Of a DNA stretch of 64,000 nucleotides, positions 1 to 64,000 are shown piece by piece. This DNA is from a plasmid. The translations under genes and the position numbers were made by a program. The notes beneath the pieces are model-generated. The model made no database searches and was not told where the DNA came from. It saw only the letters and a program-made list of their open reading frames with translations. Position 1 is the first letter of the stretch; the number at the start of each line of letters is the position of its first letter. The DNA is taken from the sequence record NZ_CP028351.1. One strand, given 5' to 3'.

Positions 1-29
1 ACCGACAAAAATCGCGCTTTATGAAGCCA

Positions 30-1067
30 TCAGCCGGGAATATCGGGTTCCGCATATTGTTCCATGAACTCCACCATAGCGCCTTTATGCGCATCCACAT
101 GACGGATATAACGCATTAGTGTCTCCGGTTTTTTCCAGGTGCCTTCCTGCATGATGCGGGCGACAGGATAGCCTTTATCTGCCATATCCTGAGCTGCGCC
201 CACCCTGGCACTGTGGCCACTCCAGCCGGTATAGCGATTCTTGTTAGCCTTTATTGCACTGCCTTTTCCAGCCGTTCGCCAGGCTCGATTAAAAATCTGT
301 TCCAGTGCCCGGGTACTCATCGGTTTTTCTGTAATCAGCACCCGGCCTGAGCGGTGTACTGCATTGAACAGCCAGGCATCAGGCTGACTGGAAAGGCCGG
401 ACGCCTCGATCCACTCTTCAAGTCGCCGGGTTGAATGAGCGCTGAGCGCCTTGATCAATCCGCCAGTCTGCACAAGGGTTTTTGTCCACGCCACATCCAG
501 AATGATACGACCATCACCGGCACGCATCACATCACGCACCCGCAACCGTGACAGTTCACTGATACGCAGTAGCGTTGCATAGGCGACATGCAAAAAAGCC
601 AGATCACGAAGCACCTGGAGATTGTCAGAACCTGACCACTGTTTATCCAGCACCATCAGGTCTGTCAGCCTGAAGGGCACGGCCTGGCCTGCACGCTCGC
701 CATTCACAACGGCAACCCGGTTAATCTTCTTCATGGTACGGAAAACCAGCGGAGAACCATTCGGCACAGGCAAGCCGGCGTTACGGTGTAACATCGAAAT
801 CAACGCTGCATGGGACGTGACGGTCGAAGAAGCCCGTCCGCTTTCAGCCAGAAAAGAGAGATAGTCACGCAAATCCTCTGCGCTCATCGGCAGAAAAGTA
901 CGCTGGTTATCTTCTGACCACTGATTGCAGATTCGCATGACGCTAAGCAGCTGTCGCCAGGTATTGGGGGAAAAGGCCTCTTTGTCCTGGACGAACTGTC
1001 TGAGCCGTTCGGTGATATCACTGTTCCGGTTCACCGTCAGACGGGTTAACGGCACTATCTCACTCAT
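30..1067 (-). CDS. Cre-like tyrosine site-specific recombinase
   Basis: The 345-aa ORF is colinear with P1 Cre. Shared blocks include LLSVxR, AFLxxAYxTLLRIxExxRxRVxD, WSGHSARVGAAxDMA and the LMRYIR Tyr box. The start codon is the complement of 1065-1067. Confidence 0.9.
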   Translation of the reverse strand: MSEIVPLTRLTVNRNSDITERLRQFVQDKEAFSPNTWRQLLSVMRICNQWSEDNQRTFLPMSAEDLRDYLSFLAESGRASSTVTSHAALISMLHRNAGLPVPNGSPLVFRTMKKINRVAVVNGERAGQAVPFRLTDLMVLDKQWSGSDNLQVLRDLAFLHVAYATLLRISELSRLRVRDVMRAGDGRIILDVAWTKTLVQTGGLIKALSAHSTRRLEEWIEASGLSSQPDAWLFNAVHRSGRVLITEKPMSTRALEQIFNRAWRTAGKGSAIKANKNRYTGWSGHSARVGAAQDMADKGYPVARIMQEGTWKKPETLMRYIRHVDAHKGAMVEFMEQYAEPDIPG

Positions 1068-1102
1068 CTTTGCTCGCTTATTAATCAGAAAACGCGATGA
1101 TC

Positions 1103-1160
1103 GCGCTACGTGAATTCTGAGAATTCAGCAGGGGGATTACCGGTCAGAATTTACGTAGCG
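1103..1160. repeat. nested inverted repeats between the recombinase start and the lox site
   Basis: Two 16-bp arms, GCGCTACGTGAATTCTG and CAGAATTTACGTAGCG, form an inverted repeat with one mismatch and a spacer of about 25 bp. An inner perfect palindrome GAATTCTGAGAATTC sits inside it. The element is operator-like. Confidence 0.5.
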
Positions 1161-1221
1161 TTGCCATTTTGCAGCCTTACCTTTGCTGCCCATTATCATA
1201 ACCCGTCAATTTTCCTGTGTC

Positions 1222-1255
1222 ATGACTTCGTATAAGAACAATTATACGAAGTTAT
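1222..1255. other. lox-like recombination site: ATGACTTCGTATA - AGAACAAT - TATACGAAGTTAT
   Basis: The 13-bp inverted arms match P1 loxP at 25 of 26 positions. The 8-bp spacer differs. The site lies about 155 bp upstream of the cre-like start, as loxP lies relative to cre in P1. Confidence 0.8.
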
Positions 1256-1956
1256 AATTCCATAGCCTTTCTGCAAGATTTTTGCCAACCGGTCTGGCGC
1301 AGAATCGTGTGGAGTAGGGTGTCATCCTGACCACGCATTTACCGGTTGCGTTAGCATAAGGACACAGGCTGTGCAGAGCATGAGATTTGAACCAGACGTC
1401 TGAATAACCCTTCTCAACTTCAGCTTAATAAAATTACTCACTTAAATAATGGCAATAGTGAATTGAATTGATAAGACGATTTTCAATGGCTCATAAATAA
1501 TCGAACACGAAGCTCGCCTGAAAATAAGCCAGAAAAGATCCCAAATGATATTCACGTTCCGGACGACCATGACCATTATTTATCGTTAGCCTGTAAGTTG
1601 AGCAGATTTTCCCACCATTATCTTTATTGTCACGAACTGATAACCCCACATTCCTACTACCAAAAAGTGTTCTGAAAGCATTTGTCAGAATAAAAAACTA
1701 AATATCAATATTTTAAAGATTTAAATATCACCCGGCAATGACAAGCCGCTATCCTGCACTCCTGAATATGGGAAGCAGTGACACCCTTTTATCCGCTTTT
1801 AATCAAAATAAGACGGACAGTTAATGAACTGACCGAAGCAGATTAATAATGAATAAGATGATATTGGGGTCATTGAGAACTAATCAATTATGCGCATTTT
1901 TATGCCGGCGTCTGAAGTAACACCGGCATTCATCAGGGTAAAAAGAGGATTTTTTC

Positions 1957-2424
1957 ATGAAGAAAAGTTTATTATCGCTGTGTCTTTTAGGTCTTTCCTG
2001 CGCGCCGGCTATTACACTGGCACAACAGCCGGTTAGCTGTGTCAAAGCGTCTGAACAGGATGTAGCCAGCCTGTTTGATACCTGGAATAATACGCTGGCA
2101 ACCGGCGATGCGACTAAAGTCTCTGAGTTATATGTCAGCGATGCCGTGCTGCTGCCAACTATTTCAAACCATGTGCGCCTGACAGACCAGGAACGCATTG
2201 ACTATTTCAAAGACTTCCTGAAAAAAGGTCCGAGCGGTAAAATTGATTCCCGCACTATCCGGATTGGCTGTAATAAAGCGATTGATGCCGGCGTTTATAC
2301 CTTTACCTTCAAAGATAACACGCACGTCACTGCACGTTATACCTTCACTTACGTCTGGGATGGCAAGGGCTGGAAAATCTCAACGCATCACTCTTCAGCT
2401 ATGCCAGAGCCAGTGAGCAAGTAA
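1957..2424 (+). CDS. secreted NTF2-fold protein (DUF4440/SnoaL-like)
   Basis: N-terminal signal peptide MKKSLLSLCLLGLSCAPAITLA. The C-terminal WKISTHHSS motif is typical of the DUF4440 / CaMKII-AD-like NTF2 family. The RBS is AAAAGAGG. Confidence 0.6.
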   Translation: MKKSLLSLCLLGLSCAPAITLAQQPVSCVKASEQDVASLFDTWNNTLATGDATKVSELYVSDAVLLPTISNHVRLTDQERIDYFKDFLKKGPSGKIDSRTIRIGCNKAIDAGVYTFTFKDNTHVTARYTFTYVWDGKGWKISTHHSSAMPEPVSK

Positions 2425-2458
2425 TATTCTTTCACATTAGTACCGACTTTTTAAAATC

Positions 2459-2488
2459 AGCCTCTGAATATTTCAGGGGCTAATTTTT
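2459..2488 (+). terminator. rho-independent terminator candidate
   Basis: A 10-bp stem (AGCCTCTGAA / TTCAGGGGCT, one G·U pair) with a 3-nt loop, followed by AATTTTTA. It lies 35 nt after the stop at 2424. Confidence 0.5.
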
Positions 2489-2695
2489 ATGGTCAAAAAA
2501 TATTTTTATTGCCTCAGCCAGAAATACCTGAAAAAGCCAAAGCCATATTATGAATTAGCTTTGCGAATATTGTAATAACCACGCTATTTACTTCGTTCTG
2601 ACCAACTGCCTATTATCGCTTTCATCGTAAATAAATGTGACGCGCTCAATATCAGCCAATCTGCTTTGACGCCTGTCTCTTTTTCCGGAAGCGCT

Positions 2696-3907
2696 ATGAA
2701 ACTCATCTCAGATCCTCCCGAGACTTGCCTGGCAGCCGTCATTACCCGACGCGATCAGGCTATTCAGGCTGCCCATTCGCTGGCTGAACAGGCGAAACCT
2801 GGTGCCATTGAACGCGATCAGCAACGACTTTACCCCCGCGACCTTCTCGACAGGTTTACCCGGCTCGGACTGGGCAGCATCAGTGTTCCACGCCACTTTG
2901 GTGGTGGGGGACTGGATTTTCAGACAGTGGCGGAGGTATTCCGCATCATCTCAGCCAGCGATCCCTCTCTGGGCCAGATTCCGCAAAATCACTTTGGTCT
3001 GATTCAGTTCATTCTTGGCGAAGGCAACCCGCAACAACAGACAACATTGCTGCAGGCGGTGGTCAGTGGCAAACGGCTGGGCAATGGGGGCCCCGAGAAG
3101 AACACCCGCCATACGCGGGACATTCAGGCACGGCTGGTCAGTGACGGTCCGGAACACCGTCTGACCGGAGAGAAATTCTATTCTACCGGTGCATTGTTCG
3201 CAGACATTCTGGTGACCACCGCTCTGCAGGAGAGTGACCAGCCTGCAATGGCTTTTATCCCGCTGCCTGCCAACGGCGCAGAGATTATTGATGACTGGTC
3301 AGGCATGGGTCAGCGTACCACGGCCAGCGGCACAGTAAGGCTTGATCGGGTTGCCGTAGATCCTGCATTGCTTATCCCCTTGCCGCCAGAAGAAAAACCG
3401 ACCCTGCGCGGGGCTGTCTCGCAACTGATTCAGGCGGCGATCGATGCTGGTATCGCTCAGGGCGCGCTGGACGATGCGCTGGAGTTTGTCCGCAGCAGCT
3501 CACGCCCCTGGGTGGACGCAGGCGTGGAGCGCAACGCTGACGATCCCTACATCCTTGCTGACATCGGTCGTATCAGTACTGAACTGAGCGCCGCAAATGC
3601 CCTACTGCGCCGGGCCGCAAACGTGCTTGATTCACTCGATCAGCAGGCACTGACAGCAGAAAACAGCGCAGCCGCCTCTATTGCCGTAGCGGAAGCCAAA
3701 GTGCTGACCACTGACATCGCGCTGCGTGCCAGTGAAAAACTGTTGGAGTGGGGCGGCAGTCGCGCCACGCTCCTGCAGCATGGGCTGGATCGCCACTGGC
3801 GCAATGCGCGCACTCACACGCTGCACGACCCGGTGCGGTGGAAAACACACGCTATCGGCAATTACTACCTCAATGCGATCTACCCCGCGCGTCATGCATG
3901 GATTTAA
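2696..3907 (+). CDS. SfnB/DszC-family acyl-CoA dehydrogenase-like sulfur-acquisition oxidoreductase (paralog 1)
   Basis: C-terminal signature LDRHWRNARTHTLHDPVRWK. It is a paralog of the next ORF. The track start at 2666 is TTG; ATG 2696 is preferred because it has a GGAAG RBS. Confidence 0.85.
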   Translation: MKLISDPPETCLAAVITRRDQAIQAAHSLAEQAKPGAIERDQQRLYPRDLLDRFTRLGLGSISVPRHFGGGGLDFQTVAEVFRIISASDPSLGQIPQNHFGLIQFILGEGNPQQQTTLLQAVVSGKRLGNGGPEKNTRHTRDIQARLVSDGPEHRLTGEKFYSTGALFADILVTTALQESDQPAMAFIPLPANGAEIIDDWSGMGQRTTASGTVRLDRVAVDPALLIPLPPEEKPTLRGAVSQLIQAAIDAGIAQGALDDALEFVRSSSRPWVDAGVERNADDPYILADIGRISTELSAANALLRRAANVLDSLDQQALTAENSAAASIAVAEAKVLTTDIALRASEKLLEWGGSRATLLQHGLDRHWRNARTHTLHDPVRWKTHAIGNYYLNAIYPARHAWI

Positions 3908-3916
3908 GGAGAAAGA

Positions 3917-5107
3917 ATGAGTCAGGTTCAGCCCAAACAGCACGCTTCCCCTATTCGCAGCGAGCAGCATGCGCTGGAAGTGGCTGCGCAACTGGCGCAG
4001 CAGTTCCGTGAGGGGGCCGCAGCGCGAGATCGTGAACGTGAACTGCCGCATTCCCCTCTGCAGACCCTGTTTCAATCAGGATTAGGGGGGATTACCGTGC
4101 CGCAGGCGTACGGAGGCATTGCCGTATCAACCGCCACACTCGTCTCTGTGATCACGCTAATTAGCGAGGCTGATGCAGCGATTGGTCAGGTTCCGCAAAA
4201 TCACTACTACGCGCTGGAAGTGCTGCGCGTTAACGGCAGTGAATCACAAAAACAACGGTTGTATCGGGAAGTCCTGACAGGCGTGCATCTGGGCAATGCG
4301 CTGGCAGAGTTCTCCTCCCGTGCCGCACATCAGCGGACCACGCAGATTCGGTGCAATATTCTCAACGGCAGCAAGTTCTACGCTACCGGTGCGCTGTTTG
4401 CTGACCGCATTCCCACGGCTGCGCGCGATGAAGAGGATAAAGAGCAACTGGTATTTGTGCCACGTCATCAGGCGGGTGTGACCGTTATTGATGACTGGAG
4501 CGGGTTTGGTCAGCGCACCACAGGCAGCGGCAGCGTCCTCTTCGAAAACGTCACGGTGGATGCTGCAGATGTGGTGCCGTTTCAGACAGCATTTGAGCGG
4601 CCGACGACCGTCGGTCCTTTTGCGCAGATTATGCACGCCGCTATCGATCAGGGAATTGCACGCGCCGCATTTAACGACATGCTCGATTTTCTGCGCCAGC
4701 GTGCCCGACCCTGGCCCGACAGCGGGGTAACGCGTGCCACTGATGACCCCTTAACGCTCGATCGCACCGGACGTCTGGCGGCGCGACTGAGCGCCGGTGA
4801 CGCCCTGTTAGCCGAGGCAGGGGCAGCCATCGACGCCGCGCAACAGCAGTCTGACGCCGCGACGGTGGCGCTGGCCTCGGTGGAGGTGGCCAGAGCGCGT
4901 GCCTGGACCACAGAAGTCTCACTGGAAGCGGCTAATTTGCTGTTTGAACTGGGCGGTTCACGCGCCAGCCTGCGTGAATATAACCTTGATCGCCACTGGC
5001 GTAACGCGCGCACCCATACCCTGCACGATCCGGTACGCTGGAAATATCCCGCGATAGGGAATTACCTGCTCAATGGCGTGCTGCCACCGCGCCGGGGCAC
5101 GCTATGA
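3917..5107 (+). CDS. SfnB/DszC-family acyl-CoA dehydrogenase-like oxidoreductase (paralog 2)
   Basis: Same family signature (LDRHWRNARTHTLHDPVRWKYPAIGNY). Strong RBS AAGGAGAAAGA. Confidence 0.85.
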   Translation: MSQVQPKQHASPIRSEQHALEVAAQLAQQFREGAAARDRERELPHSPLQTLFQSGLGGITVPQAYGGIAVSTATLVSVITLISEADAAIGQVPQNHYYALEVLRVNGSESQKQRLYREVLTGVHLGNALAEFSSRAAHQRTTQIRCNILNGSKFYATGALFADRIPTAARDEEDKEQLVFVPRHQAGVTVIDDWSGFGQRTTGSGSVLFENVTVDAADVVPFQTAFERPTTVGPFAQIMHAAIDQGIARAAFNDMLDFLRQRARPWPDSGVTRATDDPLTLDRTGRLAARLSAGDALLAEAGAAIDAAQQQSDAATVALASVEVARARAWTTEVSLEAANLLFELGGSRASLREYNLDRHWRNARTHTLHDPVRWKYPAIGNYLLNGVLPPRRGTL

Positions 5108-6453
5108 CTCAGAAACAGGTTCTGCTCAACGCGTTTAACATGAATTGTGTCGGCCATATTCATCACGGCATGTGGACGCACCCGGAAGACCGTTCAACCG
5201 AGTTCAATACGCTGGCCTACTGGACTGATCTGGCCCGCCTGCTGGAACGCGGACTGTTCGATGGACTCTTTATTGCGGATATTCTGGGCGTCTATGACGT
5301 TTATCAGCAGGGTATTACGCTAACGGCACGCGAGTCGATTCAGTTGCCGGTCAACGATCCGCTGATGCTGGTTTCGGCTATGGCGGGCGTCACGCAGCAT
5401 CTTGGCTTCGCCGTGACCGCGAATCTCAGTTATGAAGCACCTTTTCCTTTTGCCCGCCGTCTTTCCACACTCGACCATCTGACTCAGGGACGGATAGGCT
5501 GGAACATCGTCACCGGCTACCTGGACAGCGCCGCCCGTGCCATGGGAAACAAACAGCTGCTGGCACACGATGAGCGCTATGCACAGGCGGATGAGTTTCT
5601 CGATGTCAGTTATCAGCTATGGGAAGGAAGCTGGCAGGATGATGCGCTGGTTGTCGATCGCCCGAATCGTCTTTACGCAGACGCCACGAAAATTCATCCG
5701 GTCAGGCATCAGGGTGAATTTTATCAGGTTGAAGGCTATCACCTCAGCAGCCCGTCACCCCAGCGTACGCCGTTACTGTTTCAGGCCGGCACCTCTGCAC
5801 GCGGGATTCAGTTTGCTGCGCGTCATGCCGAATGCACTTTTGTTAACGCAGCGACACCCGCAGCGATGCACCAGCAGACTCAGCGGCTGCGACAGGCCGC
5901 AGTTGAAGCAGGTCGACGTGCAGATGATTTGCGCATCTTCATGGGTGTCGGCGTCATCGTCGCCCCGACAGAGCGTGAAGCACAGGAGAAACACCGCAGT
6001 TATCTTGAATATGCCAGCCCGGAAGCAGGCATTGCCCATTTCTCCAGTTCCATTGGTCTCGATCTGGCCGCCTTTGAGCTCGACGAGCCCATTATCAGCG
6101 GGGAGACCCGGGCTATTGAATCGGTCAGTAAAGCCTACAGCGGCTGGACTCGTCGCCGTCTGCTGGAGCAGCATGCGATGGGCAGTCGCTATCCACTCAT
6201 AATTGGTAATCCCGCGCAGGTCGCGGACGCGCTGCTGCACTGGATGGATGAAGGCGACATTGACGGCTTTAATCTGACCCGCATTCTGAACCCGCAGAGC
6301 TACCGCGACTTTATCGATTTAGTTGTACCTGAACTCCAGCAGCGCGGGCGCTATAAAACGGCTTATCAGCCCGGTTCACTACGCCACAAAATTTTCCAGC
6401 AGGATCGCCTGCCCGAACGTCACCCGGCGGCTCGCTGGCGTCATCCCGCCTGA
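5104..6453 (+). CDS. LLM-class FMNH2-dependent monooxygenase (NtaA/SnaA/DszA/SoxA family)
   Basis: N-terminus LNAFNMNCVGHIxxGMWTHPEDRSxEFNTLAYWTDLARLLERGxFDGLFIAD is the hallmark of this family. The start overlaps the upstream stop (ATGA), suggesting translational coupling. Confidence 0.85.
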   Translation: MTQKQVLLNAFNMNCVGHIHHGMWTHPEDRSTEFNTLAYWTDLARLLERGLFDGLFIADILGVYDVYQQGITLTARESIQLPVNDPLMLVSAMAGVTQHLGFAVTANLSYEAPFPFARRLSTLDHLTQGRIGWNIVTGYLDSAARAMGNKQLLAHDERYAQADEFLDVSYQLWEGSWQDDALVVDRPNRLYADATKIHPVRHQGEFYQVEGYHLSSPSPQRTPLLFQAGTSARGIQFAARHAECTFVNAATPAAMHQQTQRLRQAAVEAGRRADDLRIFMGVGVIVAPTEREAQEKHRSYLEYASPEAGIAHFSSSIGLDLAAFELDEPIISGETRAIESVSKAYSGWTRRRLLEQHAMGSRYPLIIGNPAQVADALLHWMDEGDIDGFNLTRILNPQSYRDFIDLVVPELQQRGRYKTAYQPGSLRHKIFQQDRLPERHPAARWRHPA

Positions 6454-6486
6454 CCTCATTGATCTATTTAACCTCAAGGAATCACC

Positions 6487-7296
6487 ATGACACGCTCAAA
6501 AACACTACGCGCCGCACTGGGCGGCTTGCTGCTGACCCTCAGTGCCGCGGCGACCGCAGCGAACTATTCCGGCCCGCTCAAAGTGGGCACCACCGCCGCG
6601 TTTGCCCCGCCGCTGGAGACCGCCGTCGCTGAAGCAAAGAAGCAGGGACTGGATGTTGAACTTGTCGAATTTACCGACTGGACTGCCCCGAATGTCAGCG
6701 TGGAAAATGGCGATATCGACGTCAATCTGTTCCAGCACAAGCCGTTTCTGGAGAATGCTAATCAGTCCGGCGGCTTCCACCTGGTCGCTTATGCGCCAGC
6801 CATCATCAATAACATTGGTCTTTATTCCAAAAAACACAGCGCGATTGATCAGGTTCCCGAAGGCGGCACCGTTGCTATCGCCAACGATCCGATTAATGGC
6901 GCACGCGGATTATTGCTGCTGCAGAAGGCGGGGCTGATTACGCTCAAACCGGGTGTGGGACTGAAAGCAACCGTTGATGACATCGTCAGTAACCCTAAAA
7001 AGCTGAAAATTATCGAAGTAGAAGCGGTACAGCTCTCGCGCTCGCTTGAAGAAGTCGACCTGGCGCAGGGTTATCCACACTATCTGCGTCTGGCAAAAAC
7101 GATTGATCCCAATAAGGCACTGCTGTTCGACGGGCTGGAGCACCCGGAATATGTCATTCAGTTCGTAATCCGTCAGGGTCATCAGGACGATCCGCGACTG
7201 GCGAAGTTTGTTGATATCTATCAGCACTCTCCGGTAGTCCGCGCCAGCCTCGACAATTTCTATGGCAAACTCTATCAGCCAGGCTGGAGCCAGTAA
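6487..7296 (+). CDS. MetQ/NlpA-family ABC substrate-binding lipoprotein
   Basis: Signal peptide; the NLFQHKPFLEN and GGTVAIANDPxNGARGLLLLQKAGLI blocks are typical of the MetQ family. RBS AAGGAA. Confidence 0.85.
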   Translation: MTRSKTLRAALGGLLLTLSAAATAANYSGPLKVGTTAAFAPPLETAVAEAKKQGLDVELVEFTDWTAPNVSVENGDIDVNLFQHKPFLENANQSGGFHLVAYAPAIINNIGLYSKKHSAIDQVPEGGTVAIANDPINGARGLLLLQKAGLITLKPGVGLKATVDDIVSNPKKLKIIEVEAVQLSRSLEEVDLAQGYPHYLRLAKTIDPNKALLFDGLEHPEYVIQFVIRQGHQDDPRLAKFVDIYQHSPVVRASLDNFYGKLYQPGWSQ

Positions 7297-7298
7297 TC

Positions 7299-8399
7299 AT
7301 GGTCAGCCTGAGCATCCCTGAGACGTCGGCATTGTCCGATGCCGCTACGCGCCATACCAGCGGTGCCTCACACGTCATCATTGAAGCATTAAGTAAACGC
7401 TATCCCGGCCAGTCTGTGGATGCCCTGCGCAATATTAATCTCGGGATCCATCGCGGAGAAATATTCGGCATCATTGGCCGCAGCGGCGCGGGAAAATCTA
7501 CGCTCATCCGCTGCCTTAATCGTCTGGAAGAACCGACTGCCGGACGCATCGTGATCGATGGCACCGATATCAGCGCGTTTAACGCGCGGCAGCTGGTCGA
7601 ATGGCGGCGCAGCACCGGCATGATTTTCCAGCACTTCAATCTGCTGTCGGCCAAAACCGTACGGCAGAATATTGAGCTACCGCTAAAAGTGGCAGGCGTG
7701 CCTGCTGCCGTGCGGGCGCGCAAAGTGGATGAGCTGCTGGCGCTGGTCGGGCTGGAGGCACGGCAACACGCCTGGCCCGCACAGCTTTCCGGTGGACAGA
7801 AACAGCGCGTCGGTATTGCGCGTGCGCTGGTCCACGATCCGGAACTACTGCTGTGCGATGAAGCGACATCAGCACTCGACCCCGAAACGACACGCTCAAT
7901 TCTGGCGCTGCTTAAAAAGATCAATCAGCAACACCATATTACCATTGTGCTGATCACCCATGAGATGGACGTCGTTCATGACCTCTGCCACAACGTTGCG
8001 GTAATCGATCAGGGTGAAATCATTGAGCGCGGCCCGGTCTGGCAGGTTTATAGCGATCCGCAGCAGGAGACAACGCGCCAGCTGCTGAACCCCAATCACC
8101 AGGCTCTGCCAGAGTCGGTCGGCACACGCCTGACTGCCCACCGGCAACATCATCAATCCCGTCTGTTGGTGCGGTTACGCTACACCGGGCAGGGTGCACA
8201 ACCCGATATCGGTGCGCTGAGTGCAGAGATCGCGGGCGAAATCACCCTGATTTACAGCGCTATCGAGTGGGTTGACAGCAAACCCACCGGCCAGTTGTTG
8301 CTCCTGCTGGATGCCCGACACGAGGCGCAATCCGTGACAACTCAACTGGCGCACATCGCCGATCGACTGGAGGTATTAGGTTATGTCACCGGCTATTGA
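7299..8399 (+). CDS. MetN-like ABC transporter ATP-binding protein with C-terminal NIL domain
   Basis: Walker A GRSGAGKST, signature LSGGQKQR and Walker B LLLCDEATSALD. The 366-aa length includes a C-terminal regulatory domain. Confidence 0.9.
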   Translation: MVSLSIPETSALSDAATRHTSGASHVIIEALSKRYPGQSVDALRNINLGIHRGEIFGIIGRSGAGKSTLIRCLNRLEEPTAGRIVIDGTDISAFNARQLVEWRRSTGMIFQHFNLLSAKTVRQNIELPLKVAGVPAAVRARKVDELLALVGLEARQHAWPAQLSGGQKQRVGIARALVHDPELLLCDEATSALDPETTRSILALLKKINQQHHITIVLITHEMDVVHDLCHNVAVIDQGEIIERGPVWQVYSDPQQETTRQLLNPNHQALPESVGTRLTAHRQHHQSRLLVRLRYTGQGAQPDIGALSAEIAGEITLIYSAIEWVDSKPTGQLLLLLDARHEAQSVTTQLAHIADRLEVLGYVTGY

Positions 8400-9033
8400 A
8401 CGTTTATGGGTCGCCTTTCTGGATACGCTGCTGATGGTAGGCGTCTCCTCTGCGCTCGCGCTTGCGCTGGGCTTACCAATGGCGGTGATTCTGGTGGTCA
8501 GCGGACGCGGCGATCTTTTTCCCAGCCCACTACTTAATCGGGTGCTGGGCTGGGTGGTTAACCTCTTTCGCTCCATCCCATTTCTGATCCTGATGGTGGC
8601 GTTAATTCCCTTTACCCGCTGGATTGTGGGAACCACCTATGGCGTTTGGGCAGCCGTCGTACCGCTTACCCTGGCGGCCACCCCGTTTTTTGCCCGTATT
8701 GCGGAGGTCAGCCTGCGTGAAGTTGATAAAGGACTGACCGAAGCGGCGCAGGCCATGGGATTTCATCGCTGGCATATTATCTGGCATGTGCTGCTGCCGG
8801 AAGCGCGGCCAGGCATCGTCAGCGGTTTTACCATCACGCTGGTGACGATGATTAACGCGTCAGCGATGGCCGGCGCCATCGGTGCAGGAGGATTAGGGGA
8901 TCTGGCGTATCGTTATGGTTATCAGCGGTTTGATATGCAGGTAATGGTGACAGTTATTGTGGTGCTGGTCGCGCTGGTGACGTTGCTTCAGTTGTGCGGT
9001 GACCGGCTGTCGCGACGGCTGAATCACCGCTAA
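8383..9033 (+). CDS. MetI-like ABC transporter permease
   Basis: 216 aa with five predicted TM segments. It overlaps the ATPase gene. Confidence 0.85.
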   Translation: MSPAIERLWVAFLDTLLMVGVSSALALALGLPMAVILVVSGRGDLFPSPLLNRVLGWVVNLFRSIPFLILMVALIPFTRWIVGTTYGVWAAVVPLTLAATPFFARIAEVSLREVDKGLTEAAQAMGFHRWHIIWHVLLPEARPGIVSGFTITLVTMINASAMAGAIGAGGLGDLAYRYGYQRFDMQVMVTVIVVLVALVTLLQLCGDRLSRRLNHR

Positions 9034-9067
9034 ACGCGTAAGGCCGGGATCACCCGGCCTTACTGTA

Positions 9068-10285
9068 TTATGACGCTTCGCCGTTGCCGATCTGCCAGAT
9101 AAACGTCGGATCGTTGCCGTTTACCTCCCATTCACCCACATTGCGGATTTTGTAAATCACCGGGTTGTGTGATGACACCGTGCGGGCGTTGCGCCAGTGT
9201 CGGTCCAGCGCCTTGCTGACGCGGGTATCGGACGCGCCCAGCGCATTAAAGAACTCCGTGGCGGCTCGGGTTACTAACTCCACCGCGACCACCTGCGCCC
9301 GGGCAGACTCCACCTCTGCCTGAACGTTCGCCGCGTGAAGATCTGCTTCATTGGCACCGCTCAGTTGCAGTTCAAATGCCCGTTGCAGTGAGTGAGTCGC
9401 CCGATCAACGGCGGCTTCAGCGGCCCAGGTCCAGCTGCTGATCTGACCGACCACCTGCAGCACCTGCACATCCTGCTTAACCTGAGGCGCATTGCCGTGG
9501 CTGTAAATCCGTTTACGCTGCGCAACCCCCTGTGACGCATCACGCACTACGGCCCGGCCTATACCCGCCAGCGTGGCTAATAACACATGCTGATAAAATG
9601 CGGTCTGATAGCGAAAGCGCTCACTGAAATCATAAACGTGTGGCTGCTCCACACGGGCATGATGAAAGCGTGTGGTGCCACTGCCGGTCAGCCGCTGCCC
9701 GAAACCATCCCAGTCGTCATCACGTTCCACCTCATTCTGATGCGTGTTCACCAGCGCGATGACGTCGCGGCCGTTGTCCGTGCGCTGCGCATAGACATCA
9801 ATCCAGTCCGCATAGAGCGTGCCGGTGCTGTAAAACTTCTCACCGCTGATCCGCCATTCTCCCGCATCGGGTGAGACCTGGGTGTTGACCTCACCCAGCT
9901 TAACCGCCCCGATTTCACTCCAGCCACTGCCCACCAGCTCGCCATCCACAAAACGGCGGAACCAGCGCCGTCGATCCTCACTCTCCGGCTGGTTCAGACG
10001 GTCTTCGATAAAGGCGAAGTGCGCGCGCAGTGCCTGCGGCAGATTTGAATCCGCTTCGGCCAGCGTCGTCAGCAGGGAGAAGAGCTGCGGCAGCGAGACG
10101 CCGAAGCCGCCTTCTTCTTTGGGGATGCGCAGGGTGCCGAACCGCGCCTCTTTCAGCCAGCGGATCGGCTCATGCAGGAGAGTGCGATCAATTTCACGCG
10201 CGGCGGCGCCTTCAGCAATACGGTTAAAGAGTGGCCGGAACTGTTCGGTCAGCGCGGCAAATTCAGTACGGGTTAATTCAGACAT
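9068..10285 (-). CDS. SfnB/DszC-family acyl-CoA dehydrogenase-like oxidoreductase (paralog 3)
   Basis: LDRHWRNARTVSSHNPVIYK signature. ATG 10285 is preferred (MSELTRTEF, AGGAGA RBS) over the track start 10336, which would overlap the MFS gene. Confidence 0.85.
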   Translation of the reverse strand: MSELTRTEFAALTEQFRPLFNRIAEGAAAREIDRTLLHEPIRWLKEARFGTLRIPKEEGGFGVSLPQLFSLLTTLAEADSNLPQALRAHFAFIEDRLNQPESEDRRRWFRRFVDGELVGSGWSEIGAVKLGEVNTQVSPDAGEWRISGEKFYSTGTLYADWIDVYAQRTDNGRDVIALVNTHQNEVERDDDWDGFGQRLTGSGTTRFHHARVEQPHVYDFSERFRYQTAFYQHVLLATLAGIGRAVVRDASQGVAQRKRIYSHGNAPQVKQDVQVLQVVGQISSWTWAAEAAVDRATHSLQRAFELQLSGANEADLHAANVQAEVESARAQVVAVELVTRAATEFFNALGASDTRVSKALDRHWRNARTVSSHNPVIYKIRNVGEWEVNGNDPTFIWQIGNGEAS

Positions 10286-11786
10286 GATCTTCTCCTGTTG
10301 CAGGTTGTTCATCAATGTCCTGTCGGGTCGGTTCAAACCGGATAATCAACAGGAAAATAATCGGAATAAGGGCGGCGAGAGAGACGATCCAGAACATGTT
10401 GGTGCCATAACGGGCCTGCAAAATGGGCAGGATAAATAGCGCCAGTGCACTGCCGATACCAGAGAGCGAGCGACTGAAGCCAACACCGGTCGCGCGAATG
10501 TGGGTCGGATAGGAGAGCGCCGGATAGATCATCAACTGCGCGCCGGGACCGAACCCTTCGGCAAACAGCCAGAGTCCCAGCATCAGCACGGCAAACACCA
10601 CACCGGCAGTGGCCTGTGGATGACCGATCAGCGCCAGCGAGATCAGCGCGATAAATTGCAGGGCAAAACCCGCAATCGCCACATGCCTGGAAGGGAACTT
10701 CCATGCCAGTCGCATCCCCAGCAGGCCGCCGGTAAAGGCGAACAGTGCATTCAGCCCCAGTGAGGCGGAGATGGTTTCAAACACGCCCGCGCCCAGGAAT
10801 TGCGCCAGGATAGAGGGCAGGAAGAAAGCAATGGCGGTGTACTCAAATGCGATACAGACGTTCATTACTGCGCTGACGATCGTGCGTTCGAGGTAAGGCT
10901 TCTGAAACAGCACGCGGAAACTCACTTTCGGGGCCGCTTTCACGGTTTCGGTTTTTTCAGGCTGCTCTTCATGCGCAATAATGCCGTAGGAGTCGCGCAG
11001 GATACGAACTGCACCGCTCAGGTCTCCCTGATTGGCTGCCCACAGCGGTGACTCATTCATGAACTTGCGGCGCACCGCGATAATGAGCAGGGCCGGTACC
11101 GCGCCAAACAGCAGCGAGGCGCGCCATAACCAGTCGATGTGTTCAGCTGGCAGCAGGAAATAGAGCGCAAAAATAATAAAGAAGCAGGCAGATGATGCGG
11201 CATACCACATCGGGCACCAGGCCGCGAGGCGCGACGCTTTATTGCCTTTGCCGGAGAATTTAGAGAACTCCGCCAGGTAGGCCATGGCAACCGGCAGATC
11301 GATCCCGACCCCGATGCCCATCAGAAAACGCGCCCCAATCAACACCCAGACGTTGGGTGCGAGACCCGCCGCGATGGCAGAGACCACAAAGAACAGCATG
11401 TCCGCCATAAACACCGAGTAGCGGCCATATTTATCGGTGAGCCATCCGCCGACCAGATTGCCGACGATGGTGCCGATCATAATTGAAGAGGTCACCAGTC
11501 CGGTCAGTACCGGGGTTAAGCCAAACTCTTTCACCACATCGTCAATACCATAGGAGAGCGTGGTGAGATCGTAGGCGTCAAGAAATACACCGCCCAGCGC
11601 CAGGAACACAATCCAGCGGGCGTAGCTGTTTTTCTCCGTATTACTGTTGATTAGCCGGGCCACATCACTCACCGAACGAACCGGCGTGGAGTGAGGCGGC
11701 GGGGCGGTCAGGGTGTTGTCAATCTCTAATGTACTCATCATATCCTCGTTATTATATTCAGCAGGTAACGAGGTTTTTATAGGCAT
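10278..11786 (-). CDS. MFS transporter
   Basis: Twelve predicted TM segments and MFS motifs (GxLxDxxGR-like, GKYGRY). The true start may be the internal ATG near 11738 (MMSTLE...), which has a GAGGA RBS. Confidence 0.8.
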   Translation of the reverse strand: MPIKTSLPAEYNNEDMMSTLEIDNTLTAPPPHSTPVRSVSDVARLINSNTEKNSYARWIVFLALGGVFLDAYDLTTLSYGIDDVVKEFGLTPVLTGLVTSSIMIGTIVGNLVGGWLTDKYGRYSVFMADMLFFVVSAIAAGLAPNVWVLIGARFLMGIGVGIDLPVAMAYLAEFSKFSGKGNKASRLAAWCPMWYAASSACFFIIFALYFLLPAEHIDWLWRASLLFGAVPALLIIAVRRKFMNESPLWAANQGDLSGAVRILRDSYGIIAHEEQPEKTETVKAAPKVSFRVLFQKPYLERTIVSAVMNVCIAFEYTAIAFFLPSILAQFLGAGVFETISASLGLNALFAFTGGLLGMRLAWKFPSRHVAIAGFALQFIALISLALIGHPQATAGVVFAVLMLGLWLFAEGFGPGAQLMIYPALSYPTHIRATGVGFSRSLSGIGSALALFILPILQARYGTNMFWIVSLAALIPIIFLLIIRFEPTRQDIDEQPATGEDHV

Positions 11787-12001
11787 TTAAGGCATAGTTA
11801 ACAACCAACAAATAACGATAACTATTTCAATATATTCAATAAGTTAATCATTAAAAGATGACCACGACAGAAGCCGGATGAATAGCAGGATTCATCCGGT
11901 ACGAATTAAAGCATTTTTCTTTACCTGGCCTGAAACCGGCGCGCTTCTTTAGTCGTTAATAAATCTGTAAAGCGATGACTGAGACTATTAACCGGCAGAT
12001 T

Positions 12002-13414
12002 TCATCCTGATATTTCAGCGCTATATATCTGCGTTTCTGCGTCAGCATGGCGGCGGTAACCGGCACCCGGATGTGGCAACGCCAGCCGCGGTCCCTTTCC
12101 GAACAACTTTTCACGCAGCGTGCCGGGCTGATAGTTCTGCTTGTAGACGCCGCGCTTTTGCAGTTCCGGCACCAGCAGTTCCACCACGTCAGTGAAGGTT
12201 TCATGCGTCACAGCGTAGGCGAGGTTAAATCCGTCAACGTCGGTCTCTTCAACCCAGCTCTGCAGTTCATCCGCTACGGTTTCGGCGCTGCCCACCAGCA
12301 ACGGGCCAAAACCGCCAATGCCCACCCAGTCAGCCAGCCCCTGCACCGTCCACTGACGAGTGGGATCGGCGGTGGAGAAGGTCTCGACCGCCGACTGAAT
12401 GGCGTTGGTATGCAGATGCTTCAGTACCTGATCCGGCTGATACTGCCCGAAATCGATACCGGTCCAGCCCGAGATGAGCGCCAGCGCGCCTTCGTAACTG
12501 ACATAGCTTTTGTACTCCTGCCATTTCGCCTGCGCCGCCAGGTCGGTTTCACCCACAATCACCGTCTGCAGATTGAAGATCAGGATGGAACGCGGGTCAC
12601 GTCCCGCCTCAGCGGCCCTGCGGCGAATATCTGCCACAGTTTTCTTCAGCAGTACTTTCGACGGTGCCGCGACAAATACACATTCAGCATGCTCCGCTGC
12701 AAAGGCCTTACCGCGGCTGGAGGCACCGGCCTGGTATAGCACCGGCGTGCGCTGCGGTGACGGCTCGCAAAGATGAATACCCGGCACCTGGAAAAACGTT
12801 CCCTGATGGTTAATCGGATGGATTTTGTTGGGGTCGCTGAATATATGACGTTCACGATCGCGCAGGACAGCGTCGTCTTCCCAGCTTCCCTCCAGCAGCT
12901 TATAGATAACCTGCAGATACTCATCGGCGTAGTCGTAGCGCGCATCGTGATCGGTCTGAGCCTGATGCCCGATATTGCGTGCGCCACTTTCCAGGTAGGA
13001 GGTGACAATATTCCAGCCAATACGGCCTTTGGTCAGATGATCCAGGGTCGAGATCCGCCGCGCAAACGGGTAGGGGTGTTCAAACGACAGCGAGGCGGTC
13101 AGGCCAAAGCCCAGGTGTTCCGTCACCATGGCCATCGGCGTGATTAACGCCAGCGGATCGTTTACCGGTACCTGTGTAGCCTGACGGATGGCGGCATGGT
13201 TATTACCGTTGAGCACGTCATAGACACCCAGCACATCAGCAATAAACAGCCCATCAAATTTACCGCGTTCCAGCAGGCGCGCTAAATCGGTCCAGTACGC
13301 CAGATCTTTATACTGCCATGAGCGGTCACGCGGATGCGCCCACAAGCCGGGTGACTGATGACCAACACAGTTCATATCGAAAGCATTCAGGCGAATTTCA
13401 CGTTGCGATGACAT
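12002..13414 (-). CDS. LLM-class FMNH2-dependent monooxygenase (NtaA/DszA family, paralog 2)
   Basis: LNAFDMNCVGHQSPGLWAHPRDRSWQYKDLAYWTDLARLLERGKFDGLFIAD. ATG 13414 (MSSQREIRL, AGGAG RBS) is preferred over the track start 13507. Confidence 0.85.
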   Translation of the reverse strand: MSSQREIRLNAFDMNCVGHQSPGLWAHPRDRSWQYKDLAYWTDLARLLERGKFDGLFIADVLGVYDVLNGNNHAAIRQATQVPVNDPLALITPMAMVTEHLGFGLTASLSFEHPYPFARRISTLDHLTKGRIGWNIVTSYLESGARNIGHQAQTDHDARYDYADEYLQVIYKLLEGSWEDDAVLRDRERHIFSDPNKIHPINHQGTFFQVPGIHLCEPSPQRTPVLYQAGASSRGKAFAAEHAECVFVAAPSKVLLKKTVADIRRRAAEAGRDPRSILIFNLQTVIVGETDLAAQAKWQEYKSYVSYEGALALISGWTGIDFGQYQPDQVLKHLHTNAIQSAVETFSTADPTRQWTVQGLADWVGIGGFGPLLVGSAETVADELQSWVEETDVDGFNLAYAVTHETFTDVVELLVPELQKRGVYKQNYQPGTLREKLFGKGPRLALPHPGAGYRRHADAETQIYSAEISG

Positions 13415-13482
13415 AGCGACTCCTGAGCGGATGCGGCAATCGCTTGCCGCCCACCTTTTAATATGTGTTTTATAAGGAAGAT

Positions 13483-14895
13483 TCAGTAAGTGAGTGAGCC
13501 GGGACATCGCTCGCTGACAGGCAGGGATAGGGCATTCAGCAGTTGCCGTGCAACAGACTCGGCATGTTCCGCCACCTGCGGTAATCCCATCAGCTCGCCA
13601 AAGCGACCCCGTGCGGCAGGCCCGGCAACATACAGTCCGGGATTCGCTTCATCGTTCACATTCAGCGTCTGAGACAGTGCATTAACCTGGATCCCCAGCG
13701 CCAGCGGGTCAGGCTGGATAACGCCATCGCCATGGAGCTGACGCAGCAGCGCATTGCTGTTAAGCAGCGCGTTGTGTGCAGGGCCGGTGGTGACAATAAC
13801 TTTCTCCACCTCCAGCCTGTGCGATTGCGCGCCACGCAGGCGCAGCGTTAGCCGGAGCGTTGCGCCATCCGATTCAGCGGCGATAAGGCGCGCCGCCAGC
13901 AGAGTCAGCTGACCGCTGGCCTGCTGTTGGCTGAGGATCTGGCTAACCTGCGGCGCAATCCGGTAGCGATGAACATCCCACCAGGGGCGCAGATGATGCA
14001 GAAAGCGCTGCTGCTCATGCAGCGACAGACTCTGCCAGATGCGCTGACCGTTACGGCGGATATCATCCAGCACCAGCTGCCAGGGCAGATTCAGCGCCGC
14101 CGCCTGTTTAACCTCCTGTCGCACACGATGTAGCCAGCCGCGCGCGGTGGCGGATTGCGGCTGACTGTAATCCAGAGCGTAGGTCTCATTGTTGCCACTC
14201 AGGTTGGCACGCGGCAGCTGGCCACGACGTGAGAAGACGGTAATCTTTCCACGGTGCTGCTGACGATGCAGCGACGCCACCATATCGGACATGGTCAGCC
14301 CTGAACCGATAATCGCCACCCGATCGTCAGGGACGACCTGCGCCAGCGCGTCGCGCTGCCAGGGATTGGCAATCAAACCCGGATGGCCCTGTAGCGGCCT
14401 CAGCAGAGCAGGCAGATCCGGCGGGGGATGGCTGGTCGCCAGCACCACCTGATCGGCATGAATCTGCTGCCCGGAGGCCGTGGTCACCACGCCATTCTTA
14501 AAGGCAACCGCACTGTCACGCAGATGGCTCAGTTTCACCGGTGAGTGCTGCTGCTGATGAACAAACTGCGCATTGACCCAGCGTCCGAACTCACCGCGTT
14601 GCGGGTAGACGTTGCCGTCATGCCACAGCGCTTCCGGATCGGCCCTGAAGTCGGCAGAGGCGCGATAGTCGCGATCGAAAACACCCTCTTCATCACCGGC
14701 GAGCTGCATTCTGCCGGCCGGCACATTAATGCGGTGGGCCGGATCGGTGGTACCGTATGCCACGCCCTGCGCCAGCTGTGCGCGAGGTTCAATCACCGTC
14801 ACCTGTAATCCCGCCTGGCCAGCGCGGGCCAGATGGATCGCCAGCGCAGTGCCGGTGAACCCGCCGCCGATAATGACAATCTGCTGTTGTGACAT
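13483..14895 (-). CDS. FAD/NAD(P)-binding oxidoreductase (pfam13454-like Rossmann protein)
   Basis: N-terminal dinucleotide-binding motif IVIIGGGFTGTALAIHLAR. ATG 14895 (MSQQQIV...) is preferred over the track start 14976. Confidence 0.7.
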   Translation of the reverse strand: MSQQQIVIIGGGFTGTALAIHLARAGQAGLQVTVIEPRAQLAQGVAYGTTDPAHRINVPAGRMQLAGDEEGVFDRDYRASADFRADPEALWHDGNVYPQRGEFGRWVNAQFVHQQQHSPVKLSHLRDSAVAFKNGVVTTASGQQIHADQVVLATSHPPPDLPALLRPLQGHPGLIANPWQRDALAQVVPDDRVAIIGSGLTMSDMVASLHRQQHRGKITVFSRRGQLPRANLSGNNETYALDYSQPQSATARGWLHRVRQEVKQAAALNLPWQLVLDDIRRNGQRIWQSLSLHEQQRFLHHLRPWWDVHRYRIAPQVSQILSQQQASGQLTLLAARLIAAESDGATLRLTLRLRGAQSHRLEVEKVIVTTGPAHNALLNSNALLRQLHGDGVIQPDPLALGIQVNALSQTLNVNDEANPGLYVAGPAARGRFGELMGLPQVAEHAESVARQLLNALSLPVSERCPGSLTY

Positions 14896-14920
14896 AAGCG
14901 AGCCTTTTTCTGTTAACTGA

Positions 14921-16093
14921 CTAGCTGGCGCTGGCCTGTTTAGCCGGGCGACGGTCGCCGCCGATGGTTTCACCAAACGGACCTGTATTGACGCTGCGCT
15001 GTTTCTTTTCGGCGTTGGCGGCCAGCGGCAACAACGGCATTACCAGCTCCGCAAAGCGGTGTGCCTCTTCAAGATGCGGATAGCCGGAGAAGATAAAGTT
15101 CTCAATGCCCAGTGCCTGATACTCCCGGATGCGATCGGCAACCTGCTGCGGATTGCCGACCAGCGCAGTCCCTGCACCGCCGCGCACCAGGCCAACGCCC
15201 GCCCAGAGATTGGGACCGATGCGCAGGCTCTCACGCGACCCCTGATGCAGGGCACTCATCCGCGCCTGACCGGCGGAGTCCATGCGGGCAAAGATTTTCT
15301 GCGCGGCGGCGATAGTCTCTTCATCCAGATGAGAAATCAGCCGATCGGCCGCCGCCCAGGCTTCCTCTTCCGTTTCACGTACAATGACATGTAAGCGGAT
15401 GCCATAAGAGAGCGTGCGGCCATTCTCCTGTGCTCGCTGACGAACCACCGCCAGCTTCTCCGCGACCTGTTCAACCGGCTCGCCCCACGTCAGATAGGTG
15501 TCGATCTGATTCGCCGCAACGTCGATAGCAGCCTCAGATGAGCCACCGAAATAGAGTGGCGGACCGTCTTCCTGAACCGGCGGGAAGAGGATCTCGGCAC
15601 CTTCCACGCGAATATGTTCGCCTTCAAAGTCTACCTTCTCGCCTTTCAGCAGGCGGGAGTAAACCTCAAGAAATTCTTTGGTCACCTGATAGCGCTCTTC
15701 ATGACTCAGGAAGATGCCGTCACCTTTGTTCTCTACCGGATCACCACCCGTGACCACGTTGATCAGCAACCGGCCGCCGGAGAGACGGTCCAGCGTCGCC
15801 GCCATCCGCGCCGCCAGGCTGGGCGGTTGCAGGCCGGGACGCACGGCCACTAAATAGCGCAGCTTTTTGGTGATCGGTGCCAGTGCCGAGGCGACCAGCC
15901 ATGAATCCTCGCAGCTTTTACCGGTCGGGATTAACACACCGTAGTAGCCCAGATTATCTGCCGCCAGCGCAACCTGCTGTAAATAGTGTAAATCGACTGC
16001 TCTGCCGCCTTCGGTGGTACCCAGATAGCGCCCGTCGCCGTGGGTAGGCAGAAACCAGAAGAGGTTGAGGTTTTCCTGTGTCGCATGACTCAT
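14921..16093 (-). CDS. ssuD: FMNH2-dependent alkanesulfonate monooxygenase
   Basis: Near-colinear with E. coli SsuD ([10 protein letters not shown], LIPTGxSCEDxWLVA, [23 protein letters not shown]). RBS AAGGAA. Confidence 0.9.
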
Positions 16094-16162
16094 TAGCAGA
16101 TTCCTTTATAACGATATTAAAATTTATCACATAGGGTTAATCCCTTTTGTTATATAGCCTCT

Positions 16163-16178
16163 AGCAGGATGCGTGCCA
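16163..16178 (-). promoter_or_regulatory. candidate sigma54 (-24/-12) promoter driving the ssuD operon
   Basis: The minus strand reads TGGCAC-gcatc-CTGCT, i.e. GG-N10-GC with a perfect -24 TGGCAC. It sits about 70 nt upstream of the ssuD ATG, in the divergent region next to the sigma54 activator gene. Confidence 0.4.
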
Positions 16179-16367
16179 CTGCGATGAAATATTTTTATTA
16201 TCAAAATTCAATAACTTATCGTTTTTGTGGCAGACGCTAATCTGCTGCATTCGCAACAGGCATAGTTGCATCCTGCTGCATTGGCAACAATCTGACTCGT
16301 TCCGCCTCTCGTTTCGGCGTTAGCGGCGCGGTATGGTCATGGTTTTCCCGTTCATCCGGTAAATGAG

Positions 16368-18257
16368 ATGCAGATATCCAGTCCTGAGTTAATTGACCCC
16401 GCATCGCGCGCCTTTAAAAGCGTGCTGGATCAGCTCGCGCCCACCGATGCGACGGTACTGATCATCGGTGAAACCGGCACCGGCAAAGAGGTGATGGCGC
16501 GCTATCTGCATCACCATAGCGCCCGCAGCCGGCAGCCTTTTCTGGCGGTTAACTGCGGCGCACTTACTGAGAGCCTGGCGGAGTCGGAGCTGTTTGGTCA
16601 TGAGAAGGGTGCCTTTACCGGCGCACAGGACAGGCATCGTGGCTGGTTTGAGGCGGCAGAGGGCGGCACGCTGCTGCTGGATGAGATTGGTGAGCTAAGC
16701 CCGTCGCTGCAGGTGAAGCTGCTACGCGTGTTGCAGGAGCGTGAGATTACCCGCGTCGGATCGTCCAGGCCGGTAAAAGTCAATGTGCGGGTCATTGCCG
16801 CGACCAACCGGGATCTGGCGGTGGCTATCCGTGAACGGCGATTCCGCGAAGATCTCTACTACCGGCTGAATGTGGCCAGCGTCACACTGCCGCCGCTGCG
16901 CCAGCGCTGCGAAGATATTCCGGTGCTGGCCAGTCACTTCCTGCAGATCTATGCGCGCCGTCTTGGTCGTCCTCAGCTGCGCCTCAGTGATGAAGCCATG
17001 ACAGTGCTGATGAACTACAGCTGGCCGGGCAACATCCGTGAACTGGAGAACACGCTGCACAACGCCGTGCTGCTCAGCAAAACCTCACTGGTCACGCCGC
17101 AGCAGCTGCGGCTAAGCCCTCTTGCGGGGAGCGACCTGCCGCAGGGAGAGGAGGCGCTTGATCAGTTTTTACGCCAGCAGATGCAGCAGAGTGATACACC
17201 GCTCTATCCCCGGGTAATTGCTGCGCTGGTGAAAAATGCGCTGGAACTCACCCAGGGTAATCAGTTACAGGCGGCCGCGCTGCTGGGTATCAGCCGACAT
17301 ACATTGCGCACACAGCTGGGACATCTGGGGGTGATTAAACCGCGCCGCGGTTCAGTGCGTCAGCGCGACATATCGACTGGTCAGCAGCCTGAGCGGGAGC
17401 GGGAACTGCGTATTGGTTATCAGAAATTTGGCAACCTTGGCATTCTGAAAGCCCGCCAGTCGCTGGAGCAGCAGCTGGCCGGGCAGGGTGTCAGCGTCAT
17501 GTGGAGTGAATTTCCTGCGGGTCCGCAGCTTCTGCATGCACTGAGCAATAAGGAGATCGATTTCGGGACCACCGGTGAAGTTCCCCCCTTGTTTGCGCAG
17601 GCCAGCAACAGTCCCATGGTCTATGTTGCCTGGGAACCTGCCGCCCCGCAAAGCGTGGCGCTGCTGGTGCCTAACAGCAGCCCGGTTAAGCAGATTGGCG
17701 ATCTCAGAGGCAAACGTATTGCCGTGAATCGCGGCTCCAACGTTCACTATCTGTTGTTGCAGATTCTGGATGAGGCGGGTTTAGCGCTGGATGATGTGCG
17801 CATTGTCTATGCCCCGCCTAAATATCCGCTGACGCCCAGCGATCTCAACGCGGTGGATGCCTGGATGATGTGGGATCCGTTACTCAGCGATGCGGAGAAC
17901 AGCGGAGAGTTCAGGGTGATTGCGGATGGCACAGGCCGGGTCAATAACCATCAGTTTTACCTGGCTGAGCGCGGATTTTCGACGCACTCTGGCGATCTGT
18001 TACAGGTTCTGCTTAGCGCACTGGGGCAGACCGGCCGCTACATTGATGCGCATCGTGCTGAAGCTGCCGGGCTGCTCTCAACGGAACTCGGCATCTCTGC
18101 AACCTCACTGATGCACGCCTTAGCCCGGCGCAGCCATCAGACCCAAAGAATGAACCTGGCCATCATCCGGGAACAGCAGACTATCGCCGACCGCTTCTAT
18201 GCGCTGGGGTTATTCAGTCGCGCTATTCGCGTACGCGAGTCGGTCTGGCATCCATAG
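16368..18257 (+). CDS. sigma54-dependent activator with C-terminal SsuA-like (NMT1/periplasmic-binding-fold) domain
   Basis: AAA+ sigma54-interaction domain with Walker A GETGTGKE and the GAFTGA motif (GHEKGAFTGAQ). A Fis-type HTH (LLGISRHTLRTQL) follows. Residues ~340-629 align with the adjacent SsuA (WSEFPAGPQLLHALSNKEIDFGTTGEVPPLFAQA vs WIEFPAGPQMLEGLNIGSIDLAATGDAPPTFAQA). There is no N-terminal receiver/sensor domain. Confidence 0.85.
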   Translation: MQISSPELIDPASRAFKSVLDQLAPTDATVLIIGETGTGKEVMARYLHHHSARSRQPFLAVNCGALTESLAESELFGHEKGAFTGAQDRHRGWFEAAEGGTLLLDEIGELSPSLQVKLLRVLQEREITRVGSSRPVKVNVRVIAATNRDLAVAIRERRFREDLYYRLNVASVTLPPLRQRCEDIPVLASHFLQIYARRLGRPQLRLSDEAMTVLMNYSWPGNIRELENTLHNAVLLSKTSLVTPQQLRLSPLAGSDLPQGEEALDQFLRQQMQQSDTPLYPRVIAALVKNALELTQGNQLQAAALLGISRHTLRTQLGHLGVIKPRRGSVRQRDISTGQQPERERELRIGYQKFGNLGILKARQSLEQQLAGQGVSVMWSEFPAGPQLLHALSNKEIDFGTTGEVPPLFAQASNSPMVYVAWEPAAPQSVALLVPNSSPVKQIGDLRGKRIAVNRGSNVHYLLLQILDEAGLALDDVRIVYAPPKYPLTPSDLNAVDAWMMWDPLLSDAENSGEFRVIADGTGRVNNHQFYLAERGFSTHSGDLLQVLLSALGQTGRYIDAHRAEAAGLLSTELGISATSLMHALARRSHQTQRMNLAIIREQQTIADRFYALGLFSRAIRVRESVWHP

Positions 18258-18352
18258 CGTTTTTTTAGCTAAGCATCGAACATTTCATCGCTAAGCGCTT
18301 CAAGCCGCGTTTGTTATGTTGCGCAGACAACAACCAGACTCAGGAACGAGAG

Positions 18353-19300
18353 ATGAAAAAAGTTTTACTCAGCGCTTTGATTATTGCCGCCCAGGCGGGT
18401 TTCGCGTTCAGCACCCAGGCAGCAGAAAAACCCGAGACAGTGAATATCGGTTTTCAGAAAGCCAATATTTTCGCGCTGCTGAAGTATCGCGGCACGCTGG
18501 ATCAGGAATTTAAAAAGCAGGGCATTGCGGTGCACTGGATTGAGTTCCCGGCCGGACCGCAGATGCTGGAGGGCTTAAACATCGGCAGTATCGATCTGGC
18601 CGCTACCGGCGACGCGCCACCGACGTTCGCGCAGGCCGCACAGGCCGATCTGGTTTATCTGGGACACTCGCCAGCTAACCCAAAAACCGAAGCGATTGTG
18701 GTGCCCGCTGACTCCCCGATTAAAAGCGTGGCGGATCTCAAAGGCAAGCGTGTGGCGCTGAACAAAGGCTCTGACGTTAACTATCTGCTGGTCACCGCGC
18801 TGGAGCAGGCAGGGCTGACCTATAAAGACATTACGCCGGTCTATCTCCCCCCTGCTGATGCGCGCGCCGCTTTCCAGCGCGGCGCGGTGGATGCCTGGGT
18901 CATCTGGGATCCCTACTACGCTGAAGTGGAAACTAATGCCCACGCGCGGCTGATTAAAAATGCTGAAGGGCTGGTGCCACACTACACCTTCTATCTTGCC
19001 AGTCGTAAGTTCGCGGAGCGCTATCCACACATCGCTTCTGAGGTGGTGGATGAGCTGGGTTCACTGAGTCAGTGGGCTAATCAAAATCAGGAAGAAGCCG
19101 CAAAAATCATGTCCACCTCAACCGGCCTGCCGCAGCCGATCTGGCAGCGCGCGCTGGCAAGGATGCCGTTTGGCGCGGAGCGGATGACGCCAGAAGTCTT
19201 CACCCAGCAGCAGGCGCTGGCAGATACCTTTACCCGGATTGGTCTGTTGCCGGTGAAAGTTGATATCCGCAGCGCGACATGGTCGCAGGATAAGAAGTAG
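18353..19300 (+). CDS. ssuA: aliphatic sulfonate ABC transporter substrate-binding protein
   Basis: Signal peptide MKKVLLSALIIAAQAGFAFSTQA. SsuA/NMT1-family blocks are present. ATG 18353 has RBS AGGAACGAGAG. No ssuBC genes lie adjacent. Confidence 0.8.
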   Translation: MKKVLLSALIIAAQAGFAFSTQAAEKPETVNIGFQKANIFALLKYRGTLDQEFKKQGIAVHWIEFPAGPQMLEGLNIGSIDLAATGDAPPTFAQAAQADLVYLGHSPANPKTEAIVVPADSPIKSVADLKGKRVALNKGSDVNYLLVTALEQAGLTYKDITPVYLPPADARAAFQRGAVDAWVIWDPYYAEVETNAHARLIKNAEGLVPHYTFYLASRKFAERYPHIASEVVDELGSLSQWANQNQEEAAKIMSTSTGLPQPIWQRALARMPFGAERMTPEVFTQQQALADTFTRIGLLPVKVDIRSATWSQDKK

Positions 19301-19659
19301 GCAAACATCAGTCGGATGTTTATCAGGATAAATGCCGCCTGACATCTGATGATAATCAGGCCCGGTAAATAGCAACAGGCGGCCTCGCTAATCCTGTTCC
19401 AGCATTAGCCCGGGACTTTACAGCAGGATGAGGATAAGCAGAACGGCAGAGAGAGATGAACGTTTTTTTAGCGAAGCGGTTTTACATTTCAGAGAGTTAC
19501 ATGATATTTCTTTTGACAGGCTGCGCCATAAGCTGTTCTACACTTACACTTTCAGTCACGCCGTTTGACTGAAAAAGCAGCATCACGAAGAAGGTGGTGA
19601 CGGCAATGCATCACGCAGTCGCCACCCTCAAAACTGATCATGCCTGTGAGGTAAACACT

Positions 19660-20793
19660 ATGAAAGCAGTTGTCTATAACGGACCTTTTGACGTTTCAGT
19701 CAAAGATGTCCCGGATCCGAAAATCGTTCGTCCCACCGATGTGATTGTCCGTATTACCACCACCAATATCTGCGGTTCTGACTTACATATGTACGAAGGG
19801 CGAACCAGCTTTGAGCAGGGTCGCATCTTCGGCCATGAGAATCTGGGCCAGGTTGTTGAAATTGGTAGCGGTGTAGATCGGATTAAAGTCGGTGATTATG
19901 TCTGCCTGCCCTTTAATGTCGGCTGCGGCTTCTGTGAAAACTGCGAGAAGGGGTTAACCGGTTACTGTCTTACGGCAAATCCGGGTACGGCCGGTGCCGC
20001 CTATGGCTTTGCGGAGATGGGCGAATGGGAGGGTGGACAGGCGGAGTTACTTCGTGTTCCTTTTGCTGACTTTAACTGCCTGGTACTGCCGCCGGATGCG
20101 GCAGAAAAGGAGGAAGACTACGTTATGCTGTCCGACATCTTCCCCACCGGCTGGCATGCCACTGAGCTGGCAGGCTTGCGCCCTGGCGAGAGTGTTGCCA
20201 TTTACGGCGCTGGCCCGGTCGGCTTAATGGCGGCGCACTCGGCCATGATTAAAGGCGCATCACAGGTCTTTGTGGTCGATACCCATCCGGACAGACTGGC
20301 GTTAGCCGAACAGCTTGGCGCTGTGGCAATTAATGGCGTGGGCGATGAGGCGGTCAATAAAATCCTCGAACTCACCGATGGACGCGGCACGGATTGCGGT
20401 TGCGAATGCGTGGGTTATCAGTGCTGCAATAAACATGGACACGAAGATAACTCCGCCACGCTGAACAGCCTTGTTGCATCAACTAAAGCCACGGGCGGTA
20501 TTGGTACGGTAGGCGTTTTTGTTCCTCAGGATCCGGGCGGGGCAACCGAACTGGCTAAAGAGGGCAAAGTGCCGTTCGATTTTGGTACGTTCTGGTTTAA
20601 AGGTCAGTCAATGAAGACCGGCCAGTGTAACGTGAAAGCCTACAACCGCCAGCTCGCAAGGCTTATCCATCAGGGCAGAGCCAATCCGTCGCAGATTATC
20701 TCGCATCGTCTTGCACTGACAGACGCTCCCGAAGGCTATAAGCATTTTGACAACCGGGATAATGGCTGGACAAAGGTTATCCTGAAACCCTGA
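19660..20793 (+). CDS. glutathione-independent formaldehyde dehydrogenase (zinc-dependent MDR)
   Basis: Colinear with P. putida FdhA (TTNICGSDLHMYEGRT, GHExxGxVVEIG, PFNVGCGxCxxC, GGQAE). ATG 19660 has a GAGG RBS. Confidence 0.85.
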   Translation: MKAVVYNGPFDVSVKDVPDPKIVRPTDVIVRITTTNICGSDLHMYEGRTSFEQGRIFGHENLGQVVEIGSGVDRIKVGDYVCLPFNVGCGFCENCEKGLTGYCLTANPGTAGAAYGFAEMGEWEGGQAELLRVPFADFNCLVLPPDAAEKEEDYVMLSDIFPTGWHATELAGLRPGESVAIYGAGPVGLMAAHSAMIKGASQVFVVDTHPDRLALAEQLGAVAINGVGDEAVNKILELTDGRGTDCGCECVGYQCCNKHGHEDNSATLNSLVASTKATGGIGTVGVFVPQDPGGATELAKEGKVPFDFGTFWFKGQSMKTGQCNVKAYNRQLARLIHQGRANPSQIISHRLALTDAPEGYKHFDNRDNGWTKVILKP

Positions 20794-21184
20794 GTCGTGA
20801 GGCATTGCGTATAAGCCACATTCAGGCGGAGATGAGAAGGAGAACTAAAAGCCTGTCTGTGGTTTGAAGCTTTATATCGCGTGTCATGACCTTGCCGAAG
20901 CTACCGGGTGTCGCGCACGTCATACTCAGCAGCTTTTTCTTAACTGAATTGGCGCTTTCCATTCCGGATAAACCGGCTTCTGTCAGTACGCCATGACTGG
21001 TTAACAGGTCTTATTACTCCAGCAACATCCCGGTCTTAATGGCGGTTTTCGCGGAGACGATGACGCTTTCCCATCGGGAATTCTGTCTGCCGGGTGTTGT
21101 GGGGTAAACTGACGGGGGTCGATAACTAAACCGCTTTCTGCTATATCTGTTGTGTTTCCAGGAGCATTTTAAGGACGAAAGGCA

Positions 21185-21499
21185 ATGAGAGTAAGTGAAG
21201 AAGCCCTGCTGCGCTCGGGCTTCAGCCCCGCAGACCTACGAAAAGTTAATAATAACCTTGCCAGCTATGGCGGCACCCTGGGAGATGCCATTCAGGATCT
21301 GTCCAGACGCTTCAGAATAGCGCTGACCGTGGTGCTGTGCTGTCTCGCTGTATTTATTTTTCTACTATTTGTTGGCTCCAGCGAAACGGTTTTTTCCGGG
21401 GGGATTGCGCTTCTCTGCGGTTGTGCGGTTGCCATTTTTGTTCAACCGCCAGTGTTGTCTTATAAGTCCTGGCGATACCAGAGAGCAAACAGAGATTAA
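21185..21499 (+). CDS. small two-TM membrane protein, hypothetical
   Basis: 104 aa. A soluble N-terminal 45 aa is followed by two hydrophobic helices. RBS AAGGACGAAAGG. Convergent with the DUF4225 gene. Confidence 0.45.
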   Translation: MRVSEEALLRSGFSPADLRKVNNNLASYGGTLGDAIQDLSRRFRIALTVVLCCLAVFIFLLFVGSSETVFSGGIALLCGCAVAIFVQPPVLSYKSWRYQRANRD

Positions 21500-21507
21500 C
21501 GGCTACG

Positions 21508-22314
21508 TTAGTCGGTCGTGAGAAGGTCAAAAATCACTTTCGCTTTGACGCCATAATCCACGATTTTCATCGTTAATTTTGGTCTGCTCATGGTGTCAAC
21601 TTTCCGGTAGTAGTCACGGGGAAGCCACCGGAACAGACGCCACGCGCCGGGTTTTCTTGCCAGACCAAAAACACTGTAAACGCTGGCGCTCAGTGTTGCC
21701 GCATTGTAGAACGCCAGTCCTGTGTTCGGGCTGAATCCCATGAACTGCGCAGCTTCCATTGCCCCGTCTGCAAAAATTCCTTCAGAGTGTGACTCTGTGC
21801 CGTAACGGAGATGACTGACTTCCTTCGATATGCCATTTACGCCGTCAATGAACAGTGTGGCACCGGCCAGCATACCGATGGGAGTCATGGAAGAGATCAT
21901 GATCATCCCGCCGAACATGGCAACCCCGGACAAAACGATATGTACGGCAGAGATGACATACCCTACAATTTTGTTATTTTCTCGGATAAAATCCACTTTA
22001 GCGATGAGCTTTGCGGTCTGCATCCGTAGCAAGCGATCCTGCTCACGAAGGTTCTCAGTCTCTTCCCGAAGTTTTTTTATACAAGCTATACAGTCTTCAT
22101 CGGTCCTGGCCTGACGTGCTGCGGCAAATTGTTTCTCTACAACGTCCCTGATTTCCTGAACAAACTGAAGCCGGGTGAGGCTGTCGCGCAGATGAAAGCC
22201 TGAAATCACGTTAGCGGCTTCTATCAGCTTTCTCGCTTCCATATTGACCATCGTTTCGGCCCATGCCCGGTTACGGCCACCTGAACGCATCATTGAAAGT
22301 AACGCAGCATCCAT
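21508..22314 (-). CDS. DUF4225 domain protein
   Basis: A coiled-coil N-terminus is followed by hydrophobic segments and a GLA motif (NTGLAFYN). ATG 22314 (MDAALLSMM, GGGAGAG RBS) is preferred. The upstream track extension looks like read-through. Confidence 0.6.
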   Translation of the reverse strand: MDAALLSMMRSGGRNRAWAETMVNMEARKLIEAANVISGFHLRDSLTRLQFVQEIRDVVEKQFAAARQARTDEDCIACIKKLREETENLREQDRLLRMQTAKLIAKVDFIRENNKIVGYVISAVHIVLSGVAMFGGMIMISSMTPIGMLAGATLFIDGVNGISKEVSHLRYGTESHSEGIFADGAMEAAQFMGFSPNTGLAFYNAATLSASVYSVFGLARKPGAWRLFRWLPRDYYRKVDTMSRPKLTMKIVDYGVKAKVIFDLLTTD

Positions 22315-22660
22315 TTTTACTCTCCCTGTTGATTTTACCGTTCCAGAGGTAATAAACCATTCTCTTCGTGTGTAAACCATACACCAGGGAGGGAAGGAGC
22401 AGACGTTATAATGGGATATATCCAGATGCTGTTTAGCTGAGAATTGAGAAAAATAGTCCACCTTTGATGTATCTAATTGATATTTAACATAATTAGTATT
22501 GTGCGCCATACCTCCAGGCTTAAGTTATATTTGGTTTTGCCAATCTACCTTCAACCTATCGCTGCCCCCAAATCTTGAGTAAACCTCTTCAGTGTCCTAC
22601 CTTCAGATAGCGTCTGACAAAGCCTCACAATCACACCCAATACATCAGCCGGAGGCCCCC

Positions 22661-23362
22661 ATGACCCGCATTCATAACCCCGAACCCTGTAGCGGCACCC
22701 TGTTTTTCGATGTCAATGAAACCCTTCTGGACACCACCGAACTCAATCAGGTTGTTGCTCAGCGCCTCGGCAACCGGCCGGAGCGCGCCGAGGCCTGGTT
22801 TACCTCGCTGTTGCATCATTCACTGGTCGAGTCAGTGACGGGCAGCTGGCACAGCTTTGGTGATATTGCCGAAGCGGTACTGAAGATGACCGCTGCGCGT
22901 TACGGCGTCACTCTGCCAGCTGACGCGACGCCGCTGGCTGACATTATTGCAGCGATGCCCGCCCATCCGGACGTTGCCGCAGGACTGACTGCCCTGAAGC
23001 AGCAGGGATTTACGCTGGTTGCGCTGACCAACTCCTCAGCCGCGCTGGCAGAAAAACAGCTCAGTTCAGCCGGGCTGGCACCGCTGTTCACCCGCATCCT
23101 TAGCGTGGAACAGGTGCAGGTCTATAAGCCCGATCTCAGAGTCTATCAGTGGGCAATGAAAGAGATGGGCAAGCCCGCCGCAATGTGCATGATGGTAGCG
23201 GCGCATGGCTGGGATGTGGGCGGCGCAAAACGTTCAGGGATGAAAACCGCTTTTGTCAGCCGTCAGGGACAGGTACCTTATCCGCTGGCACCTGCACCCG
23301 ATTTGATTGTCAGCGATATCCAGGCGCTGGCCGCACAGCTCAAACCGCTCTGCGGAGCATAG
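22661..23362 (+). CDS. HAD-superfamily hydrolase, type II haloacid dehalogenase-like
   Basis: Motif I LFFDVNETLLD (Asp nucleophile, second position not Asp, as in L-2-haloacid dehalogenases). Motif II LTNSS, and K/D motifs near the C-terminus. ATG 22661 has a GGAGG RBS. Confidence 0.75.
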   Translation: MTRIHNPEPCSGTLFFDVNETLLDTTELNQVVAQRLGNRPERAEAWFTSLLHHSLVESVTGSWHSFGDIAEAVLKMTAARYGVTLPADATPLADIIAAMPAHPDVAAGLTALKQQGFTLVALTNSSAALAEKQLSSAGLAPLFTRILSVEQVQVYKPDLRVYQWAMKEMGKPAAMCMMVAAHGWDVGGAKRSGMKTAFVSRQGQVPYPLAPAPDLIVSDIQALAAQLKPLCGA

Positions 23363-23393
23363 TGCACAGGGATTCCCGGTGAAACCCAGGCAG

Positions 23394-24923
23394 TCAGTCT
23401 GCCTGAGACTCAAACGCCGATCTGACCGCTTCCACGATACGCCCGGACAGCGTCGCATCGTCCAGCAACGGGAACGTTTTTTTAAGCTTGCCGGAGATTT
23501 GCCAGCCATTTTCCTTCAGCGAACGAATAATGCGACTCGCGTCCTGATCGGGCATTTCAATGACTTCCTTCAGGCGCTGCTGTGCATGCTGAAATATCAC
23601 CAGTACGCGCGCTTCATCAGCCATCTCTTTTCGGACGGTGTGCTCTATAACTTTGCAGGTATAGAGCACATGCTCGGTTAAGTCGGGATAGCGCCAGGCG
23701 AAACGGGCATCCTCATAGTCGCTGAAACTGAAGTTGCTCAGCGTGCCATCTTCATAGGTTTTGAGCTCACTAAATCGATAGCAGCCTGCATAGCGCCGCA
23801 TCAGCCGTTTCGAGAACACGTCCAGCGTGCGGTCGTAGCCGACCCGAAAATCCATCGAGCTGGTGATGGTGGCTGAGACCGGCAGGATGACTCCATCCGG
23901 TATCGCCCCGTCACGAATCAGCGTGTCATTGATTAAAAACCGGTGGATGCGACCATTGCCATCACGCATCGGATGGATATAGACGAAGCCAAACGCAATA
24001 ACCGCGGCACGGGCCAGTGGCGCAGCGCCCTGTGTCGCCAGGTCAAAGGCTTTCAGGCCCTGCATGAAGCGAGGAACATCATCATAGTGTGGCGCAATAT
24101 AGTGGACGATATCTTCACGCATTGTCGACTGCCCGACAAACACGGGTGAGCGGCGCAGGCCCAGTCCCAGTGCGTCCTGGCCAAGAATGCCCTGCTGTAT
24201 GGTATGCAGGCTGCTATCACTGAGCGGATCGTCAAGCTGTCCGCAATACTGCGCAATAACGTGAGCAAAACGCTGAATGCGGTCGCCCTGATCCGACTCT
24301 TTCTCAATCAGAAAACTGGCGCGCGACTCTTTAAATGTCAGCCAGCTGGCAGTGCGCATCAGAATGTCTGCACCAAAGGCGTTATCCAGATCGTTTAAGG
24401 CATCATGGAGATCGAACGTAAGCGCCTGCTCAACGGCCGCGGTTCTGCGCACCAGAGGGCAGAAATCCACCGATCCCGGCAGGTTATCATTGATGCGCCA
24501 GCGTCTGACGCGCTTTACTGTTGTTCGGGTCAGACAGGCTTTGGATGAAATGGCCTCAATATAGCCTCCATTGGTGACATCCGGTACCTGCAGCGTGTTG
24601 CCGGTCAGCCATTCATAGAAAAAGCCCGCCCGCCGCGCATACTGTCCGAACGGCTCCTGACGGCACCACGCCTCCAGCGGTTCCGGGCCGACAGCGGTAA
24701 ACAGGCGGGCAAAAAACTCCAGGTGAATCTCTTCATACTTAAGACCAAAGGCAAAGTGACCGGCAAAATCATCTTCCGGTTGATAGCCAGGTGGATAATG
24801 ATTTTCCACCTGCCCCTGACTCTCATGATGAGAGCGTACCGTTCCGATAGCTGACTTAACGCGTAATGGCTGCGCCAGTTTGATAGCATAACGTTCGCGC
24901 AGTGCGCTGAAGCCGACCAGCAT
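23394..24923 (-). CDS. Fic/DOC-family protein (long N-terminal extension)
   Basis: The Fic active-site motif IHPMRDGNGRIHRF (HxFx[D/E]GNGRxxR) lies at ~aa 300 of 509. Confidence 0.8.
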   Translation of the reverse strand: MLVGFSALRERYAIKLAQPLRVKSAIGTVRSHHESQGQVENHYPPGYQPEDDFAGHFAFGLKYEEIHLEFFARLFTAVGPEPLEAWCRQEPFGQYARRAGFFYEWLTGNTLQVPDVTNGGYIEAISSKACLTRTTVKRVRRWRINDNLPGSVDFCPLVRRTAAVEQALTFDLHDALNDLDNAFGADILMRTASWLTFKESRASFLIEKESDQGDRIQRFAHVIAQYCGQLDDPLSDSSLHTIQQGILGQDALGLGLRRSPVFVGQSTMREDIVHYIAPHYDDVPRFMQGLKAFDLATQGAAPLARAAVIAFGFVYIHPMRDGNGRIHRFLINDTLIRDGAIPDGVILPVSATITSSMDFRVGYDRTLDVFSKRLMRRYAGCYRFSELKTYEDGTLSNFSFSDYEDARFAWRYPDLTEHVLYTCKVIEHTVRKEMADEARVLVIFQHAQQRLKEVIEMPDQDASRIIRSLKENGWQISGKLKKTFPLLDDATLSGRIVEAVRSAFESQAD

Positions 24924-25069
24924 AGTGAACCCTTTATCCGTTGCCCAAAAACGATAACAATAAGGATTTTTAACACTAAAACGCTAATATGCCTATTGTG
25001 TCAGCATTAATTTCTATCCGAAAAGGGTAATAAAAAGGATTTATGATGCGGAAACGTTAATTTATTTGT

Positions 25070-25435
25070 TCAGGGCTTAACCACAATGCATAGCAGCCCG
25101 ATAACAATAATCGCTACGCCTGCCAGACTATGCCAGCTGAACGCCTCATGAAATACCGGCACGCAGACCGCCACCAGCCAGACCAGCAAGTAACTCAGGC
25201 TGAGCAGCGGATAGACCCGATTCAGCGGAAAATAGTGCAACGCGCGAATCCAGCAAAGCATTGAGACACCATACGCGCCCAGCCCGGCCACCAACAGCAA
25301 GGCGGGCAGTATGGCAACAGCTGGCAGAGACATGATGCTGCTGGCATCGGGCAGCCGCGGCATCGCCCAGCGCATCATTAATTGTGCCACTGAAACCAGC
25401 AGCACGCTGCACGCGACCCATCCGTATCCTTTCAT
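25070..25435 (-). CDS. arnF: Ara4N-undecaprenyl phosphate flippase subunit
   Basis: 121-aa four-TM SMR-like protein, last gene of the arn operon. Overlaps arnE. Confidence 0.8.
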   Translation of the reverse strand: MKGYGWVACSVLLVSVAQLMMRWAMPRLPDASSIMSLPAVAILPALLLVAGLGAYGVSMLCWIRALHYFPLNRVYPLLSLSYLLVWLVAVCVPVFHEAFSWHSLAGVAIIVIGLLCIVVKP

Positions 25436-25752
25436 AGCTGACTCGCCATCAGCGCCACACCCGTCACCACCAGCAGCGTGCCGGCGATCTGACGCAGCGT
25501 CAGCCTTTCACGCCACAGGATGCGTCCGGCCAGCGCAACGAAGATGAAGTTCAGGCTCAGCATCGGATAGGCCTGGCTGACAGGCACCCGCTGCAGCACC
25601 AGCAGCCAGAGGAGCATCGCAACGCCTAACAGCAGCACGCTCAACCCAATCCAGCTCAGGCGAATCCGGCGCGATGCCGCATGAGTCGCCTGTTTCTGGC
25701 ACAGCTGCGCACTGCAACTGAGCAGACTCACCAGCACAATCAGCAGCAGCAT
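25432..25752 (-). CDS. arnE: Ara4N-undecaprenyl phosphate flippase subunit
   Basis: 106 aa. N-terminal block SLLSCSAQLCQK as in E. coli ArnE. Confidence 0.8.
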   Translation of the reverse strand: MLLLIVLVSLLSCSAQLCQKQATHAASRRIRLSWIGLSVLLLGVAMLLWLLVLQRVPVSQAYPMLSLNFIFVALAGRILWRERLTLRQIAGTLLVVTGVALMASQL

Positions 25753-27419
25753 TACTTCATCTGACCGTAGTAGAGGCAGACCAGCCTGCCCTGACGATAG
25801 ACCGCATCAGGCACCGGCACATCCTCCCCGATATCGCTGTGAACCGAGTCGACCAGCAACAGCAGCGACACGCTTCCGGTACGGCGATGATCGGCAAGCC
25901 AGCCGCCGAAGTCCGTCTGAGAGACAAAGCGGGACTGCGCATCCGGGTAGCTCAGCCCATATTCCAGCTCGCCTTTGGTGTCGTAGAAGCCAATATCGCT
26001 GCGCTGCAGATGCCAGGCGACGGCAGAAGCCACGCCGGGATTGTCCGCCAGGATAAAGCGGCTGGAGGCCAGACGTGCGCTGATCGTGGCAACAAAGTGC
26101 TGCGGCTGTTTAGCGTCGCGGATTTTGTCCGGGATCGCAGCGCCAATAAGCAGTGCGACGCCCAGCGGGCAAAGCGCGGCCGCCAGCCAGCGGCGCTGTG
26201 AAGATCGGCAGCTGTATGCGCCCACCAGCCCCCAAATAAGAAATGCCAGCGCGCCCAGTACCAGCTTCAGCATCTCGTGTGTGGCGAACAGCGGATGATG
26301 CGTCACGCTCCAGGGCGCCAGCACCAGCAGCACCGTTGCCAGGGTGAGAATGCCGAAAATCAGGTTAAGCCAGCCATTAACGGTTAATGCGCGTCCTGCC
26401 CGCTGCGCGGCGTTCAGCCCATAGTGCGCCATCAGCAGCGACAGCGGCACAAAACAGGGCAGGATATAAGTCGGCAGCTTGCCCTTTGCCAGGCTGAAAA
26501 ACAGCAGTGGCATAACCGTCCAGCTCAGCAGATAAAGCGCGCCCGGATGCTGCTGACGCTCGCGCCAGCCGGTCATTAACGCGCCCGGTAACAGCGCCAG
26601 CCACGGCAGTGTGCCCAGCAGCAGAACCGGCAGGTAATACCAGAAAGGCGCCTTGTGCTGTGCATTCTCTTCAGCAAAGCGCTGGATATGCTCAACCCAG
26701 AAGAAGTAGTGCCAGAAATCGGGAGCCTGATGATAGATCGCCAGCGCCCAGGGCACGCTGATCGCTGCGGCTGAAAGTACCGCCAGCGGCCCGAAGCAGA
26801 GCAGCTCCGGAAGTCTCTTGCGCCAGATCGCCCACGGCAGAATCGCCAGCACCGGAACCGCCAGTGCCAGAAAGCCTTTGGTCATAAATCCCATGCCGCA
26901 GGCGAGACCCAGCAGCAGATAACCGCCCACACGGCCAGTTCGTCCGGTAGCCTCTGTTGCCAGCCAGAAGCTGCACATCGCCGCCGCCAGCCAGAGCATC
27001 AGCATAGGATCGAGCACCGCATAGGTACCCACGCCATAGACCAGCAGCGAACTGAGGAAAATCAGGGTGCCGACCGCGGCGGTGCGCGCCGAACCAAACA
27101 GCCGGCGGCCAAGCCAGAAGATCAGCGCAGCGGTGATCGCCGTGGAGAATATCGAACCCGCCCGCACGCCAAAATTGTTGTGGCCAAACAGCCACTGACC
27201 CAGCGAGTTAATCCAGTAACCCGCAACTGGTTTTTCAAAATAGCGCAGGCCAAAGAAGTGCGGTGTAATCCAGTTACCGGTCGCCAGCATCTCCCGGCTG
27301 ATCTCCGCATAGCGGGTCTCATCCGGTTGCCAGAGATCGCGGAACACTGGTGGAATAAGGTAATAGAGAATAAAGAAGCTGAAAAAAAGCACCCACATCG
27401 TGTTGTTACGTATCCGCAC
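25752..27419 (-). CDS. arnT: undecaprenyl phosphate-alpha-4-amino-4-deoxy-L-arabinose arabinosyl transferase
   Basis: 555-aa polytopic membrane protein. N-terminal DLWQPDETRYAEISREM matches the ArnT/PMT family. Confidence 0.9.
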   Translation of the reverse strand: MRIRNNTMWVLFFSFFILYYLIPPVFRDLWQPDETRYAEISREMLATGNWITPHFFGLRYFEKPVAGYWINSLGQWLFGHNNFGVRAGSIFSTAITAALIFWLGRRLFGSARTAAVGTLIFLSSLLVYGVGTYAVLDPMLMLWLAAAMCSFWLATEATGRTGRVGGYLLLGLACGMGFMTKGFLALAVPVLAILPWAIWRKRLPELLCFGPLAVLSAAAISVPWALAIYHQAPDFWHYFFWVEHIQRFAEENAQHKAPFWYYLPVLLLGTLPWLALLPGALMTGWRERQQHPGALYLLSWTVMPLLFFSLAKGKLPTYILPCFVPLSLLMAHYGLNAAQRAGRALTVNGWLNLIFGILTLATVLLVLAPWSVTHHPLFATHEMLKLVLGALAFLIWGLVGAYSCRSSQRRWLAAALCPLGVALLIGAAIPDKIRDAKQPQHFVATISARLASSRFILADNPGVASAVAWHLQRSDIGFYDTKGELEYGLSYPDAQSRFVSQTDFGGWLADHRRTGSVSLLLLVDSVHSDIGEDVPVPDAVYRQGRLVCLYYGQMK

Positions 27420-28324
27420 TAGTTCGCCTCTTCAGTCAGTTGCTGGCAACCCAGCCACCCTTCCCGTCCGGGGATTTCGCCTCTGACGACCCTGCCCACC
27501 GGTAACGTACTGAGATCGTCGGGCAGCAGCTCGCCTAATGGACAGAACTGGATGCCGTTACGTTCTGCAGCATCCAGCAGCCGGTCAAAGTCCGGGTAGC
27601 CGATGATCCCCTCGACTTCGGCATGTATGGTGTAAACCGCGCCCTCATCAGACGCGAGCATCTTCGCCAGAATGTAGTCGTTATACCCTTCTGCGCTGAC
27701 CTCGCGGCCAACCACTTCATCCCATGTGGGCAGCGTTACCGGGATCTGCACCGTGCCGATCTGCCCATCTGGCAGCAGGGGCCGGAACGGGCCGCTGCCG
27801 CGACAGTCGCTGTTGTAGTGAAAGCCGAAGTCCTGCTTGGCGGCGATCACCCGGCCATCGGCGCGCCAGCCTGCAACGGCCGAGCAGCTGACAGGGTGAC
27901 CGAGGATTTCACTCAGCGTTTCGGTGCCACGGGCTATCTGCTCAACCAGCTTATCCTGCGGCCAGACGCCTGCCCAGGTTTGCCAGGCAAAGTGGTCCCA
28001 GGCGTGCAGACCAACTTCATGCTGACGTGTGGCGTCCTGCATGATTTGCCGCAGGCCGCGTCCCATCAGCTTTCCCGGCCAGGCCGTGCCGGCGAGCAGA
28101 ATGTCCCAGCCATAGAGCGATGCGGCGCGTGAGCGCAGCATCTTCATGAGAAATGCCGGTTTCACCAGCCGCCAGAGATGGCGGCCCATGTTGTCCGGTC
28201 CCACGCTGAAGAAAAAGCTGCCCCGCACCGCATGACGCCGGAACAGCTCAAGCAGCGCCGGCACCCCCTGCTTCGTGCCGCGCCAGGTATCTACGTCAAT
28301 CCGCAGACCGATCTTCTTCATCAC
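27419..28324 (-). CDS. arnD: 4-deoxy-4-formamido-L-arabinose-phosphoundecaprenol deformylase
   Basis: [24 protein letters not shown] matches ArnD. Polysaccharide deacetylase fold. Confidence 0.9.
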
Positions 28325-30300
28325 TTATCAGCCTGTTGCTCGACGGTGCGCAGGAAGAAGTCGAGCGTGTTGTCGATAGTGACATCCATCGTGACGGTCG
28401 GCGTCCAGCCCAGCAAACGACGCGCATTGCGGATAGCGGGTTTGCGGTGCTCTACATCCTGATAGCCTTTGCCGTAGTAGCTGCTGCTCTCCACTTCACG
28501 GAAACCGGCAAACGGCGGGAACTGGCTGCGCAGCGGATGACGCTCAAAGCTTTCCAGCAGCTGCTCGGCCAGCTCTTTGATACTGGCTTCATTGTCCGGG
28601 TTACCGATATTGATGATCTGACCATCACAATTCTGCTGCTTGTTTTCGATGATGCGGAACAGCGCTTCCACGCCATCCTGAATATCGGTAAAGCAGCGCT
28701 TCTGTTTGCCGCCGTCGATCAGCTTAATCGGCGAACCTTCTACCAGGTTGAGGATCAGCTGAGTGATCGCACGGGAGCTGCCGATGCGTGCCGCATTGAG
28801 GTTATCCAGACGCGGTCCCATCCAGTTGAAGGGACGGAACAGGGTAAAACGCAGCCCCTCTTTTTCGCCATATGCCCAGATCACGCGGTCCAGCAGCTGT
28901 TTGGATACGGAGTAGATCCAGCGCTGTTTGTTAATCGGCCCGACCACCAGGTTTGAGAAATCCTCATCGAAGCTGGCATCGGTACACATGCCGTAGACCT
29001 CAGAGGTAGACGGGAAAATGATGCGCTTCTGATACTTCACGCAGTCGCGAATGATTTTCAGGTTCTCTTCGAAATCGAGTTCAAACACGCGCAGTGGGTT
29101 GCGGGTGTACTCAATCGGCGTCGCGATCGCCACCAGCGGCAGGATGACGTCACATTTTTTGATGTGATACTCAATCCATTCGGAGTGAATAGCGATATCC
29201 CCTTCAACGAAATGGAAGCGCGGATGTTCCAGGAAGCGGCTGATAGCGTCTGAACTGATATCCAGGCCATAGACTTCAAAATGTTCATCCTGTAGCAACC
29301 GCTCGGTGAGATGGTTACCGATAAAGCCGTTAACGCCGAGGATCAGCACGCGGGTGCGGCGTTGCAGCACCGACTGCGGCTTTGAATAGAGCAATGCGCC
29401 AGGCACCATGCCCAGGCTCTGCGCCAGCTGACTGCCGTTCATGTAAACGCCATGCTCAGACTGTCCGGTCTGGATTTCCAGTGCGCCTTCGCCGCAGGCG
29501 ATCAGGAACGGCTGTTTAGAGATGACCGTACCCGGTTTCGCCTGCTGCTGCTGCGGATGAACCCGGCTCTTCCAGACGATAAATTTAACCGAACCGGCAA
29601 AGGCGAATGCGCCAGGCCAGGGATCGGTGACCGCTCTGACCAGATTGTGAATCGTCGCAGCAGGCTGATTCCAGTCAATGCGGCCATCTTCGGCCGTGCG
29701 ACCGCCCACGCGGGTTGCCTGGCTCTCATCCTGTGGCCACTCACTGACCTCACCCTGACGCAGGCGAGGCAATACGTCGCTCAGCAACTGCTCTGCGGCC
29801 TGAATCAGCTTGCGATGCAGCGTCAGCGCATTGTCCTGATCGTCAATGGCCACTTTCTGCTGCGCCAGAATATTACCGGCATCAGCGCGCTTCACCATGC
29901 GATGCAGCGTGACGCCGGTTTCTCGCTCGCCATTGACCAGCGCCCAGTTCAGCGGTGCCCGGCCGCGGTATTTAGGCAGCAGGGAGCCATGCAGGTTAAA
30001 GGCCCCTTTCTGAGCGCATTGCAGGATCTCATCGCTCAGCAGATGGCGATAGTAGAAGGAGAAGATCATCTCTGGTGCCATGGTACGGATGCGGTCAAGC
30101 CAGATCGGATGATTCGCCTCGTCCGGTGCATAAACCGGAATACCGTGCTCTGCCGCCAGGCGGGCTACCGAGCCGAAAAAGTTATTTTCGGTCGCCACGT
30201 CGTTGTGCGTGAAAATGGCGGTGATCTCATAGCCTGCATTCAGCAGGGCATTGATGCCGACACAGCCCATGTCGTGATAGGCGAAAACAACGGTCTTCAT
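28321..30300 (-). CDS. arnA: bifunctional UDP-glucuronate decarboxylase / UDP-Ara4N formyltransferase
   Basis: [20 protein letters not shown] is identical in pattern to the E. coli ArnA N-terminus. 659 aa, with a formyltransferase domain followed by an NAD-dependent decarboxylase domain. Confidence 0.95.
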
Positions 30301-31280
30301 GATTGAGTATCCTGTACTGAAGGCTCTTCAGGAGCCTGAACAATGCGTTGAACGAAATAGCGCGGACGCGCGCGAACATCGTTATAAATGCGCCCGATGT
30401 ACTCCCCGAGCAGTCCCATACCCACAAACTGGGCGCCGATAAACATGAACAGCACGGCGAACAACACGAAGACGCCGTCACCCGCCCAGGCCGCACCAAA
30501 AAAGAGTCGCAATACGATTAGCACCAGTGAGAAAGCAAAGCCGGAGAGCGCAATCAGGCTGCCGACCACGCTAAGCAGTCGCAGTGGCGTAGTGGTCAGG
30601 CAGGTCACCAGGTCGTACATCAGGTTGATCAGGCGCATAAAGCTGTATTTCGAATCGCCAAAAGCGCGTTCGGCGTGGATCACCGGCAGCTCGATGGTGT
30701 GACGGGCAAAGGTATTGGCCAGAATCGGAATAAAGGTGCTGCGTTCGTGGCAGTTGAGCATCGCCTCGACGATGTGGCGGCGGTAGGCGCGCAGCATGCA
30801 GCCATAATCCCCCATTGCTTTGCCGGTGACCCGCTGAATCAGGTGGTTGAGCGTGCGCGAAGCCTTGCGACGGAACCAGGTGTCCTGGCGCTGCTGCCGG
30901 ACGGTGCCCACCACGTCATACCCCTGACGCGCAGCCTCGACCAGCCGCGGGATCTCTTCCGGCGGGTTCTGCAGATCGGCATCAAGGGTAATAATCAGAT
31001 CGCCACGGACCTGGCTGAACCCGGCCATGATGGCCGAGTGCTGACCATAGTTGCGGTTGAGCAGCACGCCGGTTATCCGGCTGCCGGGAACGGTGGCGGC
31101 CTGTTCAATCAGTTCGGCAGAGCGGTCACTGCTGCCGTCATCCACCAGCAGAATTTCATATTCAAGGTTGATGGCGTCGCAGGCGGCGCTGGTGCGCTGC
31201 AGCAGCTCCGGCAAACTCTCCTGCTCGTTATAGACAGGGATCACCACGGACAGCATATTGATCGGTTTGATATCGCGCAT
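30297..31280 (-). CDS. arnC: undecaprenyl-phosphate 4-deoxy-4-formamido-L-arabinose transferase
   Basis: [19 protein letters not shown]2 motif. ATG 31280 ([15 protein letters not shown]) with a GGAG RBS is preferred. The track start 31301 would overlap arnB by 20 nt. Confidence 0.9.
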
Positions 31281-31281
31281 C

Positions 31282-32418
31282 TCAGGCTCCGGCAATGTCA
31301 TGTAAAGCCTGAATCACGCGTTCAACATCCTGATCCGTCATGGATGGAAACAGCGGAATTGAACACATCTGCTGGCTGTTACGATCACTGGCGGGCAGAC
31401 GCAGATCGGGATAGCGCTCGCGGTAATATTTGTGGGTATGAGCTGCACGGAAATGCAGGCCGCTGCCGATGTCCCGCGTCTTCAGCGCCTGCATAAAGGC
31501 ATCACGGGACAGGCCGCAGTGTTGTTCATCAATGCGGATAATAAACAGGTGCCAGGCATGCTGATGCGGCCACTCTGGCCGTGAAAGTGGCGTAAAAGGC
31601 AGCGAGCACAGCGCCTCAAGATAGCGTTCAGCAATCTCACGGCGGCGGGCAATAAAACCTGGCAGTTTCTTTAACTGTACCAGCGCAATGGCTGCGCTGA
31701 TATCGGGCAGATTGTATTTGAAGCCCGGCATCATCACTTCCGCCTGCGGCAGACGCCCCTGGGTCTGACGATCAAATGCATCCACAGCAAGGCCATGAAA
31801 CTTCAGGCTGCGGATACGATCGGCGAGAGCGGCGTCATCGGTCACGACCAGGCCGCCTTCCGCGCAGGTGATGTTTTTGATGGCGTGAAACGAGAAGATT
31901 GCCGTGCCGCGATGTCCGACCGGCCTGTCGTGATAAGTCGTGCCCACCGCGTGAGCCGCATCTTCAATAATGGCAATGCCATGCTGCTCAGCCAGTTGAT
32001 AGATCGGTGCGATATCGGCGGGCGCACCGGCGTAATGCACCGGAATAATGGCGCGGGTGCGTGGCGTAATAGCCTGAGCTATCCGTTCCGGCGTCACCAT
32101 CAGGTTGTCCGGATCCACATCAATCATGACGGGCGTGGCACCCAGCAGCGTAATCAGGTTCAGGGTTGAAACCCAGGTCATGGATGGCGTGATCACCTCA
32201 TCGCCAGGCCCGATCCCCATCGCCATCAGCGTGACATGCATCCCGGCAGTAGCCGAGCTCACTGCAATGGCATGCTGGTTGCCGGTCAGCTGAACAAAGG
32301 CCTGCTCCAGTTCGGCGCATTTCGCCCCGGTTGTTATCCATCCGGAGTCGAATACCGCTTTAACAGCAGCCAGCTCCTCATCACCGAATGAAGGGCGGGA
32401 AAATGGCAAAAAATCCAT
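31282..32418 (-). CDS. arnB: UDP-4-amino-4-deoxy-L-arabinose--oxoglutarate aminotransferase
   Basis: [19 protein letters not shown] matches the ArnB N-terminus. DegT/PLP fold. ATG 32418 (AGGAG RBS) is preferred over the track start 32508. Confidence 0.9.
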
Positions 32419-33110
32419 GCTAAAACTCCTGCAAATCAAACCCATAAACTGTCGCGCGTTGTTAATCGGATACAACGCCGGAAAAGAACTGTAATAGCGA
32501 TTTATCAATGTCTGGCAGGCAGATAAGTCATAACAGGTTTCCCGTTATGGAATTAAGGTTACCGGACTGCTAATACAAGCTAACGTATGAAAGTTAACTG
32601 AACATTAAATGAATAGGTTTAATTACAATAAAATCAACAGGGATTCAGTTAATGGATTCCTGAAAAGTTCACTATTATTTCAATAATATTTCCCCGGCAC
32701 TCAACTCTTTTTGATTTATTGATATTTTGTTTATAAAACAGCAAGCCCGGCCTGTTGTCAGCTCAGATATAGCTCGCCTGACATCAATTCCCGCGCAGAA
32801 TAAAAATGTAAGCCACTGATTAAAATAAGCTAATTTCAGATTGTGAATTGCCGAATCAATGTCGTCACATACTTCCAGTCAGGATTTCAGTAAAATGACA
32901 GATTAATAAAGTCGCCTTAATGTATTCTTAATATTTCCCGTTATTAATGTTCCGCTACCCGGAGTAATCATTACATTTTGGTGAATCTGAGGTGACAGTC
33001 AGTTAATATCTTTCAGATTATCTGTGCCTCTGTGGTAAAAGCAGTGCGAATAAAAGCGAATAAGATCGCGGTTTCAGGCATTAACGTTTGGTCTTTCTGA
33101 AAGAGAAAAA

Positions 33111-33692
33111 GTGATGATTCGTGCCGCCTGTTTATGCACTCTGTTTGCCCTGATCAGCCCGGTGCTCTGTGCCGCGCCGGTAACCTATGCCATTACCCCC
33201 GATAAAACGTCGATTGGCCTTTCGTGGCGTGCCTTTGGACATGACTTTTCGCAGGCCAGACTGCAGGGCGTGACCGGCATGGTTACGCTTAATCCTGATG
33301 AAGATCGTGACGATCGTATTGAAGTGAATATTCCGGTGGGAACGCTGGTCGCCTCGAACAGCCTGTTAACCTGGCAACTGAAAAGTGATCTGTTTTTTGA
33401 TGCAGAGCGCTACCCGCAGATTCATTTCGTCAGCAGTCGCGTGGCTGCGCTGGGTGACGGTAATTACCGGATTTTTGGCACGCTGACGGTTAAAGCTGTC
33501 AGCCGGCCGGTGGTGATGCTGGCCTCGCTGGACAGCGGGAAGACGCTCGTTCCTGCCTCTCGCTTGCTGGCACTGCATGCTTCCACCGCCATCTCTCGCT
33601 CCGCCTTCGGTATGGATCGGCTGGTCGGGGTAGTTGACGATCGGGTAAATATTGCGCTTAAGATTGCAGCGCAGGTCAGAGAGCCGCGCTGA
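33111..33692 (+). CDS. YceI-family periplasmic protein
   Basis: Signal peptide plus a YceI-like domain (polyisoprenoid-binding fold). RBS GAAAGAGAAAAAG. Confidence 0.75.
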   Translation: MMIRAACLCTLFALISPVLCAAPVTYAITPDKTSIGLSWRAFGHDFSQARLQGVTGMVTLNPDEDRDDRIEVNIPVGTLVASNSLLTWQLKSDLFFDAERYPQIHFVSSRVAALGDGNYRIFGTLTVKAVSRPVVMLASLDSGKTLVPASRLLALHASTAISRSAFGMDRLVGVVDDRVNIALKIAAQVREPR

Positions 33693-34116
33693 TTGCCACC
33701 GCTGCGCATGCCGCAGGATAAGGTAAGCGCTGCCTGTCATGTTTCAGCGGTGGACGCCAGTTGCGCTGAGAGGTTGCGGCCAATCAGTGCGTATTGATAA
33801 CCGTCGCGCATCCACCAGGCCAGCTGCATGCCGTGACGCTGTTGGCGAGCAATCGGGTTCGTGTCTTCGTGTCGTGCGATGCGGGCGAGATACAAAGCGC
33901 CATCGGGCCATAATCCGCGTGCAACCAGGCGATCTGCGCAATTGACGTCCGTTCGTAGCGCAGGATATGCACCATTTTCAGTTCAGCACCCGCTATGCGC
34001 AGTTGATGAAACCTGCCAGAGACACTCCGCCAGCGCGGCGCTATACGGTAAACAGCTCAGCACCGGTTTCTATTCAATAAAAATAAACTTATTTTTTGTC
34101 AGCCTGCCATGCCGAA

Positions 34117-35130
34117 TCAGATCAGCACGTTTTCCACCTGACAGAAACGCCTTTCCGTCAGGGACATCACCGCGGCTTCCGCAATCGCCTGTGCCCTGAG
34201 GCCATCCTCCAGACCAGGCAGATCCCCAACCTGCTCCCCGTTCAGCGTTCGGATAAATGCATCCAGATGAGCATAATAGGTTGGCTGCACCCGGCTGAAC
34301 CAGTCTGGCAGCAGCCCAGGCTGCTGAATCTGCGCGCCCTGATAACAGCTGACTCCGCGCTGCGGCTGGGAGGCCGATTCCAGCATGCCGTTTGCCCCCA
34401 TCACACTGATGCGTTCGTCATAGCCATAGCCGGTGCGGCGGGCATTATCGAGCTGTGCCAGCGCCCCGCTCTGCAGCCGCAACAGCAGCGTGCTGGTATC
34501 CACGTCGGCGAATTCGCCGATCAAAGGTAGTGCCAGCGCGGCCCCCATCGCCGCCACTTCCGTTACCTCTTCTTCTGTCAGCCAGCGCAGCAGGTCAAAA
34601 AAGTGGATAGCCTGATCGCGCATCTGACCGCCGGACGTCTGAAGATAGGCCAGCGGCGGCATGGACGAAGAACGGCAGACCATCTGAATCAGTTCTGCCG
34701 GACCAATCCGCCCCTGACGGAGTTGCTGCTTTAGCTGCTGATGGCTGACATCAAAACGGCGATTAAACCCCACCGTGACCGGCACGTTGTAAGGGAGGAC
34801 GTTAGCCACGGCCTTACGGGCACGCTCAAGAGAGAGATCGACCGGCTTTTCACAGTAGATTGCTTTACCGGCGCGGGCAGCGGCTTCAAGCAAATCCGCA
34901 TGGGTTGGCGTCGCGCTAGCGATAAGCACCATGTCAATTTGCGGATCGTTTATCGCTTCAGTCACGGACGCGACCCGGGCATCATAGCGGGTCGCAAAGT
35001 CGGCAGCGCGCGACGGTTCCGCATCCGCCACCCACACCAGCTCTACTCCGGGATGGGCCTGAAGATTCGCGGCATGAACTTCACCAATAAAGCCACACCC
35101 CAGCAGGGCAACACGTTGCTTTTTATTCAT
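34117..35130 (-). CDS. Gfo/Idh/MocA-family NAD(P)-dependent oxidoreductase (inositol 2-dehydrogenase-like)
   Basis: N-terminal Rossmann VALLGCGFIGEVHAANL and an EKP motif (YCEKPVDLS). Confidence 0.85.
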   Translation of the reverse strand: MNKKQRVALLGCGFIGEVHAANLQAHPGVELVWVADAEPSRAADFATRYDARVASVTEAINDPQIDMVLIASATPTHADLLEAAARAGKAIYCEKPVDLSLERARKAVANVLPYNVPVTVGFNRRFDVSHQQLKQQLRQGRIGPAELIQMVCRSSSMPPLAYLQTSGGQMRDQAIHFFDLLRWLTEEEVTEVAAMGAALALPLIGEFADVDTSTLLLRLQSGALAQLDNARRTGYGYDERISVMGANGMLESASQPQRGVSCYQGAQIQQPGLLPDWFSRVQPTYYAHLDAFIRTLNGEQVGDLPGLEDGLRAQAIAEAAVMSLTERRFCQVENVLI

Positions 35131-35238
35131 TTATTTGAACTCCATCATAGTCCGGCAGAAAGCTGCACCGGCAGCATAACGCGGCGTTTTACACTTACGG
35201 CATGATGTTTTGAGGTGTTTACCTCAGAGGAGAGCGGC

Positions 35239-36249
35239 ATGTCGCTGAAAGAGGTCGCCCGACGGGCAGGTGTGGGACTGGCAACCGTGGATCGGGTGCT
35301 TAATGAACGTGGCGGCGTCGCGCCGGAGACGGTTCACAGAGTACTGCAGGCAGCACGGGAAATAGGTCTGAAGCGTATCCTGCCTGAAGAGCATCGTCAT
35401 CCGTGGCAGATAGAACTGCTGTTGAGCAGCAACGATTCGTTTTTCTTTAAGCAACTGGCGCAGGATTTTACAGAGGTCGCCTCGCATCTGGGCTATCGCC
35501 GGTTAACGCTGCATCGCACCTTTGTTCCGGAAGCACAGCCCGGGCGACTGGCTAGGCTTATCAGACAGGGAGCAGAGACACGGGATGGACTGATCGTTTT
35601 TGGACATGAGCATCCGGCGATTTATGAGGCGCTGGAACATTGCCAGGTGCGTGGTGTACCTGTGATCTCGCTGGTCACCGATTTGCCTGGTGCTGCCCGG
35701 CTCTGTCATGTCGGGATCAACCAGCTGCAGGCAGGACGCACCGCCGCTCAGCTTATGGGTAAAATGCTGCATCAGCCCGGTGAGGTATTGATGGTCAGTG
35801 GTCACAGGGATTACAGCGCGCATCGTCAGCGCATTGAAGGATTTTGCACGCTGATGACTGAACGCTATCCCCATCTTCGTCTGCGTGAAGTTCTGGCCGC
35901 TCAGGAAAATCGCGAAATAATCAGTAAGTTGCTGGAGAAACAGCTGGTTCGGAGCGGAAATCTGTTGGGAATTTACAACACCGGGCTGGGGAATACCGAA
36001 ATCGGACAGGCGCTGGCACGGCATCGCCAGCTGAATCAGTGCGTCTGGGTCACCCATGAACTTTACGCCACGACACGCACGCTGATGGCGCATCAGAGCG
36101 TTGCGCTGACGCTGGATCAGAATACCCGGCAGCATGCTCAGTTGGCGGTACAGCTGATGCTGAATTATCTGGAGCAGAAAGTGAAACCCGATGAGTATGC
36201 CAGTGGAAAAGTAGACTTCATGATTTATACAGCCGAGAACGCGTTATGA
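35239..36249 (+). CDS. LacI-family transcriptional regulator
   Basis: N-terminal HTH MSLKEVARRAGVGLATVDRVLN plus a periplasmic-binding-fold domain. Divergent from the oxidoreductase gene. ATG 35239 has a GAGGAGAG RBS. Confidence 0.85.
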   Translation: MSLKEVARRAGVGLATVDRVLNERGGVAPETVHRVLQAAREIGLKRILPEEHRHPWQIELLLSSNDSFFFKQLAQDFTEVASHLGYRRLTLHRTFVPEAQPGRLARLIRQGAETRDGLIVFGHEHPAIYEALEHCQVRGVPVISLVTDLPGAARLCHVGINQLQAGRTAAQLMGKMLHQPGEVLMVSGHRDYSAHRQRIEGFCTLMTERYPHLRLREVLAAQENREIISKLLEKQLVRSGNLLGIYNTGLGNTEIGQALARHRQLNQCVWVTHELYATTRTLMAHQSVALTLDQNTRQHAQLAVQLMLNYLEQKVKPDEYASGKVDFMIYTAENAL

Positions 36250-36878
36250 AGCAAACCAACACCTCATACTCTCCACCGGGGGCCGCATTTTCGTTATAGA
36301 TGCCAGCCGTTGAATCTGTTTAGGCTATTGATAATGGCAAAGCGGACAAACCACTTTTAACCTCATGCAGCCTCACTTTTACTCTGCACTTCTGTATTGC
36401 AATCGCCTCAGAACGTCAAAAAACGCCGACATACAGTTTTTAAAACTGCCCATCCCCTAAATATTAAAATATAAATCTATATACACTCAATTTGTTATTT
36501 TAATATTCCACTCCATTTCTGAGTTGTTATCATCGCCTCGAATCCGACAGACCATCACCGCATGCAGTGAAAAACTTTCCAGATTAACCATTCTGGACCC
36601 GGGTCGTTGAACAGAATGAGTAATTCAGGAGCTGGCATGCTAAGGCGCATCACTGATAAAGCACGTTTTGTATAAGGTTTGATAAATATCAAGCCTGCCT
36701 GGATTTTTATGGGTAGTTTCCCGTTACGCTTTCACTTTATGACAGTGCGATGCTAAATTCTCATCGGTTTGAGGCAGGGAAACGTCCAGCGCTTTGAATA
36801 TAAGCGGACTGAGCAGTAGGTTATCCTGAATTTTATCTCCACCGGTAACGGTGCCTGGCGGATTAATGAGAGCGTGGT

Positions 36879-37322
36879 TTGGAACAGTGTTTATCTCCGG
36901 TGCGCACCACCACAGAAAGAGTGCTGCACGCCGTTATTTTCGAAGTCGTTGCTAATGTCCTGGTATTCATCATTCTGATTAATTTTGCCTCGGCAGCACC
37001 TTCGCAATCGGCACTGTTGACTATAGTTTCATCAACGCTGGCGATGGGATGGAACTATCTGTTCAACCTGATTTTTGACAGCGTTCAGCTGCAAACCGGA
37101 TTTAAAAAAGACTGGCGAATAAGATGTCTCCATGCCGTTTTATTTGAGGCAGGTCTGTTATTCGTATTGATACCTTTTGCAGCATGGTGGCTGGATATTA
37201 CGCTACTCGCAGCGCTGAAACTGGAATGTGGATTGGTGCTGTTTTTTCTGGTTTATGCTTATCTGTTTAATCTGATATGGGATTACGGTAGGGCTGCAGT
37301 AAAAATCATTAAAAAACAATAA
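36879..37322 (+). CDS. PACE-family (AceI-like) small efflux transporter
   Basis: Two BTP repeats carry the conserved RxxHAxxFE motif (ERVLHAVIFEV and RCLHAVLFEAG), in a 4-TM protein of ~140 aa. The track start is TTG. In-frame GTG 36900 (MRTTTERVLHA) gives an AceI-like N-terminus. Confidence 0.7.
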   Translation: MEQCLSPVRTTTERVLHAVIFEVVANVLVFIILINFASAAPSQSALLTIVSSTLAMGWNYLFNLIFDSVQLQTGFKKDWRIRCLHAVLFEAGLLFVLIPFAAWWLDITLLAALKLECGLVLFFLVYAYLFNLIWDYGRAAVKIIKKQ

Positions 37323-37557
37323 ATTATAAAATCAATAAGGTGAAAACTGATTTTTTAACCTTCCGCTTAGCCAGGTCAGTGAAGCGTCAGAGGCGACACT
37401 GCGCATCTGAACGCATCCAGTGCGTAAGGACACACGTATATCAGTTGTCAGGTTATTATTTATTTTACTGGCAGCATCGATAGCACAGCGAGTCAGCTTA
37501 GTTAAAGTTAAGACCGCGCATAAGCTCAATTTAACAGGTTAACTTCAGCAAAAAATT

Positions 37558-37761
37558 ATGAACAAAATCTACTATCTGAATAAGTTAAGAAACTGCCCGT
37601 CAACCGATATCCTGGATATCGTGACAAGCTATATGCGGAAAAAACTTCCTTCTGACGATCTCTCTTCTTTTGAGGGCGCATACGATCATCGCAAAGCCGA
37701 ACTAATAATGAATGAGACTTACAACGAAGTGCCTGCGGAAGTCTGGCGATTAGTTTGCTGA
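37558..37761 (+). CDS. Hha/YmoA-family haemolysin-expression-modulating protein (H-NS co-regulator)
   Basis: 67 aa, colinear with E. coli Hha (YLxxLRxCxxxDxLxxV...AxDHRxAELxMNxxYxxVPxxVWxxV). Confidence 0.8.
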   Translation: MNKIYYLNKLRNCPSTDILDIVTSYMRKKLPSDDLSSFEGAYDHRKAELIMNETYNEVPAEVWRLVC

Positions 37762-37949
37762 CGCTGAAATAAGCAGAGAAAATTAACATTAATACATTAT
37801 CCGCTGAAAAATTACTGCACTGCTGATTATCCTTTTTCGTCTTACAGGTACGTCCGCGGACTGATATTTTCCAGCAGGGATAATGTATCGATAAGTCAGA
37901 GCATCACCCCTTCATGTAGTGATGCTCTGATATTATTCAGACACGGATA

Positions 37950-40900
37950 TCAGAAGTGATATGACAGGCCGATCATACCACTGTAATCCGTTTTAAATTC
38001 ACCACCCAAACTGCTCTCTACTTTCGCATTTAGTGAAAGGCCAGGCGCGACAATACCTTCCAGCCCTACACTGCCACGATAACGGTTATCTGACCAGGCG
38101 CTGTATTGCCGGTTTGACTGACGATCGGAAAGTGTGGTTGTGGAGCCATTATTACCAGGTGAATACTGATAGGCCAGACTGGCATTGACGTTAATATTCG
38201 GCATTAATGCGCCCAGACCGCGTTTCTGCACCATGAACCCGCTGCTGGTGAAGTAAGGTGTGGATGAACTTAACGAAACTGACGCATCTTCCCCTTTCAG
38301 GGTATAGCCGGACATGACACCAGCGGTCACACCAACAAACGGTGAGATAAACAGAGTATCGTTAGCCAGCGCAAACTCATAGCCAGTGCGCAGGCTGCCT
38401 GCCAGCATATGGCTGTCCTTTTTCATGCCATTAATATTTAAAGCAGGATCCAGCGTTATCTCCTGATTCAGATACATATAACGACTGGCCGCATCAAAGA
38501 ACCATCCGGCATCAGCCTGCCAGGAATAAAATGCACCGACAGTAGCCAGTCGATGCTTTTCATGACCCTCCCCTTTTACCTCACCCTGCGTATAACTGGC
38601 GCTGATACCGGCTGTTTGCTTGTCGCTGCGGGTATCCCAGCCCACATTCAGTGTTTGCTGGTTGACGTCGAGTCCAAGAAAATGCCCTTTTTTCTGCTCT
38701 ATTGTTGCCCATGATCCGCTGCTTTCTGGCGCGGCGCGCAGACTGTCAGTGCGGTTATGCAACTGACTGACCGCTTCACTGAAAATGTACTGCCGCGAGG
38801 CGATTAAGGCACGCGTGCGCTGGATCAATGGCAGGTTGTCGTAAACAGAGAACCAGTCATCCGGATTGAACGCCGGCTTTTTGGCTTCCTCTTCTGCTTT
38901 CGCTGCTTCCTCTTTCGCTTTTTTTTCAGCTTCGGCTTTTGCCTCAGCCTCTGCTTTGGAATTAGCTTCTTCCTCTGCTTTCGCTTTCTCTACAGCAGCT
39001 TGCTCAGCAGTAGCATTATCCGCTGACGAAGCATCTGTAGCAGGCGCTGGCTCTGGCGTTACTTCTGGCTCAGGGGTAACTTCCGGTGCTGGCGACAATT
39101 CCGGCTCAGGCGTGACTTCCGGTGCTGGTGTCAGTTCTGGCGCTGGCGTCGGTTCCGGCGCAGGCGTCACTTCCGGTGCTGGCGTCGGTTCCGGCTCAGG
39201 CGTGACTTCCGGCTCAGCCGACTTATTACTTTCCAGCACCCACAAAACACGGTCCTTATTGTCTTTCACCTGATAATTGGGGGTGTAAACGCTAAATCCG
39301 CTGTAGCTGTCTGCAAAAGAGAAATAGCTGTGCGACGTGCCAGCAGGTGCATCAACCATTACCAGATCCTGGGCCAGCGCAACTTCGTCTTCACTTCCGA
39401 TTAGCAGACTTACGTCCAGCAGGTTGTCGCCACCACTCACCGAATTTTTTACAATCAGTTTGTCGCTTTCCAGTGTGGAGGGTTTAACGCCTAACATCAG
39501 ATTTAACCCGGTCGCATCCAGCGTATCGACATTCAGTGTTTTGGCGCTCCAGCGGCCTGAAGGCACCATTGAAAGTGTCGAACCACGTCTCGCCAGAAGT
39601 GAACTGATATTACTGTTGCCGGTCATCGTCCAGTTCGCATTGGCATCCAGCGTCATAAGGCTGCTGCCTGTTGATGTTACGGCCCCCTGATAGTTAACCT
39701 TACCAAGATAAAGTGAGGCATTGTTAGCCAACTGAACATCGCCTTCCACTTCGCTGGCGGGCAGCAGTGCCAGTGCATCCGCGCTTCGCACTGGCTGACT
39801 GCAGGAAACATCATCAGAATAGATGGCAGAATAGCAACGCCAGCTTTTCTCGCCTGCAAGCTCGCTATCGTTGTAGCCAAAAGAGAGTTTTGACGAATCA
39901 GCAGCAACAATGTTGGCTTTCACGCCAGCATATTCTCCCACCTGGAAATTCGCACCAGTACCTACATTGATCTGATCGGCTTTAAACAGTGAAGTGTTCC
40001 AGTCGTCATCAACGATAACGCCTCCCGCATGTGGAACCGGCTGACCAGAGAGCACCACCGTGCCATTCTCAACATTGAGATTGCCATTCAGGTTCATGCC
40101 CCCCGTAAGTGCAGTAATGGCCGTAGCGTTGTGCGGCAGGATATTCACGTTCATCACGCCGTTAAGCGCCTTCTCCAGGGTTTCTCCCAGAAAGCCTCGG
40201 AATACCTGAATATTAAGCTGTGTGAGGCGATGGTTGATCGCTTCATCCGCATCGGTTCCAAGATACGTCCAGGTCGATGTCGAGGTTTTATCGGTTGGGA
40301 AATACCAGTAGGATGAGGTATTTAATTGAAAATACTCGGTATCTTTGGTGTAGGGGTTTTTATACACATAGATATTACCTGGTGTTCCTTTTGGGTTACT
40401 GCCCGTAAATGTATAAAAGGGAACGTCTGCGGCGTTATAGCCCGTAATGTTCAGCGTTGCTGCGGCAGCACTGTGGTTTACCAGCGTAGCATCGCTATCT
40501 GTATGGTTAATCCTTTTAAAACTCAGCGCGTTTCCATTCAAATCTAAACGGCCCCCACGATAGCCAAAGTAGATCTGATCAGTCGCAACCTGACTTTCAT
40601 CATTCAGTACCACGGTTGGCCGACCACTCACTAAAGTGACTGACGAAAACGCCTGTTTATTGCCTGAGGCATCAGCTTGTTGATCGAGGATAACGGTACC
40701 CTCTCCCACATTCAGTGAACCCGAGTTTGTGCCAATGGCATTGATATGCAGTGTACCTGCGCCGATTTTATGCAGCGCATCGCTTGCCACGCCATTGACC
40801 TGCCACAGAACCTCTTTGTCCGCGTCAACCTCAATGCCGCCGCCAGCCCAGGTCGCATTGACGCCGTCGGCAGACGAGACAGTGTAGTTATTGGAAAACT

Positions 40901-49812: not shown

Positions 49813-50343
49813 ATGAAAAAGGTATCCATGGTTGCTATGGGTCTGCTGCTGGCAGCGGCACAGGTTAGTGCAGCAGAAGCTTCAGATGGCACAATTAACT
49901 TCACCGGCACCATTGCATCTCAGACCTGTACCGTAAGCGTTAACGGCGGAAGCAGTACTGCCACCGTTACCCTGCCGAAAGTAGCAGCCGGTGTATTAAA
50001 TGCGGCAGGTGCCGTTGCGGGCAACACTCGCTTTACTCTGGCGCTGAGCGACTGCTCCGCAACAACTGGCGATGTCTACGCTTACTTTGAGCAGGGCGCT
50101 GGTGTGAACGCCAATGGTCGCCTGACTAACACGGGTACTGCTACAGGTGTTGATCTGCAACTTCTGGACAGCGCTAACAACGCCATCAATGCAGGCAGCA
50201 CTGAACAGTCTACCGCTCCTGCAACTGTCGCTCTGACTGCAGGAGCTGGCACCCTGTCTTACTCAGCTCAGTACTATGCAACTGCTGCTGCAGAAGCAGG
50301 TACCGTTGCGTCAACAGTAAACTATTCAATCAATTACCTGTAA
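49813..50343 (+). CDS. fimbrial major subunit (type 1/FimA-like pilin)
   Basis: Signal peptide, a Cys pair (C..C) and a C-terminal beta-strand ...YSINYL. ATG 49813 has an AGGAAAG RBS. Confidence 0.85.
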   Translation: MKKVSMVAMGLLLAAAQVSAAEASDGTINFTGTIASQTCTVSVNGGSSTATVTLPKVAAGVLNAAGAVAGNTRFTLALSDCSATTGDVYAYFEQGAGVNANGRLTNTGTATGVDLQLLDSANNAINAGSTEQSTAPATVALTAGAGTLSYSAQYYATAAAEAGTVASTVNYSINYL

Positions 50344-50404
50344 TTGATTATGGTGAGGGCAATGCCCTCACCACTCTTCTCCTTTCATCACTTCAGTTAA
50401 TATC

Positions 50405-51142
50405 ATGAAAAAAAAAAGTTTTAAATTTTTGATCTCCTGTTTGCTCACTTGCGCAATGACTTCGTCTGCCTTTGCCAGTGTGACCATCATTGGTACCCGG
50501 GTAATCTACCCCGCTTCCGAGAAAGAGGTTACTGTTCGTCTAGATAATCGCGGCGATCATCCCGCGCTTGTTCAGGCATGGGTTGATGACGGAAATCCTG
50601 ACGAAGCAGTAGATAAAATAAATGTTCCTTTCGTTTTATTACCTCCGGTTTTCCGTATGGAGGCGAATAAAGGACAAACGTTACGGATTGTTTTTACGGG
50701 CGCCAGTCTGCCCACCGGCAAAGAGTCTATCTTCTGGCTTAATGTCCTTGATATACCTCCTCGTGATAAAAGTCTGGCTAATCAGAACCAGCTGCAAATG
50801 GCAATCCGGAGTCGCATCAAGATTTTTTATCGTCCAGTTCAGTTTGATACAGCCCAGGCCAATAAAGCTGCGTCAGGACTGGTATGGCGTCACGGTCAAA
50901 AACCTAATTTTCTTTCCGCAACTAACAACTCACCTTTCTACGTTAACGTCTCACAGATTAATGCAGAAGATAGCGCAGGTCATAAATTAGTCAGTGAAAA
51001 AGGGGAAATGCTGGCACCAGGCGAAACAAAAGAGTTCCCGTTGAAAGGCATGAGCACAAGTCAAATAAAAACAACATTTAAGTATCAGTATCTGGACGAC
51101 TTTGGTGCAGCACGTAAGGTTGAAAGCAAAATAAACGAGTAG
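50405..51142 (+). CDS. fimbrial periplasmic chaperone (PapD/FimC family)
   Basis: Signal peptide. Conserved blocks GTRVIYP, LVQAWVDDGNP and FWLNVLDIPP of the PapD-like family. Confidence 0.9.
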   Translation: MKKKSFKFLISCLLTCAMTSSAFASVTIIGTRVIYPASEKEVTVRLDNRGDHPALVQAWVDDGNPDEAVDKINVPFVLLPPVFRMEANKGQTLRIVFTGASLPTGKESIFWLNVLDIPPRDKSLANQNQLQMAIRSRIKIFYRPVQFDTAQANKAASGLVWRHGQKPNFLSATNNSPFYVNVSQINAEDSAGHKLVSEKGEMLAPGETKEFPLKGMSTSQIKTTFKYQYLDDFGAARKVESKINE

Positions 51143-51168
51143 CTTTTGATAATTATCCAGGGGAAATT

Positions 51169-53754
51169 ATGATGGCAAGGACGGTATTTTTTAATAAACC
51201 AACTGGCAAAACTTTTTATCGCTCTTTTTTGGCGCTGTTCCTGACCGCAGCAACTCAGTCAGCGATTGCTGAAACTGCTTATGATTTCGATGAATCATTT
51301 GTAAAAAATTTAGCTGGTGTAAAAGTAGACGTTTCCCGCTACGCAACTGGTAACCCCATTGATCCCGGCGTCTACACGCTGGATATCTTTTTGAATGGCC
51401 GTCAGATTAGTCGGGAGAATGTTCAGGTTGTGCGTGAGGGAGCAGGTACTAAAGCCTGTCTTTCTTATGATCTGGTAAAAAGCCTTTCCATTAAAGATAC
51501 AGTCTTCAGCTCTGAGCAAGCTGAAGAGTTACGTTCAGGTAAGCAATGTATAGCACTGGAAGATGTGGTTAAGGAGAGTCATGCCGCAATCAACTCCGCT
51601 GATATGCAGATGGACATCTCAATTCCACAGATTTATTTGCTGCGCTCAGCACGTGGCTATGTCGCTCCAGAATTCTGGGATAAGGGCGAAACGGCGTTAA
51701 CACTTAACTATGACACCAACTATTATCGCTCTGTTAACGACGGACGTGAATATGACTCTTTTTATGGCAGGGCGCTGGCAGGTTTTAACCTTGGCGGCTG
51801 GATGTTTCGTCATGATGGCTCATTAAGCTGGCGACGCCAGCAAGGTAAGGAGTCTCATCATTATAATGCCATCAACACCTATGTTCAGCGTGATATCCCG
51901 CAACTGAAATCACGCTTACTGTTAGGTGAAGGTAATACGAGTGGCGAGCTCTTTGATACCCTCGCTTTCCGGGGTGCGCAGATATCGACTGTCGATCAAA
52001 TGTGGCCTGATTCACAACGTGGTTACGCACCAGAAATTCGTGGCGTTGCACGTACTAATGCTCAGGTAACTGTATCGCAAAACGGTAGTAAAATTTATGA
52101 GACAACCGTTTCGCCAGGCCCCTTTAATATCTCCGACCTCTACCCTACCGGCTACGGTGGCGACTTAGATGTCACTGTAAAAGAAGCTGACGGCAGCGAA
52201 ACGCGTTTTTCAGTTCCTTATGCAGCCATGACGAGACTGAAGCGCCCGGGTATGACGTTCTACTCTGTGACGGGAGGTGTGTCGCGTAAAGACAACATGG
52301 CTTATACGCCTTCTGTTTATCAGGGCACCATTCAGCATGGCTTTACCAATAGTCTGACCGGTTATACCGGTGTGCTGGGATCAGACAACTATATCTCTGC
52401 GCTGTTAGGCGGTGCATTTGGGTTACCGATCGGCGCTATCTCTCTTGATATCACTGGTGCTCAGACAAAATATGGCGATGAGAAAAAGCAGGGTGTGAGC
52501 TATCGTGCGACCTACAGTAAAAAAGTTTCTCAGACTGACACTAACTTTACCCTCGCAGCGTATAGATTTTCGTCATCAGGCTATTACAGCTATGACAATG
52601 CACTGCAAATTAATAACTATTACAAAAAGAATAAAACCAACGGGACAAATTATCTCTCCCGGCCTAAACAACGCTTTTCACTGACTGCCAGCCAAAATTT
52701 TGGGGAGTCATATGGGAATATCTATCTTACTGGTTTCGTTCAAAATTACTGGAACAGCACCGGTACAAACACTCAATTTCAGTTAGGCTATAATAATAGA
52801 ATTGGTCGCGTGTCCTATACATTGTCAGCAAACCGATTATTATATTCAACCGGCGGGCATGACACGCAACTCTCACTCGACTTCTCTATACCACTTGGTA
52901 GTGAAAGTAAAAATTATGTAACTGGAAGCGCCACACATAATAAAGAGGGTGTAACTGCTCAAACTGCACTTAATGGTGTACTAGGTGAGAATGATCAATT
53001 TAGCTATAACGTAGGTGCTGCACGCGATATCGATAATAAAAAATCAGGTTCGATCGGTGGTCAATATCGCTCACCTTACAGCATGCTGACAGCAGCATAT
53101 ACTAAGGGTGAAAACTATTATTCAGCCTCGGCAGGCGCCAGTGGAACAGTTATTGCGTTACCTGATAGCATTAACTTTAGTGCTTATCAGTCGACAACGT
53201 ATGCTGTAGTAAGCGCCGATGATGCAGCAGGTGCCCGCGTGTACGGTTATCCCAACATAGTGCTGGACGGAAGCGGCAGAGCAATTGTACCTAATCTTAA
53301 TCCGTACAGAATAAATGAACTGGCGATTGATCCAAAAGGTATTCCACTTGATGTTGAGCTGGAATCAACTCAACAGCGAGTTATTCCTGTTGAAGGTGCT
53401 GTAGTCAGACTGGACTATAAAACCAGTAAGGGAAAACCACTTTTAATAAGGGCAAATCAGCCAAATGGCAATGCCTTACCATTTGGTGCATCAGTCAATG
53501 ATGAAAATGGCAATCTGGTGACTACTGTTTCACAGGGTGGTCAGATTTACGTCAGGCTGAATAAAGATGTCAGCCGTCTGCATGTTTCATGGGGGAAAAC
53601 GGCAAATGACAAGTGCCTGGTTAACCTTGAATCTGGTGCCGTTCAGTCCAGTGAAAATCAGACACTGGCGAGATTAACGACAACCTGCAGTAGCGATCAA
53701 GTGCAGCCGGTACGGTACGCATCTAATACCGACAATAAAGATACACAGGGTTAA
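51169..53754 (+). CDS. fimbrial outer-membrane usher (PapC/FimD family)
   Basis: 861 aa. Usher N-terminal, barrel, plug and C-terminal domains are recognisable (e.g. YDFDESFVKNL...GVYTLDIFLNG). Confidence 0.9.
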   Translation: MMARTVFFNKPTGKTFYRSFLALFLTAATQSAIAETAYDFDESFVKNLAGVKVDVSRYATGNPIDPGVYTLDIFLNGRQISRENVQVVREGAGTKACLSYDLVKSLSIKDTVFSSEQAEELRSGKQCIALEDVVKESHAAINSADMQMDISIPQIYLLRSARGYVAPEFWDKGETALTLNYDTNYYRSVNDGREYDSFYGRALAGFNLGGWMFRHDGSLSWRRQQGKESHHYNAINTYVQRDIPQLKSRLLLGEGNTSGELFDTLAFRGAQISTVDQMWPDSQRGYAPEIRGVARTNAQVTVSQNGSKIYETTVSPGPFNISDLYPTGYGGDLDVTVKEADGSETRFSVPYAAMTRLKRPGMTFYSVTGGVSRKDNMAYTPSVYQGTIQHGFTNSLTGYTGVLGSDNYISALLGGAFGLPIGAISLDITGAQTKYGDEKKQGVSYRATYSKKVSQTDTNFTLAAYRFSSSGYYSYDNALQINNYYKKNKTNGTNYLSRPKQRFSLTASQNFGESYGNIYLTGFVQNYWNSTGTNTQFQLGYNNRIGRVSYTLSANRLLYSTGGHDTQLSLDFSIPLGSESKNYVTGSATHNKEGVTAQTALNGVLGENDQFSYNVGAARDIDNKKSGSIGGQYRSPYSMLTAAYTKGENYYSASAGASGTVIALPDSINFSAYQSTTYAVVSADDAAGARVYGYPNIVLDGSGRAIVPNLNPYRINELAIDPKGIPLDVELESTQQRVIPVEGAVVRLDYKTSKGKPLLIRANQPNGNALPFGASVNDENGNLVTTVSQGGQIYVRLNKDVSRLHVSWGKTANDKCLVNLESGAVQSSENQTLARLTTTCSSDQVQPVRYASNTDNKDTQG

Positions 53755-53793
53755 TGGGGTAACATCATGTTTTTAATTTCAGGAAAGAAAGTA

Positions 53794-54828
53794 ATGCGCC
53801 TCATTGGCTCAGTTTCATTAATATTAAGTCTGATGCTGATAGCTACTTTCAATGTTAATGCAGCGGGTACCTCAACGGATGTGACACTGACGTGTAAAAT
53901 AACATCAAGTACATCGTTAGTTGATGTGAGCTCATTGGGCATTAATATTTCAGCAGCTGTGCCAGTGGGTACGATCGTTTATAGCGGCACGGCAACTGCT
54001 AACTTCAAATGTGCTCTGGATAATTTGCAGCAGTACTTAGATGGATTAAGCGGTGAGGTCTATTTTAAGCGCAAGGCGATTGACGCGAGTGCCCTGGGTT
54101 ATGGATTGACGTTATATACTGGCTATGGCGGAGAGATGAGTACCGATGCCGCAAGTATTGCAACCGGTATCATGATTAGTACTTATGCCTTAACCAGCGG
54201 TGGAACCGTGGGCACCTATACAGATGTCTCTCTCAACGTACCCTATCAGATTGTAAAGACCTCCAACTCTATGTCAGCATCGACTTCACTAAAGAGCTAT
54301 GTAAACGCTTTTGACGTTGGTTCGTTAGTATCAGGTAAAGATGTATCATTCAACTTCACTAATATTAAAACAGGTATCACAGTTAAAGATCAGACATGCT
54401 CAGTCGCCGGTGATACCAATCTGCCTGTGCCATTAGGTAGTTACACCACGAACCCTACTAGCGGTTTAGGATCAGGAATCGGCCAGACTAGCGCTACAAC
54501 CGCGTTTAATATTCAGCTTAACTGTGAGGCACTTCTTTCGGGTTCGTTTGATGTGATGATGCAGTTGGATGGTGATGCGTCTAGCGGATTATCGGATTTG
54601 GGTGTGGTGGCACTTAATTCGGCCTCAACTGCGAGTGGTGTCGGTGTACAAATCCTCAATGAAAATCAGCAGCCGATAGCACTCGCTACACCGTTTAACA
54701 TTGCGGCTTACCCGCTCTCATCTGCCTTAATCACAGTGCCACTCTATGCACGTTATTATCAGACGGCGACGAAAATAAATCCTGGCTCGGCCAATGCAGT
54801 AGCAACGTATACGCTTAGTTACCAGTAA
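53794..54828 (+). CDS. fimbrial tip adhesin (two-domain, FimH-like architecture)
   Basis: Signal peptide. ~340 aa, a length consistent with lectin plus pilin domains. ATG 53794 (AGGAAAG RBS) is preferred over the track start 53767. Confidence 0.7.
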   Translation: MRLIGSVSLILSLMLIATFNVNAAGTSTDVTLTCKITSSTSLVDVSSLGINISAAVPVGTIVYSGTATANFKCALDNLQQYLDGLSGEVYFKRKAIDASALGYGLTLYTGYGGEMSTDAASIATGIMISTYALTSGGTVGTYTDVSLNVPYQIVKTSNSMSASTSLKSYVNAFDVGSLVSGKDVSFNFTNIKTGITVKDQTCSVAGDTNLPVPLGSYTTNPTSGLGSGIGQTSATTAFNIQLNCEALLSGSFDVMMQLDGDASSGLSDLGVVALNSASTASGVGVQILNENQQPIALATPFNIAAYPLSSALITVPLYARYYQTATKINPGSANAVATYTLSYQ

Positions 54829-54883
54829 TCAGCAGGGCTCTGCGGAGCCCTTCTTCACATTTATCTACAGAAAAGGATTATCT

Positions 54884-55546
54884 GTGAATAAACCTAAGCA
54901 AAAAAATAAGCTCAGGCTTGGTGTATCAGATGAAAGTCCATTTATTTTTTACTCCATCCAAAACATACTGGTAAAGGAGTTTTCAGAACTTGATATTATT
55001 TCTTATCCGGTTGAAGCTGATCATTTGCTGTCTGTTATCAGAGAGGATATGCCAGATATATTAATAACGGACTTCTGCTTTAATTTTGAGCGTAACGATG
55101 TTAATGGCGTGAAAAAAATAGAACAGATACATAAGAAAAACCCGGACTTAAAAACTATTATTTTTACTGCACAAAACAGTCAGGCTATTTTGAAAAGTAT
55201 ATTGCAAATCCCGGTTAATGCCATCGTACACAAGCGAGACGACATTCGTGATTTGGTCAAAGCATTCAATTGGGTTTGCTCATCCAATACAGGAATATAC
55301 TACTCAGAACAGATGAAGAATTTAATGCTCTCTGCACCCGCAGATCCGGCACAAACACTTTTGTCGCCGTCAGAAGTAGAGGTCATTCGATTATTCGCCA
55401 TTGGATATAGCCTGATGGAGATAGCAAAAGCACGTAAACGTAGCATAAGCACCGTTGCAACACAGAAATACAACGCCATGCGTAAGCTACAGCTGCAATC
55501 AAACACAGATTTGATTAAGTATGTTTTTGCACAGGAACTCATTTAA
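54884..55546 (+). CDS. FimZ-like NarL/FixJ-family response regulator (LuxR HTH)
   Basis: Receiver-like N-domain (DILITD acceptor region) plus a C-terminal LuxR HTH. GTG start. Confidence 0.7.
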   Translation: MNKPKQKNKLRLGVSDESPFIFYSIQNILVKEFSELDIISYPVEADHLLSVIREDMPDILITDFCFNFERNDVNGVKKIEQIHKKNPDLKTIIFTAQNSQAILKSILQIPVNAIVHKRDDIRDLVKAFNWVCSSNTGIYYSEQMKNLMLSAPADPAQTLLSPSEVEVIRLFAIGYSLMEIAKARKRSISTVATQKYNAMRKLQLQSNTDLIKYVFAQELI

Positions 55547-55582
55547 TCACCTGGCACAAAATTTTTATATACAGCGAAAATC

Positions 55583-56905
55583 ATGAAATTTCATAATCAG
55601 AACATTGCATTACTGGCACTAACCTGTACTCCATTTTTCACATCTGCAACCAACCTGCAGCAAGCTGCTCAGGCTGCATTGAGCTATGACTCAGCATTAC
55701 AATCCAGTCAGATGACCAGTTCAGCAGATAAACAAAAATACTGGCAAGGCATGGCCGGAATGTTGCCAACATTAACTCTGGAAGGAAACTGGGATCGTCA
55801 GGAACAGCCTGATAAGAAATATCAGAGTGGGGTAACCAACCACAGTTACGATCTCAGCGTCAGACAACCGCTATTTGATATGAGTAAATATGCCGGATGG
55901 CGTAAAGGTGTTGCTATTGCCAACACTGCTGAAGCACAGGCAAAACAGGCTGAAGAGAAATTACTTAGCGCTATTAGCAATGCTTATTTTACAGTGCTTT
56001 ATCAGCAGGAAGTTTTACAGGCCGCCAAAGCCGCCAGCCATAACTTTAGGCAACAAGAGCAAAAACTTCAGACCGGGTTAATCAATGGGCAGAATACCCG
56101 CACTGAACTGGACGAGGCAAAAGCTAACTACGCTCTGGCACAGGCTAAGGAAATAGAAGCTGGCAATCAGCTATTGCTGGCAGGCGAGGCATTTCGCCGT
56201 TTATCAGGTATCAGCCCGGACACTGTAGAACCAGTGAATTTTCAGTGCCTGAAAGCATCGCCTTATTCTTCTCTGACCGATGCAATTAATGCCAGCCAGC
56301 AGCGTAATACTGATATTAAAATTGCGCTTTTTCAGAATGATCAGGCAGACGCAGATGTTCTTGCGGCTGACGGCGCACACATGCCAGTGGTCTCGCTCTA
56401 TGCGAGATACGGCAAGAACTGGAGTCGTAATGACGACGACGACAATATCCTGTATGACGCAATCTTCGGGACGAACTCAAAGAGTAATAACCTCCAATAT
56501 GGCGTAAACGTTTCTGTTCCATTGTTTGCCGGCGGCAGTCAGGTTTCACAATCCTTTGAAGCAGCTTATCGTCGTCAGGCAGCAAAGTATTCCACGATGG
56601 AAGCACAACGCAAGGCGGCAACCGATACCCGTTCTGCCTGGCTTAGCCTGACCAATGGCAAAGCCTTAATCAGTGCTCAAAAGAATGCCGTCGACTCAGC
56701 ACGTGAAAAAGTGGTGTCGGTCCAGTATGGCCGTGAAATGGGCTTTCGCACCGTTAATGATGAACTGGATGCTCAGCAAAAATATTACACCGCACTCAAA
56801 GATCAGGCTGAAGCACGCCTAAGTTATCTCAATGCCCTAATCAATCTGGCGCAAAGCACTGGATCGTTATCGCTCGACATGCTGAATTTTTTTCAGTGCC
56901 GTTAA
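55583..56905 (+). CDS. TolC-family outer-membrane efflux protein
   Basis: Signal peptide. Two OEP repeats with coiled-coil segments. 440 aa. Confidence 0.85.
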   Translation: MKFHNQNIALLALTCTPFFTSATNLQQAAQAALSYDSALQSSQMTSSADKQKYWQGMAGMLPTLTLEGNWDRQEQPDKKYQSGVTNHSYDLSVRQPLFDMSKYAGWRKGVAIANTAEAQAKQAEEKLLSAISNAYFTVLYQQEVLQAAKAASHNFRQQEQKLQTGLINGQNTRTELDEAKANYALAQAKEIEAGNQLLLAGEAFRRLSGISPDTVEPVNFQCLKASPYSSLTDAINASQQRNTDIKIALFQNDQADADVLAADGAHMPVVSLYARYGKNWSRNDDDDNILYDAIFGTNSKSNNLQYGVNVSVPLFAGGSQVSQSFEAAYRRQAAKYSTMEAQRKAATDTRSAWLSLTNGKALISAQKNAVDSAREKVVSVQYGREMGFRTVNDELDAQQKYYTALKDQAEARLSYLNALINLAQSTGSLSLDMLNFFQCR

Positions 56906-56930
56906 TCCCTTAATCATGATGAATCTATAA

Positions 56931-58190
56931 ATGGAACAATCACTCTTTCGTCAGGAGGCGCTTGATGCCGCTAATCGGGGTAACCTGGGCATCGTAGCAC
57001 TTTATTGTCCGCCCTATCGCTGGCTTGTTATTTCTGTGGTGATTTTTATTACTGCCGTTACAACCCTGTTTTTCATTTTCGGCAGCTATACGAAATATGA
57101 ATCTTCTACCGGAGAACTGCTGCCTGAGAATGGCATGTTAGTCGTTCCTCCTCCTGTAAGCGCAACCGTGGTGGATATTCCGGTTAAAGAGGGACAACTG
57201 GTCAAAAAAGATGATGTTCTTATGGTGTTGTCATCCGAAGTCTCAACACAGATGGGACAGACACGTCAGGTTATCGCCGAAAATCTGGTGGCTCAGCGGG
57301 AACGACTTCAGCAGGATCTTCAGACGCTTGCCAAATTGCATGACGTCGAAATGAAAGGGTTATCCGACACCATCGCCAGTCTGAAACTCCAGCAGGAACA
57401 GCTGAGACTTCAGCTGTCACACCGCCGCAAACAGGTGGCGTTAGCGAAATTGCAACTGGATAAACTCAACGCTATGCATCTGGAGGGGTACGCCTCAAAC
57501 CGTCAGCTGGAAGAACAGGAATCCAATCTGCTCGACAGCCAGGCACGTTACCAGGAGTACCAGCGTCAGCTGCTGGACACGTCGCAAAAAATTGTTCAGG
57601 CGGAGCAGCAACTGCATGAAAAGCCGCTGGATGATGAGAAAAAACGCAACGACATCGAACGGCAACTGGCAGATAACCGTCAGTCAATGGCAGAGAATGA
57701 AGCGCGCCGATCCATTGAGCTTCGTGCGCCGAAGAGTGGTTATGTCGGCATGATCATGGTCAAAAATGGTCAGATGCTGAACGCCGGTCAGTCGGCCATC
57801 GCGATTCTGCCTAACAATACCAACCTTGTTGCCCGCATCATGGTCAATACGCAATCCATTGGCTTTATCCAGCCAGGTCAGCGTGTCGTGCTGCGCTATA
57901 AAGCCTTTCCTTATCAGAAGTTTGGCCAACAATATGGCAAGGTGATCGAGGTCTCTCGAACCGCCCTCTCGCCTCAGGAAGTCACCACCTTAACCGGTAA
58001 AAACAATGTTCAGGAACAGCAGTACCGGGTTCTGGTCTCTCTGGATAAACAAACTATTTCTGCTTATTCGCAGAATGAAAAACTGAAGCCTGGTATGGCG
58101 CTGGATGCCGACTTTATTGTTGACAAACGTCGTCTCTATGAATGGGTACTGGAGCCGATTTTCGCGCTGGGACACAAAATTTCTCTCTGA
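56931..58190 (+). CDS. HlyD-family membrane fusion protein, CvaA-like (microcin/bacteriocin exporter)
   Basis: N-terminal FRQEALDAxNRG, as in CvaA (FRQDALENRK). Single TM, a long coiled-coil and a C-terminal beta domain. Confidence 0.85.
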   Translation: MEQSLFRQEALDAANRGNLGIVALYCPPYRWLVISVVIFITAVTTLFFIFGSYTKYESSTGELLPENGMLVVPPPVSATVVDIPVKEGQLVKKDDVLMVLSSEVSTQMGQTRQVIAENLVAQRERLQQDLQTLAKLHDVEMKGLSDTIASLKLQQEQLRLQLSHRRKQVALAKLQLDKLNAMHLEGYASNRQLEEQESNLLDSQARYQEYQRQLLDTSQKIVQAEQQLHEKPLDDEKKRNDIERQLADNRQSMAENEARRSIELRAPKSGYVGMIMVKNGQMLNAGQSAIAILPNNTNLVARIMVNTQSIGFIQPGQRVVLRYKAFPYQKFGQQYGKVIEVSRTALSPQEVTTLTGKNNVQEQQYRVLVSLDKQTISAYSQNEKLKPGMALDADFIVDKRRLYEWVLEPIFALGHKISL

Positions 58191-58207
58191 TTTATAAGGT
58201 CTGTTCT

Positions 58208-60391
58208 GTGTTGTTATTAGAGAAACTCAATTTCAAATGGTTTAACCGCTTACCGATGATTCGTCAGTCACAGGCAGCGGAGTGTGGTCTGGCTTGTCTT
58301 GGCATGATAGCTAATTATCACGGCCATCAGATCGACATGATCACGTTACGTCGTCAGTTCGCTACATCGCTCAAAGGCGCCACACTGGCTGATGTCATCG
58401 CTATGGCACAACAGCTCAATATGACTTCCCGCGCACTGCGAGTGGAAATGGAAGAGCTGTCTAAACTGCGCATGCCCTGCATTCTTCACTGGGAACTGAA
58501 CCACTTTGTGGTATTGAAGAAAGTACGCGGCAATAAAATCACCATTCACGATCCCGCGCGTGGGATCCGCGAACTGACCTTTAAAGAAGCATCGACCGCC
58601 TTTACCGGTGTCGCGCTGGAGCTGGTTCCCTCTTCCACCTTTGAAGTAAAAGAAGAGAAAGAAAGCATCTCAATGATGAAGCTGGTGGGCAGCGTGACCG
58701 GGGTAAAGTCTGCCTTTGCTCAGGTGCTCATCCTCTCAATCGCACTGGAGCTATTCGGCGTCCTCGGCCCCTTCTTTATGCAATGGGTGATGGATATGGT
58801 GCTGGTTTCTGCTGACTATTCTTTACTGTCGCTGCTCGGTGTGGGCTTTATCATGATCGCGCTGTTTCAGACTATCGTTACAGCGTTGCGCTCATGGGTA
58901 ATGAGCTGGTTCTCAAGCCAGCTTAGTGTGCAGTGGACCATAAACGTCTGTCACCATATGTTAAAGCTGCCGCTGGAATGGTTCGAATCACGCCACGTCG
59001 GAGACATTCTTTCTCGTTACGGTTCGCTTAATACGATTCAGAGTACACTGACTTCCCGTTTCATCAGCACCGTACTGGACGGTGTCATGTCAATCGTTAC
59101 GGTAGTGATGCTTTTCATCTATAACGCGCAACTGGCGTGGCTGGTCATTGGACTTTTTCTCGCCTATGCACTGCTGCGTTTTATGGCCTACGATCCGGTT
59201 CGCCGCGCCAATGAAGAACAAATCATCAGCTCGGCCCGTACCCAATCGTCTCTGCTTGAAACGCTGCGTGGGATCCAGGCGGTTAAAACCAATAATAAAC
59301 AGGTACCCCGACTCTCGGCTTACATGAACTTTCTGGTGGATACCACCAATAAAGGCATCGTGATTCAGAAGCTCAACATCCTGTTCGGTTCGGCTCAGGG
59401 ACTGCTAACCTCAGTGGGCCGTGTGGTTCTGGTCTGGCTTGCTGCCCTGCAAGTTTTGGATGGCAACTTCTCTGCCGGTATGCTGACCGCCTTTATCAGC
59501 TTTTCAGATCAATTCATGAGTCGCGGTTCAGGTTTGATCAATGCCATCATCGATTTCCGTATGCTGAGAATGCATGGTGAACGCCTTGCCGATATTGTTC
59601 TGTCTGAAACAGAAGTCAGTTCTGAGGGCAATCCAGGTCTGGTTAGTAAGGAAACCGACAAGGAGACAGACGTACCGCAGGATATCAAGCTTATCAATCT
59701 CCGTTTTCGTTATGCGCCGACTGAACCCTGGGTTGTCGATGGTGCAAATCTGGAGATTAAAGCGGGTGAAAGCCTTGCCATCGTGGGGCCATCCGGCCAG
59801 GGTAAAACTACGATGGCCAAACTTATTCTTGGCCTGCTACACCCGGAAGAAGGCACCATCACCGTGGGTGGCATGGACATCACTCAGACCGGACTTGAAC
59901 ATCACCGTAATCGCATCGGCTGCGTAATGCAGGATGACATTCTCTTTTCAGGCTCAATCAGCGAGAACATCAGCTTCTTTGATAACGAACCCGATCACGC
60001 AAAAATTACCCGCGTGGCCCGTCTGGCTCAGATTCATGGCGATATCATGAAAATGCCGATGAATTATCAAAGCCTTGTAGGTGATATGGGCTCGTTTTTA
60101 TCAGGTGGCCAGCTACAACGTATCCTGCTGGCGCGCGCACTCTATCGCGAACCTAAAATCCTGGTACTGGATGAGGCCACCAGTCATCTGGATATCTATA
60201 ACGAAGCCCAGATCAACAACGCAATTAAGCAGATGATGATCACCAGAATCATCATTGCACACCGTCCGGAAACTATCCGCAGTGCCGATAAAATCGTCCT
60301 GTTAAATAACGGTAAGCTCAGCGAAGTCACGGCAGAGCAGTTATTTGGCCAGACAACAACCCATAATAAAACGGAGATTACCCATGGATAA
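58208..60391 (+). CDS. peptidase-C39 ABC transporter, CvaB-like (double-glycine leader cleaving exporter)
   Basis: C39 domain with catalytic Cys (QAAECGLACLGMI) and His (HFVVL). Six-TM domain, then Walker A GPSGQGKTT, LSGGQLQR and Walker B ILVLDEATSHLD. GTG 58208 is preferred as the start (it aligns with the CvaB N-terminus). The track ATG 58142 would overlap cvaA by 49 nt. Confidence 0.85.
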   Translation: MLLLEKLNFKWFNRLPMIRQSQAAECGLACLGMIANYHGHQIDMITLRRQFATSLKGATLADVIAMAQQLNMTSRALRVEMEELSKLRMPCILHWELNHFVVLKKVRGNKITIHDPARGIRELTFKEASTAFTGVALELVPSSTFEVKEEKESISMMKLVGSVTGVKSAFAQVLILSIALELFGVLGPFFMQWVMDMVLVSADYSLLSLLGVGFIMIALFQTIVTALRSWVMSWFSSQLSVQWTINVCHHMLKLPLEWFESRHVGDILSRYGSLNTIQSTLTSRFISTVLDGVMSIVTVVMLFIYNAQLAWLVIGLFLAYALLRFMAYDPVRRANEEQIISSARTQSSLLETLRGIQAVKTNNKQVPRLSAYMNFLVDTTNKGIVIQKLNILFGSAQGLLTSVGRVVLVWLAALQVLDGNFSAGMLTAFISFSDQFMSRGSGLINAIIDFRMLRMHGERLADIVLSETEVSSEGNPGLVSKETDKETDVPQDIKLINLRFRYAPTEPWVVDGANLEIKAGESLAIVGPSGQGKTTMAKLILGLLHPEEGTITVGGMDITQTGLEHHRNRIGCVMQDDILFSGSISENISFFDNEPDHAKITRVARLAQIHGDIMKMPMNYQSLVGDMGSFLSGGQLQRILLARALYREPKILVLDEATSHLDIYNEAQINNAIKQMMITRIIIAHRPETIRSADKIVLLNNGKLSEVTAEQLFGQTTTHNKTEITHG

Positions 60392-60815
60392 GACTATTTG
60401 CCGCTTCACTGAAGGCACAATTACCTTGCCGGAAGGCTACTGCGAACGAACACTGAATACGCTGGCTGATACCCGATCTGTTCTGCCACCAATCACTATT
60501 TCCCGTGATAAGTTAGGCGACCATAACAACCCGGAAGAGTATATCCTTAGCCAGCTCGCTATCCTGCAAAAGCAGATGAAAGACTGGCAACAGGAAGCCC
60601 ATCAGCCAGTAGTTTTGGGGGACAACCTGACTACGGGAATCATGATCAGTTATGATTTCCTGCGACCAGATAATCTTCGTCTTTATCAGAAACAAGCTTT
60701 ATTCACGCTTAATATGGAAGACATATTGATTTTCTCTCTGTCGAAGGCGAGTCCTATTACCGCAGCAGATCTTCAGTTGTTCTCAGATACGCTAAAGAGT
60801 TTCCGTACCTGGTAA
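60384..60815 (+). CDS. DUF1795 (DcrB/EagR-like) family protein
   Basis: N-terminal pattern FTEGTITLPEGYxERTLNTLAD...ITISRDKLGD...EEYILSQLAILQKQM fits the DUF1795/DcrB-fold family. ATG 60384 overlaps the cvaB-like stop by 8 nt. Confidence 0.5.
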   Translation: MDKTICRFTEGTITLPEGYCERTLNTLADTRSVLPPITISRDKLGDHNNPEEYILSQLAILQKQMKDWQQEAHQPVVLGDNLTTGIMISYDFLRPDNLRLYQKQALFTLNMEDILIFSLSKASPITAADLQLFSDTLKSFRTW

Positions 60816-60890
60816 TCAGTCGTGTACAGATAAAAAAACCGGAAGGGAGTTAACTCTTCCGGTTTGCGTTTCACTAATCAGTTACTGCGT

Positions 60891-61388
60891 TTAGTAACGC
60901 TGGCAGGTGAAAAGATAGGAGAGCGGCCCGCCGACCAGATAAGTTTTTTTATCAATTTGCGTGATATCCAGTTGCAGATAACCAGGATCGAGTGTGATCT
61001 CTGCCAGGAGAAGATTAAACACAGCATCCGGTGTAGTGTCGTTAGTTGAAGTAATGGTCGTTCTTAATTTGTAGCGATAAGTGTCGCTATCGATTTTATT
61101 ACCGGCACTCAGTGCAATACGTCGATTAAGGATGGTCACCTTATCACCAAAAGTAACCTGCCCATTCATTAACAGATAGCCGAGCTTAGAATCAATAAAA
61201 CGTAAATCCTGAGAAACAACAAACTCAATCTTTTGATCATCATGACGGCTAAGATCGTAGCGGCTGAATGCTGAGCAGCGGAAAGGCAGGTCGTCAGGCC
61301 GGGGCTTCACGTAATTAATTCCCGCGAAGACCAGCAGCAGCATCACAGCCAGGGTTATCGTCAGCGTGAGGGTAGCGTTCCGTTTCAA
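60891..61388 (-). CDS. FidL/YqeJ-like small membrane-anchored protein
   Basis: 165 aa with an N-terminal TM anchor. It sits immediately downstream of, and overlaps, the ToxR-like regulator gene, as fidL/yqeJ do with marT/yqeI. Confidence 0.4.
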   Translation of the reverse strand: MKRNATLTLTITLAVMLLLVFAGINYVKPRPDDLPFRCSAFSRYDLSRHDDQKIEFVVSQDLRFIDSKLGYLLMNGQVTFGDKVTILNRRIALSAGNKIDSDTYRYKLRTTITSTNDTTPDAVFNLLLAEITLDPGYLQLDITQIDKKTYLVGGPLSYLFTCQRY

Positions 61389-62218
61389 AGCGGTCTCCAG
61401 TCAAGATAATAGAAGTTATCGCAGGAAACGATATGGCCACTGCTGTTTAGGTTACAGGCGGAAAGAATGGTCCTGCCATAATCTTTAGTTGTGAATGCCG
61501 TGTTTTTATCGAAATAGATGCGTCGTCCTGATAGACAGGATTGATTATTCTCTTTAAGGATTTCCAGAATCTGCTTATCCAGTGACTTTTGCTCAAAAAC
61601 ATCCAGCCCCTGAATAATGACCGCCTCGCAACCACCTTCCAGTTTGATGGTACTCATAGCAGAATTCTTTGCAGCGGGATCCCCTGAAGTGATGTACCTG
61701 AAAGCACCACCCAGCAACATCAGCATGATAAGGACGACTATGACCTGTCTTAAGTTGAAAAAAGATTTTTTAACAGGCTTGTTTGCGATAACTGGATCGG
61801 ATGATAGTGAGTAGCTATCCTGGCTGGAATCAACATTTTCCTCAGGCATTTCATCAGCCTGAAGCTTCCCCACAACCACAGCCGGGGAGTGTTTATGTTC
61901 AATTTTAATGTCAGTATTTAGTCGGATGCCGATTTTCGGAATGGTGATAATCAGATTTTCACAACCATAAGCCGCAAGCGCTCTGCGCAGAATACTCAGA
62001 TACTGGTTCAGATTACTGTTTGATCCACGCAGCCCATATTTATCCCAGACTTCGGTCAGCAGGGTTTCGCGCGCCAGTATTTCTCCCTGGGAATTCAGTA
62101 ACTGCTCAAACAGCCGGCCCGATGAAATACTCAGACTCAGCGTGTCCTGAGTAGGAATATGGCTCAGCGTACAATCATCTGAATTATAGGTAATCTGGTC
62201 ATCGATAATGTAAATCAT
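61385..62218 (-). CDS. ToxR/CadC-like membrane-anchored winged-helix regulator (MarT/YqeI-like)
   Basis: N-terminal OmpR/PhoB-type DNA-binding domain (ARETLLTEVWDKYGLRGSNSNLNQYLSILRRAL). A single TM helix (VIVVLIMLMLLGGAF) and a C-terminal periplasmic domain follow. Confidence 0.75.
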   Translation of the reverse strand: MIYIIDDQITYNSDDCTLSHIPTQDTLSLSISSGRLFEQLLNSQGEILARETLLTEVWDKYGLRGSNSNLNQYLSILRRALAAYGCENLIITIPKIGIRLNTDIKIEHKHSPAVVVGKLQADEMPEENVDSSQDSYSLSSDPVIANKPVKKSFFNLRQVIVVLIMLMLLGGAFRYITSGDPAAKNSAMSTIKLEGGCEAVIIQGLDVFEQKSLDKQILEILKENNQSCLSGRRIYFDKNTAFTTKDYGRTILSACNLNSSGHIVSCDNFYYLDWRPL

Positions 62219-62392
62219 TAAGAAATCACTGAATTTGCGCTCATTTCCGACAGTATAATTCAGCTGATCTCAAGAAGCACGAATGAGTCCTGAATCAATC
62301 AACGCATAGAGGTGACGTTTAACTGGCATTAAAATGCGACAGGCATGAAGATCTGCAGCCTGCCGCATCGTTCTCGTGATTAATTCCGGCTT

Positions 62393-63316
62393 TCAGGGCT
62401 GATTCTCTGCGGCAAACGCCGGGTAATTAGCCTGCGTGATAGTCTTATAGGGGATCCAGTTCAACGGGTCGACTTTCTGTTTATCCAGCAACGCCTTAAC
62501 GATCTTAACCGCTCCTGTCGCCTGCCCCTTAGCATCCTGGAAAATTGTCAGCGTCATCTTTCCATTTTTAACAAACTGCTGACCGTCGGGCGTACCATCA
62601 ATTCCGGCGACCAGAATGTGACTGTTTTTCGCCTGACTCAGCGCCATGATCGCGCCGATGGCCATTTCATCATTATTTGCAGCAATCGCATCAATGGGTC
62701 GCTGATTAAGCAGCCATCCCGACACCACGTCTACCGCTTCATTGCGCTGCCAGCGTGCGGTCTGTTTTTCAATCACCGCCATCTGCTTATATTTAGCGAT
62801 CACGGCTTCAACAGCGCGTGTCCGTTCACGCGCTTCTTCGTTCGATAATGCACCCATTAAAATAGCGACATTGCCACGGTAGTTCATCTGTTTTGCCAGC
62901 GCCTCCATCTGCATCTCACCTCCCAGAGCAGAGTCCGAACCGACATAGGCCATATTGACCGGCAGTTTCACTTCCGGCTTGCGGTTAACAAACACCAGCG
63001 GAATGCCTGCGGCTTCTGCCGCTTTCACCATCGGCAGTATGCCCTGGGTATCGACCGGATTAAGAATAATTGCATCCACGCCCTGATTGATAAAATCCTC
63101 AACCTGCTGAACCTGAAGCGCAACATCACCTTTGGCATCGACAAACTACCCCTCCATATTCAGCGCCTTTATCTCACCCACCATCTGAGTTCGCAGAATT
63201 GAGACGAAGTTAAGGTCGAAATTCGCCAGTGCAACCCCGATTTTTGGTGTTTTCGCCCAGGCAGTAACGCTAATCAGCAGGCTGAGCAGCAGTGCTAACA
63301 ACATTCTGGTTTTCAT
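62393..63316 (-). pseudogene. sugar ABC transporter substrate-binding protein (RbsB/YtfQ-like) interrupted by an in-frame amber codon
   Basis: The N-terminal part (signal peptide MKTRMLLALLLSLLISVTAWA...ALNMEG) and the C-terminal part (FVDAKGDVALQ...DAIILNPVD...) are in the same frame. A single TAG (~63146-63148) separates them. Confidence 0.6.
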
Positions 63317-63386
63317 CGTGTATTCCTGTAGGGTAATTTTTATTGAGTAAACCACCGGGCAACAGGCAAATACCCGGTGGAATCGC

Positions 63387-64000
63387 TTATAACGTAAAAT
63401 GATTGCGGAACTGCGCCAGCGCGGTTTCGCTGTCACCTGCGGCCCAACCCTCCAGCGCAATAACGCCGCTGTAGCCCATGTGATTCAGCGTACGGGCGAT
63501 GGCACGATAGTTAATTTCTCCGGTGCCCGGCTGCATCCGGCCCGGCACATCGGCTACCTGAATCTCCCCGATGGCGTCACCACAGCGGCGGATAAGCGCG
63601 ATCAGATTTCCCTCTCCAATCTGCGCATGATAGAGGTCAAGGTTCATCTTCAGAGCCGGGCTGCTGACCGCTTCGACCAGAGCCAGCGTATCGGCAGCTC
63701 GCGCAAATGGCGTACCCGGATGATCCACCGCCAGATTGAGGTTTTCGAGGGTAAAAACCCGACCGGCTTGTTCGCCCAGTGCAGCCACACGGCGCAGGGT
63801 GTCGGCCGCTTTAAGCCACATCTCGCCGGTCACCAACTCAATCGGACGAACCGCCTGGCCGCTGGCATCCAGTCCGGTGCCATGCAGATTCAGGCGCGGG
63901 CAGTTCAGACGTTCTGCAACCGCCAGTGAGGTTTCTGCGCTTTGCAGTAGCTGCGCAATCTCATCATCATCGGTCAGGTTCCCGCTGAGGTAGCCTGTCA
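63387..64000 (-). CDS. xylose-isomerase-like TIM-barrel sugar-phosphate isomerase/epimerase (Hyi-like), 5' partial
   Basis: The reading frame stays open to the window edge (…LTDDDEIAQLLQSAETSLAVAERLNCPRLNLHGTGLDASGQAVRPIELVTGEMW…). C-terminal block as in hydroxypyruvate isomerase-like proteins. Confidence 0.7.
   Translation of the reverse strand, partial: TGYLSGNLTDDDEIAQLLQSAETSLAVAERLNCPRLNLHGTGLDASGQAVRPIELVTGEMWLKAADTLRRVAALGEQAGRVFTLENLNLAVDHPGTPFARAADTLALVEAVSSPALKMNLDLYHAQIGEGNLIALIRRCGDAIGEIQVADVPGRMQPGTGEINYRAIARTLNHMGYSGVIALEGWAAGDSETALAQFRNHFTL

Follow-up and report, generated by a model that had tools for sequence, protein, structure and literature searches.

A Cre-type recombinase gene and a near-loxP site on a Pantoea plasmid: a probable module for multimer resolution

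Introduction

Plasmid sequence record NZ_CP028351.1 contains, near the start of the 64,000-nucleotide stretch that was analysed (the window), a gene for a Cre-like tyrosine recombinase with a 34-bp site resembling loxP beside it. The established role of Cre/loxP is to resolve dimers of the P1 plasmid prophage. The locus raises the question of what such an enzyme and site do on a plasmid of a different kind, and whether the pair belongs to a system that has already been described. Over its first 3 kb the window shows 98% identity to pPag1 of Pantoea vagans C9-1, and it represents a pPag1-type Pantoea plasmid, which is large (about 168 kb) and low-copy. Gene and site probably form a self-contained Cre-type recombinase/target module that resolves multimers of this plasmid. 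An earlier sequence-only reading had proposed a recombinase of the Cre/loxP kind paired with a near-loxP target of its own, and that proposal is upheld by the homology of the protein, its active site and an intergenic site that is conserved together with the gene.

The recombinase gene and its product

The recombinase gene lies at 30..1067 on the minus strand, begins with ATG and encodes 345 amino acids. An exact-sequence look-up in GenBank identified the product as AVV39835.1 / WP_107320475.1, labelled 'recombinase Cre [Pantoea vagans]'. In a phmmer search, residues 10-336 of the protein matched residues 14-340 of the PDB Cre entry 1nzb (E = 1e-76), and homology to the solved Cre structures is, as judged from sequence, unambiguous. 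The protein covers both Cre domains, its length is within the 300-400 aa range of the class, and it also matches Pfam PF00589. Its description as a full-length Cre homologue therefore stands, as does the remark that it is only moderately similar to P1 Cre: a global alignment gave 143 identical residues in 343, tblastn gave 42.2-42.5% identity with P1 and P7 Cre, and a needle-style alignment gave 41.0% identity and 57.0% similarity. The global alignment to Cre, suggested earlier as a check on the active site, revealed that all six catalytic residues are kept (R168, K196, H285, R288, W311 and Y320, the counterparts of R173, K201, H289, R292, W315 and Y324 in Cre). The same six were found in 22 of the 22 relatives compared. 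XerC and XerD were rejected as identities, the protein scoring 28-29 bits against NCBIfam cut-offs of 330-335. The 'XerD' label carried by some records of related proteins is generic.

The 34-bp site

The putative recombination site, ATGACTTCGTATAAGAACAATTATACGAAGTTAT, occupies 1222..1255 and was recognized as a match to the loxP-arm pattern. It consists of a gene-proximal (left) arm ATGACTTCGTATA at 1222-1234, a spacer at 1235-1242 that reads AGAACAAT on the plus strand, and a distal (right) arm TATACGAAGTTAT at 1243-1255. All 13 positions of the right arm agree with the loxP arm, as do 12 of 13 in the left arm, where the sole change is G for A at position 3. The near-loxP site with a different spacer, as reported earlier, was thus borne out, with 25 of the 26 arm positions identical. 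Read towards the gene, the spacer is ATTGTTCT in Pantoea and GCATACAT in P1 loxP (ATGTATGC on the other strand); by eye, five of eight positions differ in the better of the two orientations. When both partners carry the same spacer, a departure of this size from loxP is usually tolerated, since about 84% of matched spacers this far from loxP are efficiently recombined by Cre (PMC11260471).

A search of the 64-kb window with the loxP-arm pattern, in which three mismatches were allowed, returned one match, and none was obtained in 100 dinucleotide shuffles. The site is indeed close to the gene, as had been noted, at a distance from the ATG (1067) to the site start (1222) that was given as 155 bp and measures 154 bp. 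A 41-aa open reading frame at 1110-1235 on the plus strand overlaps the site; it was rejected as coding because relatives carry indels in it and no annotation covers the region.

Conservation of gene and site

About 50 Pantoea plasmids carry the gene and the site together, with one site per record, always intergenic. The distance from site to ATG is 152-154 bp in every relative that is 74% or more identical. It had been asked whether the site falls inside a conserved reading frame of related genomes; in none of the related plasmids is it covered by an annotated gene. Conservation of the site is 91%, against 44% in the distal flank. Within the site, conservation is 95-98% in the inner arms and 89% in the spacer; for the outer bases it is 90% in the proximal arm and 68% in the distal arm. 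In Pantoea alfalfae CQ10, two plasmids each bear a module of this kind, and the two differ in arms and spacers, as would be expected if each module serves its own replicon.

Half-site specificity

The relatives also link the protein to its half-site. In 21 of 21 modules with an identifiable site, arginine at Cre position 259 pairs with C at half-site position 8, and proline pairs with T or A. This covariation agrees with the published role of R259 in specificity (PMC4957104). In a rough neighbour-joining tree, the Arg259/C8 clade is nested in a grade whose members, all plasmid relatives, combine Pro259 with T or A at position 8; Pro259 is likewise present in the outgroups (Dre and a Citrobacter phage-plasmid enzyme). 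The loxP-type half-site of the Pantoea clade may tentatively be read as a case of convergence, in which Arg259 and C8, then G9, were re-acquired, a scenario that we regard as possible and somewhat doubtful. If it is true, the same 9-11 inner base pairs as in loxP were reached by a protein 58% different from Cre.

The leader region

Between gene and site, the recombinase gene has a candidate sigma-70 promoter (ATGACA-17 nt-TATGAT, 1195..1223, minus strand), which is the best promoter-like match in positions 1-2000 and agrees at 10 of 12 positions. Its -35 hexamer shares the last 2 nt of the proximal arm, and the motif CATGACA is invariant in nine relatives. A promoter that abuts the proximal arm suggests that the recombinase may regulate its own expression.

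The same overlap could be taken to mean that the palindrome is mainly a transcriptional operator, at which the recombinase or another protein represses the promoter, and not a crossover site. The stronger conservation of the outer bases in the proximal arm would suit such a function. The exact 13-8-13 geometry is kept, however, and the asymmetric spacer is conserved, which an operator does not require. Moreover, the half-sites are near-identical to loxP and covary with the protein at a known specificity residue, so that a mainly regulatory site appears extremely improbable. Operator and recombination roles are not mutually exclusive, and a recombination site that also affects expression fits within the module as proposed.

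Nearer the gene lies an inverted repeat, CGCTACGT-N3-TTCTG (1104..1160), whose arms at 1104-1119 and 1145-1160 are 25 nt apart. It is unique in the window. Among plasmid relatives with protein identities as low as 60%, its arms recur 36 and 77 nt before the ATG, and the conservation of the repeat reaches deeper than that of the lox site; P1 cre has no such repeat upstream. The predicted RNA fold has an energy of -38.5 kcal/mol (z = -2.7). A search of Rfam gave no match to the repeat, and the sequence changes within it among relatives are not compensatory. The repeat is possibly a regulatory operator or an RNA hairpin. A terminator-like hairpin at 1091-1107 was discarded, as it is not conserved in relatives.

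Replicon context and proposed role

The module sits between feoAB and genes of sulfur metabolism, and the order feoB, recombinase, site, SgcJ/EcaC is kept in dozens of plasmids. The sister plasmid pPant3 (131 kb) has RepB and ParA/ParB, and its sole annotated recombinase is the Cre-like protein (the PLSDB gene tables are incomplete). In pPant3 some 50 kb separate the module from rep/par, and it is outside any stability cluster; relatives on other plasmids adjoin the stability genes yefM-yoeB or relBE.

Dimer resolution fits this setting because there is one site per replicon, the plasmids are large and carry ParAB, and synteny is kept on both sides of the site. Homologous recombination would produce a plasmid dimer, in which the two 34-bp sites would stand as direct repeats. 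Four recombinase monomers would bind the four half-sites of the two sites, reading them by the same key determinant as Cre, the arginine at the Cre-259 position. Strand exchange within the asymmetric 6-bp spacer core TTGTTC would then turn the dimer into monomers, which the ParAB system would segregate. Accessory sites or proteins are not expected.

The sequence-only reading had named dimer resolution and the edge of an integrative element as possible roles; the first fits and the second does not. A search for a second copy of the 34-bp site, directly repeated copies of which would flank an excisable element, yielded none in the window or in the complete 131-kb sequence of pPant3, which leaves the excisable-element reading unsupported. 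For four plasmids of 131-139 kb '2 places' were listed; the scan of pPant3 found one palindromic site, both strands having been counted.

A broader form of this idea is that the site is an attP-like junction through which the plasmid, or a segment of it, enters and leaves another replicon. Cre-type enzymes both integrate and excise DNA (PMC4957104), some family members are found on chromosome-sized contigs (4.24 Mb in Pantoea alhagi), and conservation falls sharply just distal to the site. Against this, excision is thermodynamically favoured for enzymes of the Cre type (PMC10250229), and the site is single in both sequences scanned. Synteny on both sides of the site in dozens of plasmids also argues against a junction, and indicates that the divergent distal stretch is a fast-evolving intergenic region. 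An integration/excision system is thus unlikely here. In the family as a whole, the chromosome-sized contigs, together with two relatives (L023 and L027) that have no recognizable site upstream of the gene, indicate that the recombinases are not exclusive to plasmid resolution.

The module might instead be the leftover of a P1-like phage-plasmid, without a present function for its plasmid or with a purely selfish one. The closest characterized relatives (Cre, Dre and the Citrobacter phage-plasmid enzyme) are phage-borne, and the protein matches the PHROGs integrase family phrog_1. No phage genes were found flanking the module, however. In a collection of viral contigs no close relative was present, and in a phage collection none exceeded 45% identity. 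Furthermore, dN/dS was 0.06-0.07 (about 0.065) against six relatives, with dS reaching 0.3-1.5, values from which the gene is judged to be under strong purifying selection. A ratio this low at saturated dS, in addition to a site conserved across species, indicates that the selection acts on plasmids. A functionless or selfish remnant is therefore very improbable, and resolution of plasmid multimers is the preferred reading.

Comparison with described systems

The Pantoea module resembles P1 Cre/loxP in protein fold, catalytic residues, the 13-8-13 site and the position of the site upstream of the gene. Arg259, Thr258, Glu262, Thr87 and Arg282 of P1 Cre are retained, whereas other DNA-contact residues are replaced (K43R, M44Q, K86S, Q90S, Q94L, R241A, K244R, G263Q and E266N). 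In Pantoea, 154 bp without an ORF1 separate the site from the ATG; in P1 the distance is 416 bp. The Pantoea module is also carried by a non-phage metabolic plasmid and has a leader inverted repeat that P1 lacks. Orthology with P1 Cre/loxP was rejected on the basis of 41-42% identity, the other spacer, and the feoAB and sulfur-metabolism neighbours.

Panto/pox, named earlier as one example of such enzyme/target pairs, proved to be a different system. Panto was also found in the genus (Pantoea sp. aB) and is likewise of the Cre type, with a 34-bp site beside it (PMC4957104). Its identity to the present protein is about 46%, a figure obtained with a Panto sequence damaged by text recognition. 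The pox site is rox-like (GAAACTTTAAATAATAAGTCTTATTTAAAGTTTC, with arms AACTTTAAATA), and is unrelated to the P. vagans site both in the spacer and at positions 8-10 of the arms. Panto has proline at the Cre-259 position, recombines rox and is weakly active on loxP (Karimova et al., 2016, PMC4957104). A closer candidate is ADW76730.1 of Rahnella sp. Y9602 plasmid pRAHAQ02, which appears as a candidate in Supplementary Figure 1 of PMC4957104 and belongs to the same plasmid-borne subfamily (64-69% identity). Its site is 170 bp upstream and its leader has the same inverted repeat, but its arms are CTAAC(A/T)TTATATA, its spacer is ATGGGACT and it has proline at the Cre-259 position.

The closest correspondence is with YR4/lox4, which was discovered when the NCBI nucleotide collection was searched up to 1 kb away from Cre-like genes (PMC10250229; Nucleic Acids Res 51:5285); that collection has contained pPag1 since 2010. 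YR4 shares 42% identity and 58% similarity with Cre, and the half-sites of lox4 are one nucleotide from loxP (Jelicic, 2023, PMC10250229). Compared by this published description, the Pantoea system is alike, with 41.0% identity and 57.0% similarity to Cre and with arms that match loxP at 13/13 and 12/13 positions. Every member of the Pantoea/Erwinia clade that is 74% or more identical would suit the description just as well. The main text of PMC10250229 gives no site sequence or organism name for YR4/lox4. A full-text literature search with the spacer and inner arms, in both orientations, returned no match, YR4 and lox4 were not found in other recombinase papers, and no YR4 or synthetic-construct name occurs among the cluster members of the protein. 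Systems in which a Cre-type recombinase acts on its own site, of the kind to which the P. vagans module belongs, are already described, and the match to the published properties indicates that the module itself has probably been described as YR4/lox4.

YR4/lox4 works in E. coli and in human cells without the help of cofactors, and YR4/lox4 and Cre cross-recombine in both directions (PMC10250229). Experiments on a system with exactly matching properties have thus already answered, for that system, the question of cross-reactivity with Cre that the identity of the arms had raised. Owing to the shared Arg259 determinant, P1 Cre and the Pantoea enzyme should act on each other's sites. Recombination between loxP and the Pantoea site should not take place, since the spacers differ.

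Implications

The current understanding of Cre-type recombination is unchanged by the Pantoea module, and its practical value is modest: loxP-like arms with a heterospecific spacer offer an extra or cross-reacting tool, and YR4/lox4 is already published. P1-like phages that enter such hosts would encounter plasmid sites that the phage Cre can probably bind and cut. The relatives constitute a graded natural series that links residue 259 to half-site position 8 and supports the published engineering. Co-resident plasmids carry mutually heterospecific sites, and, if convergence is true, the family would be a natural series for the evolution of Cre-type specificity and of expression control. For the plasmids themselves, an entire family of large replicons in Pantoea, Erwinia and Rahnella uses Cre-like modules, apparently for their own maintenance, and not Xer/cer or serine resolvases.

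The recombinase and its lox-like site

The Cre-type recombinase gene (345 aa) lies on the minus strand at the start of the window (nucleotides 30-1067). Its product matched the sequences of Cre crystal structures over nearly the full length (E = 1e-76), is 41-42% identical to P1 Cre, and carries R168, K196, H285, R288, W311 and Y320 at the aligned Cre catalytic positions. The protein is therefore the full-length Cre homologue proposed in the sequence-only reading, with all six catalytic positions filled. Pfam returned only the generic Phage_integrase domain, and no specific NCBIfam model was found for the protein. Assignment to XerC or XerD was rejected, the NCBIfam scores being far under the cut-offs. 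An identical protein (AVV39835.1 / WP_107320475.1), located on a 168-kb contig, is labelled 'recombinase Cre [Pantoea vagans]' in GenBank.

The lox-like site, ATGACTTCGTATA AGAACAAT TATACGAAGTTAT, is found at 1222-1255, separated from the ATG by 154 bp. Its right arm is identical to the loxP arm and its left (gene-proximal) arm has one difference, at position 3; our recount thus also gives 25 of 26 arm positions. With up to three mismatches allowed, a search for the loxP-arm pattern gave a single hit in the window and no hit in 100 shuffled sequences. Searching with the 34-mer identified about 50 Pantoea plasmids with one site per record, and in none of them was an annotated gene found over the site, which disposes of the concern that it might sit inside an ORF. 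Four plasmids were listed with two site places; in the one scanned in full, these were a single palindromic site matched on both strands. Homologue, near-loxP site and linkage were thus all borne out. The finding is real, and reading this region as a Cre/loxP-like module was essentially right. The module is nevertheless of a well-known kind, its gene already being labelled Cre.

The recombinase genes of the window and of other Pantoea species show a dN/dS of 0.06-0.07 at a synonymous divergence of 0.3-1.5. Eight further loci, taken from other Pantoea species and at 84-96% protein identity, keep the ATG-to-site distance unchanged. Between the window site and the other Pantoea loci, the inner 9 bp of the arms are conserved at 95-98% and the spacer at 89%, and the DNA directly past the distal arm at only 44%. 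The low dN/dS and the conserved site beside a diverged flank indicate that gene and site are both under selection.

Conservation falls from 91% to 44% precisely where the distal arm ends. From there to the SgcJ/EcaC gene (about 1260-1950), the sequence cannot be aligned between Pantoea species at megablast sensitivity. A recombination junction in this stretch was ruled out, because the genes on either side stay syntenic across the species; it is a fast-evolving intergenic region. An integration/excision system is for the same reason less likely, and the suggestion that the site marks the edge of an integrative element was not upheld.

Relationship to characterized systems

In P1, loxP is 416 bp from cre, compared with 154 bp in the window, and its spacer towards cre reads GCATACAT. 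The Panto/pox system, which had been raised as a possible counterpart, is a different one, as Panto is only about 46% identical to the window protein and the pox site, GAAACTTTAAATAATAAGTCTTATTTAAAGTTTC, has rox-like arms unlike those of the window site. An untested candidate from Rahnella plasmid pRAHAQ02, listed in the supplement of the Panto/pox study (Karimova et al., 2016; PMC4957104), falls in the plasmid subfamily of the window protein.

Among published systems, YR4/lox4 (Jelicic et al., 2023; PMC10250229) comes closest by its description, so that a system matching the window module in its published properties has already been characterized experimentally. YR4 came out of a survey of the NCBI nucleotide collection in which 1 kb around Cre-like genes was scanned. 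It shares 42% identity and 58% similarity with Cre, and lox4 half-sites differ from loxP by one nucleotide. In E. coli the enzyme showed high activity even when uninduced; it was also active in human cells, and YR4 and Cre cross-recombine both ways (Jelicic et al., 2023). In needle-style alignments with Cre, the window protein reached 41.0% identity with 57.0% similarity; the values for its clade were 40-42% and 57-59%. Judged against the published description, YR4 probably derives from this clade.

Cre efficiently recombined 84% of matched non-loxP spacers, and only about 16% of five-mismatch spacers were poor substrates (Hoersten et al., 2024; PMC11260471). By our own count, the window spacer differs from that of loxP at five positions in the better orientation; A at position 4' is kept, and the spacer lacks the G-to-T change at position 3, the most damaging one.

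Relatives and their sites

A protein search identified 294 homologues at E <= 1e-20, the best 120 of which are each at least 63% identical to the window protein. Hosts among the matches listed are Pantoea, Erwinia, Mixta, Rahnella, Klebsiella and Leclercia; the genes lie mainly on contigs 100-200 kb long, and a few on contigs of Mb size. In the plasmid collection, 49 records reached 80% identity or more and a further 55 fell at 60-80%; about 980 records were of the P1/D6 type.

Sites were located, where recognizable, in 23 modules. All relatives with at least 74% identity have the inner arms of loxP (CTTCGTATA) and an ATG-to-site distance of 152-154 bp. Inner arms are CTTCATATA in three relatives at 66-67% identity, and TTTATATA, CTTATATA or TTAATATA in four at 60-67%. 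All spacers, read towards the gene, begin with A and end with T; each site thus amounts in effect to two 14-bp arms flanking an asymmetric core of 6 bp (TTGTTC in the window). In two relatives at 66-68% identity (L023 and L027), no recognizable 13-8-13 site was found, and the leader inverted repeat described below is absent. These may be orphaned or rearranged modules; L027 has an apparent single degenerate half-site joined to CATGACA.

A 67% identical homologue with a TAT-type site occurs in Pantoea alhagi on a chromosome-sized contig of 4.24 Mb (CP019706.1). Its site is 164 bp upstream of the gene, and its spacer, ATGGGACT, is that of pRAHAQ02.

One strain, Pantoea alfalfae CQ10, has two Cre-like modules on two plasmids. 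The p2_CQ10 site (NZ_CP082294.1, L029) is ATGACTTCGTATA-AGAACAAT-TATACGAAGCCAG and the p5_CQ10 site (NZ_CP082297.1, L018) is CTGGACTTATATA-ATTATGTT-TATATAAGTCCAG; the p5 recombinase is about 60% identical to the window protein. The two sites look naturally orthogonal.

Replicon context and proposed role

The first 3 kb of the window are 98% identical to plasmid pPag1 (168 kb) of Pantoea vagans C9-1, and the region was found again in 50 Pantoea plasmids. The module is flanked by feoAB on one side and by the SgcJ/EcaC gene and sulfur-acquisition genes on the other. No phage genes were found among these neighbours, which makes a phage-plasmid relic less likely. On pPant3, a 131-kb sister plasmid from the same replicon cluster, RepB and ParA/ParB are encoded about 50 kb from the module. 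The Cre-like recombinase is the only one annotated in the complete gene listing of pPant3, a status that is suggestive rather than conclusive given the incomplete PLSDB gene tables.

In pPag1-type plasmids, a sulfur-acquisition cluster of two sfnB genes, an LLM oxidoreductase gene and metQ/ABC transporter genes follows SgcJ/EcaC (window about 2670-9000). It is lacking in pPant3, where the monooxygenase and MFS genes come immediately after SgcJ/EcaC. The difference is an indel that has no relation to the lox-like site.

The module fits a Cre-like, accessory-free resolution system. With one site per replicon, a plasmid dimer would carry two directly repeated sites, and recombination over the asymmetric core would restore monomers for partition. 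The dimer-resolution role suggested from sequence alone agrees with the single site per replicon, the stability-gene neighbours and the separate modules on co-resident plasmids. Relatives' modules adjoin toxin-antitoxin stability genes, and the differing arms and spacers in CQ10 would keep its two plasmids from fusing; both further support a resolution role.

A third supporting observation is the region's best sigma-70 promoter-like match (ATGACA-17-TATGAT, 10 of 12 positions), at 1195-1223 on the minus strand. Its candidate -35 hexamer, ATGACA, spans the outer end of the gene-proximal arm, whose outer bases show higher conservation than their counterparts in the distal arm. Autoregulation, with occupancy of the site repressing recombinase transcription, is thus plausible. 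A pure operator is a less likely reading of the site than resolution.

An inverted repeat, CGCTACGT-N3-TTCTG, lies between site and ATG (arms 1104-1119 and 1145-1160, 25 nt apart) and occurs once in the window. In plasmid relatives with protein identities as low as 60%, it still lies 36 and 77 nt upstream of the ATG, and its sequence and position are conserved more deeply than the lox arms, which have already changed at 60%. P1 cre has no such repeat upstream. The proximal arm of the repeat is followed by an invariant GATC. The RNA is predicted to fold stably and had no Rfam match; the central three nucleotides vary without compensation among relatives, which favours a putative protein-binding site over an RNA stem.

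Half-site specificity

Among the modules compared, the residue equivalent to Cre R259 is Arg wherever half-site position 8 is C (P1, the window clade and the CAT group), and Pro wherever it is T or A (Rahnella, P. alhagi, P. piersonii, P. alfalfae p5, a Citrobacter phage-plasmid and Dre). This pairing matches Karimova and colleagues (2016), who reported that K43, R259 and G263 discriminate loxP from rox, Dre and Panto having R, P and K at these positions. The window protein has R, R and Q. It shares the half-site of Cre despite many substitutions at aligned Cre DNA-contact residues, and Jelicic and colleagues (2023) made a like remark on YR4.

In a neighbour-joining tree (24 sequences, 200 bootstraps), the CGT clade was recovered at 92% and the Arg259 clade (CGT plus CAT) at 81%. 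The latter lies inside a paraphyletic grade of Pro259 plasmid relatives, the Pro types being monophyletic in 0% of replicates. The plasmid family without P. alfalfae p5 was a clade in 94% of replicates, and Dre and Citrobacter, both Pro259, paired outside the plasmid family at 98.5%. Parsimony on this tree favours Arg259/C8 having been regained, followed by G9, which would make the loxP-like half-site convergent rather than retained. As the tree is a rough distance tree with an arbitrary root, convergence is a lead. Three features of this family merit closer study: the residue-259/half-site series, the possibly convergent loxP-like half-site and the conserved repeat in the gene leader.

Follow-up and report, generated by a model that had tools for sequence, protein, structure and literature searches.

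A conserved sigma-54 activator with an SsuA-type domain after its HTH, a candidate sensor for organosulfur scavenging

We identify, in a 64,000-nucleotide stretch of plasmid DNA (NZ_CP028351.1; hereafter the window), a sigma-54 activator in which an AAA+ module and an HTH are followed by a domain of the SsuA substrate-binding family. We propose that this protein is probably a widely conserved one-component sigma-54 enhancer-binding protein (EBP) for organosulfur scavenging, functionally equivalent to Pseudomonas SfnR but with a built-in SsuA-type 'Venus flytrap' input domain. A bolder version, which we regard as plausible though short of probable, is that it represents a new class of one-component sigma-54 activators, in which an importer-derived Venus-flytrap domain placed after the HTH directly senses a C1 or short-chain sulfonate (or sulfone) in the cytoplasm and thereby controls assembly of the AAA+ ring. 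Literature searches on EBP-SsuA fusions, on Sigma54_activat plus NMT1 and on the sulfur genes of pPag1 found no description, and the fusion family, conserved in many bacteria, is apparently undescribed in the literature searched. The gene and its parts are as follows.

16368..18257, plus strand: fused sigma-54 activator gene, 629 aa, in the order AAA+, HTH, SsuA-like domain
16404..17114, plus strand: AAA+ sigma-54 interaction module plus lid, residues 13-249 (PF00158, PF25601), with Walker A GETGTGKE at 34-41, GAFTGA at 81-86 and Walker B at D105-E106
17148..17327, plus strand: helical DNA-binding domain, residues 261-320 (Fis-type HTH, Pfam match 287-314)
17334..17396, plus strand: flexible linker from HTH to binding-protein domain, residues 323-343 (from pLDDT and dN/dS)
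17397..18254, plus strand: SsuA-type substrate-binding domain, residues 344-629, with pocket residues Q352, G385, G403, S457-N458 and W502

The order AAA+, HTH, SsuA fold, which the earlier note had read from the translation, proved real in domain searches and is conserved across homologs. In Pfam, Sigma54_activat (PF00158) matches residues 13-172 (232.7 bits, cutoff 20.2), AAA_lid_14 (PF25601) residues 178-249 (84 bits), HTH_8 (PF02954) residues 287-314 (30.8 bits, cutoff 22) and NMT1 residues 374-482. In NCBIfam, the SsuA_fam model TIGR01728 covers residues 347-627 at 164.4 bits, barely above its cutoff of 163.5, and PRK11553 covers residues 343-629 at 233 bits, below its cutoff of 299. No NCBIfam equivalog model reached its cutoff for the regulator, the best (NifA, FlbD, NorR and NtrC) all scoring far below, and its NCBIfam matches included no SfnR model. 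The same note had stated that no N-terminal receiver or sensor domain is present, and we agree: the ORF opens at the first start codon past an upstream stop and the AAA+ module begins at residue 13, which leaves no room for such a domain, and the start codon is invariant in an alignment of 14 genera. The Walker A, GAFTGA and Walker B motifs are unchanged in 27 homologs (alignment A4), with GAFTGA missing only from the distant homologs P0161 and P0181, and Foldseek matched the AAA+ module to ZraR (1OJL) and FlrC. In the AF2 model the HTH region forms helices at 261-273, 279-294, 299-306 and 310-320, and the linker has pLDDT below 50 over residues 323-342; its length varies among distant homologs.

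The genomic setting of the fused gene points to its targets. Divergent from it lies a predicted three-gene operon.

14921..16093, minus strand: SsuD/MsuD-type FMNH2-dependent alkanesulfonate monooxygenase, predicted first target (TIGR03565)
13483..14976, minus strand: FAD-NAD(P)-binding protein, predicted second operon gene (PF13454), its true start probably downstream of the listed TTG
12002..13507, minus strand: NtaA/DmoA-family FMN-dependent monooxygenase, predicted third gene (TIGR03860, 572 bits; synteny)

The ssuD-like product scores 619.6 bits against TIGR03565 (cutoff 518), and in each of the 22 Enterobacterales loci in which the upstream region is covered, its gene points away from the regulator; the FAD-NAD(P)-binding gene is conserved together with the ssuD-like gene in Enterobacterales and in the metagenomic locus L083. 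In the loci compared, the fused gene always adjoins genes for flavin-dependent organosulfur monooxygenases, ssuD/msuD-like and often sfnG, msuE and msuC-like. Serratia carries sfnG within the predicted target operon (597 bits), and additional sfnG-like genes occur in the Erwinia, Lonsdalea and Entomohabitans loci. In Azospirillum, palindrome pairs and sigma-54 promoters flank the regulator and face an msuE-sfnG operon (TIGR03566, 217 bits; TIGR04021, 620 bits) and a second operon with msuD-like and msuC/SfnB-like genes. Judged by this linkage, the fused regulator very probably switches on organosulfur-scavenging enzymes. Between regulator and operon lie the following elements.

16163..16178, minus strand: sigma-54 promoter (-24/-12) TGGCACGCATCCTGCT, 1 mismatch, ~70 nt upstream of the ssuD-like start codon
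16206..16218, unstranded: IHF-like site, ATTCAATAACTTA (in orthologs TATCAGTNAGTTA), with the promoter on one side and the upstream sites on the other
16243..16258, unstranded: putative upstream activator site 1, palindrome TGCTGCATTCGCAACA (from conservation)
16274..16289, unstranded: putative upstream activator site 2, TGCTGCATTGGCAACA, 31 bp from site 1
16104..16157, unstranded: inverted repeat CTTTATAAC ... 36 nt ... GTTATATAG, invariant, between the sigma-54 promoter and the ssuD-like start

Alignment of 14 genera shows this intergenic region conserved in islands, made up of the promoter, the paired palindromes and the IHF-like site. A sigma-54 site with at most 2 mismatches occupies the same position in 22 of 22 Enterobacterales loci, and the promoter GG/GC and its flanks are invariant in the 14-genus alignment; a sigma-54 promoter for the divergent ssuD-like gene, which the reporter test proposed in the earlier note presupposes, is thus present as a conserved -24/-12 site with paired upstream palindromes. 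The IHF-like site, matched to WATCARNNNNTTR by eye, is partly invariant, at columns T16208, A16210 and T16217 (alignment A3). The palindromes follow the consensus TGYTGCA-N2-TGCARCA and recur as pairs with 30-32 bp spacing in Azospirillum (L024 and L025) and in L083, and palindrome pairs accompany sigma-54 promoters in the metagenomic loci L083 and L081. No further palindrome of this consensus was found in the other intergenic regions of the window, and direct control by the regulator is improbable for its remaining sulfur operons, at 2.6-11.8 kb. An RNA element in the ssuD leader was considered and rejected: there was no Rfam match, and the inverted repeat folds no better than shuffled sequences (z=-0.48).

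The C-terminal domain has an SsuA-type fold, as had been claimed from the translation. It matches SsuA of E. coli (2X26, E=9e-55) and of X. citri (3E4R, E=1e-54), and its AF2 model superimposes on X. citri SsuA with MOPS (3KSX) with a TM of 0.88 and an rmsd of 2.6 A. A free ssuA lies directly downstream.

18353..19300, plus strand: free periplasmic SsuA paralog, start MKKVLLSALIIAAQAGFAFSTQA..., 95 bp past the regulator (PRK11553)

Paralogy to this neighbor (18311/18353..19300) is beyond doubt, the regulator's C-terminal 292 aa aligning without gaps at 38% identity (E=1e-77), but the 'long stretches of identical residues' once noted for the pair overstate that figure. The free SsuA scores 325.7 bits against PRK11553, above the NCBIfam cutoff of 299. 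It had been called orphaned, and rightly so, as a scan of the window's 36 larger ORFs turned up neither ssuB nor ssuC; nor was ssuBC found beside the fused gene in 25 loci. The fused domain is internal, following AAA+, HTH and a basic linker with no signal peptide, transmembrane or hydrophobic segment, features by which it is cytoplasmic.

For the binding pocket we took as reference Gln36, Gly68, Gly86, Ser141 and Trp185, the residues that contact the sulfonate in X. citri SsuA (PMC3839906). Q352, G385 and G403 are retained in 23 of 23 fused proteins, W502 in 22 and N458 in 21. Asn458 is the equivalent of Ser141; Asn also occurs there in 26 of 87 free SsuAs, so this exchange is neither proof nor disproof of sulfonate binding. 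The hydrophobic part of the pocket is remodeled, with F354, M500/M501 and L505/L506 differing from free SsuAs, which suggests that the ligand may lie outside the classical alkanesulfonates. F354 (in 21 of 23 fused proteins and few free SsuAs), E404 and L505/L506, the last in place of aromatics, are specific to the fused proteins, and E390, L482, F491, G494 and W558, kept by transport SsuAs, are lost. Purifying selection on the SsuA-like domain is as strong as on the ATPase (dN/dS 0.035-0.076 and 0.05-0.07, respectively; linker 0.26-0.87). Given a cytoplasmic SsuA fold, a largely retained sulfonate-binding core and strong purifying selection, ligand sensing by the C-terminal domain is the most reasonable reading, with sulfonates, sulfones and anti-inducing oxyanions all as candidate ligands.

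With the same regulator and promoter, the SsuA-like domain might instead act as an anti-activator that senses sulfur sufficiency (sulfate, sulfite or another oxyanion product), the protein being active by default in starvation and shut off by ligand. We think this unlikely, if well worth keeping in mind. The pocket would suit a smaller ligand, as its oxyanion-coordinating core (backbone NH dipoles, Gln, Asn) is kept and its alkyl-chain part changed, and constitutive activity is established for EBP cores that have no N-terminal domain (PspF, HrpRS). Expression of P. putida sfnFG is reportedly repressed by sulfate itself, independently of CysB, and such a response to sulfate rather than to substrate would favor anti-induction. 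However, the domain belongs to the SsuA family and not to the sulfate-binding Sbp/CysP family, and W502, kept in all but one fused protein, corresponds to a residue of X. citri SsuA that makes a stacking contact with the organic moiety. It is improbable, in our judgment, that the domain has ceased to bind ligand and is structural, serving dimerization, higher-order assembly on the paired sites or stabilization, with control exerted only through expression of the regulator, for example by CysB or Cbl. Periplasmic-binding-protein folds are established as oligomerization modules of LysR-type regulators, AF2 gave no defined docking, and Pseudomonas SfnR reportedly works without such a domain; yet the buried ligand-coordinating residues are invariant down to 32-45% identity, abnormal for a purely structural domain, and dN/dS is as low as that of the ATPase. 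Docking of the domain onto a protein partner (an ABC transporter ATPase or permease, or a monooxygenase), so that it reports transport or flux and not free ligand, has very little chance of being correct. Free SsuAs do dock onto SsuC, and ABC transporter genes lie next to the predicted regulon in several loci, but their type varies (MetNI-like or Liv-like), and the loss of the five positions that transport SsuAs keep suggests release from a transporter-docking constraint.

Full-length homologs of the regulator span more than 15 genera of Enterobacterales, where identity is 70-93%, and extend to Azospirillum and metagenomes, down to 32-49% identity. The fusion is found in Pantoea, Erwinia, Serratia, Rouxiella, Brenneria, Lonsdalea, Klebsiella, Raoultella, Kluyvera, Enterobacter, Pluralibacter, Pseudocitrobacter, Tatumella, Gibbsiella, Chimaeribacter and Azospirillum, and metagenomic 50%-cluster representatives are 32-44% identical to the HTH-SsuA part. 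The window's regulator is 99% identical to WP_013356551.1 from plasmid pPag1 of P. vagans C9-1. In 5,426 complete E. coli genomes no fusion homolog was found, only generic AAA+ similarity to zraR. Homologs are sometimes annotated by pipelines as 'aliphatic sulfonate ABC transporter substrate-binding protein'. That the fusion is a frameshift, an assembly error or a recent pseudogene fusion with ssuA, for which nothing speaks beyond the unusual domain order and such a label, is ruled out for practical purposes by the identical domain layout as one continuous ORF in hundreds of independent assemblies, across these genera and Azospirillum, and by strong purifying selection on both halves.

On this distribution the SsuA-like domain is an ancient fusion and not a copy of the adjacent ssuA. 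The description of the domain as a duplicated SsuA therefore fails in the sense of a local copy, since the fusion extends over many Enterobacterales, Azospirillum and metagenomic lineages and the neighboring ssuA is limited to part of Pantoea. Recent duplication is further countered by the neighbor's identities, 38% to the fused domain and 46% to E. coli SsuA, and by its presence in only some Pantoea loci, with a 1-nt insertion that frameshifts it in P. vagans C9-1. In a neighbor-joining tree of 112 SsuA-type domains, 17 fused domains form one solid clade and 6 fall in a loose group mixed with free SsuAs, the deep branches lacking the resolution to decide between one and multiple fusion events. 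Among 55 other loci with free ssuA genes, a search for unfused SfnR-like neighbors returned only a classical NtrC, in L069.

We propose the following sequence of events for the preferred reading, in which the domain senses ligand. Dimers would bind through the Fis-type HTH to both palindromes, which precede the divergent ssuD/msuD-like operon by ~100 and 130 bp, as the conservation of these sites suggests, and a bend at the IHF-like site would carry them to the sigma-54 holoenzyme that sits on the -24/-12 promoter. There the GAFTGA-bearing AAA+ ring would remodel the closed complex with ATP, as is established for this protein family. The SsuA-like domain would gate ring assembly or ATPase activity; this is the least certain step, and because the AF2 full model (pTM 0.48) has no confident contact between the domains, the gating mechanism is a guess. 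The gating domain would bind a small sulfonate-type oxyanion in the Q352/G385/G403/S457-N458/W502 pocket, with methanesulfonate or another short alkanesulfonate as the leading candidate. EBP cores are active on their own when no N-terminal domain is present, and the simplest model is therefore that the unliganded domain keeps the activator inactive and that closure on ligand relieves this repression.

Textbook enhancer-binding proteins are modular, with the sensor N-terminal to the ATPase, and we know of no characterized activator controlled from a domain past the DNA-binding domain on a disordered tether. If true, C-terminal control past the HTH would be a new signal-input topology for enhancer-binding proteins and would need a different gating geometry, for example at dimer-to-hexamer assembly on DNA. 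It would also supply the missing sensor for the SfnR-type branch of the sulfur-starvation response and show how bacteria decide on expression of the enzymes that desulfonate dimethylsulfone and methanesulfonate, a step of the terrestrial sulfur cycle whose signal input is unclear even in Pseudomonas. With the promoter, putative binding sites and candidate pocket residues defined, the idea is directly testable, all the more as members of the family occur in organisms that are well studied and easy to work with (Serratia marcescens, Erwinia amylovora, Klebsiella and Pantoea biocontrol strains). The regulator could also serve as a ready-made sulfonate biosensor.

Among known systems, SfnR (SfnR1/SfnR2) of P. 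putida DS1 and P. aeruginosa is reported to be a sigma-54 activator of the dimethylsulfone-methanesulfonate genes sfnFG and msuEDC (Endoh 2003, 2005; Kouzuma 2008; Lundgren 2019). Like it, the fused regulator is a sigma-54 EBP with no regulatory domain at its N-terminus and is genetically linked to sfnG, msuD/ssuD-type, msuC/SfnB-type and msuE genes, here on the basis of linkage, promoter and site conservation. Upstream sites lie in its own promoter-proximal region, another shared feature, which suggests autoregulation. SfnR, however, is not known to carry more than AAA+ and HTH, whereas the fused regulator has a 290-aa SsuA-type domain after the HTH, and the likeness drawn here is one of architecture and gene linkage. 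SsuA of the SsuABC importer (E. coli 2X26; X. citri 3E4R, 3KSX and 3KSJ) shares fold and family with the fused domain (E ~1e-54, TM 0.88) and the equivalents of Gln36, Gly68, Gly86 and Trp185, but the fused domain is cytoplasmic, lacks a signal peptide and an ssuBC partner, and is joined to a transcription factor. XylR/DmpR (V4R), NorR/FhlA (GAF) and TyrR (ACT-PAS) likewise place small-molecule control and an AAA+ sigma-54 activator in one polypeptide, and relief of intramolecular repression by ligand is a likely further similarity; their sensors, however, sit N-terminal to AAA+ on a structured B-linker, whereas here a periplasmic-binding-protein fold lies past the HTH on a disordered linker. 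PspF and HrpR/HrpS also begin with the AAA+ domain, but are controlled in trans by PspA or HrpV, whereas the fused regulator has a candidate sensor in cis. LysR-type regulators (CysB and Cbl, which also control sulfur-starvation genes) and LacI-type regulators carry an effector domain of binding-protein fold, C-terminal to the HTH in the LysR type and in the LacI type alike, but lack AAA+, act at sigma-70 promoters, use other HTH types and have domains not specifically of the SsuA family. To our knowledge, the LevR-type EBPs of Firmicutes are the only well-known EBPs with regulatory domains C-terminal to AAA+; these combine an N-terminal HTH with regulatory PRD/EIIA modules, which are controlled by phosphorylation and are not ligand-binding folds.

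We find that the regulator, a 629-residue protein in which an SsuA-like domain follows a sigma-54 AAA+ module and an HTH, represents a conserved protein family and not a local accident. Its gene, its modules and the free ssuA behind it are laid out as follows.

16368..18257, + strand, regulator gene, ORF of 629 aa
residues 13-172, Sigma54_activat (Pfam, 232.7 bits)
residues 178-249, AAA_lid_14 (Pfam)
residues 287-314, HTH_8 (Pfam)
from about residue 345, NMT1/SsuA-type matches (Pfam)
18353..19300, free ssuA, directly following the regulator gene and intact in the window

An earlier note had read this domain order, with no N-terminal sensor, from the sequence; the Pfam and NCBIfam searches and the start codon bear it out. 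The ORF opens at the first start codon past a stop, and its ATG is invariant among orthologs from 14 genera, which excludes an N-terminal receiver or sensor domain. Walker A (34-41), GAFTGA (81-86) and Walker B (105-106) are all intact and invariant across 27 homologs. Residues 343-629 are assigned by NCBIfam to the SsuA family (TIGR01728, 164.4 bits against a cutoff of 163.5; PRK11553, 233 bits against a cutoff of 299). The proposed paralogy with SsuA also holds: a gap-free alignment pairs the last 292 residues with the neighbouring SsuA (38% identity, E=1e-77), SsuA proteins of known structure from E. coli and Xanthomonas citri are matched at E about 1e-54, and in an AlphaFold2 model these residues adopt an SsuA fold, superposing on X. 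citri SsuA-MOPS (3KSX) with a TM of 0.88 and an rmsd of 2.6 Å. This model (mean pLDDT 81) contains three confident modules parted by disordered stretches at 251-260 and 323-342, with a pTM of only 0.48; its N-terminal module superposes on the AAA+ domains of ZraR and FlrC, and structure comparison returned no solved structure covering both N- and C-terminal modules. Plasmid pPag1 of Pantoea vagans C9-1 shares about 98% DNA identity with the region, and its regulator is 99.0% identical in protein.

Full-length homologs of 627-640 aa with an identical Pfam string and 70-93% identity occur in several Enterobacterales genera (Pantoea, Serratia, Erwinia, Rouxiella, Tatumella, Gibbsiella, Brenneria and Chimaeribacter), S. 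marcescens and E. amylovora being among the hosts. A scan that took a single genome from each species extends the range to Lonsdalea, Pseudocitrobacter, Raoultella, Enterobacter, Klebsiella, Kluyvera, Pluralibacter and Entomohabitans, and to an alphaproteobacterium, Azospirillum, whose homologs are 42-44% identical. Representatives of 50%-identity clusters, searched exhaustively, yielded further full-length fusions (P0123, P0124, P0132, P0142, P0161, P0172 and P0181), 32-44% identical over the HTH-SsuA part and 37-49% over the full length in the homolog alignment A1; no fusion homolog was found among 5,426 complete E. coli genomes. A neighbour-joining tree places 17 fused domains in one firm clade and others in a second, loose group (group II), the deep order being without support. 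The fusion is old, and its conservation across genera excludes an artefact. In alignment A1, P0161 and P0181 have lost the GAFTGA loop while keeping the HTH and SsuA-like domain, and P0181 has altered Walker regions as well; these two may be sigma-54-independent regulators or repressors.

The earlier note had further taken the fused domain for a duplicate of the adjacent ssuA, which we reject: the fusion is old, the free gene stands behind the regulator in only part of Pantoea, and free SsuA is closer to E. coli SsuA (46% identity) than to the fused domain (38%). Its description of this ssuA as orphaned holds in so far as the window ORFs that were scanned yielded no ssuBC. The free SsuA carries an unusual Asp at the Ser141 position, found in 3 of 87 free SsuAs, and its counterpart on pPag1 of P. 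vagans C9-1, 98.6% identical, is split into two ORFs by a 1-nt insertion (about 18400 in that locus, L085). It may bind a ligand other than an anionic sulfonate, or be decaying.

In every Enterobacterales locus that extends far enough upstream (22 loci), the regulator gene is divergent from an ssuD-like operon. Overall conservation of the 274-bp intergenic region is only 60%, with sharply conserved islands across 14 genera.

16178..16163, − strand, predicted sigma-54 promoter (-24/-12), TGGCACGCATCCTGCT, conserved island
16206-16218, IHF-like site, conserved island
16243-16258, palindrome 1, TGYTGCA-N2-TGCARCA, conserved island
16274-16289, palindrome 2, TGYTGCA-N2-TGCARCA, conserved island
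14921..16093, SsuD/MsuD-type alkanesulfonate monooxygenase, first gene of the operon (TIGR03565, 620 bits)
13483-14976, PF13454 FAD-NAD(P)-binding protein, directly after the ssuD-like gene

The promoter-like site recurs, with at most two mismatches, at the same position in 22 of 22 loci, and the palindromes, spaced by 31 bp, precede the predicted start by about 100 and 130 bp; a motif search of the window returned no other intergenic copies. Promoter, IHF-like site and paired palindromes form what is, as predicted here, a canonical enhancer-dependent promoter geometry. Azospirillum offers an independent check: its regulator is flanked on both sides by sigma-54 promoters and by matching palindromes, paired at a spacing of 31-32 bp. 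In the metagenomic locus L083, two perfect copies of the palindrome are separated by 30 bp.

Two further elements lie in this region. An inverted repeat, CTTTATAAC (16104-16112) and GTTATATAG (16149-16157), 36 nt apart and with core bases invariant in 14 genera, sits between the sigma-54 promoter and the ssuD-like start codon, one arm overlapping the predicted transcription start and the other abutting the Shine-Dalgarno sequence. Its RNA fold was not better than that of shuffles (z=-0.48) and no Rfam family matched the leader; an operator for a second regulator is the more likely reading. A weak sigma-70-like promoter (GTGCCA-17-TATTAT, 9/12, 16173-16201, + strand), of a kind whose matches are not above chance in number, coincides in part with the sigma-54 promoter on the other strand and lies upstream of both palindromes. 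Should the regulator gene be transcribed from it, regulator bound to DNA would occupy its own leader and act as an autorepressor, as is reported for SfnR.

The PF13454 protein (roughly 470-490 aa) is followed in the operon by an NtaA/DmoA-family monooxygenase. The pairing of the PF13454 gene with the ssuD-like gene is conserved in Enterobacterales and recurs in L083 (5137-6609; regulator 48% identical); the listed TTG start, which overlaps the ssuD-like gene by 56 nt, is probably placed too far upstream. Serratia has sfnG (dimethylsulfone monooxygenase, 597 bits, cutoff 383) inserted behind the first operon gene, and a similar extra gene is present in Erwinia, Lonsdalea and Entomohabitans. Azospirillum has msuE-sfnG-ABC transporter genes on one side of the regulator (TIGR03566, 217 bits; TIGR04021, 620 bits) and an operon with msuD-like and msuC/SfnB/DszC-like genes on the other, and in the group II locus L081 the palindrome motif and a sigma-54 promoter precede SfnB/MsuC-like genes. 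Because promoters and palindromes thus precede ssuD-, msu- and sfn-type genes across loci, the predicted regulon is one of two-component flavin-dependent desulfonation enzymes. In Pseudomonas, such enzymes are controlled by SfnR, a sigma-54 activator (Endoh 2003, 2005; Lundgren 2019). L081 also contains ribBA (riboflavin biosynthesis, 12590-13855) amid flavin-dependent monooxygenase genes, which suggests co-supply of the flavin cofactor.

On the plasmid, the operon belongs to a sulfur-scavenging island (30-19300) beside a tyrosine integrase (30..1067). Two SfnB-family genes, an NtaA/DmoA-family monooxygenase, a MetQNI-like ABC importer, another SfnB-like monooxygenase and an MFS transporter come before it, and within the island the palindromes mark the ssuD-like operon only. 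The stretch 23394-58190 is unrelated to the regulator.

23394..24923, Fic protein
about 24.7-32.5 kb, complete arnBCADTEF lipid-A modification operon
37950..41978, S6-peptidase autotransporter
43478..46384, pertactin-type autotransporter
50405..54828, chaperone-usher fimbrial genes
55583..58190, OEP and HlyD-family secretion genes

Comparison of the window gene with six Pantoea orthologs gave dN/dS values of 0.05-0.07 for the AAA+ module, 0.035-0.076 for the SsuA-like domain and 0.26-0.87 for the 21-residue linker joining HTH and SsuA-like domain; judged from sequence, the SsuA-like domain has kept a function. Sulfonate binding in X. citri SsuA involves Gln36, backbone contacts from Gly68, Gly86 and Ser141, and the hydroxyl group of Ser141, with Trp185 resting against the organic moiety (PMC3839906). 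The aligned residues in fused proteins are Q352, G385 and G403 (23/23 each), S457-N458 (N458 in 21/23) and W502 (22/23); Asn at the Ser141 position also occurs in 26 of 87 free SsuAs. Fused domains are set apart by the hydrophobic side of the pocket, with F354 in 21/23 where free SsuAs mostly have Gly, Ser or Ala, and with aromatics replaced by E404, M500/M501 and L505/L506. Positions conserved in transport SsuAs are lost at E390, L482, F491, G494 and W558. We infer that the fused domains retained the oxyanion site, reshaped the alkyl pocket and were released from a transporter-docking constraint.

Comparative analysis shows an intact sigma-54 activator core, paired sites at a predicted cognate promoter, a tether that is flexible, and a cytoplasmic SsuA-type pocket that is conserved and under selection. 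We propose that regulator dimers would occupy the two palindromes, that IHF would bend the DNA between these and the promoter, and that the AAA+ ring would activate sigma-54 holoenzyme at the ssuD-like promoter, with the SsuA-like domain as putative signal input. Gating by ligand from the C-terminus is the central mechanistic claim, and one that we infer. EBP cores without an N-terminal domain are intrinsically active (PspF, HrpRS), and in most EBPs that sense a ligand (XylR/DmpR, NorR) the signal relieves an intramolecular repression; we therefore favor the view that the flytrap, while open and unliganded, would block regulator assembly, and that this block would end once it closes on a small sulfonate. 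Given the msuD and sfnG context, the obvious candidate ligand is methanesulfonate. A serious rival has the opposite sign: a sulfur-sufficiency oxyanion (sulfate or sulfite) would switch the activator off. Sulfate itself is said to repress sfnFG in P. putida independently of CysB, as this rival would have it, and the remodelled, apparently smaller pocket is compatible with it and equally with induction by a sulfonate. A purely structural role for the domain is less likely, because the pocket is invariant.

The regulator has every sequence-level feature of enhancer-binding proteins and is predicted to function like SfnR. Its C-domain lies within the SsuA fold family; transport SsuA is secreted and partnered by ssuBC, however, and the fused domain is neither. 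A binding-protein fold after the HTH is normal in LysR- and LacI-type regulators but to our knowledge undescribed in a sigma-54 activator. LevR-type activators do have C-terminal regulatory domains, although of a different kind and with an N-terminal HTH, unlike the regulator. Public sequences carry generic names ('sigma-54-dependent Fis family transcriptional regulator' or 'aliphatic sulfonate ABC transporter substrate-binding protein'), no NCBIfam equivalog scored at or above its cutoff for the regulator, and a full-text literature search found no published description of an EBP-SsuA fusion; the family, its predicted regulon and its predicted binding site are apparently new to the literature. 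The finding would surprise specialists in sigma-54 regulation, and direct tests are feasible in tractable organisms.

Follow-up and report, generated by a model that had tools for sequence, protein, structure and literature searches.

An Eag-like DUF1795 gene coupled to a C39-peptidase ABC exporter in Pantoea encodes a candidate chaperone for hydrophobic microcin precursors

The window analysed here, a 64,000-nucleotide stretch of sequence record NZ_CP028351.1, belongs to a Pantoea vagans pPag1-type plasmid. On its plus strand, a gene for a LuxR/GerE-type response regulator (54884..55546; Response_reg and GerE matches) stands directly 5' of a set of type I secretion system (T1SS) genes, a position kept in most related loci. 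The T1SS genes encode a dedicated TolC-family outer-membrane channel (55583..56905; OEP, E=4e-44; TIGR01844, 230 bits, above the cut-off), a CvaA-like membrane fusion protein of the HlyD family (56931..58190; HlyD_3 and type_I_hlyD matches), and a CvaB-like C39-peptidase ABC exporter (PCAT; 58208..60391), the last assigned through Peptidase_C39, ABC_membrane and ABC_tran, the NCBIfam bacteriocin and type I secretion ABC families, and RefSeq. The PCAT start follows RefSeq (GTG at 58208); an in-frame ATG at 58142 would run into the HlyD gene. The final gene of the exporter operon (60384..60815, plus strand) encodes an Eag-like cytoplasmic protein of 143 aa belonging to the DUF1795/DcrB family. 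Convergent on the operon, the minus strand carries a gene for a FidL-like membrane protein (60891..61388; PF15941, E=2e-11) and, in operon with it, one for a ToxR/CadC/MarT-like winged-helix regulator (61385..62218; Trans_reg_C, E=9e-10), both of them conserved neighbours. Between the exporter and the peptide genes described below sits a chaperone-usher fimbrial operon identified from its ORFs and RefSeq (49780..54828, plus strand; major subunit, PapD-like chaperone, usher and adhesin), a linkage kept in other genera. No type VI secretion system (T6SS), PAAR or Rhs genes are visible within the 64-kb window, and the DUF1795 gene itself is flanked by the PCAT gene upstream and the convergent fidL-like gene downstream, with no prePAAR/PAAR effector or VgrG gene adjoining.

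The preliminary description of this DNA had placed the DUF1795 start codon within the end of the cvaB-like gene, with an overlap of 8 nt, and this proved exact: the ATG occupies 60384-60386 and the PCAT stop codon 60389-60391 (ATGGATAA), the PCAT reading frame ending in ...ACC CAT GGA TAA. A Shine-Dalgarno sequence, GGAG, lies at 60373-60376, 7 nt ahead of the ATG. The coupling to a C39 ABC exporter likewise stands, the arrangement being operonic and the upstream gene, with its three characteristic domains, a true PCAT. Judged from the sequence, this arrangement suggests that translation of the DUF1795 protein is coupled to that of the PCAT. The operon has a terminator only beyond the DUF1795 gene: a GC-rich 7-bp hairpin (60839-60845 / 60856-60862) with an A-run and a T-run at its flanks and a terminator-like site at 60845-60860. 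This hairpin (60839..60862) is likely to be a bidirectional terminator, shared by the DUF1795 gene and the fidL-like gene that converges on it. An identical protein is encoded on pPag1 of P. vagans C9-1 (WP_013356589), where RefSeq names it "DcrB-related protein".

Membership of the DUF1795 family, until then only proposed, was borne out by a profile search, in which the protein matched Pfam DcrB (PF08786) over profile positions 1-127 of 127 with E=7.3e-20 and 71.8 bits (cut-off 27.2); no NCBIfam family matched it. Among proteins of solved structure, sequence comparison returned SciW entries only (E~2e-7). The AF2 monomer model (pLDDT 89.8, pTM 0.84) predicts the alpha/beta DUF1795 fold of the solved Eag structures, nearest to SciW: a Foldseek search with the model gave SciW 6XRR/6XRB at the top, with TM scores of 0.72-0.75, and EagT6 at 0.55, while PsbP and Mog1 proteins appeared at lower ranks. 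Inspection of the N-terminus (MDKTICRFTEG...) together with a hydropathy calculation revealed no signal peptide, lipobox or hydrophobic stretch, the maximum hydropathy within the first 35 residues being 0.38. The protein is thus of the EagR-like type that had been suggested, cytoplasmic, devoid of an export signal and closest to SciW, and is not of the DcrB-lipoprotein type.

Eag chaperones are domain-swapped dimers that bind and solubilise the transmembrane (TM) helices of effectors. Residues Q58, L66 and Q102/Q106 hold these helices by experiment, with S41 listed as well (PMC7773334, PMC12881460), and the knobs of Eag proteins pack against GxxxG/A "holes" (PMC7773334). In the protein encoded in the window, Q57, M65, Q102/Q104 and S40 align to SciW Q58, L66, Q104/Q106 and S41. 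The methionine at position 65, in place of SciW L66, is itself a large hydrophobic knob. Two contact glutamines are invariant in all T1SS-linked homologues, and yet the proteins of a second, divergent subtype (subtype B) carry T in place of Q106 and N in place of S41. SciW S37 is not conserved, its place being taken here by P or T. A subtype-B homologue from Hafnia still scored 47.3 bits against PF08786.

Two candidate substrates were found by reading the small ORFs of the window; a strict regular expression for double-glycine leaders run over the same sequence gave nothing useful. The first, pep1 (49160..49477, plus strand), is a double-glycine-leader precursor (leader MRELTSVEMQNVSGAG) with an 89-aa hydrophobic Gly-zipper core that contains 24% Gly and 10 GxxxG motifs; its sequence is exactly that of the published class II microcin candidate Pantoea MccP06 (supplements of PMC13174018). 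The second, pep2 (49487..49708, plus strand; leader MRELKTNEIDGVSGG), has a hydrophobic segment at mature residues 34-58 that forms a predicted C-terminal TM helix. Both leaders fit the 15-19-residue double-glycine type, and Pfam and NCBIfam searches on the peptides gave only sub-threshold matches to MccV or Bacteriocin_IIc. The very hydrophobic putative substrates announced in the preliminary description are therefore present, with double-glycine leaders, but 10.7-11.2 kb upstream and with the fimbrial operon in between. Likewise, the peptide with a C-terminal TM helix exists (pep2), but the conserved partner is of the Gly-zipper pep1/MccP06 type instead: pep2 is conserved in Pantoea and is absent from P. 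latae and from all subtype-B loci.

Related loci were collected with a PCAT alignment as query, the DUF1795 alignment being too divergent for this purpose. The TolC-HlyD-PCAT genes are directly followed, on their 3' side, by a DUF1795 gene in Pantoea spp., Erwinia billingiae, Rahnella variigena, R. victoriana, Serratia plymuthica, Hafnia psychrotolerans, an Enterobacter MAG and a pectinolytic enterobacterium, so that this position is common to Pantoea and at least five related genera (at least eight genera or lineages). It is occupied by two DUF1795 subtypes that are only ~20% identical. The 8-nt overlap recurs in Rahnella variigena, Erwinia billingiae and related contigs, and in more distant loci the two genes are separated by 9-55 nt. 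The DUF1795 gene is kept while the remainder of the island rearranges, as in a minimal island (L010) that retains it without the fimbriae, the LuxR gene or the FidL/winged-helix pair. In the Serratia and R. victoriana loci, the microcin gene follows those for the PCAT and the DUF1795 protein on the same strand (PCAT-DUF1795-microcin). Every complete DUF1795-bearing locus has a double-glycine-leader peptide nearby with 23-26% Gly and 7-12 GxxxG motifs; the sequence compared from Rahnella variigena, E. billingiae and the P0108 genome begins at their fimbrial genes. The system is found on plasmids of P. vagans and P. agglomerans, fire-blight biocontrol species, and E. coli genomes gave no match to the locus.

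The DUF1795 gene is under purifying selection, with dN/dS of 0.07-0.20 over unsaturated distances, compared with 0.03-0.08 for the PCAT gene. Together with the recurrence of the 8-nt overlap in relatives, this indicates that the adjacency of the two genes is not due to chance. These observations bear on the proposal that the DUF1795 gene is a hitch-hiker, that is, an orphan T6SS eag gene that came to lie behind a PCAT gene and serves a prePAAR effector elsewhere or has no role at the locus. Orphan eag genes are indeed common, genomes containing on average 2.5 Eag paralogues, in excess of their prePAAR effectors (PMC7773334), and two of the homologues collected (P0111 and that on contig L008) are orphans. 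Furthermore, the closest relatives outside T1SS loci are classical T6SS Eags, one of them (P0110) encoded between VgrG and a prePAAR-Rhs gene and another, from a Cronobacter plasmid and 41.6% identical, 5' of an RHS gene. Against this proposal stand the occurrence of the same position in so many lineages and in two such divergent subtypes, the conserved overlap and purifying selection, the retention of the gene in the minimal island, and the lack of visible T6SS, PAAR or Rhs genes in the window. In addition, a single deletion in P. agglomerans CFBP8785 removed the exporter and truncated the DUF1795 gene. We regard hitch-hiking as the least probable of the explanations considered here. On contig L008 the DUF1795 gene is intact and occupies the syntenic site, with fimbrial, T1SS and peptide genes missing; the idea that this orphan has been degenerating since the T1SS was lost was rejected, because its identity (59%) falls within the range of the neighbouring FidL, winged-helix and LuxR proteins (53-64%) and dN/dS is similar.

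The rate of divergence differs between the two coupled genes: relative to two of the related loci (L009 and L010), identity is 39-46% for the DUF1795 protein and 72-73% for the PCAT, and DUF1795 diverges 2-5 times faster, as expected of a partner that tracks fast-evolving cargo. One would not expect such a rate in the partner of a machine conserved at 72-99%, which weakens the suggestion that the protein is another kind of T1SS accessory and no TM-helix holdase, be it an adaptor between the C39 domain and cargo or leader, an assembly or stability factor for PCAT/HlyD, or a regulator of export. The place 3' of the PCAT gene is the most conserved feature, above the place relative to the peptide genes, and translational coupling would imply stoichiometric co-production with the PCAT, both as an accessory of this kind would have it. 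However, the Eag TM-helix contact residues are kept, and none of 72 more distant PCAT loci contains a DUF1795 gene (0/72). An accessory function of this sort seems improbable to us, though not quite to the degree that hitch-hiking does.

The genes around the peptides raise the question of immunity. No small membrane immunity ORF of the classical multi-TM type was recognised beside pep1/pep2, in L010, or in the Serratia and R. victoriana loci (L095/L096), and in the latter two DUF1795 is the sole non-transport gene beside the microcin gene. The role might be filled by pep2 or by the DUF1795 protein. As an immunity protein, the latter would neutralise the mature microcin, either on re-entry or at the cytoplasmic face, and would be dispensable for export. 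Class II microcins of the hydrophobic pore type work from the periplasmic side, and the immunity proteins known for them reside in the inner membrane, whereas the DUF1795 protein is, from its sequence, soluble, cytoplasmic and without a TM segment. In the window, moreover, its gene is coupled to the exporter operon with the peptide genes 11 kb away, and the immunity factor of Pantoea could rather be pep2. Non-classical microcin immunity does exist, PMC13174018 citing a proteolytic form for a V. cholerae microcin. A precedent for pep2 in the form of an MccPDI immunity protein with a double-glycine leader was considered and rejected, as the paper in question assigns two leaders to McpM itself. 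In Erwinia sp. AnSW2-5 (L018), peptides like pep1 and pep2, the T1SS and the fimbriae are all present, but no DUF1795 gene lies within 10 kb, and tblastn detected no DUF1795 remnant there or in L019. This suggests that the DUF1795 protein is not obligatory in that strain, unless a copy lies elsewhere in its genome, and the retention of the peptides without it also speaks against immunity. An immunity function thus appears unlikely, if a little less so than the two preceding alternatives.

We therefore favour, if only by a narrow balance of probability, the reading that the DUF1795 protein is an Eag-type cytoplasmic chaperone, recruited from the T6SS into a class II-microcin-type T1SS operon, that holds Gly-zipper precursors. 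The grounds for this reading are the fold, the lack of an export signal, the Eag contact residues, the place in the operon, purifying selection, the co-occurrence with PCAT and Gly-zipper genes, and the classical Eag nature of the nearest relatives outside T1SS loci. The GxxxG-rich peptides at every complete locus also support it, GxxxG/A holes being the targets of Eag knobs. The comparison across genera thus lends the accessory suggested in the preliminary description far more support than the window by itself provides. The protein, presumably a dimer like SciW and EagT6, would clamp the hydrophobic glycine-zipper helices of double-glycine-leader precursors, with the pep1/MccP06-type peptide as its chief client and pep2 as a possible one. 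Clamped precursors would stay soluble and be kept off the inner membrane of the producer until the leader is taken by the C39 domain and the peptide leaves through the PCAT, HlyD and TolC. That the protein binds the peptides, dimerises, influences secretion or self-toxicity and passes its clients to the PCAT is what we infer from these comparisons.

Several observations count against the chaperone reading. These are the absence of DUF1795 in L018 and its presence alone in L008, the lack of conservation of S37, and the changes at S41 and Q106 in subtype B. Also, to our knowledge, the equally hydrophobic MccV and MccE492 are exported without any such factor. Finally, the Eag clients described so far are N-terminal transmembrane domains (TMDs) of large PAAR effectors, with no free 60-90-aa peptides among them (PMC7773334). 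In favour of the chaperone reading, when MccP06 was produced in E. coli with CvaAB and without the DUF1795 gene, its activity was weak and non-reproducible, being significant in one of two self-inhibition trials (PMC13174018); this fits an absent helper but is no proof of one.

If the chaperone reading is true, an Eag homologue in microcin exporter operons would join the T6SS and T1SS fields, indicate that a "membrane-mimicking" holdase solution for hydrophobic toxins has been reused across secretion systems, and explain how producers tolerate very hydrophobic pre-microcins. The gene would also be a possible aid to the heterologous secretion of hydrophobic microcin candidates such as MccP06. 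The conserved island, with its fimbriae, LuxR regulator, T1SS, Eag protein and Gly-zipper peptides, may be specialised for the close-range delivery of extremely hydrophobic microcins, and the evidence suggests, short of proof, that with DUF1795 a type I exporter of peptide bacteriocins has for the first time a cargo chaperone, or a factor for self-protection before export, of its own. The prevailing view is that cargo passes unfolded from the ribosome to type I/PCAT exporters with no dedicated chaperone, and that Eag chaperones are T6SS-specific. That an Eag-type TM-helix holdase taken from the T6SS serves here as a cargo chaperone, dedicated and encoded in the operon, and as the first of its kind for a type I/PCAT system, is a stronger claim, to which we give somewhat less than an even chance.

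No such accessory had been thought to be known from classical microcin systems, and our literature search agrees: it found no work linking DUF1795 to microcins or T1SS, and the sole paper in which both "DcrB" and "microcin" occur deals with T6SS AHH effectors and has no bearing on the subject. The locus resembles the class II microcin export systems (MccV with CvaA/CvaB/TolC; MccH47, MccPDI and MccL) in its active-type C39 PCAT, HlyD-type membrane fusion protein (MFP) and TolC, and in peptides with MREL...VSG(A)G leaders. Classical clusters, however, comprise four to five genes (microcin, small TM immunity protein, MFP and PCAT), use the housekeeping TolC and lack DUF1795, whereas the window has a dedicated TolC paralogue, a LuxR regulator, a fimbrial operon, the FidL/ToxR-like pair and DUF1795, and an immunity gene of the classical sort is not obvious in it. 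The SecB-dependent secretion of HasA by the Has T1SS offers a precedent, in that a cytoplasmic chaperone there keeps a T1SS substrate export-competent; unlike the protein described here, SecB is a housekeeping factor encoded outside the T1SS operon, has an unrelated fold and serves a substrate with a C-terminal signal rather than PCAT cargo. DcrB of E. coli and Salmonella, the namesake of PF08786, belongs to the same Pfam family but has a lipoprotein signal peptide and an envelope role, while the protein of the window lacks a signal sequence and has SciW as its nearest solved relative. With the Eag proteins (SciW of Salmonella, EagT6 of P. aeruginosa and EagR1 of Serratia) it shares the Pfam family, the fold, a size of ~145 aa and the cytoplasmic location, as well as a gene directly beside the secretion component putatively served and likely clients in the GxxxG-rich hydrophobic helices of an exported antibacterial toxin. 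It differs from them in having a PCAT/T1SS gene as neighbour instead of VgrG, PAAR, prePAAR or Rhs genes, and in its putative clients, which are free 60-90-aa double-glycine-leader peptides and not the N-terminal TMDs of large effectors. Release of the client, which in Eag systems is to the VgrG spike, would here be to the ABC exporter.

The DUF1795 gene (60384-60815, + strand; 143 aa) begins within the last codons of the gene for the C39-peptidase ABC exporter (PCAT; 58208-60391, + strand). The PCAT gene ends in ...ACC CAT GGA TAA (stop codon at 60389-60391) and the DUF1795 ATG occupies 60384-60386, which bears out the 8-nt overlap reported in the preliminary description. A GGAG in Shine-Dalgarno position is located 7 nt 5' of this ATG, and inspection of the sequence and of terminators revealed none between the two genes; a GC-rich hairpin flanked by an A-run and a T-run (60839-60862) follows the DUF1795 stop codon. 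The upstream gene indeed encodes a C39 ABC exporter, with Peptidase_C39, ABC_membrane and ABC_tran domains (Pfam), and is preceded by genes for an HlyD-family adaptor and a TolC-family channel (Pfam and NCBIfam). The PCAT start is ambiguous, as an in-frame ATG at 58142 would give a 49-nt overlap with the HlyD gene; the GTG at 58208 is backed by RefSeq and homologues.

The proposed family membership was confirmed by an HMM search, in which the protein matched the Pfam DcrB/DUF1795 profile (PF08786) over its full extent (E=7.3e-20; score 71.8 bits, cut-off 27.2 bits). The name 'DcrB-related protein' in RefSeq shows that this membership was known before. Sequence and hydropathy analysis of the N-terminus (MDKTICRFTEG...) revealed neither a hydrophobic signal nor a lipobox, so a periplasmic lipoprotein of the DcrB type was ruled out. 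A sequence search against solved structures matched only three entries (E~2e-7), all of SciW, the Salmonella Eag (T6SS effector-associated) chaperone whose crystal structure includes the transmembrane domain of Rhs1. Structure prediction agreed with the Eag-like chaperone suggested earlier: the AlphaFold2 model was confident (pLDDT 89.8) and presented an Eag-type fold, with SciW as the best structural match (TM 0.72-0.75) and EagT6 also matching (TM 0.55). Eag dimers hold the transmembrane helices of effectors: Q58 and Q102/Q106 are hydrogen-bonded to the backbone of the helix, and an L66 'knob' fits GxxxG/A 'holes' (PMC7773334, Ahmad et al. 2020; PMC12881460, a 2026 biophysical study). In the alignment, these residues correspond to Q57, Q102/Q104 and M65 of the window protein, and S41 to S40; the contact glutamines are unchanged in all exporter-linked homologues.

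Outside Pantoea, Erwinia and Rahnella, no close homologue (57-100% identity) was found. Rahnella variigena, Erwinia billingiae and related contigs keep both the 8-nt overlap and the gene order PapD-usher-adhesin-LuxR-TolC-HlyD-PCAT-DUF1795, after which come convergent FidL-like and winged-helix (wHTH) genes. A full-library DUF1795 profile search brought in more distant relatives of stepwise decreasing similarity. The first, P0108 (46% identity), is again encoded behind fimbriae-TolC-HlyD-PCAT, and P0109 (39%) belongs to a minimal TolC-HlyD-PCAT-DUF1795 island of a pectinolytic enterobacterium. This island carries a divergently transcribed 76-aa double-glycine (GG)-leader peptide that contains seven GxxxG motifs and is free of charged residues; fimbriae, the FidL/wHTH pair and a recognisable immunity gene are all absent from it. 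The next relatives are classical Eags; the P0110 gene sits between VgrG and a prePAAR-PAAR-Rhs effector gene. On Cronobacter dublinensis plasmid pA14-2 (L098, 7983-12610), an RHS gene is immediately preceded by an Eag gene, whose product shares 41.6% identity with the window protein. This Eag is as close to the window protein as the exporter-linked P0108 and P0109. Judged by sequence, the exporter-linked clade is thus near genuine T6SS chaperones, as this Eag-Rhs pair illustrates.

From the exporter side, a PCAT alignment scan with one genome per species yielded 80 loci, which were searched with the DUF1795 profile. The gene was located directly 3' of PCAT in four Pantoea species, Hafnia psychrotolerans and an Enterobacter MAG. 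No DUF1795 gene was present at the locus in two Erwinia species with PCATs 62-63% identical, or at any of 72 PCAT loci of Xanthomonadales, Burkholderiales, Acinetobacter and others (47-55% identity), 70 of which have at least 600 nt downstream of PCAT. The Hafnia and Enterobacter proteins constitute a highly divergent subtype B, ~20% identical to the window protein and still above the Pfam threshold, which a further search extended to Rahnella victoriana, Serratia plymuthica, Ewingella and other genera. The R. victoriana and S. plymuthica loci run usher-adhesin-PapD-LuxR-TolC-HlyD-PCAT-DUF1795 and continue with a same-strand GG-leader Gly-zipper peptide (104-109 aa, 12 GxxxG motifs), then with convergent FidL-like and wHTH genes. 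A neighbour-joining tree grouped the window-type proteins (subtype A) with P0108 and P0109 in one clade beside T6SS-type Eags, while subtype B stood apart at the end of a long branch. That the gene is an incidental orphan Eag appears quite improbable, since this would fit poorly with a position conserved over two subtypes and at least eight lineages.

The fimbrial operon and LuxR-type regulator (window 49780-55546) are persistently linked to TolC-HlyD-PCAT (loci L001, L006, L009, L018, L021, L095 and L096) across Pantoea, Erwinia, Rahnella, Hafnia and Serratia. Their arrangement is not fixed: fimbriae lie downstream of the cassette in L018, and L010, the P0109 island, has neither fimbriae nor LuxR. 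Speculatively, and by analogy with proximity-dependent MccPDI, this linkage might mean that very hydrophobic peptides are delivered at close range. In the window, one intact ORF of 220 aa (54884-55546) encodes the LuxR-type response regulator; in P. vagans C9-1 (L004, 8984-9645) the regulator gene is annotated as two CDS and is apparently disrupted. Genes for the FidL-like membrane protein and for a ToxR/CadC/MarT-like winged-helix regulator overlap in a two-gene operon (60891-62218, - strand), convergent on the exporter operon and found with the exporter cassette in nearly all related loci; in subtype-B loci the pair appears as YqeJ_C and Trans_reg_C. Two large autotransporter genes lie upstream (37950-41978, - strand; 43478-46384, + strand), one with a Peptidase_S6-type passenger domain, judged from the syntenic L008 gene, and the other with a perfect (ATD)x8 repeat near 45.3-45.5 kb. 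The window region is carried by 46 Pantoea plasmids, shows 98% identity to P. vagans C9-1 plasmid pPag1, and was not found in E. coli genomes.

The putative substrates are encoded by two small genes, pep1 (49160-49477; leader MRELTSVEMQNVSGAG) and pep2 (49487-49708; leader MRELKTNEIDGVSGG), with double-glycine leaders of the canonical class II microcin type. They are located 10.7-11.2 kb upstream of the DUF1795 gene, and a chaperone-usher fimbrial operon and the LuxR-type response regulator lie between them and the exporter. Pep1 is letter-for-letter identical to 'Pantoea MccP06', a candidate that a 2026 study had predicted, cloned and assayed; its export through heterologous CvaAB there gave significant E. 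coli inhibition in only one of two trials (PMC13174018). The pep1 core contains 24% glycine and 10 GxxxG motifs and is hydrophobic across residues 1-62. Pep2 combines a polar middle with a C-terminal transmembrane helix, and has no family match in Pfam or NCBIfam; its N-terminus is amphipathic, preceding the polar linker. It may be a second microcin, an immunity factor or a helper. Pep2 is kept in several Pantoea species and one Erwinia species, and is absent from P. latae and from subtype-B loci. The hydrophobic putative substrates of the preliminary description are present, but its emphasis on the C-terminal-helix peptide did not hold: given P. latae, that peptide is not a constant partner, and the Gly-zipper pep1-type peptide is.

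At unsaturated distances, dN/dS was 0.07-0.20 for the DUF1795 gene, indicating maintenance by selection, and 0.03-0.08 for PCAT. DUF1795 evolves 2-5 times faster than PCAT (46% and 39% identity to L009 and L010, versus 72-73% for PCAT), which is what one expects for a partner of rapidly diversifying peptides, not of a conserved machine. A T1SS accessory of another kind seems rather improbable. Erwinia sp. AnSW2-5 (L018) carries pep1- and pep2-like peptides, T1SS and fimbriae, but its 22-kb locus contains neither a DUF1795 gene nor a remnant of one; Erwinia sp. Eh17-17 has the T1SS alone. Conversely, L008 (8305-10435) retains a DUF1795 gene at the syntenic site, intact and 59% identical, with HTH/LuxR genes on one side and FidL/wHTH on the other, on a contig from which T1SS, fimbriae and GG-leader peptides are all absent. 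This gene has diverged to the same degree as its neighbours and hence does not look like a decaying copy. Insertions downstream comprise DUF1090 and YfaZ genes. In P. agglomerans CFBP8785 (L097, plasmid NZ_CP143411.1, 11330-12321), one natural deletion removed fimA through PCAT and the first ~37 DUF1795 codons, leaving pep1 and pep2 in place. A second plasmid, NZ_CP143417.1, holds the same truncated DUF1795 match.

We infer the function of the DUF1795 protein throughout from sequence, structure prediction and gene context. The most economical explanation, to which we give about an even chance, would be an Eag-type holdase recruited to a PCAT-based microcin exporter. In the cytoplasm, such a holdase would bind leader-bearing precursors by their hydrophobic, GxxxG-rich helices, and binding would keep the precursors from aggregating or from inserting into the producer's own membrane ahead of export. 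A role purely in immunity could be entertained because the minimal and subtype-B loci show no classical immunity gene; peptides that act from outside are, however, unlikely to be warded off by a soluble protein of the cytoplasm, and we consider this role improbable. Full-text literature searches returned no paper tying DUF1795, DcrB or Eag to microcins, PCATs or type I secretion, and two microcin genome-mining papers leave the gene unmentioned, consistent with the earlier suggestion of an accessory unknown in classical microcin systems. Any novelty would lie in the meaning of DUF1795 in the exporter context, not in family membership. A class II microcin T1SS and an Eag-type DUF1795 protein, both of known kinds, occur here in an apparently undescribed combination.
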